Shown here piece by piece: positions 1-64,000 of a DNA stretch of 64,000 nucleotides. Location: the NCBI GenBank assembly GCA_963799845.1, contig CAWCYI010000004.1, forward strand, positions 832,001 through 896,000. The letters are read 5' to 3'. Origin of the DNA: an uncultured Nitrososphaerota archaeon (lineage in GTDB: Archaea > Thermoproteota > Nitrososphaeria > Nitrososphaerales > CADDZS01). The notes below the pieces were generated by a model. The model had not been told where the DNA came from. It made no database searches and saw nothing but the letters and a program-made list of their open reading frames with translations. The number at the start of each line of letters is the position of its first letter. Positions within the stretch are counted from its first letter, which is position 1. The translations under genes and the position numbers were made by a program.

Positions 1-1218
1 AATACGACCTTCCTGCCGGGTCTTGTATCCATTACGGCGCAGAGTCCAGGTTTCTTGGCGGATACTGCCAACCTTCTTTCCTTCGGCGCGATACCTGATA
101 CCATCAGCTTGCAATTCGCGCCCGCCACTTTGATTTCAGATGGAAGCAGGTACAACTCTGTCGTCGTCGGCTTGATTAATTCTGGAACCGGAGGTCCCGC
201 GATTGCTCCGCTGCCCACGATAGTCGATCTCTCGAGCAATTCCAGTTCGGCAGGCGTGATTCAGAGTTCCGTTACAATCCCCGCAGGTGCGACCTATGCC
301 AGGGCAGAATTTACTACATCCGGTCTCCCGGGCAACGTACAGGTTATCGCGACCGCTTCGAATTACAATTCTTCAACGCAAACTCTAACCCTGGTGACCC
401 CAGGCGCCACGAACTTAGGGCTGTACGCGGCTCCGTACTATGTGCTCGCCGACGGAGGATCCTACCAGAATGTAGCGGTCCAACTACAGGATTCAAATCG
501 GAATCCCGTTAAGACTAGCATACCGGTGTCCATTCAATTGGATTGTCAATCAGCAGCCTACTGCAGCGTTCCGCCCAGCGTCACGATCATGCCGGGCGAG
601 ACCTTTGCTGTTTTCCCGGTCAACACGACTACCACGCCGGCCGCCTTCAATGTGTCAGCCTTTGCAGTGGGCCTCAGACCAGGATCAGTGCGGATGAACA
701 GTACGTTAGAAGCCCTGCAGGCTAACATCACACTTGACACATCCAAACTGCTACCAAACGGGCAGACCCAAGCGACAATCACGGTAGAATCAAATGGACT
801 TTTGATAGCTAACGCGAACGTAAAGTGGGTCCAATCAAGCGACACGCAATTTGTTTCTGTGCAAAACCAGACAGACTCGAATGGAGTTGCGACTGCAATA
901 GTCGAAGGCGGGCTTTTGGCAGGGACTTTCCAAGTTCAAGCGGTTGTGCAAAAAGCCGGATATACGGACTACCTTGCCTCAACCGGCCTGACCATAGCAC
1001 CGCCGGTGCCGGTTCAGAGCAACGGAATCTACGGGAAATACCTCTTTCTTCCAAAATGGGCTTGGATCCTGATTGTGGTCGCTGCCGCAGCCGCGGCGGG
1101 TGTGGTCGTTGTTTGGAGACGAAGAAGACCGGCAACAATCTTCGAAGAGGAAAGGCTGGAAATGCCGCCGGTCCCGATTGCTGAGGGTTCGGGAGACACA
1201 AACCCCTATTCACTATAA
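1..1218 (+). CDS. Invasin/Ig-like repeat cell-surface protein with C-terminal membrane anchor (5' truncated by window edge)
   Basis: Frame is open from base 1 (NTTFLPGLVSITAQSPG...). Beta-rich repeats, a Big_1-like TDSNGVATA segment, and a C-terminal TM followed by RRRR. Clear paralog of 29694..32321. Confidence 0.8.
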   Translation, partial: NTTFLPGLVSITAQSPGFLADTANLLSFGAIPDTISLQFAPATLISDGSRYNSVVVGLINSGTGGPAIAPLPTIVDLSSNSSSAGVIQSSVTIPAGATYARAEFTTSGLPGNVQVIATASNYNSSTQTLTLVTPGATNLGLYAAPYYVLADGGSYQNVAVQLQDSNRNPVKTSIPVSIQLDCQSAAYCSVPPSVTIMPGETFAVFPVNTTTTPAAFNVSAFAVGLRPGSVRMNSTLEALQANITLDTSKLLPNGQTQATITVESNGLLIANANVKWVQSSDTQFVSVQNQTDSNGVATAIVEGGLLAGTFQVQAVVQKAGYTDYLASTGLTIAPPVPVQSNGIYGKYLFLPKWAWILIVVAAAAAAGVVVVWRRRRPATIFEEERLEMPPVPIAEGSGDTNPYSL

Positions 1219-1457
1219 GCCAACAACTTACAAAATAATACCGCCGAAAAAGGAAGCTGGCATATCACAAGTCGAAATGGCGAGACGATAGAACTCTGAC
1301 CTTGTGAAAGTCCTCGCAATACCCTCGTTCCCGAATGTAACGACTAAAGAAGAGGTCGAAATACGGGCAAGAAAGGAATTCGAGAGGATCCCAGAATTAG
1401 GCTATGGCTACAAGATTCGAGGGAATCTTTGAAGTGCCAAGAAGAGGAGACAGAAGA

Positions 1458-1925
1458 ATGAGCAAGAAAACTTTGTCAGATATAACTGGGGCATCTCTGC
1501 TGACTGTTGGCGCGTATTTCTTTATCGTTCCTGTTATCTGTGTGGACATTCTACCGTTCATTAATGGTAATGCAATCTTTTTTCGCCTTGACAGCCCAAT
1601 ACTCCAGATTGAATATGAATTTGGTATAACGTCGATTGGTATTATCGCAGCAACAGGACTTTTGGCAATGTTGTCAGGTTTGATCATTGTAAGGCACAAT
1701 CTCTTGGAAACAGTACTTCTTGTTGCGCCGACGATAATATTCATCTTTTCACTAGACTTTGTTACACTGGATCCTACTCAATTCAATCTGCAAGTGATTT
1801 ATTGGTTTACACAGGTTCATCTAGCATGGATTACTAATGGACTGATGATGTATGTATCTGCGATATGGCTCATTGTAGGATGTATTGTTTTCATATTAAA
1901 ACGAGGGAGATTAATAACGAATTGA
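1458..1925 (+). CDS. Hypothetical multi-pass membrane protein
   Basis: About four hydrophobic segments; ATG at 1458 (MSKKTL) preferred over 1404. Confidence 0.6.
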   Translation: MSKKTLSDITGASLLTVGAYFFIVPVICVDILPFINGNAIFFRLDSPILQIEYEFGITSIGIIAATGLLAMLSGLIIVRHNLLETVLLVAPTIIFIFSLDFVTLDPTQFNLQVIYWFTQVHLAWITNGLMMYVSAIWLIVGCIVFILKRGRLITN

Positions 1926-2431
1926 CAGAGCAATACGAAAAATTCGAATGCTGTACAAATCTGGACGCGAACATCAGAATTAGAAGTTAACGGTAATGTC
2001 TGAAGATGAAGAGGAGAATGAGATCGAATGGATACACGCACGATGGTACAGACTTGTTGCAAAGTCCCAGAAGCTCACTCAAAAGAGGCTCTTCGGGATA
2101 AGATCTTCTACCATATCGCAATTTCTCATTTAAGGGTTCGAGAATCTTGACAGGAGGCATGAAAAAAGTTCCGCACAAGTTTTTCAATTAAACTAAAAGC
2201 AAATCCTTTCACACTCCCTGTAGCAGATCTACTCTAGGCAAAGCGCTTCCTGCAAAAGTATCAACGGTGTTAGACGGAGTTAATGATTTCTTAATCTAAA
2301 GTCAAGCCAGTGGACTGATCGTCATGAGTGATTGGGAAATAACTCCAAGAATATGACTTTATTCAGTACATTCGGCTGTCGATCTAACCAGTTATGAAAA
2401 AGAAGGCCGGTCACCCCCAAAATCCCGTCAC

Positions 2432-2450
2432 TATATCGTAGTCCGATACA
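2432..2450. promoter_or_regulatory. Putative operator palindrome TATCG-N5-CGATA upstream of the PadR gene
   Basis: tatatcgtagtccgataca about 33 bp before the ATG at 2483; a related site lies at 14769..14787. Confidence 0.45.
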
Positions 2451-2482
2451 CTAAAATCCCGCTGAATGAACTCCCTTGGCCT

Positions 2483-2833
2483 ATGAATCGTCACAGGTTG
2501 CGACCCGCCGGGCCAACGGCAAAACAAGGTTATCGAGATACAAAGTTACGGCTGGTCGATTCGCAAGTGCTTCTGGCTTTGAGAACGAAGCCGCATACGC
2601 TTTACTCGCTGTCGAGGTCCAATATTGATATTTTTGGCCGGGCGATAATGTCAACCGGCATTCTCCATCCCCACCTCATGAAATTGGAGAGCATGGGTTT
2701 CATAAGGGGATACACAAAGATGCACAAGCGAAGGTACACCCGAATCTACAAGGTAACGAACAAGGGTCGCGCCGAACTGGGTCGGCAGGTCAAACTCTTC
2801 AGTAGAACTCTAATGAAATTGAAAGCCGTCTAG
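2483..2833 (+). CDS. PadR-family winged-helix transcriptional regulator
   Basis: STGILHPHLMKLESMGFI...RIYKVTNKGRAEL matches the PadR pattern. Confidence 0.8.
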   Translation: MNRHRLRPAGPTAKQGYRDTKLRLVDSQVLLALRTKPHTLYSLSRSNIDIFGRAIMSTGILHPHLMKLESMGFIRGYTKMHKRRYTRIYKVTNKGRAELGRQVKLFSRTLMKLKAV

Positions 2834-2925
2834 TAGTGCAATTTTTCGCGCGCGTACATCCAAGGTCATACTAGAATCAACAACTTGGCAGGTCGATTGA
2901 TGCCCAAAAGCGATCGGGCAACTTT

Positions 2926-3438
2926 GTGCATTATATTAGAGCAGATTGCTCAAAAGATCTAGATTTCTTCCACCTATCCAAGACGGAGCCAAAGTTAATC
3001 AGATCCATATGGCCCGGCATTGCAAGTCTGCAGGGAGGAAAAGTTTTCTTGTATCCCATTCTTGAACGACTTCGCCCTTTTTCAAGAGACCGGTTTTTCC
3101 TCTATTCGCTCGCTTCGACGCTCGTGTTAAATTTCATCGCGGTCACCCTAACCTGGTTTGTAGTATTTTCCTGGAACGCAGGGTACGAATATAGCCCGGT
3201 CTCGCTGTGGCAGCTTTCCAGCTTTGGTCCTGTAATTACTCTGGTCGTGACCCAACTCACCTTGACGGGAGTGTTCCTGATGGTGAAAATTGGCTTTTCG
3301 CGGATTGCAAGGCAAAGACCCAACACCCAAAGTTATTCAACGATTGCAAGGATGGTTTTGTCCGTAATTCTTGCAATAATTGCGGTTGATGCTCTAAATG
3401 ATATTTCCAATTTCATCGTCCTGCTCCACATACTCTAA
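2926..3438 (+). CDS. Small membrane protein, DUF5658-like (start uncertain, possibly about 3049)
   Basis: Three TM segments, with TLTW...GYEYSPV resembling the T..E.NP pattern. Confidence 0.5.
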   Translation: MHYIRADCSKDLDFFHLSKTEPKLIRSIWPGIASLQGGKVFLYPILERLRPFSRDRFFLYSLASTLVLNFIAVTLTWFVVFSWNAGYEYSPVSLWQLSSFGPVITLVVTQLTLTGVFLMVKIGFSRIARQRPNTQSYSTIARMVLSVILAIIAVDALNDISNFIVLLHIL

Positions 3439-3582
3439 CCCCAGGGAGTTGGGGCCGTGCCATGTCACGCGCTAACGTGAGAATTACTTTTGAAATAATG
3501 TGCATTTGTCATGACACCGTCGAGGGATAAGCCCGTGTCTATTCATTTCATACTTAAATAGTTCAAATGCTCATATGCTCAT

Positions 3583-3879
3583 ATGGGCATTAAGGTCGAT
3601 CTGGACGAGGATCTCGAAAGGGAGTTTCGGGAGCTCGCGATGAAGAGATTCGGTTATTCAAAGGGCTCGATCAAGAAAGCTACCGAAAGTGCTATTCGCC
3701 AGTGGACAGCCACGGAATTGCAGATAAAGCCAAGTTCTATGGAAAGAAAGAAACAGAACAAGTCCGGAGTGGATCTTCTGACCGGCCTGTTGAAGGATGT
3801 CAAGCACAAGAGCTCAGTGGTAGAGCAGCATGAAATAAGAAAGCTCTGGATGAGGTCTGCAGAGGAAGGCCACAGGTAA
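3583..3879 (+). CDS. vapB: Antitoxin, ribbon-helix-helix-like
   Basis: 98-aa charged protein ending 2 bp before a PIN gene; N-terminal IKVDLDEDLEREFR. Confidence 0.7.
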   Translation: MGIKVDLDEDLEREFRELAMKRFGYSKGSIKKATESAIRQWTATELQIKPSSMERKKQNKSGVDLLTGLLKDVKHKSSVVEQHEIRKLWMRSAEEGHR

Positions 3880-3881
3880 AA

Positions 3882-4349
3882 ATGCAGTCATCCTCTCGGC
3901 CGCTATACTTCATAGACACGAACGTTTTCCTTGAACTCGAGTTTCAGGATGCGAGATGGGAAGAGAGCAGGGGATTCTTGAAGATGGTGGAAACGGGAGA
4001 GGTCATTGCTTGCACTTCAGATTTTGTTGTCTACGGTGCGATTCTAGAGATTGAAGCAAAGACTAGAAAGAGATCAGAGTTAAAGATAGAGACTTTTCTC
4101 GATGCTCTTTCATCTCTAAGCGGGCTCTCGATTTTGAGACCAACAATCAAAGAGATGAAAGATGCAGCAAAATTCGTGTCGAGCCGGAAATTGGATTTTG
4201 ATGATGCTTACGTGGTGTCATGCATGACTGCCAACGAGATAACTAGCATAGTTTCTTTTGACAGACATTTTGATAATCTGGAAGAAGTCAGGAGGCTAGA
4301 GCCGATTGAAATTCTTAGGGCTGTGGAATCAGACGAGGAAAATCATTGA
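3882..4349 (+). CDS. vapC: PIN-domain toxin (VapC)
   Basis: FIDTNVFLE, LDFDDAY and IVSFDRHFD acidic PIN motifs. Confidence 0.9.
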   Translation: MQSSSRPLYFIDTNVFLELEFQDARWEESRGFLKMVETGEVIACTSDFVVYGAILEIEAKTRKRSELKIETFLDALSSLSGLSILRPTIKEMKDAAKFVSSRKLDFDDAYVVSCMTANEITSIVSFDRHFDNLEEVRRLEPIEILRAVESDEENH

Positions 4350-4484
4350 ACACCAGCAACCGGGTAGAGCTCGGTCATAAGGCCTTAAAGTATCGCGTTG
4401 CCGCGTCTTGAAAATTGAAATGGTTTTCTGGCCGATCCGTACAGCCACCGATCAGAATGGATTTCGGACATTATTCTGATTTTT

Positions 4485-4935
4485 TTACCAAAGTCGCATG
4501 ACCAACAAGGGTATGTTGTGGAGCAAAACTATAGCCGTAAAATAGATCCGCGACTATCAGGCCGATGATCGCCGCCAATTTTACCTGTCTTATTTCGACC
4601 GGCTGGGCTAGAGGTTGATTTCCCTCCTTCAGCAGCAGAGGGTAGATGATTACCAGGGCAGGGATTACCTTGAGGACGAGCGTTGAAAAGACAAACCCGG
4701 GGATTCCGCCGCCGAAGAGAAGGGCCGCTACGCGGTTCAGCTCATAGAACGAGTCCTGGAAGACAGTCATCGCGATGAGCGTCGACGCAATGTCCAGTAT
4801 GCTCAGGATGATGAACAGAGCGAAAAGGCTTCGGAGGGCTCTATCCAGCTGGCGGAGGTCGAGAGCGGAGAGCCACTTCTTGTCCCGCTCGTTGAGCCGA
4901 TGAATCCTTTCAAAGTAATTGACCAAGAGTTGCAA
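4485..4935 (-). CDS. DUF5658-like membrane protein (probable +1 indel near 4532)
   Basis: LDIASTLIA...FYELNRVAA motif. Removing one base near 4532 gives a hydrophobic end YGIVLLHNIPLLVMRLW* with the stop at 4485. Confidence 0.6.
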
Positions 4936-5326
4936 AAAAACCTCTGGCAGTCTCAGACCAAAACACGGAAAAAAAGACCATTAAAGTTGATGGATCCGTG
5001 ATGTGATTGCTTGAGTCCATAAGACTTGATCTATGAACAGGCAAGAATGAACCAGAGAACGATCAAGACTTATCAATTTTGAAATTAATTTCTTCGTCAA
5101 GATCTATCGTATCAATCTTCAGGACTTAGGCGGTCTCCTCCAGCTCTAGTTGCTTGATGATAAGATATTCAAGAAAGGCCGCGCAAATATTTGCACTTCG
5201 TTTGATGATCGACGAAACGAGAATGTTCTCCAATTTTGGAGAAATCATTCAGTAATTTCAATATGAAAATTTGAAACGCCGACAAAGCATAACTAATTGG
5301 GGCACGATGAGAATGGGAGTAATTAG

Positions 5327-5923
5327 TTGGCAACTTTTAGGACTATGGCCCTCGCCCTGACAGTGTTCATCGCGGCTATAGTCGCATCCGCCATAGTCGT
5401 CAGTTCTTCCGCCAGCCCGACCGCGACGTCGGTAGGAGAGGCGTCCGCCACTACGCAGACTTCGATTGTGATCCAGACCGTCAATCTCACCAGAAGCCTA
5501 ACAACTGTTGTTCCAGAGACGACTTTTACAACCGCTCGCGTGACATCTACCGTCCTAAATTATTCCAATATCGTTAGATCGTTCAATTCAACTTTTGTCT
5601 CGACGGACGTCACCACGACGACTAGCAGCCAGACAACATATTACACGAGCAACGTCTTCTACCTCACGACTGAAACGCAGATAGTCTACACCACAAATGG
5701 TTCAGGAAGTAGTGCAGGTGTTGCTACTGTAACAACGACAATCACGACAACTAGATACCCAAGTTCAGCTTTCATCTCAACAGCTACGGTAACGAAGACA
5801 GTCCCTGACACTACGATTACCTCCACAGCTACTGTGTCTCAAATCACGACGACAACTGTTGCAAGTACTACTGTGACTGAGACGACGACGTGCGCTCGAA
5901 ATGGACCACCGCCAAAATGTTGA
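5327..5923 (+). CDS. Secreted Thr/Ser-rich mucin-like protein
   Basis: N-terminal hydrophobic signal, very Thr-rich body, C-terminal CARNGPPPKC. Confidence 0.7.
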   Translation: MATFRTMALALTVFIAAIVASAIVVSSSASPTATSVGEASATTQTSIVIQTVNLTRSLTTVVPETTFTTARVTSTVLNYSNIVRSFNSTFVSTDVTTTTSSQTTYYTSNVFYLTTETQIVYTTNGSGSSAGVATVTTTITTTRYPSSAFISTATVTKTVPDTTITSTATVSQITTTTVASTTVTETTTCARNGPPPKC

Positions 5924-5982
5924 TCGCAGTTCAAACTTTACTTTGAGTGTGTTGAAGCTGGTAGACAAAGAGTCCTAATTCT

Positions 5983-6297
5983 TCAGATGCCTTTCGCGAT
6001 GTTCCTCTTTTTTGTGACTTCCCGCTGATAGAGCGGACATTTAGCGCATCCCATCGATTCCATCTCAGTGATGCTTTGAATCCTTATGAACTCGGATACA
6101 TCTGTACCCATTTCCCTTATCAGTTGATCTAAGGCTTCGTCGTAAATCTTCCAGATTTCCGTGGAAGACGTAACCTTCTGAACTCTCAGATCGCGTTTCC
6201 TGAATATTCGAAAAAGAGAACCTTCCAGACATATGGGGAACCCATGTCTTTTACAGTCCCTTATTCTAGATACAACGGCTCCATCCAAAACGAACAA
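5983..6297 (-). CDS. Hypothetical protein with C-terminal CxxC
   Basis: 104-aa ORF with protein-like composition (GCAKCPLY); start uncertain. Confidence 0.4.
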   Translation of the reverse strand: MFVLDGAVVSRIRDCKRHGFPICLEGSLFRIFRKRDLRVQKVTSSTEIWKIYDEALDQLIREMGTDVSEFIRIQSITEMESMGCAKCPLYQREVTKKRNIAKGI

Positions 6298-6516
6298 GGT
6301 CGGAAAATATTGGATCTCGTTGGATATTGAGTTGAACCCGAACGTATACGTGAATCATAGAACTGGATTGCCAGTAGGTTAGTGCACTGGTAAACTTCCT
6401 AAGAGAAATCAGGACAAATCTCGGGAATCTCCAAACAGGCTGTTTTGCATGGATTAGCCGGAAAATTCGAGCATACTCTTTTTAACATGGGGGGCTCTTC
6501 CGCGAGTCGTACCAAA

Positions 6517-7134
6517 ATGTCACAAGTCCAGAAATGGCACATGAAGGGAGATTTCTTTGACAGCTGTTCCTGCGAAGTCTCGTGTCCCTGCAACTGGTCG
6601 TCTCCTCCGACCGGGAATCACTGCATTGGGGCCGTGGCGATTCACGTCCGGGACGGAAAGTATGGGGACACAAAGCTCGATGATTTGAGCATCGTCCTAG
6701 TCGTTGACCTTGGAGAAGGCGTCATCTGGAAGGGTGGTTGGAGAGCGGGAGTGATATTTGATGAAAAAGCCAATCCGAGCCAGCGTGATGCGCTAGCAAC
6801 AATAATGACCGGGAAAGCTGGCGGAGCTCCAGCGATGATCGCCTCTCTGATAAAGGAAATGGTGGGCGTGGAATTTGCCCCGATCAGTTTCCATTACAGC
6901 AAGGACGGCTGGGGTGTGTCGGTGGGCGGGGGCAAGGTCGAAGTTCAGACCGAAGCTACGAAGGATTCTAATGGAAACATCACGCAGATTCATAACGCGC
7001 CGGTTGTGGAGACGGGAACCGGGCCGATAACCTCTGGAAAGGCAAAGAGTTCTACGGTTAGGGCGTTCGGATGGACGTGGGACCTGACCGGCAAGAGCAG
7101 CAAGCACGAACCCGTTGACTGGAAGGGCCCGTGA
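6517..7134 (+). CDS. DUF1326 family protein
   Basis: WHMKGDFFDSCSCEVSCPC...PT..HC signature; ATG at 6517. Confidence 0.85.
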   Translation: MSQVQKWHMKGDFFDSCSCEVSCPCNWSSPPTGNHCIGAVAIHVRDGKYGDTKLDDLSIVLVVDLGEGVIWKGGWRAGVIFDEKANPSQRDALATIMTGKAGGAPAMIASLIKEMVGVEFAPISFHYSKDGWGVSVGGGKVEVQTEATKDSNGNITQIHNAPVVETGTGPITSGKAKSSTVRAFGWTWDLTGKSSKHEPVDWKGP

Positions 7135-7172
7135 CTGACTAGTCAAAGTAATTAGATCGGCCGAGTGATCTT

Positions 7173-7982
7173 ATGACTGAAACCCGCAAACCGTTTTTTG
7201 TCCCCGACAGGCTTGCGATTTCTGTAGCAGCAGCTCTATTGACCCTAGCCGCGGTCTCCTGGTTGGCATCCTACTATCTCATGCCTCTCATGGCCGGTGC
7301 CGGCATGATGTCGATGGGAGTTGCGGGCATCGTTTCGTCCCTCTCTTTTTCTTCGGTAGGCATCTTTGAAATCGTCTGGGTCATAGGGATGGCGGCGATG
7401 ATGTTTCCCGCGATGATTCCGATAGTTTTGTTTTACAACAAGGTTGCAACTAAGCAGGAGTCAAATCCGTTCCTGGCGAGGGTCGTGGGGACGCCCCTCT
7501 TCCTGAGCGGGTACCTGATAATGTACGCAGTTTTGGGTATCGGAGCTTACCTTGCTGTTTACGAAGGCATCAACCTTTCAATGGGTTTCTCCGATTTGGC
7601 GACACTCGCGATTCTCGCTTCCAGTGCCATCTTGATCATCACTGGGGTCTACCAGTTTACTCCGCTTAAATCGCGATGCCTGTCAAATTGTGCTTCGCCG
7701 ATCGGTTTCTTTGCGGTCCATCTCCAGAAGGGAATGGTCGGGAGCGTTCGAATGGGCCTGAGGCACGGAATCTACTGCGTCGGATGCTGCTGGGCATTCA
7801 TGCTGGTTATGCTCGCCGTTGGGGCGATGAGCATTCCAGTAATGGCGGTACTGGCTGGAGTAATAGCCGTCGAAAAAGTCGTCGTGCGGGGAGCTGCGTG
7901 GTTCAACGCGCTCATTGCGGGGGCATTCATTGCACTGGGCGTAGCTGTGCTGATATTTCCGAGCATTCTGGCTCATATCTGA
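7173..7982 (+). CDS. DUF2182 predicted metal-binding integral membrane protein
   Basis: MAAMMFP, YQFTPLKSRCLSNC and GIYCVGCCWAFM motifs; usual partner of DUF1326. Confidence 0.9.
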   Translation: MTETRKPFFVPDRLAISVAAALLTLAAVSWLASYYLMPLMAGAGMMSMGVAGIVSSLSFSSVGIFEIVWVIGMAAMMFPAMIPIVLFYNKVATKQESNPFLARVVGTPLFLSGYLIMYAVLGIGAYLAVYEGINLSMGFSDLATLAILASSAILIITGVYQFTPLKSRCLSNCASPIGFFAVHLQKGMVGSVRMGLRHGIYCVGCCWAFMLVMLAVGAMSIPVMAVLAGVIAVEKVVVRGAAWFNALIAGAFIALGVAVLIFPSILAHI

Positions 7983-8092
7983 GAATTGCTTATGCATCTT
8001 CAGATCTGTGGAGGGCGAGATAACGTGTCACGATTTTGTACCCAAGAAGCCAATTTCATGTTTGAGAATCGTCTTCAGAATTTAATATATGG

Positions 8093-9112
8093 TTGACAAA
8101 AGCGCTTGAACCCGTGGTAAATACGAGCACGGGCTTTCCTCCTAACAGAACCCGCAAACGGTACGCTGTTTCCAACTCCGTCATGCTTGCCCTCTTCGCG
8201 ATAATTGTCATCATTGTTGCAGGCGTAGCTGTCCTGGGTTATAACTTTGGAAGCACTCAGGCAAACCAGTCACTGGTAAATTCTCTTCAGAGTCAGGTCA
8301 GCACCATTAGCAACCAGCTAAAGTCGCAGGGGAGTAACCTATCTTTGGTCCAGGCAAAACTATCGTCTTTACCAGAGGAGAACCAGAAGCCCCAAGTCAG
8401 GAATATCAAGGTCGACTGGAGCAATACTGAAAATTCTGGTCAGGATAGATTCTACGTTCCTACCATCACGGTAAACCAGGGAGACACGATTGTGATCACC
8501 TTCGTCAGCAACGACACGGACGCGCATACCTTTACTCTGGAATCTCCTTATGACTTCCAGATCAACGCCACGGTTCCCGGGACTCTTGATTACCTGAAGA
8601 ACGAGACGCCTTTCACTACGAACGCCACAAACAACTCGCCCGGCGTGAAGGTGTTCGGAACTCCGGGTAACGTCACCGGGACTGGATCATTTGTTGCAAA
8701 ATACGCGGGAATTTTCGAATACTTTTGCATTTACCATGTAGCGCTAGGGATGTTCGGCTATCTAACGGTGCTGCCGAACGAGGCCTACTCAAATTCATAT
8801 CTGAGCAACTCGACCGCTATATCAGGAACAGTAACTCCGGTCAGCATAGCTTCCGGCGCTGCTGCCAATCCCAATTCCAGCGGATTCACCCCGAGTGTGA
8901 TCACGGTTGTTATAGGAGTCAACAACACCATACAGTGGACTAACAACGATTCCGTGCCACACACGGTAACTGCGGACGATGGTTCGTTCAGCTCCGGGAA
9001 CTTGAATCCAAGTGACGAATTCACGTGGACTTTCACAACTGCCGGCAATTACGCGTATCACTGCAGCTACCACCCCTGGATGAAAGCGACCATCATAGTA
9101 AAGTCGGGATAA
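8093..9112 (+). CDS. Membrane-anchored protein with two cupredoxin (blue copper) domains
   Basis: N-terminal TM and coiled coil; two type-1 Cu ligand sets: DAHTF...CIYHVALGM and PHTV...CSYHPWM. Confidence 0.85.
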   Translation: MTKALEPVVNTSTGFPPNRTRKRYAVSNSVMLALFAIIVIIVAGVAVLGYNFGSTQANQSLVNSLQSQVSTISNQLKSQGSNLSLVQAKLSSLPEENQKPQVRNIKVDWSNTENSGQDRFYVPTITVNQGDTIVITFVSNDTDAHTFTLESPYDFQINATVPGTLDYLKNETPFTTNATNNSPGVKVFGTPGNVTGTGSFVAKYAGIFEYFCIYHVALGMFGYLTVLPNEAYSNSYLSNSTAISGTVTPVSIASGAAANPNSSGFTPSVITVVIGVNNTIQWTNNDSVPHTVTADDGSFSSGNLNPSDEFTWTFTTAGNYAYHCSYHPWMKATIIVKSG

Positions 9113-9306
9113 CTGATCTGGGTATGGGTGGATCTATGGACTAGTTAGCTTCGAACACACCCGGGTTCCTTAATCTTAATTCCACAAGCGTTATGCGGCA
9201 ATCTGCCATTTTAGAAATAATCCATTCGAGGGAATTTTGGAAAATGTAGAGCCGGGATATATATCCGGCAGCCACCCTTGATTGCAAAGAGGAGTTCTAA
9301 GCACAC

Positions 9307-9636
9307 TTGGAAATGTATGATTTACTTCAGTGCGTGGATCGGGGACTGGATGCATTCGGCACAAACATGAAACAGGCAGTGTACTGGACGCTAATGTCCA
9401 AGGAAGCTATATCGTCTGACAGAATACTTGCAAATCCGGAAGCATTCGTTAGCGCGCTAAAGGAAATATTTGGTAACGGGTACCATCTTGCAGAGAGATC
9501 TATCGTCAGAGAAATGAAGAAAACTTTTGAACTCAACAAACCCGCGAGCGCTTACACCATCTTGGGGGCATTTGAGATCGTCAGTAAGGACATTACCAAT
9601 GTTGCAGATCCTGTAATACTAACGCAGACACAATAA
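9307..9636 (+). CDS. DUF3227/NitrOD5-like small archaeal protein
   Basis: GLDAFG...AVYW.L...ILANPEAFVSALKEIFG...ERSIVREM pattern. Confidence 0.65.
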   Translation: MEMYDLLQCVDRGLDAFGTNMKQAVYWTLMSKEAISSDRILANPEAFVSALKEIFGNGYHLAERSIVREMKKTFELNKPASAYTILGAFEIVSKDITNVADPVILTQTQ

Positions 9637-10261
9637 CCGCCATCAAAGTTACTAAGAACAGATTTAGAGCAGCCTGTGTGCTCATTTCTTCGTCCAGAGT
9701 TCTGCGTTGAGCTCCTTGATAGAATTTCTTTCTATTGTTCTCTAATCGATAAATATGAACCGTTCAGTCAACTAGTGGAGCGTCGGAGAAATTCGAGTAA
9801 TTATTCACATCGAAATTCTCGCAATATCCCAACGCTTTGTTCTTGTTCAGATGTGGGAGTCTCGCGGAAACTATCCTGCCACACGTGAGACACTGATATT
9901 TCAAAACCTGTTGCGCTCCTAAATAATTGGCGGGAAGTCCTAAAAAGAGTTCTCAGTATCGGTCCATCCAGAAATCATCGGACACCCGATATTACTCCGA
10001 AAATGGCGACTCGAAAGTGCTGAGTTTCGATATGATGTACAAACCCGACATGCAAAATCTGAATAATTTTTCACAGATTGAGATCATACATTGAGGAAAA
10101 AGGCCTAGTGGTCTGAAACTCAAGTTGGTAATGGTTTTGCAATCGAAATCATTCCCCAACCATCAGAATCCAACTCTCAAACCCGTTCGTGAATAAAATT
10201 CTTGAGTCTGGGTAGAGGACTCTTCGGGTTCTTCTAAAGGCATAGATTCCGCCAACACAAC

Positions 10262-10976
10262 ATGAAAACAAAACTAGCTCTGATCTCAACGTTAGCCGTA
10301 CTAGTAATTCTGTCTTCAGTAAGCGTCGCATCCGCGGATAAATCGATCTCAATGGTCGGGTCGCAGTGGGCCGTCTTCGAACAGACCACACTGCCAAATG
10401 GCAATTTACTATTCTCTCCAGCGGCCCATGCCGACACTATCCCTTCGGGGGGAGTCCAGTTTTCAATGCCAGACGCTACCGCGTCCAGTCCTGCATACGT
10501 GAATTATCTGCTCGATACTTTCAACGTCGCCCTAACTGAGACAAATACAATAAGCGCTACGATAAATGTTATGACAAGTTCTCCGACAACAGACTTTTGT
10601 AGGCAATCCTGATGGGATCATTCCAGGAACATCCGTAAGGCTCTTTATCCAAGCCAATCTTCCCAACGATCACAGCGCTTCTATCTGCGGAATCGACAAG
10701 AACGTCAATAACTACTGGTGGGCAGATGATGCTTCCTATACTTTCGCCACAGGTCTAAGTGGTACTATCACACTAACTGCATCTCTTGGTGGAGCTTGGA
10801 GCAACATATGCGGGCAAGTTAGCAGTTCTAATCAGGCTGCGTTCGATTCAGCTATAGCGAGCATACACTTAATCGGATTGTCGTTCGGTAGCGGATACTT
10901 CTACTCCAACGGCCTGGGCGTAGACGGAACAACTGGAAGCGCAACCTTCCAGCTTGTCAGCTACTCAATCACCTAG
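10262..10976 (+). CDS. Secreted protein, split by a +1 indel near 10597
   Basis: Signal peptide MKTKLAL...; a second frame continues FVGNPDG...VRLFIQ...NYWWAD...GLSFGSGYFYSNG...YSIT* to 10976. Confidence 0.7.
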
Positions 10977-10987
10977 CGCAAGAAATT

Positions 10988-11017
10988 GGGAGCGCAAGCT
11001 CCCTTCCTTTTGTTTTT
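10988..11017 (+). terminator. Hairpin plus T-tract terminator
   Basis: GGGAGC-GCAA-GCTCCC followed by TTCCTTTTGTTTTT just after the stop at 10976. Confidence 0.7.
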
Positions 11018-11065
11018 AAGTGCTAAGGCACTGTTGCCTGCATGAGTCATTACCCTGTACTAGAG

Positions 11066-11412
11066 AGAACGTGCGCGTATTGACACACACGCCGTCTGTC
11101 AATATACATGTGAATCCCACGAGCCTCTGAGACTCGCAATTCCTGTTAGTTTTTGGATAACTGGATGTTCCGCGAGCCAACGTGGTCGATGTACTCGCCG
11201 TAAGATGAGTTCGAGTTGTTGTTATGGGGATTGTGACGCCGAAAGGGGATAGACAATTCCGTCCCCTATCCTGGGCGTCGTCCCGCAGACTCCCGTAGTT
11301 ACAGCGGATAGCGCACGTCTTACTCAAGAGATCACACGGCTCAAAATCTGGGCAGGAGGTCAAGTTTCGAAAGCTCGACCACGTTCTGTAATGAGCTTAC
11401 TTCCAGCTCCTC
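11066..11412 (+). ncRNA. Candidate structured non-coding RNA or non-autonomous element
   Basis: Nested complementary segments: 11078-85/11097-104, 11179-89/11375-85 (perfect 11 bp), 11200-07/11316-23, 11221-28/11292-99, 11235-40/11274-79, 11244-50/11261-67. Many G-U pairs on the + strand; no convincing ORF. Confidence 0.5.
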
Positions 11413-11430
11413 CTATGAGAGACCATATAC

Positions 11431-11462
11431 AAAAAAGAAAGGAATGCGGGTGGTTAACCCGC
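11431..11462 (-). terminator. Hairpin plus T-tract terminator
   Basis: Minus strand reads GCGGGT-TAACC-ACCCGC then ATTCCTTTCTTTTTT, just after the stop at 11470. Confidence 0.7.
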
Positions 11463-11469
11463 TTATTTT

Positions 11470-13651
11470 TTAGGGCACGACGAAGTTAATTGAGGTCCCC
11501 CAGTTAGCCATCTGGCCTCTCGTTCCACCGCAGGTTGGGTCAATAGCGAACGCGGCGGGCGAACAGTTCGGGTACTGGATATAGTTGGTGGCGAAGTAGA
11601 TCTTGTCTCCCGAGGCAATTGCCCAGCTGTAATCTCCCCAGCGGGGGCGATATGAAGCTGAAGCGCCAGGGCACATCGCGGTTGGACTCGCCGTATTAAG
11701 GCACTGGTACTCGGTAAACCCATCCTGAGGTGACTGACCCAGGTCTGCGATGTTTATCACTCTTCCAGTAAGGCCACCCGAGGTACTTGTTAGGCGACCG
11801 TACACCGTACTAGGATAGTAGTTGTGGCCCGATAGCGTGAAGGTAATTATGGCTCCATTATTCCCGCCGTCCTGTGATGGAGACCCGGTCGCGGCCATCG
11901 CTGGGAATTCCAAATCCTCGTGCATAGCTGTTACGTACGCCTGGCTCGTTAGGCTGAAGACTCCACTTGAGTCGAAAGAGCTTGTGCCTATGACCCAGTA
12001 AGCGGCTCCCATGTGGTTTTCCGGCGATCCAGAAATGAACGTTTGCTCCACCTGAGTGCTTATTGCGCTCCAAATCTGACCCTGTGCGTAAGAGGCTTGA
12101 GTAGCCCCGTCACCGTTAGTCGCGATTCCTCCTTCAGGGCAAGTACTTGAGCAACCCTGGTCGTTCCCGCCGGGTGCGTCCTTACTGAAACCCACCGGAT
12201 AATTACTTGTGCCTAGAGGTATTGGCCCGCTTTTCTGCGTAGCAAGAAATCCCAGATTGTAGTACGATAGCACGCCGGAGAATAGCTGACCGCCGAAACC
12301 TATGCCCGAGCAAGTTATGCAGAAAAGGCTATTCAGGTTGATAAGGCCTGTCCAGTCGAATACTGCGATCCGGTTGTCCCCAGCGCCGACAAAGTCGAGC
12401 GATGCGAACATGAATCCGGAGCCTCCGTGGCTTTTGTCGTACTGTGATGGGTCGGATGACTGTGCTGGAATTACCTGGTACCAGCAATCAACTCCGCCAC
12501 TAGCAGCACAGCTTCCGTCTGGTGTTGGGAAGTAACCCATGTTCTCGATAGCGACGTTGAAGGAGGGACTAGCAACCGGTAGGCCCAGTTCCAACGCTGA
12601 CTTTGTAATCGCGATTTCTTGCGCCCCGTTGAAAAAGCCGCCGCCCAAACCGCCACCGCGCAAGGGGAACTCGTCATAGAACAGTAAGAAGGCGTCTCTG
12701 GTGGTTGCGATCTTTGCAAAGTCATTGAGGAGGTAGGGATAACCCGGCTCTAACGGATTGTAATTGGGGTTGAAGAAGTAGACATAGTAAGAGCCCAGCG
12801 GGTTTGCTGTTACGCTCACAGCAATCCCCTCATAGCAGGCTAAAGCTCCAGCTGAAAAGCAACCGTTTGGTGCAAAGGGACCCATCGAGGCCTCAGAACT
12901 TGCTGAAACGATCTCCGTAATGAACCAGTGTCCACCGTTGTTGTAATCGAAGAGGCATGAGGGGTCGCCGCCGCTGCTCCATGGTCCTCCCATTTTGGCA
13001 GGGATGCTTGTGAGACCCATCAGCGCGTCAAGGGAAATAGCGGGTCTTGCGTTGTTCAAGGCGGGGTTGAAAACCATAATCTCCCCTTGGTTGTTAGTCT
13101 CCATAACGAACCCGTTACCAGCACACAGGCCTTGGTCTGCGGGTTCAACGTTCCCGACAACCGGGAAAAGATTGAGGTCGTTTAGTGCGTTCAAACCTTT
13201 CACGCCCTTCGCACCGCCGGAAGATCCACTAACGGTGTCGCAACCCGCACCCGGGCAACTGACTACTGGAGGGGGATCCGCGGCAGGACTAGCCTGCAAA
13301 TTGGAATTTGCAGATGTGACTTGTTTAGGGCTGTAGTAAGGAACCACATGATTTGGTCCGGAGACGGTTAACTGGTTTGAAATAACCGGGCTCGCCGCGG
13401 GTGCGGCAGTCGCCCTGAAGGGGCCGAAGGGCCCAGTTAGAACAGTACCTGGCCGGACCAAAAGTTAGTCCGGTATTTCCTGGTAAAGTGGTTGGAGTAA
13501 TAATGCTAGGAGCGGCTGATGGGGAGCTCGTCAAGATCGAATAGGCTGTGACAGGAAGGGCCCCGCTAACCAGCATAAGCGCCAGCAACGCGATTGACAC
13601 GATTAAGATTCTTTTCGGATATTTTACGAGAAAAGTCCCAATTCGATTCAT
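11470..13651 (-). CDS. Large secreted Gly/Cys-rich protein of unknown function, split by an indel near 13455
   Basis: Signal peptide in ORF 13325..13651 joins the 663-aa ORF; motifs EPADQGLCAGNG, GDPSCLFD, PRWGDYS. Confidence 0.75.
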
Positions 13652-13706
13652 GAGTCGAGAGGGCGAGAGCGCTGAGTAAATAAGTCTTCAGAAAAACCGG
13701 GAACTA

Positions 13707-14744
13707 TGTTTTTTCCAGAAATCATTTCGCATCTGTCAGGAGACCTCCATAGACAAAGGATATTCAAGAGCATCTAACTGCGGCATCTTCTCGTAGTAAG
13801 CCTGGGTTGGCGTCTTGAGGTCAAGGGCTCCATGAGGCCTCACTTCATTGTACCACTTCATGAACTCATCTATCGAGGAGAACCACTTGATCTTACTCTC
13901 GAATATGTCGAAGAACTTCTCGATCTTGCCGTTCGTCTGGGGGTGGTTGACTCTTCCGAGGATGAATCTTATCTTGTGCTTCAAGAGACACCTCTCGAAT
14001 TCTGTCATCCCCTTCTCCCTCCTCTCAGATTCCATCGTGTAAAATGTGGTTCCGTGGTCGGATAGGATCGATGCAGGTTTGCCGTGTTCCTTCATGGCGC
14101 TCTCAAGACAGGAAACAGAGTACTCCGAGGTCAGCGTTTCATGGACCCCAAATCCGGTAATGAGACGAGAAGCATCATCCTCATAGCAGGTGAGCCACTT
14201 GCCCTTCCACCTCGGATCCTTTACCTCGTGCCAGTCCGTATGCCATAATGAATTCGAGTGTTCCCTCTCGTATCTGACCCACTTCCTCCTTATCCACTTC
14301 TTCCTAGAGTTTGACGCAAAGGAGTTCATCAGGAGCACCCTGTGTATCCTGTTGTGGTTGATGTGAATCTTGCTATCGCACTCGATCTTTCGTTCAAGGT
14401 AGAGGGCGTTTGCCCTATATCTCTGATAAGCATCAATGACGAGTGAAGTTTCCTCGTCGGTAATTGGAATGCTTTTCCTTCCTGGTTTCTTGAGGAGGAG
14501 AGGCACACCCCCACCTTTCCTATGCTGGGCAAGTATCTGCTCAACCCTCCTCTTTGACACCCCGAGCTGGAGAGCAATGTTTGCGCAGGTCTCGCCCCTT
14601 TCTCTCAGCTCTGAAGAGGTAACTGATCTTGTCGCTATCAAGCTTCGCGGGCACATGTTTCTCGTAACGCTTTGTTACGCTCTTCCAAAACTCTCCCAGT
14701 CTACTCCTGTTTACCAGCTTGCGAAATAATTGTTGGAAAAGAGA
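13707..14744 (-). mobile_element. IS481-family insertion sequence (1038 bp)
   Basis: 25-bp terminal inverted repeats with 20/25 identity, left end TGT, flanked by the direct repeat AAAAACCGGGAACTA at 13692-13706 and 14745-14759. Confidence 0.9.
13736..14656 (-). CDS. IS481-family DDE transposase (probable +1 indel near 14611)
   Basis: N-terminal HTH and rve core: LWHTDW, DDASR, ILSDHG, HPQTNGKIEKF, YNEVRPH. An alternative frame gives a more typical start PAKLDSDKISYLFR. Confidence 0.9.
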   Translation of the reverse strand: MCPRSLIATRSVTSSELRERGETCANIALQLGVSKRRVEQILAQHRKGGGVPLLLKKPGRKSIPITDEETSLVIDAYQRYRANALYLERKIECDSKIHINHNRIHRVLLMNSFASNSRKKWIRRKWVRYEREHSNSLWHTDWHEVKDPRWKGKWLTCYEDDASRLITGFGVHETLTSEYSVSCLESAMKEHGKPASILSDHGTTFYTMESERREKGMTEFERCLLKHKIRFILGRVNHPQTNGKIEKFFDIFESKIKWFSSIDEFMKWYNEVRPHGALDLKTPTQAYYEKMPQLDALEYPLSMEVS

Positions 14745-14768
14745 AAAAACCGGGAACTAGAATGAAAT

Positions 14769-14787
14769 TATATCGGTGTCCGATATA
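14769..14787. promoter_or_regulatory. Palindrome TATATCGG-TGT-CCGATATA, putative operator
   Basis: Perfect 8-bp arms; same core as 2432..2450. Confidence 0.5.
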
Positions 14788-15097
14788 GATCTCGTTTTTC
14801 TTTAAATAAGATTCCACTTTTTGTTATTCGTTGGGACAATCGAGACGGTTCTCATGATAACCGGCCTGATCTTCGGGAAGAAGACGAGTATTTCACCATC
14901 GATTGACTGTATTCGCGAGCATCCATTTACTTGGTTTTTCGCATGAATCAGCTAAGTATATAGCAAATACTGCAAAAAAAAATTACGCCATTTTTTTGAT
15001 GACCGACCGCCTAATATCTTGAAATCCCGAATATGTTAGGGCGAAAAGATAATATTCGGCTCGATTATGGCTGAATCATTTATTCCTCGGGGGAATC

Positions 15098-15367
15098 TTG
15101 AAGCAAATGTTAACCGAACTCGGTCCTGACGATTGGCGAATATTGGAGTTTCACAAAGACAAGCAAGGTGTTCCTTCTTTGCGAATCCAGAAAGAATTGT
15201 CAATTGATCATCGAAAGGTTGTTGAGTCTTTGCATAATTTACATTCCGAGGGGCTTGTTTATTTCAAAGGTCATTCACTCGCAGGGAATATCGAAAATAT
15301 CGTATCCAAAATTACTGAAAAGGGGCATACGGCATTGAAGGAAAAACAAACGCTGGCAAATAATTGA
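15098..15367 (+). CDS. Small winged-helix protein
   Basis: DWRILEF...IQKELSIDHRKVVESLHNLHSEGLV...ITEKG. Confidence 0.65.
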   Translation: MKQMLTELGPDDWRILEFHKDKQGVPSLRIQKELSIDHRKVVESLHNLHSEGLVYFKGHSLAGNIENIVSKITEKGHTALKEKQTLANN

Positions 15368-15433
15368 TGTACAAGATCCGATCTGAGTGGTCGGCACTTC
15401 TCGGTCTCTCCAAAGGCAGGGCAGAGGCGTCGT

Positions 15434-15677
15434 TCACGTGGTTTTGAGGATGGTTCTCTTCCTTGATTGTTTTACCGCGCGCACCCATTGCTCCTTTGTC
15501 ACCCCGCGCATCTCGCGTTTGATCTCTTCGATCGCTTCTTTGGTTCTCTTCTCCTTCTGCACTCTGATCGCCTTTTCCAACCCGTCTTCAACAACATCCC
15601 GCACAGCGACGCCCAGGCGCGATGCTTCCTTTGTTCTCTCCCTGCTTTACTCTGACGGAGAGGATATCCGTGTTCAT
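15434..15677 (-). CDS. Orphan archaeal VapB-type antitoxin (+1 indel in an AAA run near 15647; absent from the ORF track)
   Basis: Removing one A gives MNTDILSVRVSRERTKEASRLGVAVRDVVEDGLEKAIRVQKEKRTKEAIEEIKREMRGVTKEQWVRAVKQSR...*. Confidence 0.65.
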
Positions 15678-15932
15678 TGCTGTGTTTACAAGATTCGATT
15701 GCATACGTATCAGAGTTTACTATTCAATGATGGATGCACCCATTTGGGCTACTCGCCGGTGTATTTACAAAAGTGATCATTATTTGTCAGACGATAAACT
15801 CTTCGAGCTCGAAGCTCGCTGGGCTGCGGTTATCGTGGATGAGCTTTTCCAAATTATTCTTGGATTTAGGGATCAAAACAAAAGAGAAAAAAAGAGAGGG
15901 ATGGACGCAGACTTTCATCTGCTGTCCTAAAT

Positions 15933-16985
15933 CTACTGAGACGTTACTGTTGCAGTGATGGTTCCAGAGAACGTTACGGATGGAGCTGGCCATGTTACTG
16001 AGTAGCTTCCCATGATTGAGGTGCCACTCATCCAGCTGGATGTCGAGCTGCTAGAGCCCTGCATCGTGAACGAGCCAGTTGAAGTGAGTCCTGTCTCGGT
16101 GCAAGTTCCTTCTGGTAGTCCGGCTAGTGCAGAGCAGTCAAAACTTCCCGCTGTTGGAACGGTGGAAGTTCCGGTGTAGTAGCCGTTTGCGTCAAGCGAG
16201 CTCGGAGACATGTTCTGAAATGCGACTGTGCCGAATTCCTGTTCGTTACCCGTAACGAAGTTCTCGCGTGCGTTCGCTACCTGAGAGAAGGAGCCCGAAG
16301 CCGTCTGTCCGTTCAGTGTACCTGAGACAGTTCCGACGAGCTGGACGTTGCTCCAAGTTGCAGTTCCGCTTTGATAGCCTGCAATGACGTTGATAGAACC
16401 ATCAGTTGAGCTGATTGCTATTGGTGCACCCCAAGGGTTTAGAATTGGAGATTCAATGAGGAGAGTTGCCTGACCAGTGGTCGTGGTTGAACCCAGAGTC
16501 TCTGTCGTAGAAACCATTGCTACGAAGAATCCGGGGATCGCACTTGTGTCAGTTGTCGGGCAGTTCCCGTTCGCATCTGGCGAAGCATAGCTGGGGAAGC
16601 AAATTGATGGGATCATGCCCACAATTTGACCATTTGCATTGAAGCTGATAGACTGTCCATCTGTGGTCGTGCCGGTCAGTGATAGTCGAAAGTTGCCGGT
16701 TGCAGATAGGCCGTTGGACGAAGCGTCCATGTTGTAGTGGATGGTAGCTCCTGGTGGAACTTGCTCCGGACCAAACTGAGCTCCGTAGAGGGTCCCTCCA
16801 GAAAGTGACCATCTCTGGTTACCAGCGCTGGAGATTACTCCTTGGATGCCAAGGGAGAGCTGTTGACTTGAGTGTTTGCCGGATGATTGTATTGAACTTG
16901 GTGTCGTTGCATGAGTTACTAACAAGCCGCTGCTGGAAAGCAGTACGACTGCAAGTAACGTGATCGCCGCTGTTAGTGTTTTCAA
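15933..16985 (-). CDS. Secreted Ser/Thr/Gly-rich beta protein
   Basis: Signal peptide MKTLTAAITLLAVV; 350 aa; two Cys pairs. Confidence 0.75.
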   Translation of the reverse strand: MKTLTAAITLLAVVLLSSSGLLVTHATTPSSIQSSGKHSSQQLSLGIQGVISSAGNQRWSLSGGTLYGAQFGPEQVPPGATIHYNMDASSNGLSATGNFRLSLTGTTTDGQSISFNANGQIVGMIPSICFPSYASPDANGNCPTTDTSAIPGFFVAMVSTTETLGSTTTTGQATLLIESPILNPWGAPIAISSTDGSINVIAGYQSGTATWSNVQLVGTVSGTLNGQTASGSFSQVANARENFVTGNEQEFGTVAFQNMSPSSLDANGYYTGTSTVPTAGSFDCSALAGLPEGTCTETGLTSTGSFTMQGSSSSTSSWMSGTSIMGSYSVTWPAPSVTFSGTITATVTSQ

Positions 16986-17764
16986 TTGTTTTCGTACCTA
17001 CGAGGGATAAAATCGTTCGGGAAGGAGTTATCTATTATAGCCGATTTACAGAAGTATGAGGATTGTGTTTACAGATTAATACGTATTCAGAAAAGCGATA
17101 CGTCCTAAATAATTAATAATTCTCTATTTTTGGAGAATCCAGCTGATCATAATATCCCCTGCAGATTAGTAAACTAAAGGGTAATGACCTAAAGAAATCA
17201 GAATTTTTTTCCTAAACTGGGATGCGATGAGTTTCTAGTATCCTCCGGCGCTTCGAGGTCTCTGCTGTGTGAGATATTTTCTGAAGAAACCATAGGGAGA
17301 AGGTTCCCTCGTTGTTGTTTGACTGCGACCAGATGGCATGCTCTAAATAGTAGTAATGATTCCTTTCATCATTTTCTTTGTTATGGTTGCCATCGGAGAT
17401 GTATCACTACAGATTGATAAGATTTTGATTTTGGTTTCAAATGTAGTGATAACATTCTCTTAGCAAAAGCTAAAAATCGGTTCAGCCCCTTCCAGATTGC
17501 TCGGGTCTCTCTCTATTGTCGGTAATTTGCAAGAGTCCTGTGAATTTTTTTCGCGGACACACCTGAGTCACACGGAATCTTGGATAAGGAAAAGACATCT
17601 CTTCTATTAAGCTGTCAAATCTAAAGTCTGGTTGGTGGAGACAGCGACCAAGATAAGGCGGATTACAAGGAGATTATGACAGCTCCCCGAAAATAATTTT
17701 GGGACAGGGCCGAACAAACCATCAATTATTTATGATAACAGTTATCAACAATATATGGCGAGAA

Positions 17765-18091
17765 ATGCCCTCAAGCTATAATCTTCCGGAACTAATGAAG
17801 AAAGAGATAGACGCTCTAGTGAAGGCCGGATACTATTCGAGCAAGTCGGACGTCGTGAAGGACGCCATGAGGACATTCTTGGGAACGAAGAGGAACCTGA
17901 GACTCGCCGCAGCTGTCGAGCTCTACAAACGGGGAGAAATCTCCCTCGGCAAGGGAGCGGAGATAGCGGACACCGGAATCGTCGAATTCAAGGAGAGGCT
18001 AGCTGAACTCGGAATAACACGTGAAATAAAGTCCGAGAGTGCTAAGAGAATGGATGTAGAGCTAGCCAGGATGCGGCGGAAATATGAATGA
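17765..18091 (+). CDS. UPF0175-family antitoxin with N-terminal RHH
   Basis: LVKAGYYSSKSDVVKDA (RHH) plus AVELYKRGEISLGKGAEIA (UPF0175). Confidence 0.8.
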   Translation: MPSSYNLPELMKKEIDALVKAGYYSSKSDVVKDAMRTFLGTKRNLRLAAAVELYKRGEISLGKGAEIADTGIVEFKERLAELGITREIKSESAKRMDVELARMRRKYE

Positions 18092-18542
18092 AAGTCGTGT
18101 TGGACACCGATATTCTGAGCACCTTTGCAAAAGTCAACAGGCTTGACGTCCTGAACAAATTATTCGACAAAGCCATCGTGTCTCCGTCAGTATCTCAGAA
18201 CTGAGGAAGGCCGAAATAGAAGCCGACGATCTGAATTCAGAAGTTGCTAGGCTGACGCGGGATGAGCTCTTGGCACTGAGAGGGATGGACATCAGACTCG
18301 GACGAGGAGAGCGTGAATGTCTTGTGATAGCAAAACATAGGAATCTGCCGATTGCAAGTGGCGACAAAATTGTCTATTCCATCTGCGAGAAAGAAAGCAT
18401 CGGTTATTTCACGCTCCCGAGACTTCTGAGGTTTGCGATCCTGAAGAAGGTGGTCGCCAGAGAGGAAACAAGGCAACTTGTTAAGCTGATCCAGCTTGAG
18501 GAAAGAACTTTGATTGTCGGGAAGGACGAGATTTTCGAATGA
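18088..18542 (+). CDS. PIN-domain toxin (DUF3368-like), split by an indel near 18195
   Basis: ATGA overlap with the antitoxin; MKVVLDTDILSTFAKV..., then LGRGERECLVIAK...IASGD. Confidence 0.8.
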
Positions 18543-18679
18543 TCCATTCCCAGGACTTCATGTACAGGCAACGCGAGCTACTATTAGGTTCGCACTGCGA
18601 CATCTCCAACCACTTTGACAGATTCAATCGCGATTACGTCGGTGGGACCCACTCATATTTCTCGCTTGAGATGAGAGAC

Positions 18680-20321
18680 TCAGCTTTTCGGAACGGCTTT
18701 CCTCATGGTCAATAAAAACACGGAACCCACTATCATTACTACAACCCCTGCGATCATATATGGCAGGAGATTTATGGGGATGATGTCTGTGCCCGAGGAA
18801 TCACTAGCGGTCGTTTCGGTCGTTGAGCTTGCACCCGAAGTCTCTCTACTCCCCGAGGCTGACGAATGCGCAGTAGAGGAGGAGACAGAATCCGATGAAG
18901 AATGGTCGGAGCTAGACTCCGACACGCTAGACGTGGTAGAGTTGAAAGAATCTGAAGAACTGTTCGTCATTGCTATGGACGATGATGAAGATTCAGAATT
19001 TTGAGAGGAAGCAGTGGAAGAAATAGAATCATTTGTAGATGATGAGAAACCACTCGTAGTAGTTGTTGTACCATTCCCTGAGATGAATGAGGAGCTGTCT
19101 GTTGAAGAGGTGTTCCCAGAGCCCGACGACGATGTTGTTTCACTCGTTGAATTGCTTGAAGATGAAGAGGATGTTCCGGTGGTCTGGTTCGTAGTTGTTG
19201 TGATGGATGTAGTGTTAGTTGGACTCGATGTTGTTGTAGACGAGTTCGTCGTAGATGAAAAAGTAGAAGTCGTACTAGTAGATGAAGCACTCGTTGAGGT
19301 AGTTGGGGTGGAGGATGAGGTTGATGTGGGAATAAAACCCGTGGAAACTACTGACACGGTACTCGATCCATAATTCGCAATGTACAGGTAACCATTTGAG
19401 GAGTCATATGCAATTCCGTAAGGGTGGTCGCCCACGCTGAAACTCGTGTAAAGCTGATTCACGTTCGCGTCAATTACCGAGACCGAGTCTGAGTCCCAGT
19501 TGGTGACATAGACGTATCCGTTCAGGGGGCAGAAGGCGATCGCCTCGGGTTCGAGTCCCACACCGATCGTCCCCACAATTTGATTCCCTGCGATTATTGA
19601 AACCGTATTCGACCCATAGTTGGCAACATACATATTCTTGTTCGACGAGTCGTAGGTCATGCCTCCTGGAAATTTTTCTACAGCTGACACTGCCAGAATC
19701 TTCTCCGTTGACGATGACTACCGTACCAGAAGACACTAGGTTCGAAACGTATAGTCCTTCGTTCGAAGGATCAAAAGCGATCCCCCACGGAGCGCTTCCG
19801 GCGGAGACATTTTGGACTACAGTGTTTTTGGTGTCGTCTATTACTGAAACTGAGGCCGAGTCGTAGTTTGTCACGTAAATGTATCCGGTTGAAGAGTCGT
19901 ATGCAACTTGGCTGGGAAGTGTACCAACACCAATAGTCCCGATAACCGAATTATTTGACCCATCTATCACTGACACTTGTTCGCTTTCGCTGTCTGCAAC
20001 GTACAGATTCCCGTTCGAAGGATCGAAGGTGATGCCGTAGGGGCCGGTGCCAACTTTTATCGTCGCGATGACCGAGTTGTCTCTACCGTCGATCACGGAT
20101 ACGGTGTTGGCCCCCCAATTTGCGACGTAGATGTATCCATTCGAGGGATCGTAGGCAACCCCGTAAGGAGAAAGTCCAACAGAGACTGTCGTGTTGCTCA
20201 GTCCCGACGATAGGGGAGCAGCCTTGGAGAAAGCAAGAAAGAATATGGAGAACAACATAGGGAGGAGTATGGCAAGTGATAGATACTTTGACCGAGTGAA
20301 AGACTTCGAATTAGATTGCAC
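18680..20321 (-). CDS. YVTN/YncE beta-propeller surface protein with Ser/Thr stalk and C-terminal TM, split by an indel near 19682
   Basis: Repeated P.GIAYDPSNGYIYVAN...TVSVID units over two frames; signal peptide; TM followed by RK. Confidence 0.85.
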
Positions 20322-20651
20322 TGTACCACGCCCGGAACCTGATCATAATTGGCCCTCAGCTCTTTCTAGAGTGTCCATTCACGTACTATAAGCCTTGTAG
20401 AGCTCATCTATTCTGCCTGTGTATGGATTCCAGATCTTGACCGTCAGATATGTCGGAATCTGCTATAGTTGGGTGATTTGATTATTTTCTTTGACGCCGT
20501 AGCCGACATTTTCTTCCGACGGGATTAGAGAACCATTGATGAAAGATTGTTTAGGGCGATCTCGGTTTACGCCTACTCTGGGAGGGAGGGTATTTCTCGC
20601 GTCTTCTTTAGTATTTTTGGGCTAGCCTGCCTTTGAATCATGTTATTCATT

Positions 20652-23258
20652 CTATCCTACAGTGACTGGACCGTAAATTACGGAAGGCAGTTGTGCATTA
20701 GGAGGATCGATTCGGATTCTCCAACCATAAAAGTAGGCCGCGGTATTCGACCCCGCGTAGGTCTCAATGCCGACATACTGGTTTGTTGCTCCCAAATGCG
20801 AGTCAGTTGTACTCGCGCTCGATGATAATGTACCTGAGCCATCTGCTTCAGTGTAGATGTTGGTTGTCAAAGACGATCCGCTTATTATCGCCTGATCGAA
20901 GTACCAGCCGGTCGCGCGCGACCCGCTTCCCGCAAGCAAAGTATTCGTGGTGCCGCTTTCATATGCGATTGAGGCTGCATCACCAGTCCAACCATCTCCG
21001 AGAATGTAGTTTGTCGTGGTCGAGCTGCTGGAGCCTCTGACCGCAAAGAGACCGTTCAAGTTGCTAGCAATGTTCACCCACCCCTCCACAATGAAATTAT
21101 CACCCACTACTGCAGAATTATGCCAAGCGACTGTTTCCGAAGACGTGCCTGTACTTCCCTTCCCGGTAAGTGATAGAACTCCTGACGTGCCACCGTACGG
21201 GTTAGCCTGTGCGGAGGTTGATAGGGTACCACCATTAGTCACACTCAGGCCGCTCGTCGATACACCGTTATTGTAGTATAAGAAAACATTTGCGCCATCG
21301 TCGTATTGTCCATATGTCGAACTGAGCTGCGGCGCCTCGCCAAATGGGCCAGATGAGCTCAAATGGCTAGTCCCCTTTGCGTAAAATCCCATATAGATTG
21401 TGTTAGAGCTCAAAGGCGCGATTCCTGAGGAATTGAGCTTCAGCCAAAGTATTGAATTTGTATTTGTGTTAGCCGTTCCATTGGCGAGCCAGGCGTTCAG
21501 ACTGTTTCCACTGTAGTCAAAGAACAAAACGTTGTCAACAGGGTTGTCAAGATATGAGCTGTATGTGTTCCAGTTGATATTCAACATCACTTGGGTTCCT
21601 CCTGTTACTGAAGAAGTCTGGAGGTTAGCGAGCGTAATTGGAACGTAGAATAGGACGTTGCTAGGAACCGTTTTAGGCACAGGGAAATTCAAGTTTGAGT
21701 TCACAAAGCAGCCTTGAGCGGTCTGAAGTTCGGTCAAAGCGCCTGAGGCCCAATAAATTGATACTGGAAATATGTCCTGTACTGCATAGCTGAGAGTAGG
21801 CGCAAGACCGTTCCAGACGAAATTCAGGTTGCTGTTAACCGCAATATTGTTTCCAGAAGACGAACTGGACCAAGTGATGATCCCGTTGCTAACACCTTCT
21901 GTCCATCCCGAAGGGGCAGTCGCGGATACTGATGAGAATGCTGAGGCGTTCAGAACTATTTTGTCAATTGTACTTCCAGAAAAAGCTGAATTGTTCACCT
22001 CTAGTTGGAAGACAGTGTCGGTGTCCCCTGAACAAATGCTCGGAGTCTCCGAAGACCATCCAACGTTGTCCCCGGCAATGGTTGACTCGAACGGAACGTT
22101 TTGCCCGTAAATTGAGACGCTTGACTGAGTAATCTTGGTGCCAGGTACCAAAAGAAATACGGCGAACTGACCATAGTAGGCTAAGTTGTTTCCCGGAATT
22201 ACTGAATCGTCAGTACCCAGAGACATGATCTGCATGTTATTAGATTCCATCGGATATGCTGCCGCGAAGAAGATGGTTTTCGTTGCTCCGTAGGGAAGGT
22301 TGATCGGAACGAACGAGCCCGTTGTATTGCTTATTATTTCCCCATTTGCCTGATTCACGTTAACCGCATAAAAGACATAGACTGGGCTAGTCTCCCCACA
22401 GTGGCTCGTTGGAGTGCCAGCGTCGCAGGTCTCAATGACCCAGATATTTGCCAAAGAGTTAATCACCACCGTGCTCTGCTGCGAATCTGCATTCGTTATA
22501 TTTACAGAGAATACGATCGGAACCTCAATACCGCAATAGCCGCAGCCATCATCGGTGTGGTTCTGGCCCTCGGGAACCAAAGATCCGTCGAACGGATGGT
22601 TAATGTCAAATTTCCATGTACCACCGTTGCATTGAACCCCTCCGCTGCAGAGGTTTTCAAAGTCTCCGTCTGAATCCGTCTGTGGGGGTCCAGTCAGATA
22701 ATCGTACCATTTGAAAGTGCCGAACGACAGCTCGAGTGAGCCTAGTCCTTGTGCCAGCTCCGAGTTGATGGCCGCGGCACTTTGGTATTGGTTTGGATAT
22801 GCTCCGTTCACCACTATCCCGCTGGTGGTTACAACCCTAATTACAAAGTCTTGAAACGCGCTACTGACTGTGACTGTTGTGTTGAACAAAGCCGATCGGC
22901 CTTGGCCGATGCCCACCGGGCTGGTGTAATTCTTGTACTGGACGACGGCTCCAGTGCTATTCATTACCAACCAAGCGGAAATTGAAACTGCGGATCCAGT
23001 ATTATTGACGTAAAAAGAGAGTACTTGACCCGAAATGACCGTTCCATAAACTAGTAGGTTCGAGGCGCTTTGGATCAATTGATTCTGCTTCTGGTCATTT
23101 TGCAATAGATTCTGTTCGTAGGTCCGCTGCTGGGAGCTAATGCTGTAGAAATAGGTAGTTCCAACACTGAAGACTATCCCAAACAAGATAAGGGCAGCGA
23201 TGACAGGAGCAGTCGCGCGTCTGAGTCGCATTCTTTTTCCAAAATTGTTATTGTGCAA
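20652..23258 (-). CDS. Giant pilin-like adhesin with class III signal peptide and DUF2341-like C-terminal region
   Basis: RRATAPVIAALILFGIV N-terminus; DNVLFFDYSGNSLNAWL...LWLKL...IYMGF...GEAPQLSSTYGQYDDGANVF. Confidence 0.8.
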   Translation of the reverse strand: MHNNNFGKRMRLRRATAPVIAALILFGIVFSVGTTYFYSISSQQRTYEQNLLQNDQKQNQLIQSASNLLVYGTVISGQVLSFYVNNTGSAVSISAWLVMNSTGAVVQYKNYTSPVGIGQGRSALFNTTVTVSSAFQDFVIRVVTTSGIVVNGAYPNQYQSAAAINSELAQGLGSLELSFGTFKWYDYLTGPPQTDSDGDFENLCSGGVQCNGGTWKFDINHPFDGSLVPEGQNHTDDGCGYCGIEVPIVFSVNITNADSQQSTVVINSLANIWVIETCDAGTPTSHCGETSPVYVFYAVNVNQANGEIISNTTGSFVPINLPYGATKTIFFAAAYPMESNNMQIMSLGTDDSVIPGNNLAYYGQFAVFLLVPGTKITQSSVSIYGQNVPFESTIAGDNVGWSSETPSICSGDTDTVFQLEVNNSAFSGSTIDKIVLNASAFSSVSATAPSGWTEGVSNGIITWSSSSSGNNIAVNSNLNFVWNGLAPTLSYAVQDIFPVSIYWASGALTELQTAQGCFVNSNLNFPVPKTVPSNVLFYVPITLANLQTSSVTGGTQVMLNINWNTYSSYLDNPVDNVLFFDYSGNSLNAWLANGTANTNTNSILWLKLNSSGIAPLSSNTIYMGFYAKGTSHLSSSGPFGEAPQLSSTYGQYDDGANVFLYYNNGVSTSGLSVTNGGTLSTSAQANPYGGTSGVLSLTGKGSTGTSSETVAWHNSAVVGDNFIVEGWVNIASNLNGLFAVRGSSSSTTTNYILGDGWTGDAASIAYESGTTNTLLAGSGSRATGWYFDQAIISGSSLTTNIYTEADGSGTLSSSASTTDSHLGATNQYVGIETYAGSNTAAYFYGWRIRIDPPNAQLPSVIYGPVTVG

Positions 23259-23310
23259 TTTTTTAGAACCACAACTCGGTCTTACTGGCCGACAGATCCA
23301 ATCGACTTCG

Positions 23311-25152
23311 TTAGATCACCGTGCAGACTAATGCTTCCTGCATTGTAGTAATCTCACCCGTCGTCCATGTTATTACGATCGGAAACACGTACTGAGTGGT
23401 TGATGCCGGCGAAGGAGCTGTAGCCTTCCAAGTGAAAGTGTCTGTGGTTCCGTTCGCGATGTAATCGGATGGAGTAACAGAATTCCAGGTGATATAACCC
23501 GAATGCGGGGAGTTGGCGGTACCCGTCCAGCCGGTCGGGCTTGCTGAAACACTCACCGAACTAAATGCTGATGCGTTGAGTACTATGTTATCTATTCCCA
23601 CAGGGTTTGTAGGATTTGCGTAGGCGAATATCGAATCATTTACAACTAGCTTAAAGGTTGCCTGCACACCGGGGGTGGCCGTTGTATTTGTTTCTGATAT
23701 CCAGCCGAAGTTATCGGCAGCGGTTGTAGATTCAAACGGAATGTTCTGCCCATAAACTTGGACGCTCGGAGAAATTATTTTCGTTCCGGAGAACAAGAGA
23801 AATACTGCAAACTGTCCGTAATAAAACGGATTGGTGGTAACCGCGCTGGTTAATCCTACCGCTGACATTGGTTGAAGTGAAAGATCGTATGCCGCTCCGT
23901 AGTAGAGAGTTTTCGTCACTCCGTACGGAATGATAATTTCGGAGAAAGAGCCCGCCGTGGTGCTGGTTATGGCTCCAGTTGTGGGATTTACATTCATCAG
24001 GTAGAAGACGAAGAACGGATTTCCACTCGGACAGTTTCCCTCCGTCACTCCTGAATCGCAAGTTTCAATGACCCAAAGGTTTGAGGCAGAGTTGATTACG
24101 ACTGTCCCCAGAGACGGATCGTCGTTTGTGATATTCACTGAGAAAGCGACGGGAATCTGGTAGTATGGTGAAGTTGTTGTGGTTGTTGTGGTGGTGGTTG
24201 TGGAGGTAGAGGTGCTGGTGGATGTAATTGTGGTCTTCGGAGCACTTGTAGTGATGGTTGACGTGATCGTTGATGTAGTTGTGCCGCAGCCGCACCCGAC
24301 ATGATGAGTCGTAGTAGTCGTAGTAGTGGTTGTGGTTGTGGGGGTATAGCTGGTCAGCGTCGTCGTAGTAGTAGTGGTGGTAGTCGAATAAGATGTGCTG
24401 TAATACACTTGTGTAGGATTGTAACCTCCGGGAACCAGTGATCCACTGTGCGGATGAGCGACGTCGATTGTCCAAGCCCCACCGTTGCAGTTTGTCTCCT
24501 GTTCTGAAGAACTAGCGCAGAGGTTATCGAAGACGGTACTGCCTTGTGTAGTTGTCGCTGATGGTCCGTTGCGATAGCTGTACCAATTAAAACTAGAAAA
24601 TCCCATCTCCAGCGAACCGAAACCCCCCGCCACGAGAGAGTTTACCGTTGCGCCCGTAATTTGCTGTGAAGGGTATGTTCCCACTCCCTGTGTTCCTCGA
24701 GCGGTCAGAACTTTGATTACGTATTTAGCTCCCGCTGGAATTATAATCGAGGGATTCAGACTTATCGCATTGAATGTGGCTGACTGCCCCTGGCCAACAT
24801 TGAAGGGAAGAGCCTCGTTTGAACTTGTAGTCGAATTCACGTATTGAATAATGTTGCCCGAGGTCCCGTTCAAAATCCAATACGAGACGATAGAAATTGC
24901 GACGCCCGTGTTGTTGACGTAGAAGGCGAGCTCTCCTGACTGGGACTCTCCGAATACAGTGAGGTGCTCAGCGCTCGGGCCATTAAGGAAATTGTTGTTG
25001 TTTTGAGCTATTGATTTCTGAAGGTTAGACTGGTCCTGCGTGATTATGTAAAAGTAGGTAGAGCCCACCGTTATGAGCATCGCAAACAGCATCACCGCGC
25101 CGATGACTGACGAGACTGATCTCTTTCTCTTCAACGTGACTTTGGACAACAT
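23311..25152 (-). CDS. Large pilin-like protein with class III signal peptide and poly-Thr insert
   Basis: KRKRSVSSVIGAVMLFAML; paralogous to the N-terminal ~520 aa of the 868-aa protein (WVIETCD, YYGQFAVFLL, YGQN.PFEST). Confidence 0.8.
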   Translation of the reverse strand: MLSKVTLKRKRSVSSVIGAVMLFAMLITVGSTYFYIITQDQSNLQKSIAQNNNNFLNGPSAEHLTVFGESQSGELAFYVNNTGVAISIVSYWILNGTSGNIIQYVNSTTSSNEALPFNVGQGQSATFNAISLNPSIIIPAGAKYVIKVLTARGTQGVGTYPSQQITGATVNSLVAGGFGSLEMGFSSFNWYSYRNGPSATTTQGSTVFDNLCASSSEQETNCNGGAWTIDVAHPHSGSLVPGGYNPTQVYYSTSYSTTTTTTTTTLTSYTPTTTTTTTTTTTHHVGCGCGTTTSTITSTITTSAPKTTITSTSTSTSTTTTTTTTTTSPYYQIPVAFSVNITNDDPSLGTVVINSASNLWVIETCDSGVTEGNCPSGNPFFVFYLMNVNPTTGAITSTTAGSFSEIIIPYGVTKTLYYGAAYDLSLQPMSAVGLTSAVTTNPFYYGQFAVFLLFSGTKIISPSVQVYGQNIPFESTTAADNFGWISETNTTATPGVQATFKLVVNDSIFAYANPTNPVGIDNIVLNASAFSSVSVSASPTGWTGTANSPHSGYITWNSVTPSDYIANGTTDTFTWKATAPSPASTTQYVFPIVITWTTGEITTMQEALVCTVI

Positions 25153-25188
25153 TTTTCGACGCGCTCCTCCCTTTCCCTGAAAGTCTCT

Positions 25189-25800
25189 CTAGAGTACCGC
25201 GGGGGTCACTTGTTGGTACTGGGTTGAGACGACGGCACACTGATAAGAGTAGTAACTGCTAGTCTTGCTCACTTGCGTAAGTGTCTCGTTGTGTGCTTCA
25301 GACTGGAACGCATAAATTGCATTTTTAGAGAATGTTATCGGGGAGGTGTTTGCACTCGTCAGTGTGTTTATCGTGAGTGACTTCACATTTTCAGTTAATA
25401 TCTGTCCAGTGGTATTGGTCCTTGACTGAGCCAGAGTGTAAGTATCCAATTTGGTAGAATTACTTATCTGAATATTCGTGATGTTAACCGCGCCGTGCCC
25501 ATTATTGTAGAACCAAAGCGTGATCAAGTTGGCGTTGGTGCTGCTGAAATTTGCGTTGATAATGACGAGTCCGAGATTGAGACATCCAGAGTTGGTGCCA
25601 ATCGTGTTTCCAAAATTCTTCTCGCTCGCTTCTGCAGCACTGCTCGCCCAAGCCCAGACTGCGAATCCTACAGCAAGTGTGACACCCAAAAGTAGAATTG
25701 ATCCCATTACTTCGCTTGCGGCGAGTCGGGATCGTTTTCCTGCTAATTTTTTATTGAGATTTTTCAAGGTTTGATCAGATCGACTTAATGTAATTTTCAT
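25189..25800 (-). CDS. Minor type IV pilin
   Basis: KRSRLAASEVMGSILLLGVTLAVG class III signal; LWFYNNG motif. Confidence 0.8.
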   Translation of the reverse strand: MKITLSRSDQTLKNLNKKLAGKRSRLAASEVMGSILLLGVTLAVGFAVWAWASSAAEASEKNFGNTIGTNSGCLNLGLVIINANFSSTNANLITLWFYNNGHGAVNITNIQISNSTKLDTYTLAQSRTNTTGQILTENVKSLTINTLTSANTSPITFSKNAIYAFQSEAHNETLTQVSKTSSYYSYQCAVVSTQYQQVTPAVL

Positions 25801-25808
25801 AAATTAGA

Positions 25809-26351
25809 GAATAAGAAAAAAGGGGAGGAGGGACACGTGATCCTCTCAGTAGGCTTAGCGTTCTACTGAGCAATCAGTGAACCCGATACGGACTGTCCGT
25901 TTGCGAAGTTAATGACGTAGTTGAAGACTTGTCCTGTAGTGATCGGTTGTGCTGGTGCAGCATTCTCCGGATAGTAAGTAAATGATGTGACCGTTCCAGC
26001 GGCCATCGCGTTGTTGCCTGGGTGACTTGAAGTGAAGACGACCAAGTTGCCTCCGGTAGCAACGTTCGTATTGTTGTCCCACGCTGCGATAGTTGCTATA
26101 CCACTGCCCGTCATGGTCACCGAAGTGATGTATGTCGCTGAACCTGGGTTGTTAAGCGCAATTGTGAGGCTTGACGTTGCTGCTGCAGCTACAGTTGCGG
26201 TTGTCCCACCGTAGAGTGTTGCCGATGAGAGTGTTACTGTCTTCACGTTCGAACCGAACAGACCAAACGTGTAAGCTCCGACGACGAGTGCTAAGACGAG
26301 TGTTCCTGCGATCAGGATGATTGTTGCAATGACAGGAGTAACTCCTCTCTT
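25809..26351 (-). repeat. 543-bp inverted repeat, copy A (pilin gene plus 3' UTR)
   Basis: Reverse complement of 33227..33769; about 25 mismatches by manual alignment, all in two patches. Confidence 0.95.
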
Positions 26352-26384
26352 GCTGTTCTTCATCCTAAGTCTTTGGGTGTTCAT
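25863..26384 (-). CDS. pilA: Major type IV pilin, copy A
   Basis: KRG/VTPVIATIILIAGTLVLALVV class III signal peptide; first gene of the pilin operon. Confidence 0.9.
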   Translation of the reverse strand: MNTQRLRMKNSKRGVTPVIATIILIAGTLVLALVVGAYTFGLFGSNVKTVTLSSATLYGGTTATVAAAATSSLTIALNNPGSATYITSVTMTGSGIATIAAWDNNTNVATGGNLVVFTSSHPGNNAMAAGTVTSFTYYPENAAPAQPITTGQVFNYVINFANGQSVSGSLIAQ

Positions 26385-27369
26385 GAGAGTGAAATCTCTC
26401 CGTCGTAATATTAGGTCTTAGGAAGATACACTTTTGATTGAAGACTCAGGGCCGTAGTACGAAGAGCATATGATATATCGGATGTTGAGTCTTGACATTT
26501 GTACAACGAACGCCTAGGAATCGAGATTCGTTACATCGAAAAACCATTTTCCAAATAAAAAGACGATGGCTGCGATCAGGGCAAGATATTTGTCTGATTT
26601 CCATGATTCAGCTAAGTTCCATCTGAATAGAGCTGATTCAATTGTGAGGATAAAGTACCACAAAGACCAAAATCTTGAGCAGGTAATTGAGGCCGTTGTC
26701 AAACAGACTTGGTGAACGAAAGAAATGACAGCGTAACAAATCCAATCAAATCGAAGCACTAAGAAGATACTTAGCTTTATCAACAATAAACTCTCCCGGT
26801 GTGCGCACCTCTCTACAATGCTCCCTTTCTCTAGTGCAAATCGTTCGATACCTGAGGCGAATACGCGATTTTCAATCGGCGAATAATATCTTGTCTCCTG
26901 AGAGAGAACTCTATGAGAAATGCCGATATCAAAGCGTATAGGACTCCTAACATCCCAAACACCATAATAAAAGCCACGTGGATTGCATATAGTGCATACG
27001 ACTCTTCACCCAATATTGTGAACTTGCTCAAAATATTAGGCGGATGCGCGACTATTGCCGAAAATCCTACAAGTGTAAAGCAGTAGAATACAATCGCGAA
27101 TGGATAAGGAGCAGAGTAAATGTTCGCAAAAGGAAAAGGAGTGGAGAAAATATTCAACGGATTTACGAAATTTGAGAATATCAGACCAGAGATGCCTAAT
27201 AGAGCAAGCCACCCCAAGTTGGAAGAAATCTTGTCACAATATGCGAATATTCCCAACGCATATGCAATACCAGCGACAGGAATGAATGTCTGAAGGTACG
27301 GCAAACCATATTGTCCGTTCGAAGAGTACGCGTACCCCAACAAGAACGCTACTCCTACGAACGTAACTA

Positions 27370-28493
27370 ACCTGGCCGACATAAATTATTAGACTGAAAG
27401 GGCCACAGACCTAGACATTCTCATTTTTGGCCAACTTCCCTTCCTATCTCAGGTTGTATGTCTCGATTACAGGCACCGAAGGAGATTGTTGAAGAGGCTT
27501 ATAGAGAGGAGAGGGACGCAAACGTAAGCAAGAGGATATTCCTCGTTCTGAAGGTCAAGTACGAGGGTGTCCCGGCGTCGCACGTAGCAAGGGAAGTTCA
27601 CCGGCACAAATCATGGACGACACCGTGGCTTAGACGTTTCGAGAAAGATGGGCTAGAAGGACTCAAGACGATGGAAAGGAGCGGGAGACCTCCGAAGCTC
27701 GATCACAACAAGTTCATTGCGGTGAAGAGGAAGGTCGTGAAGAACGAATGCGGCTGGACCGTGAAGGAGGTCAGGGAGATGATCCGCAAGGAAGCAGACG
27801 TGGCATACACTGAGAGACACATCTACAGGTTGATGCAGAAGTGGGGAGTGAGAGCAATTGTCCCTGACAAGAGGTTACTTCACAAGGCTTCCCTCGAAGA
27901 GAGGCTCGAATTTAAAAAAGGACCGCAAGACTCCTCAGGAATATCCCGGAAGGCTTCACCGTAGCATCCGAAGACGAATCAATCTTCGTCCAGAACATAG
28001 AAACCAAAAGGGTGTGGGCGGTCAAAGGGATTCGACCGATTCGGATTGTGTCAGGCTCGCACGGCAACACCGTGGTGTTTGGAGCGATCAGCCTGGACGG
28101 GACACAAATCTTCAGGCAGTACGAGAAATTCAATGGCGAGACATTCCTCGACTACCTGAAGAAGGTGCACAGGAAGTTTGGATCACTCTATCTCTTCCTT
28201 GACAAAGCAAGGCAACACCACAAAACCAGGATCGTAACTGATTATTTGGGTAAGAACAGGAAGACTCTCAGAGTCAGATGGATCCCGACAGCTTCGCCAG
28301 AGTTCAACATGATGGAGGAGTGTTGGCGCGAGGGTGAGAAGGATCTCTCAAGGCTTCCAACCTTTCCGACGTCATTGAAAGAACTGAAATCAATCCTGGC
28401 AGAATACTATCGAACGCGAAGGTTTTGCTCGCATCTTGACATGAAGAAATTCCTTCTGACCAACAGGTGTCTATGAACTTATGTCGGCCAGGT
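27370..28493 (+). mobile_element. IS630-family insertion sequence (1124 bp)
   Basis: Perfect 15-bp TIR ACCTGGCCGACATAA with imperfect extension to about 25 bp; TA duplicated at 27368-69 and 28494-95. Confidence 0.92.
27458..28476 (+). CDS. IS630 transposase in two ORFs joined by a probable programmed -1 frameshift
   Basis: ORF1 HTH (RSGRPPKL, WT); slippery TTTAAAAAAG at 27911-27920; -1 frame DDE core (SEDES, FLDKA, SPEFNMMEECW). Confidence 0.88.
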
Positions 28494-29693
28494 TATACTT
28501 GCAAGTATGATCTTCTGATTTACCCTAAGTCTACTAATTATTGGAATCAGTAGGTAGACTGCCTCTTCAAGTTGCAGTGTCCAGAATATGGCTGCTGGCA
28601 CGTATCCGAGTGGGTTTACATAATATTCGACAAAGAAAAGATATCTTACGAAAGCCCAAAATGGAATGTGAAATAGGAAGTAGAAACTAATGATTGAACC
28701 ATAATAAATTGGCCAGATTCGGAGGATCCGTCTTTTGAAGTAGTGTTTCAAGTCGGGCTTTGTTTTTAGGCTGTTCAGAAGAAGGTACATGCTCAGCATA
28801 AAGAAAATTGGGACACCAAGATAGCCAAGCAAGATAAAACCAAAAACCAGAGTCGGAAAGTCAAAGTATCCGCCCATGTGAAATACCACTACGCTGAGCG
28901 CAGCTATTCCTCTCAATCCTGAAAGTCTCGGATCGAAGTTGTGGGTCGGAAGCTTAATTGTGGACTTTGCAGTGATCGTTTCTCTGGTCTGATGTGTCAT
29001 TTTACGCAGTCCAAGATTCGATAAGACATTTTTCAGCATGATGCATTCAAGCTCTTTGGACCGCGATTTTTGGAAATTGTCTACCAAAGAAAAATGAGGT
29101 AGAGGGAACACCGAGTTATGAAAGGAGTAATCTTTTCTTTCCCGCAGTTGCGATCCATTGCGTTTCTATGAGTAATCGGTACGTCGACGCTCTTATATCG
29201 GTGATGCAGTTAGGATTCATGAACTCGCATCCATTACGGTCAAAAGTTGAGTCAAAGAAGTTACCTTGTATTTCATCTTGAAATTTCAGGAGAATTTAGG
29301 GCTATCTTGAATTGAGTTATGGTACTTGCTTAGTGGCGTAGAGCCACTAAGAATCATCTCCAGGGAGCTGAACGAGTCGATCGCGCACGCAAAGATAATA
29401 GGAAAGCTAAGATCTACATGGACGCACATTAGAGTCCGAACGAACGGTTTGGTTCCGCTACACATTCAATTATCAAAAGTGTCAGTTATATCTAATCACA
29501 GTATATTTGGAAGATAGTTGTTCCAGAGCAATTCGAAATCATTAAGCAAGTTTTACCCACGTCTTTCCAACCAGGAAATATTATTGCTAACTAAGATCAC
29601 GCCCGTCATTAATGGAGGATTTTGATAGTATTCTGAACTACAGATCGGTACCCCAAGACTGGGTCGCGAAGAAATGAGCCCAAATCTTTAGGA

Positions 29694-32321
29694 TTGATAT
29701 TTCATGCATTCATTAATTTTTTTATAATCCGAAACGAGAATCAGTATATCGCGTCCACAACCACTATTAAAAAAAGTAGGAGCACATTTCTCGTTTCATA
29801 CTTGAATAGTTGTTTCGATAATTGGACTGATCGTGCTCGACCAACGAACTGTCGAATGATTCTTCTTACAAGTGCCTTACTCTTTATCTTTTTGAGCGTA
29901 ACTTTCATGTCTCCATCATTTGTAGAAATGAAATCCTCATCAGCTGTTGCTCAGACTGGACTCGCGTTGGAGTTGAGTGTCCGTCCTCCAGTACTTCCTG
30001 CCGATGGGGGCAGCTACCAAGCGATAGTTCTTGAACTCATGAATCTTACTTCCGGGAAACCGTACATTCCGGCGTCGGATGTTCCAATTTATCTTACGTC
30101 TTCGAGTCCCCAGACTGGCACGGTTCCCAGCGAAGTAACTTTCAGCGCCGGCAGTTTGTTTGAAGTCGTTAATTTCACTACAACAACTTTGCCCGGAAAA
30201 ACTACTATCAGCGGAGTAGCCTCAGGCTATCAACTCGGCAGCTTATCGGTGACCACTAAGACAATTGGAGGAATTCCCAATGCTTTGCAAGTTTTCTTGA
30301 GTCCTGATGTAATACCACCAGACAAGAGCGTTAATTCTCAAGTGATCGTTGAAGCAGTCGACGCCTTTGGGAATCCTGTGGATCTGGACAGCAGTTTGAA
30401 TGTTGCCTTGTCGTCCTCTGACACTCAGATTGGAACAGTTCCTTCGTCTCTTACTATTCCTTCCGGCCAAAGTTTTGGGACAACAGAGTTTTCGCCAACT
30501 TATATCGCGGGTGTGACAACAATTACTGCTTCCGCAGGAAATTATACCACCGGATCGGCAGTTATGAATACAGTAGGACCTATTGCTAGAAGATTGGTCT
30601 TATCGGGACCTTTGACTATTCCGGCAGCCTCGGGTCAAACTGCGCTTATCTCCATACAATTGCAAGACAACAATAGTCAGACCCCAGCGCTCGCTCCTTT
30701 GCCTGTAAGCTTGGTCTTAACAACTAACAACACTGCCGTCGCGGATGTGTCAAGCACAACTCAGACAATTCCTTCCGGCTCATCGTATACCACGATTACA
30801 ATAACTTCGGGAGGTGGTGCTGGCACAGCAAACATCACGGCTTCCGCTCAAGGTTATGTTAAGGGTTCAATTCTAGTTCAGGCCATCGCAGCATCACCCT
30901 CGCCCAATGAGCTATCAGAGTATTTTGTGCCGAACACCCTATTGCCTAACAATGCTACATATTCGGGTGCATTAGTGGTTCAGCTAGAATTTCATAATAG
31001 CACAAGCGGTACAACAGTGCCGGCAGTTGCTCAGAATCCACTGTCCATCTATGCACGGTCGTCAAATAATGCAACAATGCAGGTCGCGACGCAATTTCAG
31101 GGGAGCCAGAATTCCGGAATTATCAATACAGGTGAGTCAGAAGTAGCAATAAGTGTAGCATCCACGTTCTTACCCGGGACCTCTGAAATAACAGCTCAAA
31201 GTCCGGGCCTCGCATCCTCGACAGCAGGCCTACTGTCCTTTGGCCCTGCCCCAAATACTCTAAGTGTAAGTTTCGCTCCATGGACATTACTTTCTGACGG
31301 GAGGACCTATTCACCAGTGACGGTTGGTCTAATTGACAATTCGACAGGTCAGCCTGCCCGGGCACCGGTGAATACAATTGTAAATCTTGCTAGCACAATT
31401 TCGAGCGTTGGAAAAGTCGAAGGAAGTGTAACTATTCCTGCGGGTCAGACTTATGCAAGAGCAACATTCACAACTTTTGCCGTCAATGGCTCGACGCTGA
31501 TAACTGCTAGTGCATCGAACTACACGTCAACAAATGCAACGCTTAACTTAGTGACGAAGGCCGCCACAAGTCTAGGTCTTTATGCCACTCCAAGTTTGGT
31601 TCTCGGAAATGGACAAGAGTTTTCGAATATCGTAGTTCAGTTGCAAGACTCGAAAGGAAACCCAGAGAAAACAGATGCTCCTATCACGGTGAGGCTTTCA
31701 GTTCTAAACTCATCTGTAGGTTCGGTTCCACCTGAGGCCGTTATCCCAGCAGGGAATACATTCACACAAATAGAATTGAATTCTTCTTTGTTGGCAGGCT
31801 CTACAAATATCACAGCCGTGGCGACCGGTTTTCAAGCAGGACAGGCCGAATTCATGAGTTTTGAACTCCCCATGAATGTTTCATCATCTATCTTGAATCC
31901 ACATCTGTATCCTGGTGAACGCACGAATATCACGATCCTAGCCATGTCTGATGGGAATCCAATCTTTGGTGCCAACGTAAATTGGTCTATAGTTACAGGC
32001 TCATTACTTAGCACAGACAACTTAACAGACGCGAATGGGACTGCCACTGCAGTATATTCAGCAGGCAACCTTCCGGGCGCAAATCTTGTTACAGTGCAAG
32101 TTTCAAAACCAGGATTTTCCACGTTCGTTATTCAGACTTCGGTCAGAACTCTTAACGCCAGTGCCTCAGAGTCAGCGACAAAACCTTCTTTGCTAGATTC
32201 AAATATTCTGTTCATCCCAGTCTGGATTCTTATCGTCATTGCAATCGCGGCTCCTGCTGGAACATTTTTCTTCATTAGGAGAAGATCTGCTAAGGGCTAC
32301 ACGGTAGACGAGGAAGAGTAA
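29694..32321 (+). CDS. Invasin/Ig-like repeat cell-surface protein with C-terminal anchor (start likely downstream of 29694)
   Basis: Roughly 100-aa repeats (LPADG...VQLQD..GNP...V.LSSS...G.VP..VTIP.G), a Big_1-like TDANGTATA segment, then TM, RRR and an acidic tail. Confidence 0.85.
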   Translation: MIFHAFINFFIIRNENQYIASTTTIKKSRSTFLVSYLNSCFDNWTDRARPTNCRMILLTSALLFIFLSVTFMSPSFVEMKSSSAVAQTGLALELSVRPPVLPADGGSYQAIVLELMNLTSGKPYIPASDVPIYLTSSSPQTGTVPSEVTFSAGSLFEVVNFTTTTLPGKTTISGVASGYQLGSLSVTTKTIGGIPNALQVFLSPDVIPPDKSVNSQVIVEAVDAFGNPVDLDSSLNVALSSSDTQIGTVPSSLTIPSGQSFGTTEFSPTYIAGVTTITASAGNYTTGSAVMNTVGPIARRLVLSGPLTIPAASGQTALISIQLQDNNSQTPALAPLPVSLVLTTNNTAVADVSSTTQTIPSGSSYTTITITSGGGAGTANITASAQGYVKGSILVQAIAASPSPNELSEYFVPNTLLPNNATYSGALVVQLEFHNSTSGTTVPAVAQNPLSIYARSSNNATMQVATQFQGSQNSGIINTGESEVAISVASTFLPGTSEITAQSPGLASSTAGLLSFGPAPNTLSVSFAPWTLLSDGRTYSPVTVGLIDNSTGQPARAPVNTIVNLASTISSVGKVEGSVTIPAGQTYARATFTTFAVNGSTLITASASNYTSTNATLNLVTKAATSLGLYATPSLVLGNGQEFSNIVVQLQDSKGNPEKTDAPITVRLSVLNSSVGSVPPEAVIPAGNTFTQIELNSSLLAGSTNITAVATGFQAGQAEFMSFELPMNVSSSILNPHLYPGERTNITILAMSDGNPIFGANVNWSIVTGSLLSTDNLTDANGTATAVYSAGNLPGANLVTVQVSKPGFSTFVIQTSVRTLNASASESATKPSLLDSNILFIPVWILIVIAIAAPAGTFFFIRRRSAKGYTVDEEE

Positions 32322-32365
32322 GACGATCGAGACACGTTACATGACCGGGCGAATTAACGGCATAA

Positions 32366-32932
32366 GTGACACACTGCTTGAGCCACGAGAAGCCCTCCAG
32401 TCAACATGGAGGAAACAACGTAGTCGGATCACGTTCGATAAAATTTCACGTCCACCAAACCTCGAATAGAGCGGCGGGTAACAGGCCCTACGTTTATTGC
32501 ATCACGCGAGATGGACGGTTGCTTGTTTTCAAATTGGAAGCAAATACCGCGATCTCCGTAGGTGAATTTGCCGGGTTCACGAAAGGACTTCAAGTTTGGC
32601 TGCCAGTCCAGTGCAATAGCTGCAACTTGATCCAGTTTGTAGATCTTGGGACTGCATATGCTGACGAAACAACTTCCAAAGTAAATACTCTTGATACTGG
32701 TAGGGCCAGGCATTACGGGGGAAAACTCGAATGTGCAAGCTGCAAACAAGTTGTGAGAGTGCAGATACGCTTTTCATTTTACGCCTCTACTGCCACGTTT
32801 TCACTTGAAGAAATTGAGAACGGAACTATTGTTTTTGTAATTGGGATGCGTGAGTTTTTCAACTCGGCTAAAGAGTCCATCTCTCCAAACGGACACACGG
32901 TGCAGCAGGGATCTTTAATGCACTTTGGTTAG
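32366..32932 (+). CDS. Hypothetical protein with two CxxC motifs (Zn ribbon)
   Basis: CNSC and CASC; start uncertain. Confidence 0.55.
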   Translation: MTHCLSHEKPSSQHGGNNVVGSRSIKFHVHQTSNRAAGNRPYVYCITRDGRLLVFKLEANTAISVGEFAGFTKGLQVWLPVQCNSCNLIQFVDLGTAYADETTSKVNTLDTGRARHYGGKLECASCKQVVRVQIRFSFYASTATFSLEEIENGTIVFVIGMREFFNSAKESISPNGHTVQQGSLMHFG

Positions 32933-33202
32933 ACTTTCTAGCATTTATCTAACCGAGAATATTTCTGCAAGATTAAAGTTCCAAAAGCTTCGCGAGAGAC
33001 AGGAAGTCTTGGAGAGTTGACTATGATTAGAATAACATGGCCACTCCCTGCCGCGAAGTAAATTTGATTCTTGAAAGAAGGTAATTTAAGTAATTATTGT
33101 CCTTTTTTGGAAGATCTTTGATTAAGGAATTATCGATCTGATTTTAAAATCCATCAGGCATATGAACCCGAAATTACTTACGTTATAGAAGGTTTCTGAC
33201 CT

Positions 33203-33715
33203 ATGATTATCTCGCAAAAGCGATCGAAGAGAGGAGTTACTCCTGTCATTGCAACAATCATCCTGATCGCAGGAACACTCGTCTTAGCACTCGTCGTCGG
33301 AGCTTACACGTTTGGTCTGTTCGGTTCGAACGTGAAGACAGTAACACTCTCATCGGCAACACTCTACGGTGGGACAACCGCAACTACAGCTTCAGCAGCA
33401 ACGTCAAGCCTCACAATTGCGCTTAACAACCCAGGTTCAGCGACATACATCACTTCGGTGACCATGACGGGCAGTGGTATAGCAACTATCGCAGCGTGGG
33501 ACAATTCAACGCTAGCATCTTCGGGTGCTAACTTGATAGTCTTCACCGGAAGTTATCCAGGCAACAACGCGATGGCCGCTGGAACGGTCACATCATTTAC
33601 TTACTATCCGGAGAATGCTGCACCAGCACAACCGATCACTACAGGACAAGTCTTCAACTACGTCATTAACTTCGCAAACGGACAGTCCGTATCGGGTTCA
33701 CTGATTGCTCAGTAG
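33203..33715 (+). CDS. pilA: Major type IV pilin, copy B
   Basis: Same class III signal and mature sequence as copy A except for two variable patches. Confidence 0.9.
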   Translation: MIISQKRSKRGVTPVIATIILIAGTLVLALVVGAYTFGLFGSNVKTVTLSSATLYGGTTATTASAATSSLTIALNNPGSATYITSVTMTGSGIATIAAWDNSTLASSGANLIVFTGSYPGNNAMAAGTVTSFTYYPENAAPAQPITTGQVFNYVINFANGQSVSGSLIAQ

Positions 33716-33769
33716 AACGCTAAGCCTACTGAGAGGATCACGTGTCCCTCCTCCCCTTTTTTCTTATTC
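33227..33769 (+). repeat. 543-bp inverted repeat, copy B
   Basis: See copy A; includes a shared C/T-rich terminator-like tail. Confidence 0.95.
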
Positions 33770-33806
33770 CCCAAAAATCACGAAAATTATGATTATCGAT
33801 TTGATC

Positions 33807-33848
33807 GCAAACGGACAATCTGTACCAGGTTCGCTGATTGCTCAGTAA
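33807..33848 (+). pseudogene. Third pilin 3'-end remnant
   Basis: gcaaacggacaatctgtaccaggttcgctgattgctcagtaa encodes ANGQSVPGSLIAQ*, versus ANGQSVSGSLIAQ* in both full copies. Confidence 0.85.
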
Positions 33849-33990
33849 TTCGAGCAAAGAGACTTCGAAAGCTGTAACGCTCGAATTCTAAGAGCCAGAA
33901 TGAAGCATCTGGTTAATGGCGAGATGCTTCGAAAATTTTTGTTCTCTGCCAGAGTCGCTAATTTGACCTTGAAATATAGATCATAGTGAG

Positions 33991-34554
33991 TTAAGACGCC
34001 TCAGGATACTCCATCGGCATGATTTTCTTTGTAGAGTCAACAATTTCTTCATTCGAGCGGCTCCTCCTTTCGTTTCTGAAATAAGCTATTGCGAGCGCAG
34101 CAAAACCAGTCAGTACCAGCGAAACCGATAAGGAAACAATCGACTGCGCAAACTGGAATATTCCGACGACTAAGGAAGGAAGATTTGGGACGTTGATGGT
34201 GTCTCCGGCGTACAATATGAGTGGAAAATATGCAAAGATGAATCCAACCATTGAACCAAAGAATAGTAAAAGAATCAGAGTGCTATAATTCTCTCGGAAA
34301 TGCGCTGTTATTCTCGACCTGCCCCATCCATAGATTATTACGAATACTAGGCAAGGAGCAAGAAGAAAAGAAACAAATGGCAACACTAGATAGTTGACAT
34401 AGTTTATCCAAATCGAATTTACATTTGATTTGAAAAGCAATTGAAGAACCAATTGACCAATTACTTGGTTAAACGCATAAATGGCTCCAACCAACAAACC
34501 CACAAAGAAAATTTCCCTTACATGACAGTTAACCCTAAGCTGAGGAAGGTACAA
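33991..34554 (-). CDS. Hypothetical four-TM membrane protein
   Basis: Four hydrophobic segments and a charged C-terminal tail. Confidence 0.65.
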   Translation of the reverse strand: MYLPQLRVNCHVREIFFVGLLVGAIYAFNQVIGQLVLQLLFKSNVNSIWINYVNYLVLPFVSFLLAPCLVFVIIYGWGRSRITAHFRENYSTLILLLFFGSMVGFIFAYFPLILYAGDTINVPNLPSLVVGIFQFAQSIVSLSVSLVLTGFAALAIAYFRNERRSRSNEEIVDSTKKIMPMEYPEAS

Positions 34555-34856
34555 TTGCAGTCAATGCAATATCCCCATAATCTACGATTTAGACGTGCCT
34601 ATACAAGACGTTTTCTTTATGCAAGGTACAACTGATCAGTACTTGAAATTTATCGTTCGAGGTTTGAAGAGCATCTCTAGCTTCGATTTTCCAATCTATT
34701 TCTGTTAAAATAACATGTAAGATCCCACTGTGTCATTGACACAATGACCTCTGATCTAGTTTCAGGCTCTCTAACCATTGAATGGAAATGGAATCCGTCA
34801 CAAATATGGATTTGATGATTGTGTTTTCAATCTACTATTGGATTTGATTTTCATTA

Positions 34857-35081
34857 TTGCCTAAATTAGAAGCTCTATACACAGCGAAGCCCATCAGTTG
34901 CAAGAGCGGATTCCACGATCCACCTGTTCTGGTCAATGGCTACTACGAATTTGCCACAGAAGAAAAGCAAGCCAGATTTTGGAAGTTCCTCTCGCCAGTT
35001 GAAAAATCAAGACTCATGAATGAATATCACGAGAGCGGCAAGTGCCTTCTTTGTTCAATAGATGAAGCTCTAATGCGGTAG
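34857..35081 (+). CDS. Small hypothetical Cys/His protein
   Basis: C..GFH and CLLC in a 74-aa ORF. Confidence 0.4.
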   Translation: MPKLEALYTAKPISCKSGFHDPPVLVNGYYEFATEEKQARFWKFLSPVEKSRLMNEYHESGKCLLCSIDEALMR

Positions 35082-35098
35082 CAAAACTTGAGATCGGA

Positions 35099-35497
35099 TT
35101 ATTTAGTCAAGACGAATTTTCGTTTCTGGTCTTTTCCGCGTTTCGTTGATCTGCTGCGAGAAGGTTTCTGTCGGTTTTCTCTCTTTACTGTCTTAGGTGA
35201 AGATGATTCAGTTTCAATCGGATCAAGAAGAATCTTGTTAATCGCAAAGCAGTTGGGACTAACCTCGTTGATAACCCATTCATCCTTCAACAAATGAATC
35301 TTTGCAAGAATCTCCGCAGCGTCAAGATCTGGAAACGACTTTTGCAGATCAGAGAAAGTGAAATCTAATTCGCCTTTGGATGCCCTCTTTTTCGTGAAAG
35401 CCATTATTCTCTCATAGGCTTCATCCGACAATAGCATACCACTTCTGGTTAAAGAATGACCCGATATTAAGGCACTCGGTTCCGTACTCCATACCAT
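35099..35497 (-). CDS. Small winged-helix-like protein with basic tail (start may be 35438)
   Basis: FTFSDLQKSFPDLDAAEILAKIHLLKDEWVINEV. Confidence 0.55.
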   Translation of the reverse strand: MVWSTEPSALISGHSLTRSGMLLSDEAYERIMAFTKKRASKGELDFTFSDLQKSFPDLDAAEILAKIHLLKDEWVINEVSPNCFAINKILLDPIETESSSPKTVKRENRQKPSRSRSTKRGKDQKRKFVLTK

Positions 35498-35743
35498 TTG
35501 TAAGTCAAGTTTGAGACTTTCTGGACATGAATCGAACTCTCTTACTTGGTATTGAAATATTTCCGGATTTCCAAAAGGAGAAATTCGGAATCAGTACCGG
35601 TCCTCCATCTCTGAGCTCAATCGTAGAAGTTCATAACCATTAATTTGTCGGCGAGCAGAAAGTTGAGAGATGTTCGTAGTAAACGTAGTTTCTTTTCCTC
35701 AAGGTTTGACAAATTTAGTCATTGCATAAAAAGTGTATAGTAA

Positions 35744-37453
35744 TTGAAATTGAAATTACCATTCGGCAGTTCGAGTAAGAAACAAACTCCTACCGATAAG
35801 CTGAACGAAACTGCAAAGAAGGCTCACAAAAAGACCTCGCCTAATGAGCCAATAATCGTTGAGGGGCCAATGATCGGGAAGATCATGCCAAAGAACTTTG
35901 AAGTCCTCGAACGTTATGCGCTCACACCCCCATTTGCCTACGCGGTTATTGCTGAAGACACGTCGATGAAGCTTCCATATTACTTCGTTGACGAACTGGA
36001 ACTCACTCTCAACGAAAAGTCACTGTACAACAATATCATCTCAGTCCTTCAAACCGAGCTAAAGGCCCCGAGAGATGACGTTGATCCGAAGAAATATTTT
36101 GCTGAACAGGCACGTATCATAGCAGATCGCTACAAGCTGACTCAGCAAAAGAGTGTCCAGGTATCGTGGGCGAAAATCCTGTATTACGCGGAAAGAGACC
36201 TCGTTGGATTCGGTGGAATAGATGCACTGATGCGAGATCCAAATATCGAAGACGTCTCGGTGGATGGCGCAGGGAAGGGAGTCTTCGTCTATCACAGGCG
36301 CTACGAAAGCATCGAAACAAATCTCACGTTTTCAAACGAGCAGAAGCTTGACGACATGATTGTAAGGCTCGTCCACATGTCGGGAAAGCACGTCTCGACA
36401 GCTTTTCCGATCGTAGACGCAACTCTCCCCGGAGGTCACAGGCTTGCTGCCACGTTCAGACGCGAAGTCTCTCCGCAGGGTTCGACACTTACTATCAGAA
36501 AATTCAGAAAAGATCCAATCACGATCATCGACTTGATCAATTTCGGCGTACTCGATTACGCGATAGCCGCGTATGCGTGGCTACTGATCGAAAACAGATT
36601 CACCGCAGTGGTAGTTGGGGCAACAGCCTCAGGAAAGACCACCTTCCTCAATGCGCTGCTCTCCATGATCAATCCAAACTCCAAGATCGTGACAATCGAA
36701 GAGGTCCAAGAAATAAACATCCACCACGTAAACTGGGCTCCTCTCATTTCAAGATTGAGCTACGGATTATCAGAGAATAACGTCGGAGAGGTTACATTGT
36801 TTAACTTGGTAAAGGCGGCAATGAGAATGCGTCCGGACATAATGGTCGTGGGAGAGGTAAGAGGTGAAGAAGCATATGCGCTCTTCCAGGCGATCTCAAC
36901 CGGTCACGGTGGTCTCGCAACTTTGCACGCGGAAGACGCGGGCTCTGCTATCCAAAGACTCACTTCGAAGCCGATGGACGTAGCTCCATCTTACTTGAGC
37001 TTCCTTGATCTTACATTTTCAGTTAGGCGTGTCGCCATACCAGATCCGACTAGCCCCGGCAACCCCAGGATCGTGAGAAGAGTAATTTCAGTAGACGAGA
37101 TAATAGACTCTACAAAATGGGTCCAGTCTTTCGTCTGGGATCCAAGCAAGGACAAATTCTACCAGTATCTGGACAAGAGTGTGAAGCTCAGAAAACTTGC
37201 CAAGGACTATGGAAAATCCATGGGTGACATAATGAAAGAAATCGCAAACAGAATTCAGGTTTTGCAGTGGCTCCGCTCGCGGAACATCAGAAACTACATC
37301 GAAATCAGTACAGTGTTCTCCCAATACCACGCAGACCCTCAAGGGGTCCTCTCAAAGATCAGAGTCGAGGCAATGAGCAAATCTGTCTTCGAAAAGGAAG
37401 ATGAACACGATGAGGATGGCGCTCTGATGGTCGAACCAAGCACCGAAGAATAG
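35744..37453 (+). CDS. pilB: Type IV pilus assembly ATPase (VirB11/ArlI-like)
   Basis: Walker A GATASGKTT, Asp box TIEEVQEI, RMRPDIMVVGEVRG, His box TGHGGLATLHA. Confidence 0.92.
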   Translation: MKLKLPFGSSSKKQTPTDKLNETAKKAHKKTSPNEPIIVEGPMIGKIMPKNFEVLERYALTPPFAYAVIAEDTSMKLPYYFVDELELTLNEKSLYNNIISVLQTELKAPRDDVDPKKYFAEQARIIADRYKLTQQKSVQVSWAKILYYAERDLVGFGGIDALMRDPNIEDVSVDGAGKGVFVYHRRYESIETNLTFSNEQKLDDMIVRLVHMSGKHVSTAFPIVDATLPGGHRLAATFRREVSPQGSTLTIRKFRKDPITIIDLINFGVLDYAIAAYAWLLIENRFTAVVVGATASGKTTFLNALLSMINPNSKIVTIEEVQEINIHHVNWAPLISRLSYGLSENNVGEVTLFNLVKAAMRMRPDIMVVGEVRGEEAYALFQAISTGHGGLATLHAEDAGSAIQRLTSKPMDVAPSYLSFLDLTFSVRRVAIPDPTSPGNPRIVRRVISVDEIIDSTKWVQSFVWDPSKDKFYQYLDKSVKLRKLAKDYGKSMGDIMKEIANRIQVLQWLRSRNIRNYIEISTVFSQYHADPQGVLSKIRVEAMSKSVFEKEDEHDEDGALMVEPSTEE

Positions 37454-37480
37454 AAGAAAAATCGGGCCCTTTGATTAAAT

Positions 37481-39382
37481 TTGCCAGATCCGGAAACTCC
37501 AATCCCAAAGGAAAAAGAAGAAGATACTCGACCAGGGCAGACCCTCGTCGAGCCAGAAGTAGTCAAGGAGCCAGAAGTAATCAACGAGCCAGAGGTTCGA
37601 CAGAAGACTAAGCTAAAACCAGCGAAACAGCCCAAAAGCGAAAAGAAGGTTAAGAAAGATGGGACGCAGAAACGTGGTTTTACAGAGAAATTCGTCCGGT
37701 TCTCATTAAGAATAATGAGTCGCCCGACTAAGCTGCTCTCTCCGCGCTTTCCAAAGTTGAGGGATCAAATACTGAGGTCGAGCATGTACACCTCAGCAGA
37801 CATTCTAATCTCGATGGGTCTTATATTTTCTCTGCTCAGTATTCCAGCGGCTATTGCCGGAGCATACATTTTGGTCCACGCTGGTCTGGGACTCTTTGCC
37901 ATAGGCATGGCGCCCATCCCAATAATACCTTTCATCATAATCATCTCGCTTCCAAGGATCAGCGCAGGGAGTAGATCGCAGGCATTAGATAATGAACTAC
38001 CATACTTGATTGGTTACATTACAGTGCTGGCAGGTGGAGGCATTTCTCCTTTCGTAACGCTGAGGAGAATATCGAAAGCAGATTACCTTTTTCCAGCAGC
38101 CGCCAAGGAAGCTAGAAGAATTCTAATGGACATCGAGATTTTCGGTCTCGACGCACTCTCGGCACTCGAGAGAGCCTCTAGAAACACACCGAACAAGACC
38201 TGGTCGGACTTTATCGGGGGATACGTTGCCGTTCTAAAGACTGGTGGAGACGCAGTAAGTTATCTGGAATCGAAGCTCAAAGAAATTTTCGCTTACAGCG
38301 AATCCAAAGTCCGGAGTGGTTCTGAGTTCATCGGGACGATGGCTGAAGCTTACATCATCACGACAGTCGTTATGGGAATCTCTCTCGTAATCCTGTGGGC
38401 AACTCAAAATCTGTTAGGCGGTATAACGACTGGAGGCGTTGGTGGATTAGGCGGAGCCACCCAGTTAAACCCATCCCTCATCGTATTATTCTCAGGGATG
38501 TTCGTTCCTATCATTTCACTGATATTCATCGTGGTTATAGGAAGCGCGCAAGTAAAGGAACCGTTCAGCTATGACAAGCCGTTTTATGTCTGGCTAGCTT
38601 GTCTTCCATTAATTGTGATCGCGTATCTAGTCCCGTTCGCCGGATTACCACAGTACACTCGTTTGGGGCTAGGTCTAATCGCATCCACTGCTCCATCATC
38701 AATTATTCAGATGAGATATGTGAAGGCGAAGAAATCGGTTGAATCAAAGCTAGCGAACTTTTTAAGAGATATTTCGGAAATAAGAAAAACCGGTCTCGCC
38801 CCAGAGAAGACGATCGAGCAGCTTGCGGGACGAAACTATGGAGGTCTTACTCCATACGTCCAACAGATTTCCACTCAACTTAGTTGGGGAACTCCCATCA
38901 GGACAGTGCTTCAAAATTTCTCAGCTTCCGTAAAGAGCTGGGTGACTAGGGCAATGGCGTTTCTGCTTCTCGAAGTTGTCGATGTCGGTGGAGGTTCTCC
39001 GAGGATGTTCACAAATCTTGCCGACTTTACAGAAAAGAATGCTCAGCTCGACAAGGAACGACGATCGATGATCAAACCGTACCTGATGATCCCTTACGTC
39101 GGCGCGATAATGGTCGTTGCAACAACCTCAATGATGATCTACTTCATCAATCCACCTGGGCTAGCTCAGGCAGGGGTTCCAGCGTTGGCGTCTCCGGCAC
39201 TGGTAAAAGCAGCTACGAATGTTCTTCTGCTATGCTCGTTCTTCCAAGCGTGGGTAATGGGCTTCGTCGCTGGGAAGATGGGAGAGGGCAGCGCAGCAGA
39301 CGGATTCAAGCACGCAACATTGCTAGTCATAATCAGCATCATCACGGTATACGTCTCGGCACTTTTCATCGGCGGCGCCTAA
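37481..39382 (+). CDS. pilC: Type IV pilus membrane platform protein (TadC/ArlJ-like, two T2SS-F domains)
   Basis: DNELPY...GGGISP and FLRDISEIRKTGLAPE repeats, multiple TMs, GFVAGKMGEG; directly follows the ATPase. Confidence 0.9.
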   Translation: MPDPETPIPKEKEEDTRPGQTLVEPEVVKEPEVINEPEVRQKTKLKPAKQPKSEKKVKKDGTQKRGFTEKFVRFSLRIMSRPTKLLSPRFPKLRDQILRSSMYTSADILISMGLIFSLLSIPAAIAGAYILVHAGLGLFAIGMAPIPIIPFIIIISLPRISAGSRSQALDNELPYLIGYITVLAGGGISPFVTLRRISKADYLFPAAAKEARRILMDIEIFGLDALSALERASRNTPNKTWSDFIGGYVAVLKTGGDAVSYLESKLKEIFAYSESKVRSGSEFIGTMAEAYIITTVVMGISLVILWATQNLLGGITTGGVGGLGGATQLNPSLIVLFSGMFVPIISLIFIVVIGSAQVKEPFSYDKPFYVWLACLPLIVIAYLVPFAGLPQYTRLGLGLIASTAPSSIIQMRYVKAKKSVESKLANFLRDISEIRKTGLAPEKTIEQLAGRNYGGLTPYVQQISTQLSWGTPIRTVLQNFSASVKSWVTRAMAFLLLEVVDVGGGSPRMFTNLADFTEKNAQLDKERRSMIKPYLMIPYVGAIMVVATTSMMIYFINPPGLAQAGVPALASPALVKAATNVLLLCSFFQAWVMGFVAGKMGEGSAADGFKHATLLVIISIITVYVSALFIGGA

Positions 39383-39677
39383 CCAAAGAACGGCGATCCG
39401 GGAGGAGCTGAATTGGAATATGCCAATTCAGACCGAACTCTTCATTCGTTACTTGGGCAGATGATTTCACTGGAAAGTTCGACGAACAAAGTGAACTTGA
39501 GTGTCAGTGCGGGTGCATAGTTGCTCGACTTCAGCGCTACTAGATCGTCACCCCTGAGAAAAACACGAAATAATCACGAAGATTCTGCGATTGGGTAAAG
39601 AAACTGTAAGTACCATCATCATTGTTTAGATTTTGCCGTACGCGTAGAACTTAGTACAGGTTACTCGGGTAAACTTC

Positions 39678-40463
39678 TTAATTGCGAATCATCGCCTGGG
39701 ATTCCTTCCAAGCGACGACTTTTTTGCTAAGGAATTTCATTCCTTCGCTCGAAATTATACAGATGACCGCTAATACGGCTATCAATGAGTAGGAAAGAGC
39801 GAGCTGCAACTTGTCGGCTGACGCATCGATCATCCCTCCGAGTCCCACCACCGTGAAGACCATTTCGGCAATTATCACTCCCTCGATTGCCCTCGAAATG
39901 CCTAGCCGTAGGCCCACCATCACATTCGGAAGTGAAGCGGGTAAAATTACCTTGTACATCAGTTGAGATTGCGTTGCTCCGTAAGCCATCGCTGACTCGA
40001 CCAAGGAACGATTGCAGTTTTTGACGCCCGTGTATACATTGATTATTATCGAAAAAACGGCGACTAGAAACGCGGTGAGCATGGCACTCACCCACGTAAT
40101 CCCAGTCCAGTTCATAGTCAAGGGGACAAACGCAATCGCCGGAATGGAGTACCAGGAGTTGACCCAAGGTTCCAAGAAAAGATCAACAACCAAGTATCTC
40201 CCCATTAAAACTCCCACGGGAATACCCACAGCGACAGACAGCCCGAATCCCAGAAGTATCGAAAGAATCGTCACCTGAAGCCCCGAGATGAGATGCAATC
40301 TCAGTGCAGTGTTAGAATAGAGCTGTGTGAGCTCGTACCACGTCTCTCCCGGCCCAGCGATCATCTGTGGATTGTTAACAATGTGGGCCACGACCCACCA
40401 GATCAGAATCATCAGGACAATCGTCGCGGCAAGGACAAGATACCTAAGGCTTGTAATTTTCAT
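39678..40463 (-). CDS. NitT/TauT-family ABC transporter permease
   Basis: GIPVGVLMG, ESAMAYGA...ILPASLP, IIAEM. Confidence 0.9.
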   Translation of the reverse strand: MKITSLRYLVLAATIVLMILIWWVVAHIVNNPQMIAGPGETWYELTQLYSNTALRLHLISGLQVTILSILLGFGLSVAVGIPVGVLMGRYLVVDLFLEPWVNSWYSIPAIAFVPLTMNWTGITWVSAMLTAFLVAVFSIIINVYTGVKNCNRSLVESAMAYGATQSQLMYKVILPASLPNVMVGLRLGISRAIEGVIIAEMVFTVVGLGGMIDASADKLQLALSYSLIAVLAVICIISSEGMKFLSKKVVAWKESQAMIRN

Positions 40464-41440
40464 CTTCCAAGCTCCCTCGAAATCCGTTCACCTTCCTTCC
40501 ATCTGAAAAGTCGATTCTCCAAGATTTTCGGGGCTTGCAAAAGAAGAATTCCAACCAACGCGATGAGTACGACCGTTGCCATCATGGAAGGAGTATTGAG
40601 TATCTCCTCGAAGGTCATCATAAGTCCCCCCAGTCCGCGATTTCCACCGAGTAGCGTTTCAGCCATTATTGCTCCCAACAGAGCTCTTCCCACGGCTATT
40701 CTAACACCTGCGAATATGTCTGGTAGCGTAGAGGGAAGGACAATTTTTGTGATAAATTGCACATTACTAGCCCCAAACGTTTTTCCAACTTCGGCGAGGG
40801 CATTGCTCATGTATCTCACTCCAGCGTGTGTGTTCATGATTACAGTGAAGACAGATAGAACAAACGAGATGAATACATCTGCCAGAAAGCCTCCACCAAT
40901 CGAAAAGTATAGACCGGGAATCAGCACCACAACCGGAATCGAATTCGTTGCAGACACCCAGGGCTCCGCAACCATTTCTGCAGTCTTCCAACGTCCCATG
41001 ATTACCCCAATTGGAATCCCCACGGCCACACTGAGTCCCAATCCCAGAGTGACTACCTCAAGAGTCTCAAGTAAAGCACCATATGCATTTTCCAAGCCCA
41101 GAGTCCCGGAGGACGGAGTGATTTGGAGTAGACCGGATAGCGCCATCAGTACCGGAATCGGACCTGCGAGTATTGCAGAATTACCTGCGTAGTACGCCAA
41201 AACTTGCCAAGTCCCGAGGAACAGAGCTGAGCTTACAAGGAAAATCAAAATCTTCTTCGATAAAGACAGTCCATCGATGCGTTTGCCGCGCCTCTTCTTC
41301 TCTACTTTTTCTGTCGACTTCTTTTCGAACTTCAGCTCCTGCCCATCTTGGATTTCATCTAACTCCACTACGGGAGTGGTTGCGAAGGTATTGTGATCCT
41401 TACGAGGCTGCTCGTAGGCCATTGATTCCGAAGCCTCCAT
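40460..41440 (-). CDS. NitT/TauT-family ABC transporter permease
   Basis: GIPIGVIMG, EVGKTFGA...VLPSTLP, IMAET. Confidence 0.9.
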   Translation of the reverse strand: MEASESMAYEQPRKDHNTFATTPVVELDEIQDGQELKFEKKSTEKVEKKRRGKRIDGLSLSKKILIFLVSSALFLGTWQVLAYYAGNSAILAGPIPVLMALSGLLQITPSSGTLGLENAYGALLETLEVVTLGLGLSVAVGIPIGVIMGRWKTAEMVAEPWVSATNSIPVVVLIPGLYFSIGGGFLADVFISFVLSVFTVIMNTHAGVRYMSNALAEVGKTFGASNVQFITKIVLPSTLPDIFAGVRIAVGRALLGAIMAETLLGGNRGLGGLMMTFEEILNTPSMMATVVLIALVGILLLQAPKILENRLFRWKEGERISRELGR

Positions 41441-42233
41441 TTTCTGTAATTTCGGTTTCTAGGAACTTCCAAATCTTGTTTCGAAGATATCTGTATTCTT
41501 CCTGCGACCTCAGATCATAGTTCCATCTTTCAGCCGGAAAGTCCACCGGGATGATTTCTTTTGCCTTTCCAGGTCTAGCGCTTAACAACACGATTTCGTC
41601 CGACAAATAAATTGCCTCGTCAACATTGTGAGTAACCAAGAGGGTTGTCTTAGGAACTGTTCCCTTTACGATCTGCAACAGTTGCTTTTGTAAAATTTCT
41701 CGAGTCTGCTCGTCCACAGAAGCGAAGGGCTCGTCCATCAAAAGTACTTCAGGCTCTATCGCAAGCGCGCGTGCCAGCCCTACCCGCTGTTGCATTCCTC
41801 CAGAAACTTCGTGTACGTAGTGATTTTCAAATCCTGTGAGTCCAACAATCTCGATGTATTTTTGCGAAATTTTTTTACGCTCCTCCTCGTCTACTCCACG
41901 TAGCTCTAGCCCAAATTCGACATTTTTTAGAATGTTCCTCCAAGGGAGCAAGCCGAATTGTTGGAATACAAAACCCATTTTTTGTGGTGGGGATTTCACA
42001 GGTTTTCCATCGAAGATTACTTCTCCAGAGCTTGGTTCAATCAACCCGTCAATGATCCGAAGTAACGTCGTCTTGCCGCATCCCGAAGGGCCGATAATGC
42101 TCGTCAAAGAACCTGCCTTCAATTCGAAGGTCACCCCGCCCAAGACTTCCGAAACCTCATCCTTTCCCTGCCTCGATCCCTTCTTCACGAAGGTTTTGGT
42201 CACATCGATTGTTTTAACGATCGCTGATGACAA
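41400..42233 (-). CDS. NitT/TauT-family ABC transporter ATP-binding protein
   Basis: GPSGCGKTT, VSGGMQQRV, LLMDEPF, VTHNVDEA. Confidence 0.95.
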   Translation of the reverse strand: MSSAIVKTIDVTKTFVKKGSRQGKDEVSEVLGGVTFELKAGSLTSIIGPSGCGKTTLLRIIDGLIEPSSGEVIFDGKPVKSPPQKMGFVFQQFGLLPWRNILKNVEFGLELRGVDEEERKKISQKYIEIVGLTGFENHYVHEVSGGMQQRVGLARALAIEPEVLLMDEPFASVDEQTREILQKQLLQIVKGTVPKTTLLVTHNVDEAIYLSDEIVLLSARPGKAKEIIPVDFPAERWNYDLRSQEEYRYLRNKIWKFLETEITENGGFGINGLRAAS

Positions 42234-42812
42234 GAGTTCCTTAGCAACCTTCTCGCGCTGGAAAAGATCAACAGACCTTTCTGTGGAACTCTATTTGATT
42301 GCAGACTACACTTAGAATTAGAGCGATCTGAAATTCTGATCCAACCCACCGATTTACAATCAAAGCACCCAAAAATATTCTGACATCGATCCGGTAATCT
42401 CCAAGACGATCGTCCTAGCAAAATGATATTCTCCAAACCACAACGGGTAAGAGGCCCTCGTGTGTTCTTTTATCCGTTATAAATTCCGGATCTAGATTGA
42501 TCGATCCATTCTGACTCGACTGACTAACGCCGAAAACTCGAATCTGTCTAGATCAAGACTACTAGATTCCCGTATCTGTAGCCTGAATTCCACCTTCGTT
42601 ATTATATGCCAGAGCGTATGGAATCACTGTGAAAGGGCACCGTCAGATTCCTTCGGAAAAAATTTTGATGCGTGACAGTTCTGCAAATTTTTTGAATCAT
42701 TTACTTGATTCTCAGCAGATATATATTAGGGCAGACTGGATAATTTCAAATTGTTAATCTGAATTATGAACCCCTTGGATATCCCAATCGCATCGCCAAT
42801 CAAACACTTGGT

Positions 42813-44009
42813 GTGAATAGTTTGAATCTATCTAGGTATGTCCCGCTCTTTCTTTCAATTGCGTTGGTTTTATCCATGGTGTCTTATTCCGAGATGAATC
42901 TACCGGTATCATCGGCAGGTCAGACAAACATCACCCTGACAATCGGTTATCCGAATTCGATGGACGAGAGTGAAGTAACCGATCAGTATGCTTTCCAGCT
43001 CTTAGCGGCCGAAGGCATACACGTGATTCCTACATACTATGACAATCCCTCGCTCGATTACAAGGGCTTGATCGCTGGACAACAGGAGATTTCTTACGAC
43101 GAGAGCGAAGGGTCACTACTTTCAGGACAGGCTACTACATGCGTTGGTGGCTACATGCTCGCCGGAACCTATCTAGCTGTTGCCGGAGATGGCATAACGA
43201 GCCCATCGCAATTATTGGGAAAGACGGCCGAGGACTTTGGTGCGGGCACTATCGAGAGATACCTAGACTATTACTGGTTTGATCAGGCGGGTGTTCCAAC
43301 GAACACCATCGGACCGAATCCCAATTCTGTTTTCTTGAAAACTGGCGGGGAAAATGTCGAGACCGTTCACGATCTCGAAACTGGCGCGGCGCAGATGATA
43401 GTTGTTGACGATTTTATTCTATCCGACCTGCAAAATCCCAGCATCAACAATTCTGCCCATGACGGCCCGTTCCACGTTATTTTTTACGCCCCACACAACT
43501 ACTACGATACTTGCTTCGCTGCCAGAGATGATTGGCTTTCCAGCGCATCCAATCAGGCAGTATTAGTAAAGTTTCTAGCTGCATTGTACCAAGCACAGCG
43601 TTACTTCATCTCAAACCACGACAGTTATCTTACGTTTGCGGAGCAGCAGCTTCCGGAGACCCCAATTTCTGAAATTCAATTTGCTTCAACTTACTATCCC
43701 GCCCACTATGCGTACTGGCCTTACGGCATCTACAACCTTCAGGGTGATCAGAACATTAGTGTAAAGTACAACGGAACTAACCAATTCTTCATTACTGCGG
43801 GGGTCCTGAAGTCTCCTGTCGCCAATGATTCTGTAAAGCCATTCGGAGTTTACAACAAGTACTTTGAGCTTCAAGCCCTCCAGATGCTGGGCCCGTATTC
43901 GTATCCGAACGAAAGCTGGGTTGGGACAACACCATCGTTCGAGTCCAACCTTCAGTCTTGGGTGCCCTCTTGGATGATGAACAGTCCGAGCGCTACGAGT
44001 TCTGGATGA
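42813..44009 (+). CDS. ABC substrate-binding protein (NMT1/SsuA-like)
   Basis: Signal peptide, GITSPSQLLGKT, KFLAALYQAQRY; divergent from the ABC operon. Confidence 0.75.
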   Translation: MNSLNLSRYVPLFLSIALVLSMVSYSEMNLPVSSAGQTNITLTIGYPNSMDESEVTDQYAFQLLAAEGIHVIPTYYDNPSLDYKGLIAGQQEISYDESEGSLLSGQATTCVGGYMLAGTYLAVAGDGITSPSQLLGKTAEDFGAGTIERYLDYYWFDQAGVPTNTIGPNPNSVFLKTGGENVETVHDLETGAAQMIVVDDFILSDLQNPSINNSAHDGPFHVIFYAPHNYYDTCFAARDDWLSSASNQAVLVKFLAALYQAQRYFISNHDSYLTFAEQQLPETPISEIQFASTYYPAHYAYWPYGIYNLQGDQNISVKYNGTNQFFITAGVLKSPVANDSVKPFGVYNKYFELQALQMLGPYSYPNESWVGTTPSFESNLQSWVPSWMMNSPSATSSG

Positions 44010-44021
44010 GGCTAAAATACC

Positions 44022-44664
44022 ATGGTATCGACAAGTATATTCATCGGACTCGGGCTACTTGCGCTGGGCGCTGCGATCGGATTTTTTGGAGCCGCGACGC
44101 CAATCGCTTCGGCATCACAACAAACGATTCCCCTGATCAACACCGTCATCGTCGTTGCCCCCAACGACTACTCGACACAGAGTCTACAATTGGCCAAAGG
44201 TGAAACGGTGCAGCTCTCGTTGAGCATAGAAAATCAGACAATATTCACATTTGACATCATGAATCAAAGCCAATTCTACATCTACAATAACTGCGCGCCT
44301 AAATGCGTGCAACCCTTCTTGGGAGGAACTGGTTCTTATTATCAACAGGCTGGTGAAGCTGAGCCGTCCCAAGTAAATGTCTCAATTTCCCCTTTGTCAC
44401 CCTATTCCAAGCAATTCACCGCCCCCGCGAACGGAACTTACTATTTTGTATTCGACAACTCGATCGGACCTCAGCTGGAGTAGTTACTCTGATCAAAACG
44501 CAAGCGGAGCCACGGTCGGTCAGTTTTCGTTATCCTCAATCCGAGCTGTTACTACTAGTTCGGTGAACTGGGCCATGGTCGGTCTTGGAGCTGTAGTCAC
44601 TATCTCGGGAGGTGGAGCAGCAAGTGCATCATGGGGAACGAGACCCAAAATGAAAGCGGCATAA
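44022..44664 (+). CDS. Two-TM membrane protein with emp24/GOLD-like beta domain, split by a +1 indel near 44471
   Basis: FTAPANGTYYFVFDNS motif; the C-terminal TM lies in the next frame. Confidence 0.7.
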
Positions 44665-44728
44665 TTTCTTAATTGAGAATTGAGCCATGAGCTTCTTTGG
44701 AAAATGACTCGCGAAGCTTGCCAAGGAG

Positions 44729-46308
44729 ATGCGTGTAGTGGAGCTTCTACGAATTACCACTCGGAAACAAATCAGAAAATATCTCTGTTTGACAATTATA
44801 GCTGCGATATTTGCTCCTGCTTTCAGCACAGCCTTGACATCAAGCCGAGTTAGTGTCCCTTCTCCTTTTGTGAAGTATACACTTTTTCTGTCCAATGATT
44901 CGCTGATTATAGGAAATCCAGCCACGAGCGTCGGCTCCCAGCATTCTGCATATATCGAGAAACTCGAGCAAGGAGCGACTGCCGACGGTACCGTTTCTAC
45001 CTCAGTAAACGTGGGCGCTGTTCCAAACGGAATAGCTTTCGACCCTACCAACGGCAATTTGTACGTCGCAAACTTTTCTCCGGGAACCGTTTCTGTCATC
45101 AATGGAAGCACGAATTCCATTGTGGAGACTGTTAACCTAAACTATCCGGTCTCTCCGTGGGATGTCGGATTCGATCCCTACAACGGGAACATTTACGTCG
45201 GCGACACGAGGAGTGGATCTGTCTCCGTGATAAGTGGAGACAACAACTCCGTACTGGCGAACGTGGCCGTAGGAGATGATATGTTGAGCGGTGATCACGA
45301 CGATCGTCCTAATGGAGTTGTATTCGATCCGTACAATGACTTCATGTACGTGGCTATGTACGGCAGTGGATTCTTGGCAGAGATTAACAGCGATACAAAC
45401 GCTTTGGTGGCTAATGCGCCAGCCAACTACAGTCCTTACGTAAATAGAGGTGCCTGGGGCCTTGCTTACGATCTTTTAAACTGCAATCTGTACTCCACGA
45501 ATGAACTTGCAGACACCTTGATTGTCGTAAGTGGTGTCACCAATGCCTTCGTGACTTCAATTAATGTCGGACACAGCCCGAACGGTGTAGTTGTTGATGA
45601 CTTTCCGGGGCCCAGTCATGGAAACGTGTTTGTCACAAATTATGCGGCAAACACTGTATCGGTTATCAACGGATCATCAGATCTAGTGATCAATACCATT
45701 AATGTCGGGCAAAATCCCGACGGAATTGCCCTTGATCCGAGAACTGGAGAGTTGTATGTCTCAAATTTTGGTGATGGCACAGTGTCTGTTATTGACGGTG
45801 TCACAGACTCGGTCGTCGACACCATCAAAGTAGGATCAGGGGCCAGCGGAATAGCTTACGACGCCTGGAACGGTAATATGTATGTGACGAACTCTAATGT
45901 CGGAACGGTCTCTGTAATCTCGACGGGTCAAGACTCGTACTCTACCTCGACGGCCTCCGCTAGTCTGACGAATAACTCGACGTGTGGTGCCGCAATCGAA
46001 ACATCGAATGCAACGGGTACCTCGCTCAGGTACCTGGTCTCACAACTTCGGCGACGACATCTGTTTCCATCCCAACCATAACGTCAACGACAAGCCCGGA
46101 TACTTCAACGTCATACGAATCAACGTCTGTGATTTCAGACACGACAACTTATTCGCTGACAACGACAAATGTTACCAGCTCGACCCTGACGAGTGGCTCT
46201 GGAGGCCCCGGGCAAGAACTCTTTCCGCTCGCGATTGCTACAGCGATAGGAGTAGGTACTCTGGCATCTGTATTAGTCCTCAAAAGACGGTCGAAAGCTA
46301 ATAATTAG
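44729..46308 (+). CDS. YVTN/YncE beta-propeller surface protein with stalk and TM, split by an indel near 46020
   Basis: Repeated PNGIAFDP.NGNLYVAN units; the TM plus KRR is in ORF 45982..46308. Confidence 0.85.
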
Positions 46309-46349
46309 GAAAAAGTTCCTGTACTTTAGTAGGATCTAACGCCAGATAT

Positions 46350-47674
46350 TTAGCTCAAAGATCGCCTTCTCATTACAAAGAAGGCAGAACTCGCCGACAC
46401 GATCCCTACCAGGACGACGGCGACAAGAACCAGCTGATCCGTAGAATTCGAGGAAGTATTGGAGTTCGTAATAGACGAAGAACCGTTGACAAAAGTCTCG
46501 GAGCTGGCTATCTGCGACTCACTAGTAGTAACCATTGTTGTTGAATTTGTAGCGCTTGTAGTCAGGGTCTGACTTGAAAATAAACTAAAAGAAGAATCTG
46601 CGGTCGTTGTGCTGGATGAAGCCGAGGTAATAATTGTAGGCGAAGTAAGGGCCATGGAATCCATCGAAATTACCGTCACAGTACCATCTCCGAAGTTTGT
46701 GACATATAGATCTTGATTCAAAGGATCTATAGCCAAGATGTTCGGTTCTGTACCCGCTTGCGCATAACCGAGAACCGAGTCGTTACTCCCATCGATGACG
46801 CAAATAGTTCCCGATCCGTAATCTGTAACATAAAAGTTTCCGTTTTCTGAATTGTAAGCAATCGATTTCGGATTTCCGCTCACGCTGATATTTCGAATAA
46901 CGCTGTTTGTCGTCCAATTGATCACGGAGACGGTATTTCCCTCGTAATCTGTGACAAAGATATTTCCAAAGTTCGGACCTGGAGATGTATCAATCGCAGC
47001 ATAATTTGGGCTCTCCCCGACTGGTATTGTCGTGACCAACCCATTTGAAGTTCCGTTTACGACTGAGACGGAATCTGATTCTATATTCATGACATATACT
47101 CCCTGATTCGCGGGATCGTAAACAACTCCCCAGGGCAGCAGAGTAGACCCCAAACTTGCAACAGCGGTAATTGAATTTGAGACACTGTCAATGGCAAAGA
47201 CTGAATCAGGTGCAGATTCAACAACATACATTTCATGGTTGAAAGAATTGTAGGCAATTCCGTTTGGATGGTCTTCCCGAGCCCCTACTTTCGCAGTAGC
47301 AATGAGGGAATTATTTGATCCGTCAATGATCGAAACCGTGCCATTGTAAGTATTTGTGATGTATACGTGGCCATTGGCCGGATTGAAAGCAACTTCCCAA
47401 GGAGATCTGGGCCGAGCTTCACCGTTGCTATTACTGAATTGGTCGTCCCGTTGATGACTGAGACAGTACCGGTTTCGAAATTTGCGACGTACAAGTTACC
47501 GTTAAGGGGGTCGAACGCTATTCCGTTTGGCGCATTGCCAACGCGGATGGTGATCGGCGAAGTTTCAGCCGAGGCTAACAAGTGGGTGTAACCACCGTTT
47601 GACACCACTAAAAGGGAAAAAAGAACAGATACGACAAGTTGGAAATGTTTCGGGCTTGTTCCCCTATTTTTCAT
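46350..47674 (-). CDS. YVTN/YncE beta-propeller surface protein with stalk and TM, split by an indel near 47405
   Basis: Signal peptide in 47285..47674; the second frame runs SPWEVAFNPANG into the 293-aa ORF, ending in TM plus RRR. Confidence 0.85.
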
Positions 47675-47716
47675 TAGGAATTTTCAATCCCATCATTCAT
47701 TTCGAAAATTCCCATT

Positions 47717-48160
47717 TTACGCTGTTGGAGCAGGACTCGACGCTTCTGCAGTTGCAGCGTACGCGGTCCTGACATGCGGGCGTTTCAATAGCGCGGGTGA
47801 CGGATATGGCACATCAACCGTGCCTGCCAGCATGAATATCACGGAATAAACGGTCTGGTAAATCCTTGTAAACACGAACGGAACGTTAGTCTGCGGATCA
47901 GCCGAAAGAAGTTTCTCGATCTCGGCCTCTTCCCCGGAAATCCTGGCAGTGCCCTCAACAATGAACTTGGCGATGGCCGGTTCAGTGTCCATGGTCATCT
48001 TAAAATTCAAAACTACGCCGTCGCTCGACCTGTCTGCCTCTTCCAGATTAGCCCCGAAATCGAATATAACCGGAGTGTTGTGATCAGCCTTATCGTCCAT
48101 CTTTTGGACATTGACATTTCTGATCGTGGTTATGACTTCCGATACGGATTTGTCTGGCAT
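47717..48160 (-). CDS. Hypothetical protein, possibly SecB-like fold
   Basis: Four-beta-strand then helix pattern ending VDVPYPSP; divergent from the AAA+ gene. Confidence 0.6.
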   Translation of the reverse strand: MPDKSVSEVITTIRNVNVQKMDDKADHNTPVIFDFGANLEEADRSSDGVVLNFKMTMDTEPAIAKFIVEGTARISGEEAEIEKLLSADPQTNVPFVFTRIYQTVYSVIFMLAGTVDVPYPSPALLKRPHVRTAYAATAEASSPAPTA

Positions 48161-48384
48161 TATTGATCACGAATAGCGGGGTTGTCCAAATTTTTTTGAC
48201 AAAGTGGACAGCGCTCGTTGTCCCCTCCATCCACTAGAGACTAGTGGCATAAGATTTCCATTGTATTTGAGTCTTTTTTCCAAAATAAAGACTTGTGGAT
48301 TTAGAATCCTAATGATCAGTCCATAATTACTAAAGTATCAGGAAGTCAATTATATCTCTCGTCTTTATTTTCTGAGTGTAGATA

Positions 48385-49566
48385 ATGTCTGGATTAGCAG
48401 AAAGTGCTCCGCCTGAAAAACCGAAGGAGCGCAAGACTCACACCGCGGAAGCTACCGGTGTCAGACTGAATATTACAATTTCCAAAAAGAAGCAGTCCGA
48501 AAGGCCCGAGCTGGTCGAAAAGTACGATGTCGAAAATTACGATCTGATTCAGGGGCAGACGTTCGACGACAAGCTACGCGCCCTAATTCCTAGAGGCACT
48601 CCCGAATACTTGGATCACGGAGAGAAATACGTCGAGAGGATAACGAGAGCACTGTATCACTTCAAGCAGTGCGCCCTGATTGGTCCCTCCGGTACCGGAA
48701 AAACTCACATCGTCTACCTCGTTGCCGAGCTCTCGGGTCTACCAATTTGGGAAATCAACTGTGGTCTACAGACCTCAGCTTACGACTTGTTCGGAAGATA
48801 CGTGGGTCTTGGCAGGGAGAACTGGATTGATGGTCAGATTGTGTCGTGGTGTCGATATGGAGGGATCCTTTACCTGGACGAGGCTAACATGATGAAGCAA
48901 GACGTTGCAACCAGGCTGAACCCGGTCCTCGATACCAGAGGTCATCTAGTACTTACCGAAAAAGACAACGAGATCATACCGAGGCACCCCACCGGATACG
49001 TGATAATCAGCATGAACCCGTATTCGGCTGAATTTGCCGGTACCAAACCACTCAATGCAGCCTTCAGGCGCCGAATGTCTGTTTGGATCGATTTCGATTA
49101 CCTGAGCGTTGGAACTAAGATTGCACCAGATGAAATAGGGTTGGTCGAGAAAAAAGCCAAAGTTTCAAAGGAAACCGCAACAGGCATAATCCGAGTTGGT
49201 GCAGAATTGAGAAGGCAATACAAGGCAAATGAGCTACCGTACGGTCCGTCAGTCGGAGACCTCGTAAACTGGGCGCTGCTGGTCGCTGACGGCGTTGCTC
49301 CCGAAGTTGCGGCAGAAGAAACTGTGATCGCGATGACCTCTGACAATGCGGAAGTTCAGGATACTGTCAGGCGAGTCGTCCGAATGATATTCACCGGTGC
49401 AGCGTCAAAGGGAGAACAAGAGAACGAAAAATCTGTACCAGCTCCAGAACCGAAGGAGACGTACGAAGAACCCATTGCTCCGAAAGTTGTCGAGAGGCCA
49501 AGATACACCGCGCCAGTTTCGGACGGCGGAGATTCCGATTTCAGTTTTGGCGGTAGTGACCTGTAG
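48385..49566 (+). CDS. MoxR-clade AAA+ ATPase (CbbQ/NorQ/GvpN-like)
   Basis: GPSGTGKT, ILYLDEAN, IISMNP, PLNAAFRRR. Confidence 0.88.
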   Translation: MSGLAESAPPEKPKERKTHTAEATGVRLNITISKKKQSERPELVEKYDVENYDLIQGQTFDDKLRALIPRGTPEYLDHGEKYVERITRALYHFKQCALIGPSGTGKTHIVYLVAELSGLPIWEINCGLQTSAYDLFGRYVGLGRENWIDGQIVSWCRYGGILYLDEANMMKQDVATRLNPVLDTRGHLVLTEKDNEIIPRHPTGYVIISMNPYSAEFAGTKPLNAAFRRRMSVWIDFDYLSVGTKIAPDEIGLVEKKAKVSKETATGIIRVGAELRRQYKANELPYGPSVGDLVNWALLVADGVAPEVAAEETVIAMTSDNAEVQDTVRRVVRMIFTGAASKGEQENEKSVPAPEPKETYEEPIAPKVVERPRYTAPVSDGGDSDFSFGGSDL

Positions 49567-49591
49567 CGCCCTAAAGTGAACGTCTGAAAAA

Positions 49592-51340
49592 TTGAACCCT
49601 ACCGACTTTGCGTGGAGCTCGCTTCAATCGATCACCCAGCTCCAGCCCAAAGACGTCAAGCTTCTCGTTGATGAAATCGAGTACCCGACTCTTGGCACCG
49701 ACTCTGTTGGTTACGTCCTCCACCTCAGCATGCCCAAAAAACCAAGAGACAACCTTTACTCACTTCACGGGATGTATTTTGACAACGACGCTCATGGCAA
49801 GTCTTCGATGTGGAGGATGTTTCGCGCATCAGTATACCACTTGAGTCTACACGCCAACACGACAGACTACCGCGTCTATCGCAGCCTCCAAAATTATACT
49901 CCGTCGGTTAACAACTTGATGTTTGTCATCTCAACCGTCGAGGACTATGCAATCCGCGGCCACATGCGTTCAAAATGGCCGGGACTCTTGCTTGACTGCG
50001 CGTACGCGAGCCACATGACCGCGCTTCGATTCAAAAATATGAACGAGGTTGGAGATCCATCCACTCGTCTAGCGGCGAATTTTCTTTCATACTCGTTGAC
50101 CGGGAAACCGATAGTCTCTCTGGGGCAGAGCTTGACCAGCAAGTTTCTCAATTGCATGAATCCCTCATTGATCTTGAAGTTTCCGTACAGAAATATTATT
50201 CGACGCTTGGAAAAAATCCCTCGAATGAACCAACCTCGCCGGTGGGAATCGATTCTAAGAAGATCAACACTGCGAAGAAGATACTCGACTTTTTCGCGGG
50301 ACAGTCTTGCTTCATGGCACAAATTCCATCGCCACCGTTTGCAGATAATCATGGCCCAAACGATCTCTTCGAACCCTCTCCAGCGACTGGAGAAGCGGTA
50401 AACTTTGAGTCAATTCTCAAAGACGCGGCTTCAGAGTTTTCATTGGAATTATCGCCAGCCTCACTGGCAGACTCTGACAAGCAACTTGGTATAGAGAGTC
50501 AGACTGTTCTAGGAGACTGGGAGTATTCCCTGACCGTGATGAAACGACTCTCGGAGATCTACCGTACCATCGATCCAAAAACCCACTTTGAGAATTTTCT
50601 GTTTCCGAAGGAAGATTACGCGGAATACGTTAGAACTAGGACAAAGTCTGATTGGACCAATCCGTCTAGTTCTAGATCAGCTTAGAAATGTAAAATCCGC
50701 GCTCGATGACAACGTAGCCAGATCTGGAAACCTGGAAATGTCGAAGGCAATCCAAGTGATCGCGACGAGATCAAACGACACCGATGTCTTTCAGAGAGAG
50801 GAGAACGAGACAAAAAGCGAAGCCTGGGCGATCTTGATCGATTCCAGCAAAAGCCTCGAAACCTTTGCGCGGGACGTCCAGGAGATCGTGGTATGTCTTG
50901 CCGAGGTCGCAAAAGACCTCATACCCAACCACAATTCGTGGGCATGTTACTCGTTTAATGAAAACCTCTACATTGTGAAAGACTTTTCCGAGATTTACGG
51001 GATGAGGACAAAATCGCGCATCGGAGGGCTAGATTCTGGTCTCAAAACCTATCTGCCGGACGCGCTGCGGCTGGCCGCGAACCGCATAAAGAACGCGACC
51101 GAGGAAATCAAGGTACTTTTGGTAGCTTCTGACGGCTTCCCGCTAGGCTATGAGGGAATAGATGAGGAACTTGTCGAGACGATCGAGCAGATAAACAAGG
51201 CAGGCATCCAGCTAATAGGGATGGGCGTGGGCAGCTCATCGATAAAGAAGTACTTCAGATCAAACTGCCTGATATCGAGCCCGTTCGATCTCATGAAGCA
51301 GTTCGTAAAGATCTACATTGAACTTTCGACTGCCTTCTAG
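49592..51340 (+). CDS. VWA-domain partner (NorD/CbbO-like), in three pieces due to indels near 50140 and 50647
   Basis: MIDAS ILIDSSKS, T..PDAL, VASDGFP in the C-terminal piece; contiguous overlapping ORFs. Confidence 0.82.
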
Positions 51341-51367
51341 CGTCGAAAACACTCTGTGAAAAGACTC

Positions 51368-51964
51368 TTATTTCAAAACTGCGATTCTGAACGATTCCTG
51401 GTACCAGAATTTTTTCTCGTCCTGCGCCTTTGGTTCACTGGTAGGCAGGACGTATTTCGGCAAACCATCCTTGAAGACGATCCTCAACCTCTGGTCAGCC
51501 CTAAAACCCTGCGAGGGCAGATCGGAAAGGAGTTTCGTGGCGGCTTCAAGTGCGGGAAGTTTCGATTTTAGTGCTTCTGTAATTTTGAAAAGTATCGAGA
51601 TCTCGTTTGCAGCTATCTGGGTTTCAGAGCCTGTCGCTAACTTCAGTGTGTGATCCTCAGATTCGAGTGCTATCCAGCCCTTCTCCTCGCCTGGATCGCG
51701 TTTTTTGTCGTCTTTCTTTTTCTTGTCATTGCTTTTTGGATCAATGAAGCCGTCGCTCATTCCGGGCATTGGGATCTGGCTCCCGACGGACTTTAATCGC
51801 GGATCGTTTGACTCCCTCGCCTGCCGAAGCAAAGTGCCGAGGCGGTCCTCGTATCGCTTAATCATCTTCGAATGAATGTCGATTGACTGGTCCAGAACTG
51901 CGAGAACTTCCTTCAGGTTTTCAAACGACATGATAGAGTTCGCGAGTGTCAGTTCGTCTCGCAT
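51368..51964 (-). CDS. Hypothetical coiled-coil protein
   Basis: 198 aa, helical and charged. Confidence 0.7.
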   Translation of the reverse strand: MRDELTLANSIMSFENLKEVLAVLDQSIDIHSKMIKRYEDRLGTLLRQARESNDPRLKSVGSQIPMPGMSDGFIDPKSNDKKKKDDKKRDPGEEKGWIALESEDHTLKLATGSETQIAANEISILFKITEALKSKLPALEAATKLLSDLPSQGFRADQRLRIVFKDGLPKYVLPTSEPKAQDEKKFWYQESFRIAVLK

Positions 51965-52045
51965 GCTGCTAAGATACCCCGGGATTGCCGTACTCTGGCA
52001 TTATATATCTCTGCCCGGGGAAAAATGAGGTAATTCACGAAGGAA

Positions 52046-52669
52046 TTACTGTTTATCGAGGACCGACTTCATCGCATCCTGGGTTGCACCGGAGGATGAT
52101 TTATCGCTCGAACCCTGGTCAGAGGTATTGATCTTGCCACCTGGGTTGGTCTTGGTGGGGACCAGCGCGGGTACCTTTCTGAGCTCCTTCGCAACCCTCT
52201 CAAGCGTCATTACACGGCCGCTCATCTTCTGCCGCTTCTCATTCAACATGACCTTGATTTCGGGTATCACCTCAAGCAATATCCTGATCAACACATCACT
52301 CTGGAATGACTCTAGGGGTCTCGAGATCATTGAACCCGCATTGTTGAAAACGCAAATCATTCCCTGTGGAGTCAGTACCACATCCGAGATGGATGAATCA
52401 GTCTTTGAGATAGACTCGGGTTTGATGTGATATGAGAGATTGAGTGGCATTATGATCGCCTTCAGCTGGTTTGAGACCTCGGCGCCGTATGTGCGCTCCA
52501 TCTCAATTAGTTCAAAGATCTGTTGAGTCTCTTCCTGCAAAGATTTTATCGCAAAATTAATATCAGATTCGCTACGAGCACTCTGCGCAGGTTGATTCTT
52601 GTGAGAGACTGCCTGCTGTGGCTGAGATTGCGTCTCAACTGCTGTGGTTTCCGTTTTTGTCTCTGCCAA
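52046..52669 (-). CDS. Hypothetical coiled-coil protein
   Basis: 207 aa; helices flank a short beta insert. Confidence 0.7.
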   Translation of the reverse strand: MAETKTETTAVETQSQPQQAVSHKNQPAQSARSESDINFAIKSLQEETQQIFELIEMERTYGAEVSNQLKAIIMPLNLSYHIKPESISKTDSSISDVVLTPQGMICVFNNAGSMISRPLESFQSDVLIRILLEVIPEIKVMLNEKRQKMSGRVMTLERVAKELRKVPALVPTKTNPGGKINTSDQGSSDKSSSGATQDAMKSVLDKQ

Positions 52670-52845
52670 ATGTATCGCTTGTACAGTTTATTGCAAGAAA
52701 GCCGATATTAGTCGTTATGAAGCCATAATCCATATTTCAGGTTGATCTCTTATAAGCGGCAGTCCCTTCTAGATCTACTCTCTAGTTACAGCATCTTGAT
52801 ATAACAAACTCTGTTATTCGAATACTCAGTAAAGGTCGAACTAAC

Positions 52846-53172
52846 ATGTCACAAGAATTTCTGAATACACAGCCACAACAGGCACCGAAGACTAACGCGA
52901 TCCAGGTCAGCAGAAGATCTCGCATGGAGACTTTTTGCGACATTTTGAAAGCAATCGGAGCGGGCGCTGAAAAGCCTACCCACATCATGTACAAGGCGAA
53001 TCTCTCGTGGACTGTAATGCAGTCATACATCAGATCGCTCGAAGCACAGGGACTTGTCATTCCGACTATGGAAGACGACAAGAAGACCTACCACTTATCC
53101 GACAAGGGCTTTCAGCTTCTGAATCAGTTCATCTCGATCAGGGAAGACCTCAACTTACAGAGCGAAGCCTGA
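52846..53172 (+). CDS. Winged-helix regulator (HTH_45/ArnR1-like)
   Basis: RRSRMETFCDILKAI...KPTHIMYKANLSW...YHLSDKG. Confidence 0.85.
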   Translation: MSQEFLNTQPQQAPKTNAIQVSRRSRMETFCDILKAIGAGAEKPTHIMYKANLSWTVMQSYIRSLEAQGLVIPTMEDDKKTYHLSDKGFQLLNQFISIREDLNLQSEA

Positions 53173-53409
53173 TCGTCTCTTTTCTTTTTCACACTTCAAA
53201 ATCCTCCGCCGCTTTTTTGGCGAGCCCCGCCCTAACACTCTTTCATAATGTATTTCAGCTTCGTACCCGGAATCTGTACCGCGTTCTCATTTTTATTATA
53301 TACAAACCTCGACAACTTGAGAACTCGATTCTCAAGCTAAAACTTCAGGTGATCCAATTATCCCTAGGGGTATCGAATCCGTAGCAAGAGAAGCCACGAG
53401 ATCAAAAAA

Positions 53410-54201
53410 ATGCTATCCATGAAGCAACAGGAAGAAGCGCGCCTCTCGTCGCTGGCGTCCGCTGAATCTACCAATGTCGCAAAGCAGCTCGTCGACATTG
53501 AAATCCTGTATCTTCTGACCTTCTCGCCGAAAAGCGGCTACGAGCTTCGAAAACATCTTCTGAACTGGTTTAAGATAAACATCAGTTACGGCACCTTGTA
53601 CCCGCACTTGCACGCGCTAGAAAAATCGGGGCAGGTGATCGGCAACTGGCAGCAGAAATTTGAGGAAGCGCCACTAAAGAAACGGATGTACTCCCTTACC
53701 CCTCTGGGTCAGAGTACCCTTCGCGGTAACATCGAAAGCCTGTCGAAGATATCTTTGACGATGCAGTTCATGGTGACGCAGGTGAACTTTGCGTCTCGGT
53801 CCGGCAACACAATCTCAACGGAACAGCACAAGGCGCTCGATCACGTCGAGGGATTTCTCTCGAGGCGCGGCTACACGGTTCGTAAACTTGCCCTGGTGAA
53901 GGGGTACTCCGGTCGAGAATACCCGGTCGACATTTTCGCGAACCGACAGGACATGAAATCATCCAACATCATGCTAAGGTTCTCCGAGCATGGCGATGTC
54001 TCAATCGAGGATGTGCTCAAGATGAGCGTCGTCTCCTTCGAGCTCGAAGCAAAAAGGGCGATCATACTCTCGCCGGTTTCTAACGTATCGGAAGCCGCTA
54101 GAAAGCTTGCTTCGTTCTGCCACGTTTCGATATACTCTGGCCATGATTACGAGAGCGCGGCAGCTAACATGAGCTCGACTTACGACGAGCCTTCTTCCTG
54201 A
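53410..54201 (+). CDS. PadR regulator fused to a restriction-endonuclease-like (Mrr_cat-type) domain
   Basis: SGYEL...SYGTLYPHLHALE...YSLTPLG; C-terminal FLSRRGYTV...VKGYSGREYPVDIFA. Confidence 0.8.
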   Translation: MLSMKQQEEARLSSLASAESTNVAKQLVDIEILYLLTFSPKSGYELRKHLLNWFKINISYGTLYPHLHALEKSGQVIGNWQQKFEEAPLKKRMYSLTPLGQSTLRGNIESLSKISLTMQFMVTQVNFASRSGNTISTEQHKALDHVEGFLSRRGYTVRKLALVKGYSGREYPVDIFANRQDMKSSNIMLRFSEHGDVSIEDVLKMSVVSFELEAKRAIILSPVSNVSEAARKLASFCHVSIYSGHDYESAAANMSSTYDEPSS

Positions 54202-54356
54202 AAACAGAGAACGGGTAGCCCTGAGTTCAAAATATCGTGAGGAATCGAGTCTTTGTTTAATTACCAGTTCCCATTGATTCATTAAGAAAAAAAATTTGGT
54301 TTTGTTGAATTTTCGAGGGGTGCTTAAGTGGTGTTGATTTTCGGGTCATTTCTTTC

Positions 54357-54623
54357 CTAGTGGTCTCTGATAATCGAATTATCAAATGTGTTAGTGTAAA
54401 TTTGGCAAGCGGGTCTTCCACCGAAGAGAGCGCAAGGGGGACTTCTTCCACAATTGGGACACCTAGCTGCCATTGCGCTACCTTTGCCTCCAGTAATCAT
54501 AAGGGCGATTCCACCACAAAAGAACAAGATTCCGATAAGGTAAATCTGGAGATCTAGTGAAATGAATATGGCTGCCCCAAAGAATAACAATACTATTCCG
54601 ATTATTCTACCGATGCCGAACAA
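54357..54623 (-). CDS. Small two-TM protein with Cys-rich tail
   Basis: Two hydrophobic helices then CPNC...C...C. Confidence 0.55.
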   Translation of the reverse strand: MFGIGRIIGIVLLFFGAAIFISLDLQIYLIGILFFCGGIALMITGGKGSAMAARCPNCGRSPPCALFGGRPACQIYTNTFDNSIIRDH

Positions 54624-54685
54624 AATCGCATCTACAAGAATAATAATCTGTTTGTCCTATTTAACTTCTGGTCTTTTCCTCCTTT

Positions 54686-54709
54686 GGTTTTGTTGAATTC
54701 AACAAAACC
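54686..54709. repeat. Perfect 24-bp palindrome
   Basis: GGTTTTGTTGAA-TTCAACAAAACC; its left part recurs as a 17-bp direct repeat at 54295..54311. Confidence 0.85.
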
Positions 54710-55143
54710 CTGATCCCTGACCGCAACACCCGAAACTGATCACTAGTTCCTGATCGTTGAAAGCACCCGAAGATTTAACCACCTTCGGGGCAGTTAAATC
54801 TGAGAGTCTAGCCAACTACGAGAACAGCGCAGTGTACATTGCACTTAGATTTTCATACGGTCAGAACCAAAATTTTCTGCGTTTCACACACGTGAGCACT
54901 TTTCAGCCGAAGAGCTGACGTTCAAGCTCTGTTAGCTCAGAAGAGCTTGAAACGAGCTGAACGGAGCTTGCACAGCTCAAATCTCATTGAACGGATCTGT
55001 AGGAATTTCAACCCGAAACTAACCGGGTAAATGGAGTCCCCTCACCTTTCTGTGACTGAATGCAGGAGACGAGCAAGGGATGATTGGAAAGATAGAAAGA
55101 AGCCTAATATCCGAATTTCGAATACTGCTCTGGCAAACACAAA

Positions 55144-56460
55144 TTGCCCCGAAATTTATTTTTCAATGAGAAAATGGAGCGCCTCCCCCAGGAGGAGCTC
55201 CGCGAGTTACAGTCAAAGCGGCTGCGAGAGGTTTTGCACTACGTCTACGAGAATTCAATTTATTACAAAAGAGCCTTAGACAGCGCAGGCTTGAAGCCTG
55301 ATGATATTACTGATATTTTAGGTCTCCAAAAAGCGAAATTCTTCACAACAAAGGACGACCTCAGAGAAAATTATCCTTTTGGCATGCTCGCCGTTCCAAG
55401 AAATAGCGTTGTCGAGATGCACGCGACCTCGGGCACGACTGGCACCCCGACGTTAGGTCTGCACACGGCAAAAGACGTCGAGGAGTGGGGGGAAGTCTCC
55501 GCGAGGTCGCTTGTGATGTCGGGCATGGGCAAAGACGACGTTTTTCAGATCACACCCAGTCTCGGGATGTTTTCGGGGGGCTTCGGATTCTACCACGGCG
55601 CGAGAAAGTTGGGGTGCACCATCGTCCCATCGGGAGCGGGATTTTCTAAAAGGCAGGTCGAATTCATGGTTAATTTCGGAACTACGGTATTCTCCGCGAT
55701 AGTGTCATACGGTTTCAGACTGGCTGAAGTCGCGGCCGAGATGGGAATAGATCCTCGAAAAGATACCAAGGTGAGAAGGGGAATCTTCGGGAGCGAAATA
55801 TGGACGAAAGAAATGAAGCGGAAGATGTCGAACCTCTGGGACCTCGATCCCTACGACATTTACGGATTCACTGAATTGTGCGGTCCCGGAGTGGGGAACG
55901 ATTGCTACGTACATGATGGACTGCATATCTGGCAGGACCACTTCATTACCGAGGTCGTTGACCCAAAGACCGGAGAGTCGCTAGGACCCGAGGAGGAGGG
56001 GGAGCTGGTATTCACGACCCTTTCCAAGGAAGCGATGCCACTGTTGCGATACAAGAGCAGGGACATCTCCTTGCTAATGGATCAGTTAACTTGCGAGTGC
56101 GGGAGGACACATCAAAAATTCTCCGAGATCCGTGGAAGAGCAGATGATATGCTCAAAGTCTCGGGCGTCAACTTTTGGCCGTCGGAAGTTGAATCGATTC
56201 TGCTAAAGCGTGACACCCTGGGCAGCGAATACCAGATTCACGTGAGTAGGGTTAATTCTACTGATCACATGAGCATAACGGTGGAAGCGAGAGAAAGAGG
56301 TCTGGACACTCAGATTCGACAAAGGCTCGCAAGCGCACTGGGAAACGATCTGCATGATGTCTTGTTATTCACGCCGGACGTTATCGTGGTGGACCCAAAT
56401 ACCCTCCCAAGAGTCGAAGTCGGAAAGACAAAGAGGGTCTTCGACGACAGGTCATTTTGA
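55144..56460 (+). CDS. paaK: Phenylacetate-CoA ligase family protein
   Basis: TKDDLRENYPFG, HATSGTTG, DIYGFTELCGPG, PLLRY, GRADDMLKVSGVN. Confidence 0.9.
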   Translation: MPRNLFFNEKMERLPQEELRELQSKRLREVLHYVYENSIYYKRALDSAGLKPDDITDILGLQKAKFFTTKDDLRENYPFGMLAVPRNSVVEMHATSGTTGTPTLGLHTAKDVEEWGEVSARSLVMSGMGKDDVFQITPSLGMFSGGFGFYHGARKLGCTIVPSGAGFSKRQVEFMVNFGTTVFSAIVSYGFRLAEVAAEMGIDPRKDTKVRRGIFGSEIWTKEMKRKMSNLWDLDPYDIYGFTELCGPGVGNDCYVHDGLHIWQDHFITEVVDPKTGESLGPEEEGELVFTTLSKEAMPLLRYKSRDISLLMDQLTCECGRTHQKFSEIRGRADDMLKVSGVNFWPSEVESILLKRDTLGSEYQIHVSRVNSTDHMSITVEARERGLDTQIRQRLASALGNDLHDVLLFTPDVIVVDPNTLPRVEVGKTKRVFDDRSF

Positions 56461-58771
56461 GATCGCGGTTTGCATGCTCTCGAGAACTTTGTCAGGAGTC
56501 AGCGGAAGCTCGAAAATCCTCGCCCCGACGGCGTCGTAGACTGCGTTGGCAATTGCCGCGCAGGTTGGAATGCAGCCGTGCTCCCCGAGTCCCTTTGCCC
56601 CGAAGGGCCCTGCCGGATCTGGACTGCCAACGAACTGCACTTCGATTTCGGGCACTTCGAGCGAGGTGACGAGTTTGTAGTCAGCGAAGCTCGGGTTGAC
56701 AACCATGCCTTCGTCAAGCAGGAGTTGTTCCATCAAAGCATAGCCCAGCGACATGACAACGCCGCCCTCAATCTGCCCCTCTGCGCCCGTAGGGTTCAGT
56801 ATCCTGCCAGCGTCATGCACGGCAACCACCTTCAGAACTGTGACCTTGCCCGTTTCCTCATCGACCTCGACTAACGCCGCCTGCGTGCCGAAGGCATAAG
56901 CCATTGAGATATTTCCCCGCATGGTATCCGGATCCGCCATCTCCGTTGGAGGGTCGTAGAATGCCGTGGCGAGGATCATCGATCCGTCTCGTCTAAAATG
57001 TGCCCTCCTCAACACCTTCGTGTATTCCACTCGCTTTTTCGTTTCATCGACTAGCGAGAATATCTCCCCGTCCCTAATGTCCAGATTCGATGGGTCCTCG
57101 CCGAGCTCCCTCGCCGCAAGTCTTAGGAGCTGCTTCTTCGCGTCTCTTGCCGCCATCAGAGCTGCGTTCCCGCCGATGAAAGTTGCCCTGCTGGCGTGTA
57201 TCCCGACATCCCACGGCTTTAGCGAAGTATCTTTGTTGACAAGCTCGATCTTCGAGAGCGGAACGCCTAACTCCTCAGCGACGATCTGGGTGATTGAAGT
57301 GTCCGAACCGGTACCGATCTCGGACGCTCCGGAGAGAATCGTTACTTTTCCAAAGTCGTCGATCTTTATGATTGCACCGCAACCGTCGGACTTGTAGACT
57401 CGAGCTCCCCCCGCAACGTGGAACAGGGTTGAAAATCCGATCCCGCGGCTTTTCCCCTCGCTGCGCGGCCCCTTCCATCCAATTTTCTTCGCGGCGAGCT
57501 GGATTGTTTCTTCCATCGCGCACGTGGTTATACGCATACCCTGGGAAGTAATATCTCCGGGCCGGTTTGAGTTCCTGAGTCTCAGTTCGACCGGATCGAT
57601 GCCCAATTTTTGAGCGAGAATGTCCATCTGTGATTCAATCGCGAAATTGATCTGCGGGTTGCCCGCGCCGCGCATCGTTCCGGAAGAAGGATTATTCGTA
57701 TAAACAGGCCAGGCATCGAACTGGATGTTGTCGACCCGGTACTGCCCGGACGTCGTCGCCATCATCACCCTTGCATCGAACGCGCCCCAAGAAACGTAAG
57801 CCCCGATGTCGAGAAAAACTTCGACCTTGCGCGCTAGCAGCCTTCCATTTTCATCAGCTGCACTCTTGATATTGATCAGTGCCGGCTGTCTCGTGGGCGA
57901 AAAACTCAGATCTTCTTCCCTCGAATAGTGTATCTTTACGGGTCTTCCGGTTTTCATGGAGAGAAGAGCAGTCTATCACATCGACGGGGTAGAGATCCAT
58001 ACCCCGTCCAAAAGCCCCGCCGATGAACGGTTGTATGACCCTCACTTTTTCTCCGGGAATGCCAAGCGCGTCGGCGATATCCTTCTGATACATGAACGGA
58101 GCCTGGGTGTTTGCCCACATCGTCAGACTGCCGTTCGAATCGTATGAGGCGAGTGCCCCCATCGTCCCGAGGGCGGTGTGCGTCATGAAGTGAACCCTGA
58201 ATGAATTCTCGACAACGATAGAGTCTTTCCTCCTAAAGACAGCATCCGGATCGCCTGCCCTGAAACTGAATGGGATCTTGGCGATGTTTTTCTCCGCATC
58301 TTCATGGAGCTGCCTTGTGCCGGGTTTCATCGCCTCAAATGGATCGAAGAAAGCGGGGAGTCTTTCGTACTCCACTTCGATGAGCTCCAAGGCCCGCGTC
58401 GCAGTGGCTTCATCTGCCGCCGCGACTGCCGCTATTTCGTCCCGGTAAGAAAGTACAAAGGTGTCCTTCAGGGGAAGGTTGTCTTTCATGAAGCCAAACT
58501 TGATCTTCGGCGTGTCTTTTGCCGTGATCACGGCAAAAACCCCCTCGAGTTTTTCCGCCTTTGAAGTATCGATGCTCAGGATTCTTGCGTGCGCGTATCT
58601 GCTCCGCAAGATTTTTCCGTGCAGCATCCCCGGAACTTTCAGATCGAGGAGGAACTGCGCCCTGCCGGTGACCTTTTCCAGAGAGTCGTACTTCCGGACT
58701 CTCTTCCCGATCAAAGAATAGTTTTCAGCTTGCTGAGCTTTTTGCTGGCTTTCTTGGATAGTAGAGGACAA
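56452..58771 (-). CDS. Xanthine dehydrogenase-family molybdopterin-binding subunit (HcrA-like), split by a +1 indel near 57973
   Basis: KVTGRA, LRSRYAHARI, IGGAFG, MRGAG, EGQIEGG, PFGAKGLGE, AIANAVYDA. Confidence 0.9.
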
Positions 58772-58837
58772 TGCCGCTCCTACTCTTCCTCATTTCGACC
58801 GGAAAACTATTAGCTTTTAGCTAAACGCAGATCGATT

Positions 58838-60983
58838 TCAAGTGTTGGAAAAGGTCAACGGTTCAACTTTGACTGCGGCCGAGAGAACGGTTTCTCCATT
58901 TGAATCAGCATAGCTTGAAGTGATCACGTAACCCCTTGGTAAGAATGCGACAATTTTCAGCAGTGTCTGCGATGGTATGTTGCTCCTGAACTGACCTAAC
59001 TCTTCGTTGATGATTTTTTCTCCGGAGAGCCGGTGGACGATTTCTATAATACTCGCACCCAAGAATTCTCTCACGCTGCTCCTCGAGGTAGCGAAGACGC
59101 AGTTCCCATTTTCGCGCAGTCTTTTCACTATTTCAATAGCTCTCGATTTTAGAGAACTACTTTTGAATCTATCAAGAGTGTCCTCAACTACAATTATGGA
59201 ATCTTTCACGCCCGAGTCGAGAAAATCGCGAAGCAAGATAACTGAGATCAGCTGTCTTTCCTCCCTCGTGGTCGGATCTTTAAGGCCGCGGCCGGATACG
59301 TCGAAAATTAGATTGTCTCGCCCGACGCTGACGGCGCCCTTCTCTGAAAAAATCCTGGAGAACGTACTCTTGGAGAGCAGGTTTTTCCGTAATTTCTGAC
59401 CCAGCTCGGAAAGTTCCGGCTCATTAATCATAAGGCTGGAAATAGTGTTGAGATTCAGGTTCTCCTTGCTCTGGGCTCTGATTATCGAGGCGATTCTTTC
59501 TTTTTGCTGATCAGAGCAATTGATAGAGCCCTGGTTGAACCACTCTTGAATCAGGTCAGCGCCGACAGTCGCGGATGCCTCGGTTGCTCCTGAAAACAGT
59601 GATACCTGGAACTCTTGGGCCTGGGAATCTCTGGCGAACGAAAAGACCTTCCAGTTGTATTTCCAAGCAATTCCTCTATGTTCCCCCTTTTGATCAATTA
59701 CGATTATCGGCCTTCCAGATCCTTTAATCGCGATCCCATCGAGGATCCGCTTCAGGGTGGTACTTCTCCCTGAGCCAGAAGAGCCTACTATCGCGAGATT
59801 CTTTTTGTAATTGGATAGTTCGAGAGTGTAATCTCCAACTTGTCTTACTTGAGCAGGCAAATCCTTTTCCGGAACTCGTTTATTGATCACGGCCACAAGT
59901 TGATCAAAGTCAAGCTGCCTACCGAGAAACACGGCGTCCTGACCGGCGGATTGTCTTTGCTGAAGCTGGACTGTCTGCTTCTGCTGTTCTACAATGGGGC
60001 GCAGTTTTTGTCTAAATTGTTCGGATTTTTTTGATTGTTCATCTTTCCTCAGTTGCTCCTGAGCCAGCAATTTTTCTTCTTCTGCAAGTTGAGCTCGCTC
60101 CTCTTTTTCAGATTCCTCCTTCCGGAAGGCAAAAACATCGTCGAGATCGATTGGCGGGAGTATCAAATATTCTCCCGTTCTTTGAACGAAATCGGAAAGC
60201 TCTTCCGGGACTTTTTCACTCTTGTCCAGAACGCCCAAGTTATCCGTTAGGGATTGCAGGAAGGCGTCGATCTGGTCTAGGTTTGAGAGCAAGGCAAGCT
60301 GGCGGAGCCTCGCAAGCATCAAGTGTTCGTTTGGGAGCACCAGTCTCCTGATCAGAGCATCTGCCCCTTCCTTTGCAAAGAAAGAAGGGACCCAGATGAA
60401 ATAGTCATGATCACTGGCTTTCAGAATCAGTTTGTTGAAGATGGCCTTCTCTACTATGAGGTTTTCATACCTCAGTTCTCTCATGGTAAGAGACTGCGAT
60501 TTCACGGAAAGAAAGAACCTTTCAAACTCTTTTCCACTTGATGCAAGTTGCTTTCCGGCATCTGCTCTAAAAAGTATCTCAAACGGCGATCTCAAAATGA
60601 GTCTCAACGTAGCATCGATTGCACGGCGCTCTTCGTTACTCATCCTGGAGAAGCGCTCGGAAATCGAGATCACCATCGCCTCTACGAATCGGAGGAGCTC
60701 ATTCCGCAATATTTGCTTCAGCCTGTCCGGATCGCCGTTGGTCGCAGACAGAAATGAGAGAATGTCATTTCGGGCTACGTTCCCGGCGCGCTTTGAAGCT
60801 GACATCGGGAAATCTAAGCGACAAGTTGTCCATTATTCTTGCAAATACATCGCCGAGATTCTTGAGTTCCAGAGGTCCTATGGGTGAGTCTACGAATTGG
60901 GAGTAAGCATCGAGAACAGCTGGAATATCCTTGTTTTTTTCTACGGACGAACGAACCAGTTGTACAGCATCAATTGCAGGCAT
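58838..60983 (-). CDS. HerA/DUF87-like P-loop protein with long helical N-terminus; the 72-aa and 655-aa ORFs probably join across a +1 indel near 60779
   Basis: NLAIVGSSGSGRST, IIVIDQKGEH, IIVVEDT, FLPRG; the junction reads ...FKARRE/VARNDIL. Confidence 0.75.
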
Positions 60984-61152
60984 TGAAATAGATCACCAAA
61001 AACCCAAAGTTCCCCTACAAGTAGGCCGTATCCTCAACATATCCGATGTTTAAACGTAAAAATCCGAATCCGACCTAGGAACAAGCATTACACTGATTAC
61101 AACAGCGACACCTATCGCTTTAAAAATCTTCGTTGGAGTTTCCAGAGAATCT

Positions 61153-61935
61153 CTAGCCCAGGAATCGTTCGCTGTAAACCGCGACGCCATTTTCCGTTAT
61201 TGAATACGGGTGCAATTGTCTGTCATGTTTGCATTCTCTCATTTTTTCGATTTCGATAGCTGACACGATGCCCCTCCCGGCCACGTGGGAATTATGCAGA
61301 ACTAGAACTCCGTGGCAGAGGTACTCTTCAGAAGGAATTTCCCTTTGGGTCAGAGCCGAACCGAACCGGTTTGCAATTTCGGTCGTAACTATACTGGTGG
61401 TTCCCATGCCAATCAATGATTCCAAAAGATCAATTATCGATCTCCTTCTTTGATGATTATCCATGAACTGCAGGGACAGCGATGTCATTGGGTCTACTAC
61501 AATCCTCGTAGCTCTGATCACGCGTACGTAACTTCGGAGGACAGTGCTCAGCGCCTGGATCGAAAACTCGGGTCCTCTTATGCGGACATTTTTTTCAGAC
61601 TCCGAATTTGACTCGACCTGCTGATCTCCATCGTTTGATGCTTGCCGCAGTGGAGACGCATCAACTATTGCGATCTGATTTTTCTTTTCGTACTTTTCCA
61701 GATCCCAACCGAAATTGGACATCTCGGTGATCAGGTGTGACTTGCTTTCTTCAAGAGAAACGAAAACTCCTCTTTCATCAAATCGATTCACGCCGTCAAG
61801 GAGAAATTGCATCGCCATGAGGGTTTTACCAGATCCGGGGCCTCCAGTTACGAGAATGACACGTCCTCTGGGATAACCTCCTCCAAGAAGTTCATCGAGA
61901 CCCGGAATCCCGCTTGGAACGTGTTCAGACTTCAA
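61153..61935 (-). CDS. Single-domain KaiC/RAD55-family ATPase
   Basis: SGIPGLDELLGGG, GGPGSGKT, FVSLEE, RIVVD, EEYLCHGV, IEKMR. Confidence 0.9.
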   Translation of the reverse strand: MKSEHVPSGIPGLDELLGGGYPRGRVILVTGGPGSGKTLMAMQFLLDGVNRFDERGVFVSLEESKSHLITEMSNFGWDLEKYEKKNQIAIVDASPLRQASNDGDQQVESNSESEKNVRIRGPEFSIQALSTVLRSYVRVIRATRIVVDPMTSLSLQFMDNHQRRRSIIDLLESLIGMGTTSIVTTEIANRFGSALTQREIPSEEYLCHGVLVLHNSHVAGRGIVSAIEIEKMRECKHDRQLHPYSITENGVAVYSERFLG

Positions 61936-62430
61936 AATAATTTGCTCAGCTCGCCCATACGTTTCTTATTAGATTCTATTGTTCCGATGTGCTCTGGTGA
62001 GTAGCAACAAAACAGGCTTCGCCGTCCAATATCAAGGTGCCTATTTTTTGACCCGGTTTGGTGAAAAACAGAATATTGTCGATCCGGATTTCCGCATTCA
62101 CCATTTTTTCTTACATGTGAGATAGGAAATACTACTTCCCATGGAAAGCGTTTCTCAGGGTCTATCGAGAGAGATCCGCAGTCAGATGTACTCATGCGTC
62201 TTCTGCGATTCTGTTTGGAAAAGGCTTCAAGAGGGAGAACTTCATTCTGAGCTTGAATTGCTCTACATCGAACATATGAAGAAGTATCACCGATTGACAG
62301 CGTGACTTTTTTCGAAGATCCAGTACAGATCACAGAAACAGATTTTCACTACCCAGTTAATCGATTACGTAGTTTGGGCTTCGACAGAACCTCTATTAGC
62401 TGACCGACTCACCATAACTCGAACCTGTGC

Positions 62431-63708
62431 ATGCATCTTTCCGAGCGTGAAATCCTGATTGGCAAGTACAAGCATGCGGCATACAAGCCTTGCTACTGGA
62501 CTGAGCAAAGCCTCAGAACAGGCGGCAGAAGACAGTGCTACAAGCACGACTTCGGGATAAAGAGCCATCAGTGCATCCAGTCAACTTCATTTCGAGGATG
62601 CAACATCGCATGCAGTTTCTGCTGGCGCGATGTAGAAGGCAGGCAGCATTCATTTCAAAAGCTGGATGAGCCCGTTGAAATTGCGGACCAGCTGATACTT
62701 GAACAAACCGCAATCATCGAACAGCATCTACCTTTTGCCCTTGATAATTACGATAATATGATCAAGGTAGTTCACGTGCTCGCGACAGATCGAGTTTCCC
62801 TTACGATACCGGAAATTGCCGAACGCGGAGGAATCTCCCGAGTGCGGGTGAAGGACGCCATAAACGATCTCAAGAACGCAGGAGTCATCAATGAAATCAG
62901 GAGAAAGCAGTTTGTAATTAGAAAAGATCTTGTCAGCTTGGCATCCGCATCTCTGGATTCTTCGAAAGACATCGTCGAGAAAATGGTTGCTTCGAAACAA
63001 GATATTGTTGATGTTCACGTGGAAGCCGCAAAGCCCAAGCACGTTGCGATCTCTTACGACGGGGAACCGACGATGTACCGCAGAATCGGAGAATTGATTC
63101 AAGAGTTTCGGAAAAGAGGAATCTCAACCTTTGTCGTGACGAACGGAACATTTCCGGAAAGGATCAAGGAGCTTCGGGAGACCGGGAATCAGCCGACACA
63201 ACTCTACGTGACGCTCGCGGCACCCGACAAAGAAACTTATGTCCGGGTCTGCTCGTCAGTAAAGCCATTCTTTCCTGTTAACGAGGATCATTGGGAGAGG
63301 CTTAATCTTACTCTTTCCATGCTCCCGTCACTGAAATGCAGGACTGTGATCAGAATTACCAGCGTCCGGGGGGTGAATATGATCAACCCCGAGGCATATC
63401 GCAAGATAATTCAGAGCTCCAGCCCAAGCTTTCTTGAAGTCAAAGGGTTTTCGATAAGTGGAAACGCGCCGAGGATCTCAGAGAGGCTTGGAGAAACCGA
63501 TCTCGGGTTCAAAGATCCGAGCCTGATGCAGCGAGCTCTGGCCTATGCGCCTACCCATGAGGAGATAGTTGCTTTCTCGAGAAAAATCTCGGATGATTAC
63601 ATGATATTTCCCCTGATTTTTCAGAGCGAGCTCAACCGCGATGTATTGATGAATGTCGCCTGGCACGATCCCAAAAATGTCGCGATAGATTTCCCTAATG
63701 AAATATGA
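62431..63708 (+). CDS. taw1: 4-demethylwyosine synthase (radical SAM) with an internal wHTH insertion
   Basis: CYK..FGIKSHQCIQ, CNIACSFCWR, KHVAISYDGEPTMY, FVVTNGT, PTQLYVTL, FLEVKG. Confidence 0.88.
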   Translation: MHLSEREILIGKYKHAAYKPCYWTEQSLRTGGRRQCYKHDFGIKSHQCIQSTSFRGCNIACSFCWRDVEGRQHSFQKLDEPVEIADQLILEQTAIIEQHLPFALDNYDNMIKVVHVLATDRVSLTIPEIAERGGISRVRVKDAINDLKNAGVINEIRRKQFVIRKDLVSLASASLDSSKDIVEKMVASKQDIVDVHVEAAKPKHVAISYDGEPTMYRRIGELIQEFRKRGISTFVVTNGTFPERIKELRETGNQPTQLYVTLAAPDKETYVRVCSSVKPFFPVNEDHWERLNLTLSMLPSLKCRTVIRITSVRGVNMINPEAYRKIIQSSSPSFLEVKGFSISGNAPRISERLGETDLGFKDPSLMQRALAYAPTHEEIVAFSRKISDDYMIFPLIFQSELNRDVLMNVAWHDPKNVAIDFPNEI

Positions 63709-63744
63709 TATACCGAATTTTGATCGGTGTCTTTGTGGGTGTAA

Positions 63745-64000
63745 TCAACCACCGTCTGGGGTCTTCGGAACTGTTTCGTCATCAGTTTCGGTGCTTTGAG
63801 GCGGCAGTGCGGCATTTTCCTGCTTTAGCGCTTTGTTTGCCTTGTCAAAGATGGCTTGCAGTTTTGATTTTCCAAGTGTCGCGGTTGTCTTCTCCTTGAT
63901 CAACCCCTTGGGTCGCCATAACAGAATAACAAGCAAGAGAACGCCAATCGCAATAGGTTCCAGCGAATTGATGTCAATCGGCAGAGAAATCCCATTGGCG
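63745..64000 (-). CDS. C-terminus of a branched-chain amino acid ABC permease (LivM-like), truncated by window edge
   Basis: ...IGVLLLVILLWRPKGLIKE motif. Confidence 0.7.
   Translation of the reverse strand, partial: ANGISLPIDINSLEPIAIGVLLLVILLWRPKGLIKEKTTATLGKSKLQAIFDKANKALKQENAALPPQSTETDDETVPKTPDGG

Follow-up and report, generated by a model that had tools for sequence, protein, structure and literature searches.

Why do two neighbouring pilin genes agree almost letter for letter over the mature protein when their leaders and promoters are unrelated, and why does the agreement break down in two short stretches? The question is raised by a 64,000-nt stretch of DNA (the window) from an uncultured Nitrososphaerales archaeon (genome G000), in which two Aap-like type IV major pilin genes lie in inverted orientation. 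A preliminary description of this locus saw in them a candidate pilin switching or antigenic variation system with a hypervariable cassette. Here, we argue that the near-identity of the twins is probably the outcome of concerted evolution by gene conversion.

A repeat search of the window returned inverted arms at 25804-26351 and 33227-33774 (548 nt, 95% complementary, spacing 6875 nt). Compared base by base, the strict inverted repeat is 543 nt long with 25 mismatches (Table 1), which confirms the inverted copies described earlier, including their 3-nt and roughly 22-change patch differences. Identity runs from the K-R-G codons of the class III signal peptide to 54 nt past the stop. The preceding leaders, MNTQRLRMKNS in copy A and MIISQKRS in copy B, do not align, and neither does the upstream DNA, again bearing out the preliminary description.

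The differences between the arms are far from evenly spread. Twenty-two of the 25 fall at offsets 278-329, a 52-nt patch in which three codons with the same residue in both copies still differ synonymously. The other three, at offsets 159, 160 and 165, make up site 1 (26192/26191/26186 and 33386/33387/33392). When 25 differences were placed at random on 543 sites (200,000 permutations), the maximum in any 52-nt interval was 13 (mean 5.9), and 22 was reached in 0 of 200,000. Judged from this distribution, with 22 changes in 52 nt against none in the other ~330 nt of the arm's mature-coding part outside site 1, the differences in G000 cannot be new point mutations. The result is a mosaic: patch and site 1 are diverged, whereas the framework is identical.

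Table 1. Features of the pilin locus, with positions counted in the window
Feature	Position	Strand	Basis or remark
g868, large pilin-like/adhesin-like	20652..23258	-	ORF; no Pfam match
g613, large pilin-like/adhesin-like, class III-type N-terminus, Thr-rich stretch	23311..25152	-	ORF, repeats; no Pfam match
g203, pilin-like, first gene after copy A	25189..25800	-	ORF
Putatively homogenised arm A: K-R-G codons, mature coding region, 54 nt of 3' UTR including T-run	25809..26351	-	Repeat comparison
Major pilin copy A, 173 aa, leader MNTQRLRMKNSKRG then VTPVIATIIL	25863..26384	-	ORF; heads minor-pilin/adhesin operon
Patch allele A, NNTNVATGGNLVVFTSSH	26022..26073	-	22/25 differences
Interior between arms: both promoters and leaders, split acyltransferase with IS, big875, g188	26352..33226		
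IS630-family element, HTH and DDE_3	27368..28495	+	Pfam; ends from loose ends
big875, 875-aa Big-like surface protein	29694-32321	+	
g188	32366-32932	+	
Major pilin copy B, 170 aa, leader MIISQKRSKRG	33203..33715	+	ORF; solo, upstream of g74, g132, ATPase and platform gene
Putatively homogenised arm B	33227..33769	+	Repeat comparison
Site 1, 3-nt difference, the family's second variable loop	33386..33392 (A: 26186-26192)	+	TTASA in B, TVAAA in A
Patch allele B, NSTLASSGANLIVFTGSY	33505..33556	+	Exact X1 contig
Older layers behind copy B: ~25 nt weakly g203-start-like, then 43-nt pilin 3'-end remnant (ANGQSVPGSLIAQ and stop)	33770..33847	+	
Pilus assembly ATPase, T2SSE	35744..37453	+	PF00437, E 2.7e-40
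Platform protein, T2SSF, PilC/TadC-like	37481..39382	+	PF00482, E 9.7e-20

Both genes encode a class III signal peptide (SKRG followed by VTPVIATIILIAGTLVLALVV), and the hydrophobic stretch VTPVIATIILIAGTLVLALVV is invariant in 30/30 aligned relatives. The Pfam Pilin_N profile (PF07790) gives 17.9 bits for copy A and 18.9 bits for copy B, below its gathering cut-off of 25.2. An AlphaFold model of copy A (pLDDT 83.2) combines a helix at residues 17-43 with a seven-strand Ig-like beta-sandwich, and its best Foldseek matches are 6NAV, 6W8X, 8TIB, 8Q30 and 8FK7 (E 1.6e-5 to 1.8e-4); 6NAV, 6W8X and 8Q30 are Sulfolobus pili. A prepilin peptidase is present in the genome (Peptidase_A24, G000:C6:26416-26736, 47.4 bits). 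In the model, the patch lies in an irregular segment between strands 101-103 and 131-140. Family-wide entropy peaks at the patch (2.42 bits) and site 1 (2.23 bits), compared with 0.07 in the helix and 1.1-1.2 bits in the other beta-domain segments (71-101, 122-173). Among the family's loops the patch varies most and was passed over by conversion; both loops are probably surface exposed.

The two genes sit in different surroundings. As previously proposed, only copy A heads the minor-pilin/adhesin operon: pilin-like genes of 203, 613 and 868 aa follow copy A alone, and this order (pilin-g203-g613-g868) is kept in G004, G007, G011, L053, L059 and others. Copy B stands alone, with the ATPase (92% identical to its L068 homologue) and platform genes 2 kb downstream. 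The sole leader seen in RNA contigs is A-like (loose end at 33227), a counter-point where expression of copy B is concerned. Between the arms, big875 and g188 are syntenic in L068, and an IS630-family element interrupts an Acyl_transf_3 gene on the minus strand (halves 28479-29111 and 26831-27382). This element has a depth ~15-fold that of its flanks and is present in the genome as 18 near-full-length copies, of which 17 are 100% identical.

Relatives also have pilin twins, with matching boundaries at the peptidase site and near the stop codon. Two other lineages (L064/L068 and L081/L085) have them inverted, and G007, G011 and L065 as direct repeats. Within complete pairs, identity begins no more than 9 nt from the cleavage-site codons (4/4) and ends at the stop (L064/L068, G011 A/B) or 54-75 nt past it (G000, G007); neither the leaders nor the upstream regions are related. 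Mature coding sequences are 94.8% identical at the nucleotide level within G000, 90.6% within G007, 89.4% within G011 and 100% within L064/L068, compared with at most 81% between genomes. In a maximum-likelihood tree, the copies of one genome are sisters in all four complete pairs (support 99/98, 98/94 and 100/100; one pair is identical). Counting against gene conversion, four lineages have a single pilin within 10 kb either side (L053, L054, L072 and L059, the last including its near-identical copies L061 and L062). The other pilin paralogues in the genome are 33-56% identical.

The duplication itself is old. L068 and the window share order and orientation from an A-type promoter and leader through big875, g188, pilin B, g74, g132 and ATPase to PilC. 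In G007 and G011, synteny extends over the DNA that separates copy A from the upstream copy, and the A leaders of both (MNKLHVRGNKKG and MNKLHVRGSKKG) are orthologous. On these grounds of synteny (G000-L068, G007-G011) and leader orthology, the pilin duplication is older than the lineages compared; by the same sequence comparison it is common to at least one other lineage, in the same syntenic place and the same inverted orientation. Four lineage-specific synonymous sites in the first 73 nt are nonetheless common to copies A and B of L068 as against copies A and B of G000. Likewise, L081_A and L085_B, which lie on either side of one and the same big875 gene, are identical over 121 nt. The three copies in G011 form a mosaic: A and B agree over the last ~220 nt, B and C in the patch. 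Like the G000 twins, those of G011 differ at site 1. Sister copies within genomes, set against an older syntenic duplication, give strong comparative support for sequence exchange between the twins. Thus the homologous exchange suggested in the preliminary description is upheld by the sister pairs, the shared synonymous states and the G011 mosaic.

How might this exchange work? Recurrent non-reciprocal homologous recombination, probably by a RadA-type machinery, would overwrite one pilin copy with the other. The overwritten tract would cover the mature-pilin part only, beginning at the prepilin-peptidase site and ending near the stop codon; in G000 it would extend into 54 nt of copy A's 3' UTR, a conversion that may have run from A to B. 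Promoters and leader peptides would remain distinct, and therefore essentially one mature fibre subunit would be made from two differently placed, presumably differently regulated genes, with copy A co-transcribed with minor pilins/adhesins and copy B in front of the ATPase and platform genes. Separate regulation of the two copies is thus a plausible consequence. Site 1 and the patch would be old diverged alleles missed by the most recent conversion tracts, either because dense mismatches block heteroduplex formation or because a cell with two loop variants is favoured. The mature regions of L064/L068, which are 100% identical and have no patch, weaken the idea of selection for two loop variants.

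Direct twins (G007/G011/L065) and inverted twins (G000/L068/L081-85) lie at different places. There were therefore at least two duplications in the family, and part of the twin similarity could stem from repeated re-duplication instead of conversion.

Could the twins instead form a working switch, in which the 6.9-kb interior is flipped, or the patch moved, by frequent crossover or conversion of the RadA type? The population would then mix promoter/leader-variant pairings and the variant preceding the adhesin operon. We consider this unlikely, and a programmed switch is not supported. The topology does allow it: the 6.9-kb interior contains the two promoters and the two leaders, which an arm crossover would swap. 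This part of the earlier crossover model stands, but its extension to a pilE/pilS-like variation or switching system is not supported. Three lineages (G000, L064/L068, L081/L085) retain the inverted arrangement, and in contig L051 a pilin with g74 and g132 behind it carries an A-type promoter and leader, the junction expected from inversion. However, L051 is a single 1.4-kb short-read contig crossing a repeat. It is the exception among contigs holding both a leader and a downstream gene: A-type leaders go with g203 (L048, L050, L055, L058, L060, L063, L064 and others) and B-type leaders with g74 (L068, L066/L067), which is the reference pairing. Contigs from runs X1 and X3 place copy-A letters at site 1 behind a B leader, and an X7 RNA contig joins a B-type site 1 to patch A, but such mixed combinations of site 1, patch and leader can also be produced by bubble popping in k-mer contigs. 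No strand-changing joint is listed among these contigs, which break at repeat edges. The comparison covered the runs as Logan k-mer contigs, a form that shows neither ongoing conversion nor the absence of inversion in the population.

A switch of the antigenic kind would also draw on a repertoire, and only two alleles are found here. Other matches to either patch in the 4.6-Mb assembly (86.7% complete) reach 16 nt at best, and no further copy of either occurs in 50 fetched related loci; these sequences hold no silent-cassette store, although a cassette might lie in the missing part of the assembly. A and B are likewise the only alleles seen in the k-mer contigs, which drop rare variants. Patch A is matched letter for letter by a k-mer contig of run X7, a peat RNA library from a different study and habitat in which all 22 positions recur, and the patch is therefore not hypervariable on that scale. 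With no silent cassettes found, with allele A recurring elsewhere and with L064/L068 lacking a patch altogether, the reading of a hypervariable cassette was not sustained. Relatives' twins are either identical or direct, and the direct ones (G007, G011, L065) mean that inversion is not the conserved feature. Finally, the earlier remark that no site-specific recombinase is visible agrees with our profile searches: Phage_integrase matches lie at C4:2115564, C7 and C2, none within the window (C4:832001-896000), and Resolvase has no match in the genome. The only recombination enzyme in the interior is the IS630-type DDE transposase.

A looser version, quite unlikely in our view, is that the inverted twin serves as a recombination-driven regulatory shuffle, with an occasional crossover in the mature region flipping the interior together with its promoters and leaders. 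If true, lineages or subpopulations would swap the regulatory input of the pilin and adhesin operon with that of the solo pilin by the ATPase, the unconverted loop patch would give different fibre surfaces in the two states, and L051 would show the flipped state as it occurs in nature.

The twins might also be young, copy B being a recent copy of A whose patch was later replaced from another strain or paralogue. The framework, 100% identical including synonymous sites and 54 nt of 3' UTR, would fit such an event, and both patch alleles are within the range of related species (A resembles L045, B resembles L048). Yet L068 has a pilin B at the syntenic position, L085 has one on the corresponding side of big875, a patch donor is absent from the genome and the 50 fetched loci, and copy B is backed by degraded older layers. 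These comprise a 43-nt remnant 88% identical to the pilin 3' end and a g203-like stretch whose score was equalled in 6/2000 shuffles. A recent origin is accordingly very improbable.

Assemblies do suffer from such repeats: in five metagenome contigs (L081-L085) the sequence stops within the pilin gene, and L047 is chimeric, joined head to head. That assembly or polishing made two more divergent paralogues look alike in G000 is, even so, scarcely credible. Of the words sampled from the 9.9-kb stretch 25000-34900, a fraction of 0.97 is found in run X1, whose independent k-mer contigs include the exact patch-B contig; X2 and X3 contigs give copy B with unique flanks (0 and 3 differences, respectively), and in G007 as in G011 one contig carries the same pattern. 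A mechanism of targeted hypermutation, such as a diversity-generating retroelement acting on the patch, would explain very dense changes in a short stretch of a surface protein, but its probability is close to nil given no adenine bias (A at 6/22 differing positions in copy A, 5/22 in copy B), no template (third) copy elsewhere in the genome and an allele A unchanged in another habitat.

Several known systems resemble the locus. Moraxella Q/I pilins are two inverted variants switched by the Piv invertase, with the inversion junction inside the pilin gene; a dedicated recombinase acts on short sites, and the constant 5' part with its promoter lies outside the invertible segment. The present locus likewise has two pilin variants in inverted orientation, but no recombinase in the window by the two profiles above, repeats that span the whole mature gene and promoters inside the segment. 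In Neisseria pilE/pilS, a constant pilin framework carries a variable stretch altered by non-reciprocal homologous recombination. Framework and variable stretch are similar here, whereas no promoterless silent copies were found, both genes are complete, two alleles only are present, and conversion in relatives homogenises rather than diversifies. The Salmonella genes tufA/tufB are inverted, and conversion between them is linked to inversion. Together with methanogen mtrA, they are described in the available text of PMC5485169, PMC4632066 and PMC6053082 as dispersed duplicates long kept alike by gene conversion. The likeness lies in that upkeep; the difference is that those are housekeeping genes under uniform purifying selection, and this is a surface protein with two unhomogenised loops.

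Another pair is flaA/flaB of Campylobacter jejuni, near-identical filament-subunit genes under sigma-28 and sigma-54 promoters for which the available text of PMC5126078 gives intragenomic recombination and differences at glycosylated surface residues. There, too, two near-identical genes with different promoters supply one filament subunit. Those are bacterial flagellin genes in tandem, these are archaeal pilin genes in inverted orientation, and the homogenised tract here stops at the signal-peptide cleavage site, so that leaders differ besides promoters. The work behind flaA/flaB recombination is reportedly that of Wassenaar (1995) and of Meinersmann & Hiett (2000).

Among archaea, Saccharolobus islandicus REY15A has identical neighbouring major pilins (SiRe_2654/SiRe_2659) separated by transposase pseudogenes and another gene, and LAL14/1 has twins 94% identical (Sil_2603/Sil_2606); in REY15A the promoters are identical too (available text of PMC11178852). 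This is likewise an archaeal adhesion pilus with two neighbouring major-pilin genes, and the S. islandicus pilins (6NAV, 8TIB) are the best structural matches of our model. Unlike in REY15A, promoters and leaders are unrelated here. The term 'gene conversion' is absent from the available text of PMC11178852, where cross-species concerted evolution of the S. islandicus twins was not found either, and from PMC13705601.

Bacteria already offer cases of concerted evolution among duplicated filament genes, and Sulfolobales are known to carry twin pilin genes; the literature searched yielded no account of archaeal pilin genes undergoing gene conversion, and none of a comparable case in Nitrososphaerales. 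Twins also break short-read assemblies (as in L081-L085 and L047), so pilin counts and pilus loci in the metagenome-assembled genomes of this group are likely underestimated. What makes the present case unusually clean is that in several lineages the homogenised tract fits the mature protein almost to the codon, with promoters and leaders distinct. This coincidence points to selection for one fibre subunit supplied via two regulatory routes, and the twin pilins preserve, in uncultured soil archaea, a natural record of where conversion tracts end.

The inverted repeat described earlier is confirmed both by a repeat search, which returned arms of 548 nt (25804-26351 and 33227-33774; 95% identity, spacing 6875 nt), and by base-by-base comparison, in which the strict repeat covers 543 nt (25809-26351 and 33227-33769) with 25 differences. 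The arms agree from the K-R-G codons of the signal peptide to 54 nt past the stop. Neither the leaders nor the upstream regions of the two genes (copy A and copy B) align. Three of the 25 differences fall at offsets 159, 160 and 165 (site 1; TVAAA in copy A versus TTASA in copy B). The other 22 fall within offsets 278-329, a 52-nt patch with one allele in each copy. This clustering is far beyond chance: when 25 differences were scattered at random over 543 sites 200,000 times, the fullest 52-nt window contained 13. The assembly is independently supported at the twin locus by three sequencing runs available as k-mer contigs: X1 contains 0.97 of the words sampled from window positions 25000-34900, and contigs of X2 (record 15) and X3 (record 24) reproduce copy B with its unique flanks. 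The 3' UTR shared by the twins contains a T-run and folds no better than its shuffles (z -0.62; 56/200 shuffles fold equally well), so that no terminator hairpin is proposed.

Several lines of evidence identify both ORFs as pilins. Pfam Pilin_N matches them weakly (17.9 and 18.9 bits, where the cut-off is 25.2), and an AlphaFold model based on a 30-sequence alignment (pLDDT 83.2) combines an N-terminal helix (17-43) with a beta-sandwich. The best solved-structure matches of this model include the adhesion pili of Sulfolobus islandicus (6NAV), S. solfataricus (6W8X) and S. acidocaldarius (Aap, 8Q30), together with Pyrobaculum pili. Genes for a T2SSE ATPase and a T2SSF platform protein lie behind copy B, and a Peptidase_A24 prepilin peptidase is encoded elsewhere in the genome. 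Behind copy A, on the minus strand, are three genes with pilin-like N-termini (203, 613 and 868 aa), whose order is kept in relatives. No Pfam family was found for these three, for the 188-aa protein and the 187-aa membrane protein, or for g74 and g132, the genes behind copy B. The adhesin-like 613-aa protein contains long Thr/Ser runs, encoded by degenerate 9-12-nt periodic repeats, that may form a glycosylated stalk. Elsewhere the genome has another set of pilin paralogues (46-56% identical), in which one copy carries a TAA stop within the gene and fragments occur in opposite orientations, as well as a further pilin N-terminal fragment.

Coordinates of the twin pilin genes and associated features
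Feature	Coordinates	Strand	Size	Remarks
Copy A ORF	25863-26384	minus	173 aa	short basic leader ending KRG, then VTPVIATIILIAGTLVLALVV
Copy B ORF	33203-33715	plus	170 aa	short basic leader ending KRG, then VTPVIATIILIAGTLVLALVV
Patch, copy A	26022-26073		52 nt	
Patch, copy B	33505-33556		52 nt	
Remnant of older pilin 3' end	33805-33847		43 nt	36 nt behind copy B repeat
Acyl_transf_3 gene, two parts	28479-29111 and 26831-27382			split by IS630-family copy
IS630-family element	27368-28495		1128 bp	HTH and DDE_3, terminal inverted repeats
T2SSE ATPase	35744-37453			behind copy B; Pfam
T2SSF platform protein	37481-39382			behind copy B; Pfam
Periodic repeats in 613-aa gene	24164-24397			9-12-nt units
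Second pilin-paralogue group	C4:2080281-2087428			outside the window
Pilin N-terminal fragment	C4:830107-830379			just ahead of the window

Twin pilins recur across the family. In G007, a genome from another genus, two copies lie as direct repeats 10.1 kb apart, with identity from the K-K-G codons to ~75 nt past the stop and unrelated leaders. A second related genome, G011 (loci L035/L036), has three copies. Its copies A and B agree from K-K-G to the stop codon except at the same two variable sites, and copy C carries the patch of B and differs from both in one stretch where A and B agree. The result is a mosaic: in the final ~220 nt A is the same as B, and in the patch B is the same as C. The metagenome locus L068 has the architecture and orientation of the window: it starts inside a minus-strand A-type copy and continues through the 875-aa surface-protein gene big875 (74%), the 188-aa gene (67%) and a B copy to g74, g132, the ATPase (92%) and PilC (83%). 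Locus L064, whose first 159 nt equal the start of L068, holds a whole A copy and the 203-aa gene. From V(+1) through the final codon, this A copy matches the L068 B copy perfectly (100%), and there is no variable patch; the two diverge in stop codon and 3' UTR. Contigs L081 and L085 flank one big875 gene (100% over 2412 nt): one flank has a pilin with an A leader, the opposite flank a pilin with a B-type leader. These two pilins are identical over their common 121 nt of mature region, including synonymous states absent from other lineages. L065 has direct twins 3 kb apart with 81.6% identity, and a single pilin within 10 kb either side was found at L053, L054, L072 and L059 (near-identical copies L061 and L062). 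In L047, a 1014-nt metagenome contig, one pilin body with 85% identity to copy A and another with 68% meet head to head at the G-V-T-P codons without a normal leader; the junction motif GGAGTTACTCC is nearly palindromic, and the contig probably arose when the assembly folded back at an inverted twin.

Within genomes, nucleotide identity of the mature region is 94.8% in the source genome (G000), 90.6% in G007, 89.4% in G011 and 100% for L064/L068, versus a maximum of 81% between genomes. In a maximum-likelihood tree the paralogues are sisters in 4/4 complete pairs (support 99/98, 98/94 and 100/100, one pair being identical). The duplications nevertheless predate the lineages compared. The B loci of G000 and L068 lie between matching flanking genes, and their A promoters and leaders are clearly orthologous. 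In G007 and G011 the stretch from the upstream copy to copy A is syntenic, and the A leaders are orthologous there too. In addition, within the first 73 nt the two L068 copies have four synonymous states in common that neither G000 copy has. Paralogues closer to each other than to their positional orthologues, combined with mosaics and sharp tract ends, are the defining marks of concerted evolution by gene conversion. We consider it likely that the two major-pilin genes have long evolved in concert, over the mature coding region only, with the hypervariable loop left unconverted in G000. The unpublished genome G001 underlies none of these conclusions. In the literature searched, no account of gene conversion between pilin genes turned up for archaea or for Nitrososphaerales, and the term 'gene conversion' is absent from PMC13705601.

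Older layers can be read behind copy B. Past the repeat end at 33769, ~25 nt weakly resemble the start of the 203-aa gene (6/2000 shuffles score as well), and the remnant beyond them, left by an earlier pilin 3' end, still matches the present 3' end at 88% and encodes ..ANGQSVPGSLIAQ and a stop. The 54-nt 3' UTR common to A and B is the orthologue of the L064 A-copy UTR, and no such UTR follows the L068 B copy. Together with the older layers, this suggests that in the G000 lineage copying from A to the B locus ran past the stop at least twice, at different times.

Among 30 family members, entropy along the protein peaks at the two places that distinguish the G000 copies (2.23 bits at site 1 and 2.42 in the patch; the helix has 0.07 and the remaining beta-domain 1.1-1.2). 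Both lie in irregular inter-strand segments of the model and are probably surface exposed, as judged from secondary structure and model confidence only. In G007 and G011 too, the twins diverge at these two places, as well as at scattered synonymous sites; synonymous versus non-synonymous codon differences number 24 versus 10 in G007, 25 versus 10 in G011 and 3 versus 11 in G000. An N-x-T sequon is kept in both patch alleles, each of which has look-alikes in related species (L045 for A, L048 for B). Since three patch codons with the same residue differ synonymously, the two G000 alleles are old and not freshly mutated. The simplest reading of the patch is that recent conversion tracts would have covered the framework on either side and skipped the densely mismatched loop. 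Two loop variants may be favoured by selection, but not as a general rule, as L064/L068 have none. Several pilin contigs of X7, a peat RNA library, align to window positions 33227-33739. They are ~88-90% alike in the N-terminal (33227-33372) and C-terminal (33635-33720) parts and differ in their middles (277 letters in place of 262), and a loose end of one contig is an A-like leader.

Both promoters and both leaders sit between the arms. Crossing over in the arms would therefore, as the preliminary description argued, give each gene body the promoter and leader of the other. The interior also carries the split Acyl_transf_3 gene, the 875-aa Big-like surface protein and the 188-aa protein. The inserted IS630-family element has 18 near-full-length copies in G000 (17 at 100% and one at 99.9% identity), reaches ~15-fold the depth of its flanks in X1, and looks very recently active. 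No tyrosine-integrase match was found within the window and no serine-resolvase match in the genome.

A working inversion or variation switch at the twins seems improbable to us. One observation in its favour is a 1425-nt metagenome contig (L051), in which an A-type promoter and leader precede a pilin followed by the B-type downstream genes g74 and g132. This is the junction that inversion would create, but it could also come from a longer conversion tract or a misassembly, and all other contigs linking leader type and downstream gene have the reference pairing. All 7 runs found are k-mer contigs; X1, X2, X3 and X7 were compared with window positions 26352-34900, covering one arm only, and X4, X5 and X6 (shares 0.18, 0.06 and 0.06) were left out. 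The contigs compared stop at the repeat and patch edges, so that the lack of listed strand-changing joints is no evidence against inversion. X1 record 5 and X3 record 24 combine the B leader with A-type site 1 and patch B, and X2 record 15 has the reference combination. X7 record 28 (a 338-nt RNA contig from another study) has the same framework with B-type site 1 and allele A at 22/22 patch positions, showing this allele to be stable across habitats. The X1, X3 and X7 combinations hint at exchange; as they may be real recombinants or contig-building (bubble-popping) artefacts, we count them neither for nor against a switch. The proposed pilE/pilS-like variation system is not supported, as no cassette store was found: short-word BLAST of the patch and site-1 alleles against the whole assembly (4.6 Mb, 9 contigs, 86.7% complete) gave self-matches only, and the patch alleles had nothing longer than 38 nt at 87% in 50 relatives' loci, leaving no further copy of either patch in the sequences searched.

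Systems of the pilE/pilS and Piv types each have one feature in common with the locus, the former lacking its cassette store here and the latter its recombinase. The closest working counterpart is Campylobacter flaA/flaB, described in PMC5126078 as two near-identical filament genes with different promoters, reported intragenomic recombination and differences at surface residues. Closest in kind is the twin pilin pair of Saccharolobus islandicus (identical in REY15A, 94% identical in LAL14/1; PMC11178852), with transposase pseudogenes in between. Unlike in G000, the promoters of that pair are identical too, in REY15A, and the paper makes no mention of gene conversion.

In five related contigs (L081-L085) the sequence stops within the conserved N-terminal region of the pilin gene, a pattern that fits breakage of short-read assemblies at repeats. 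Such breaks mean that pilin copy numbers in the metagenome-assembled genomes of this group are probably underestimated.
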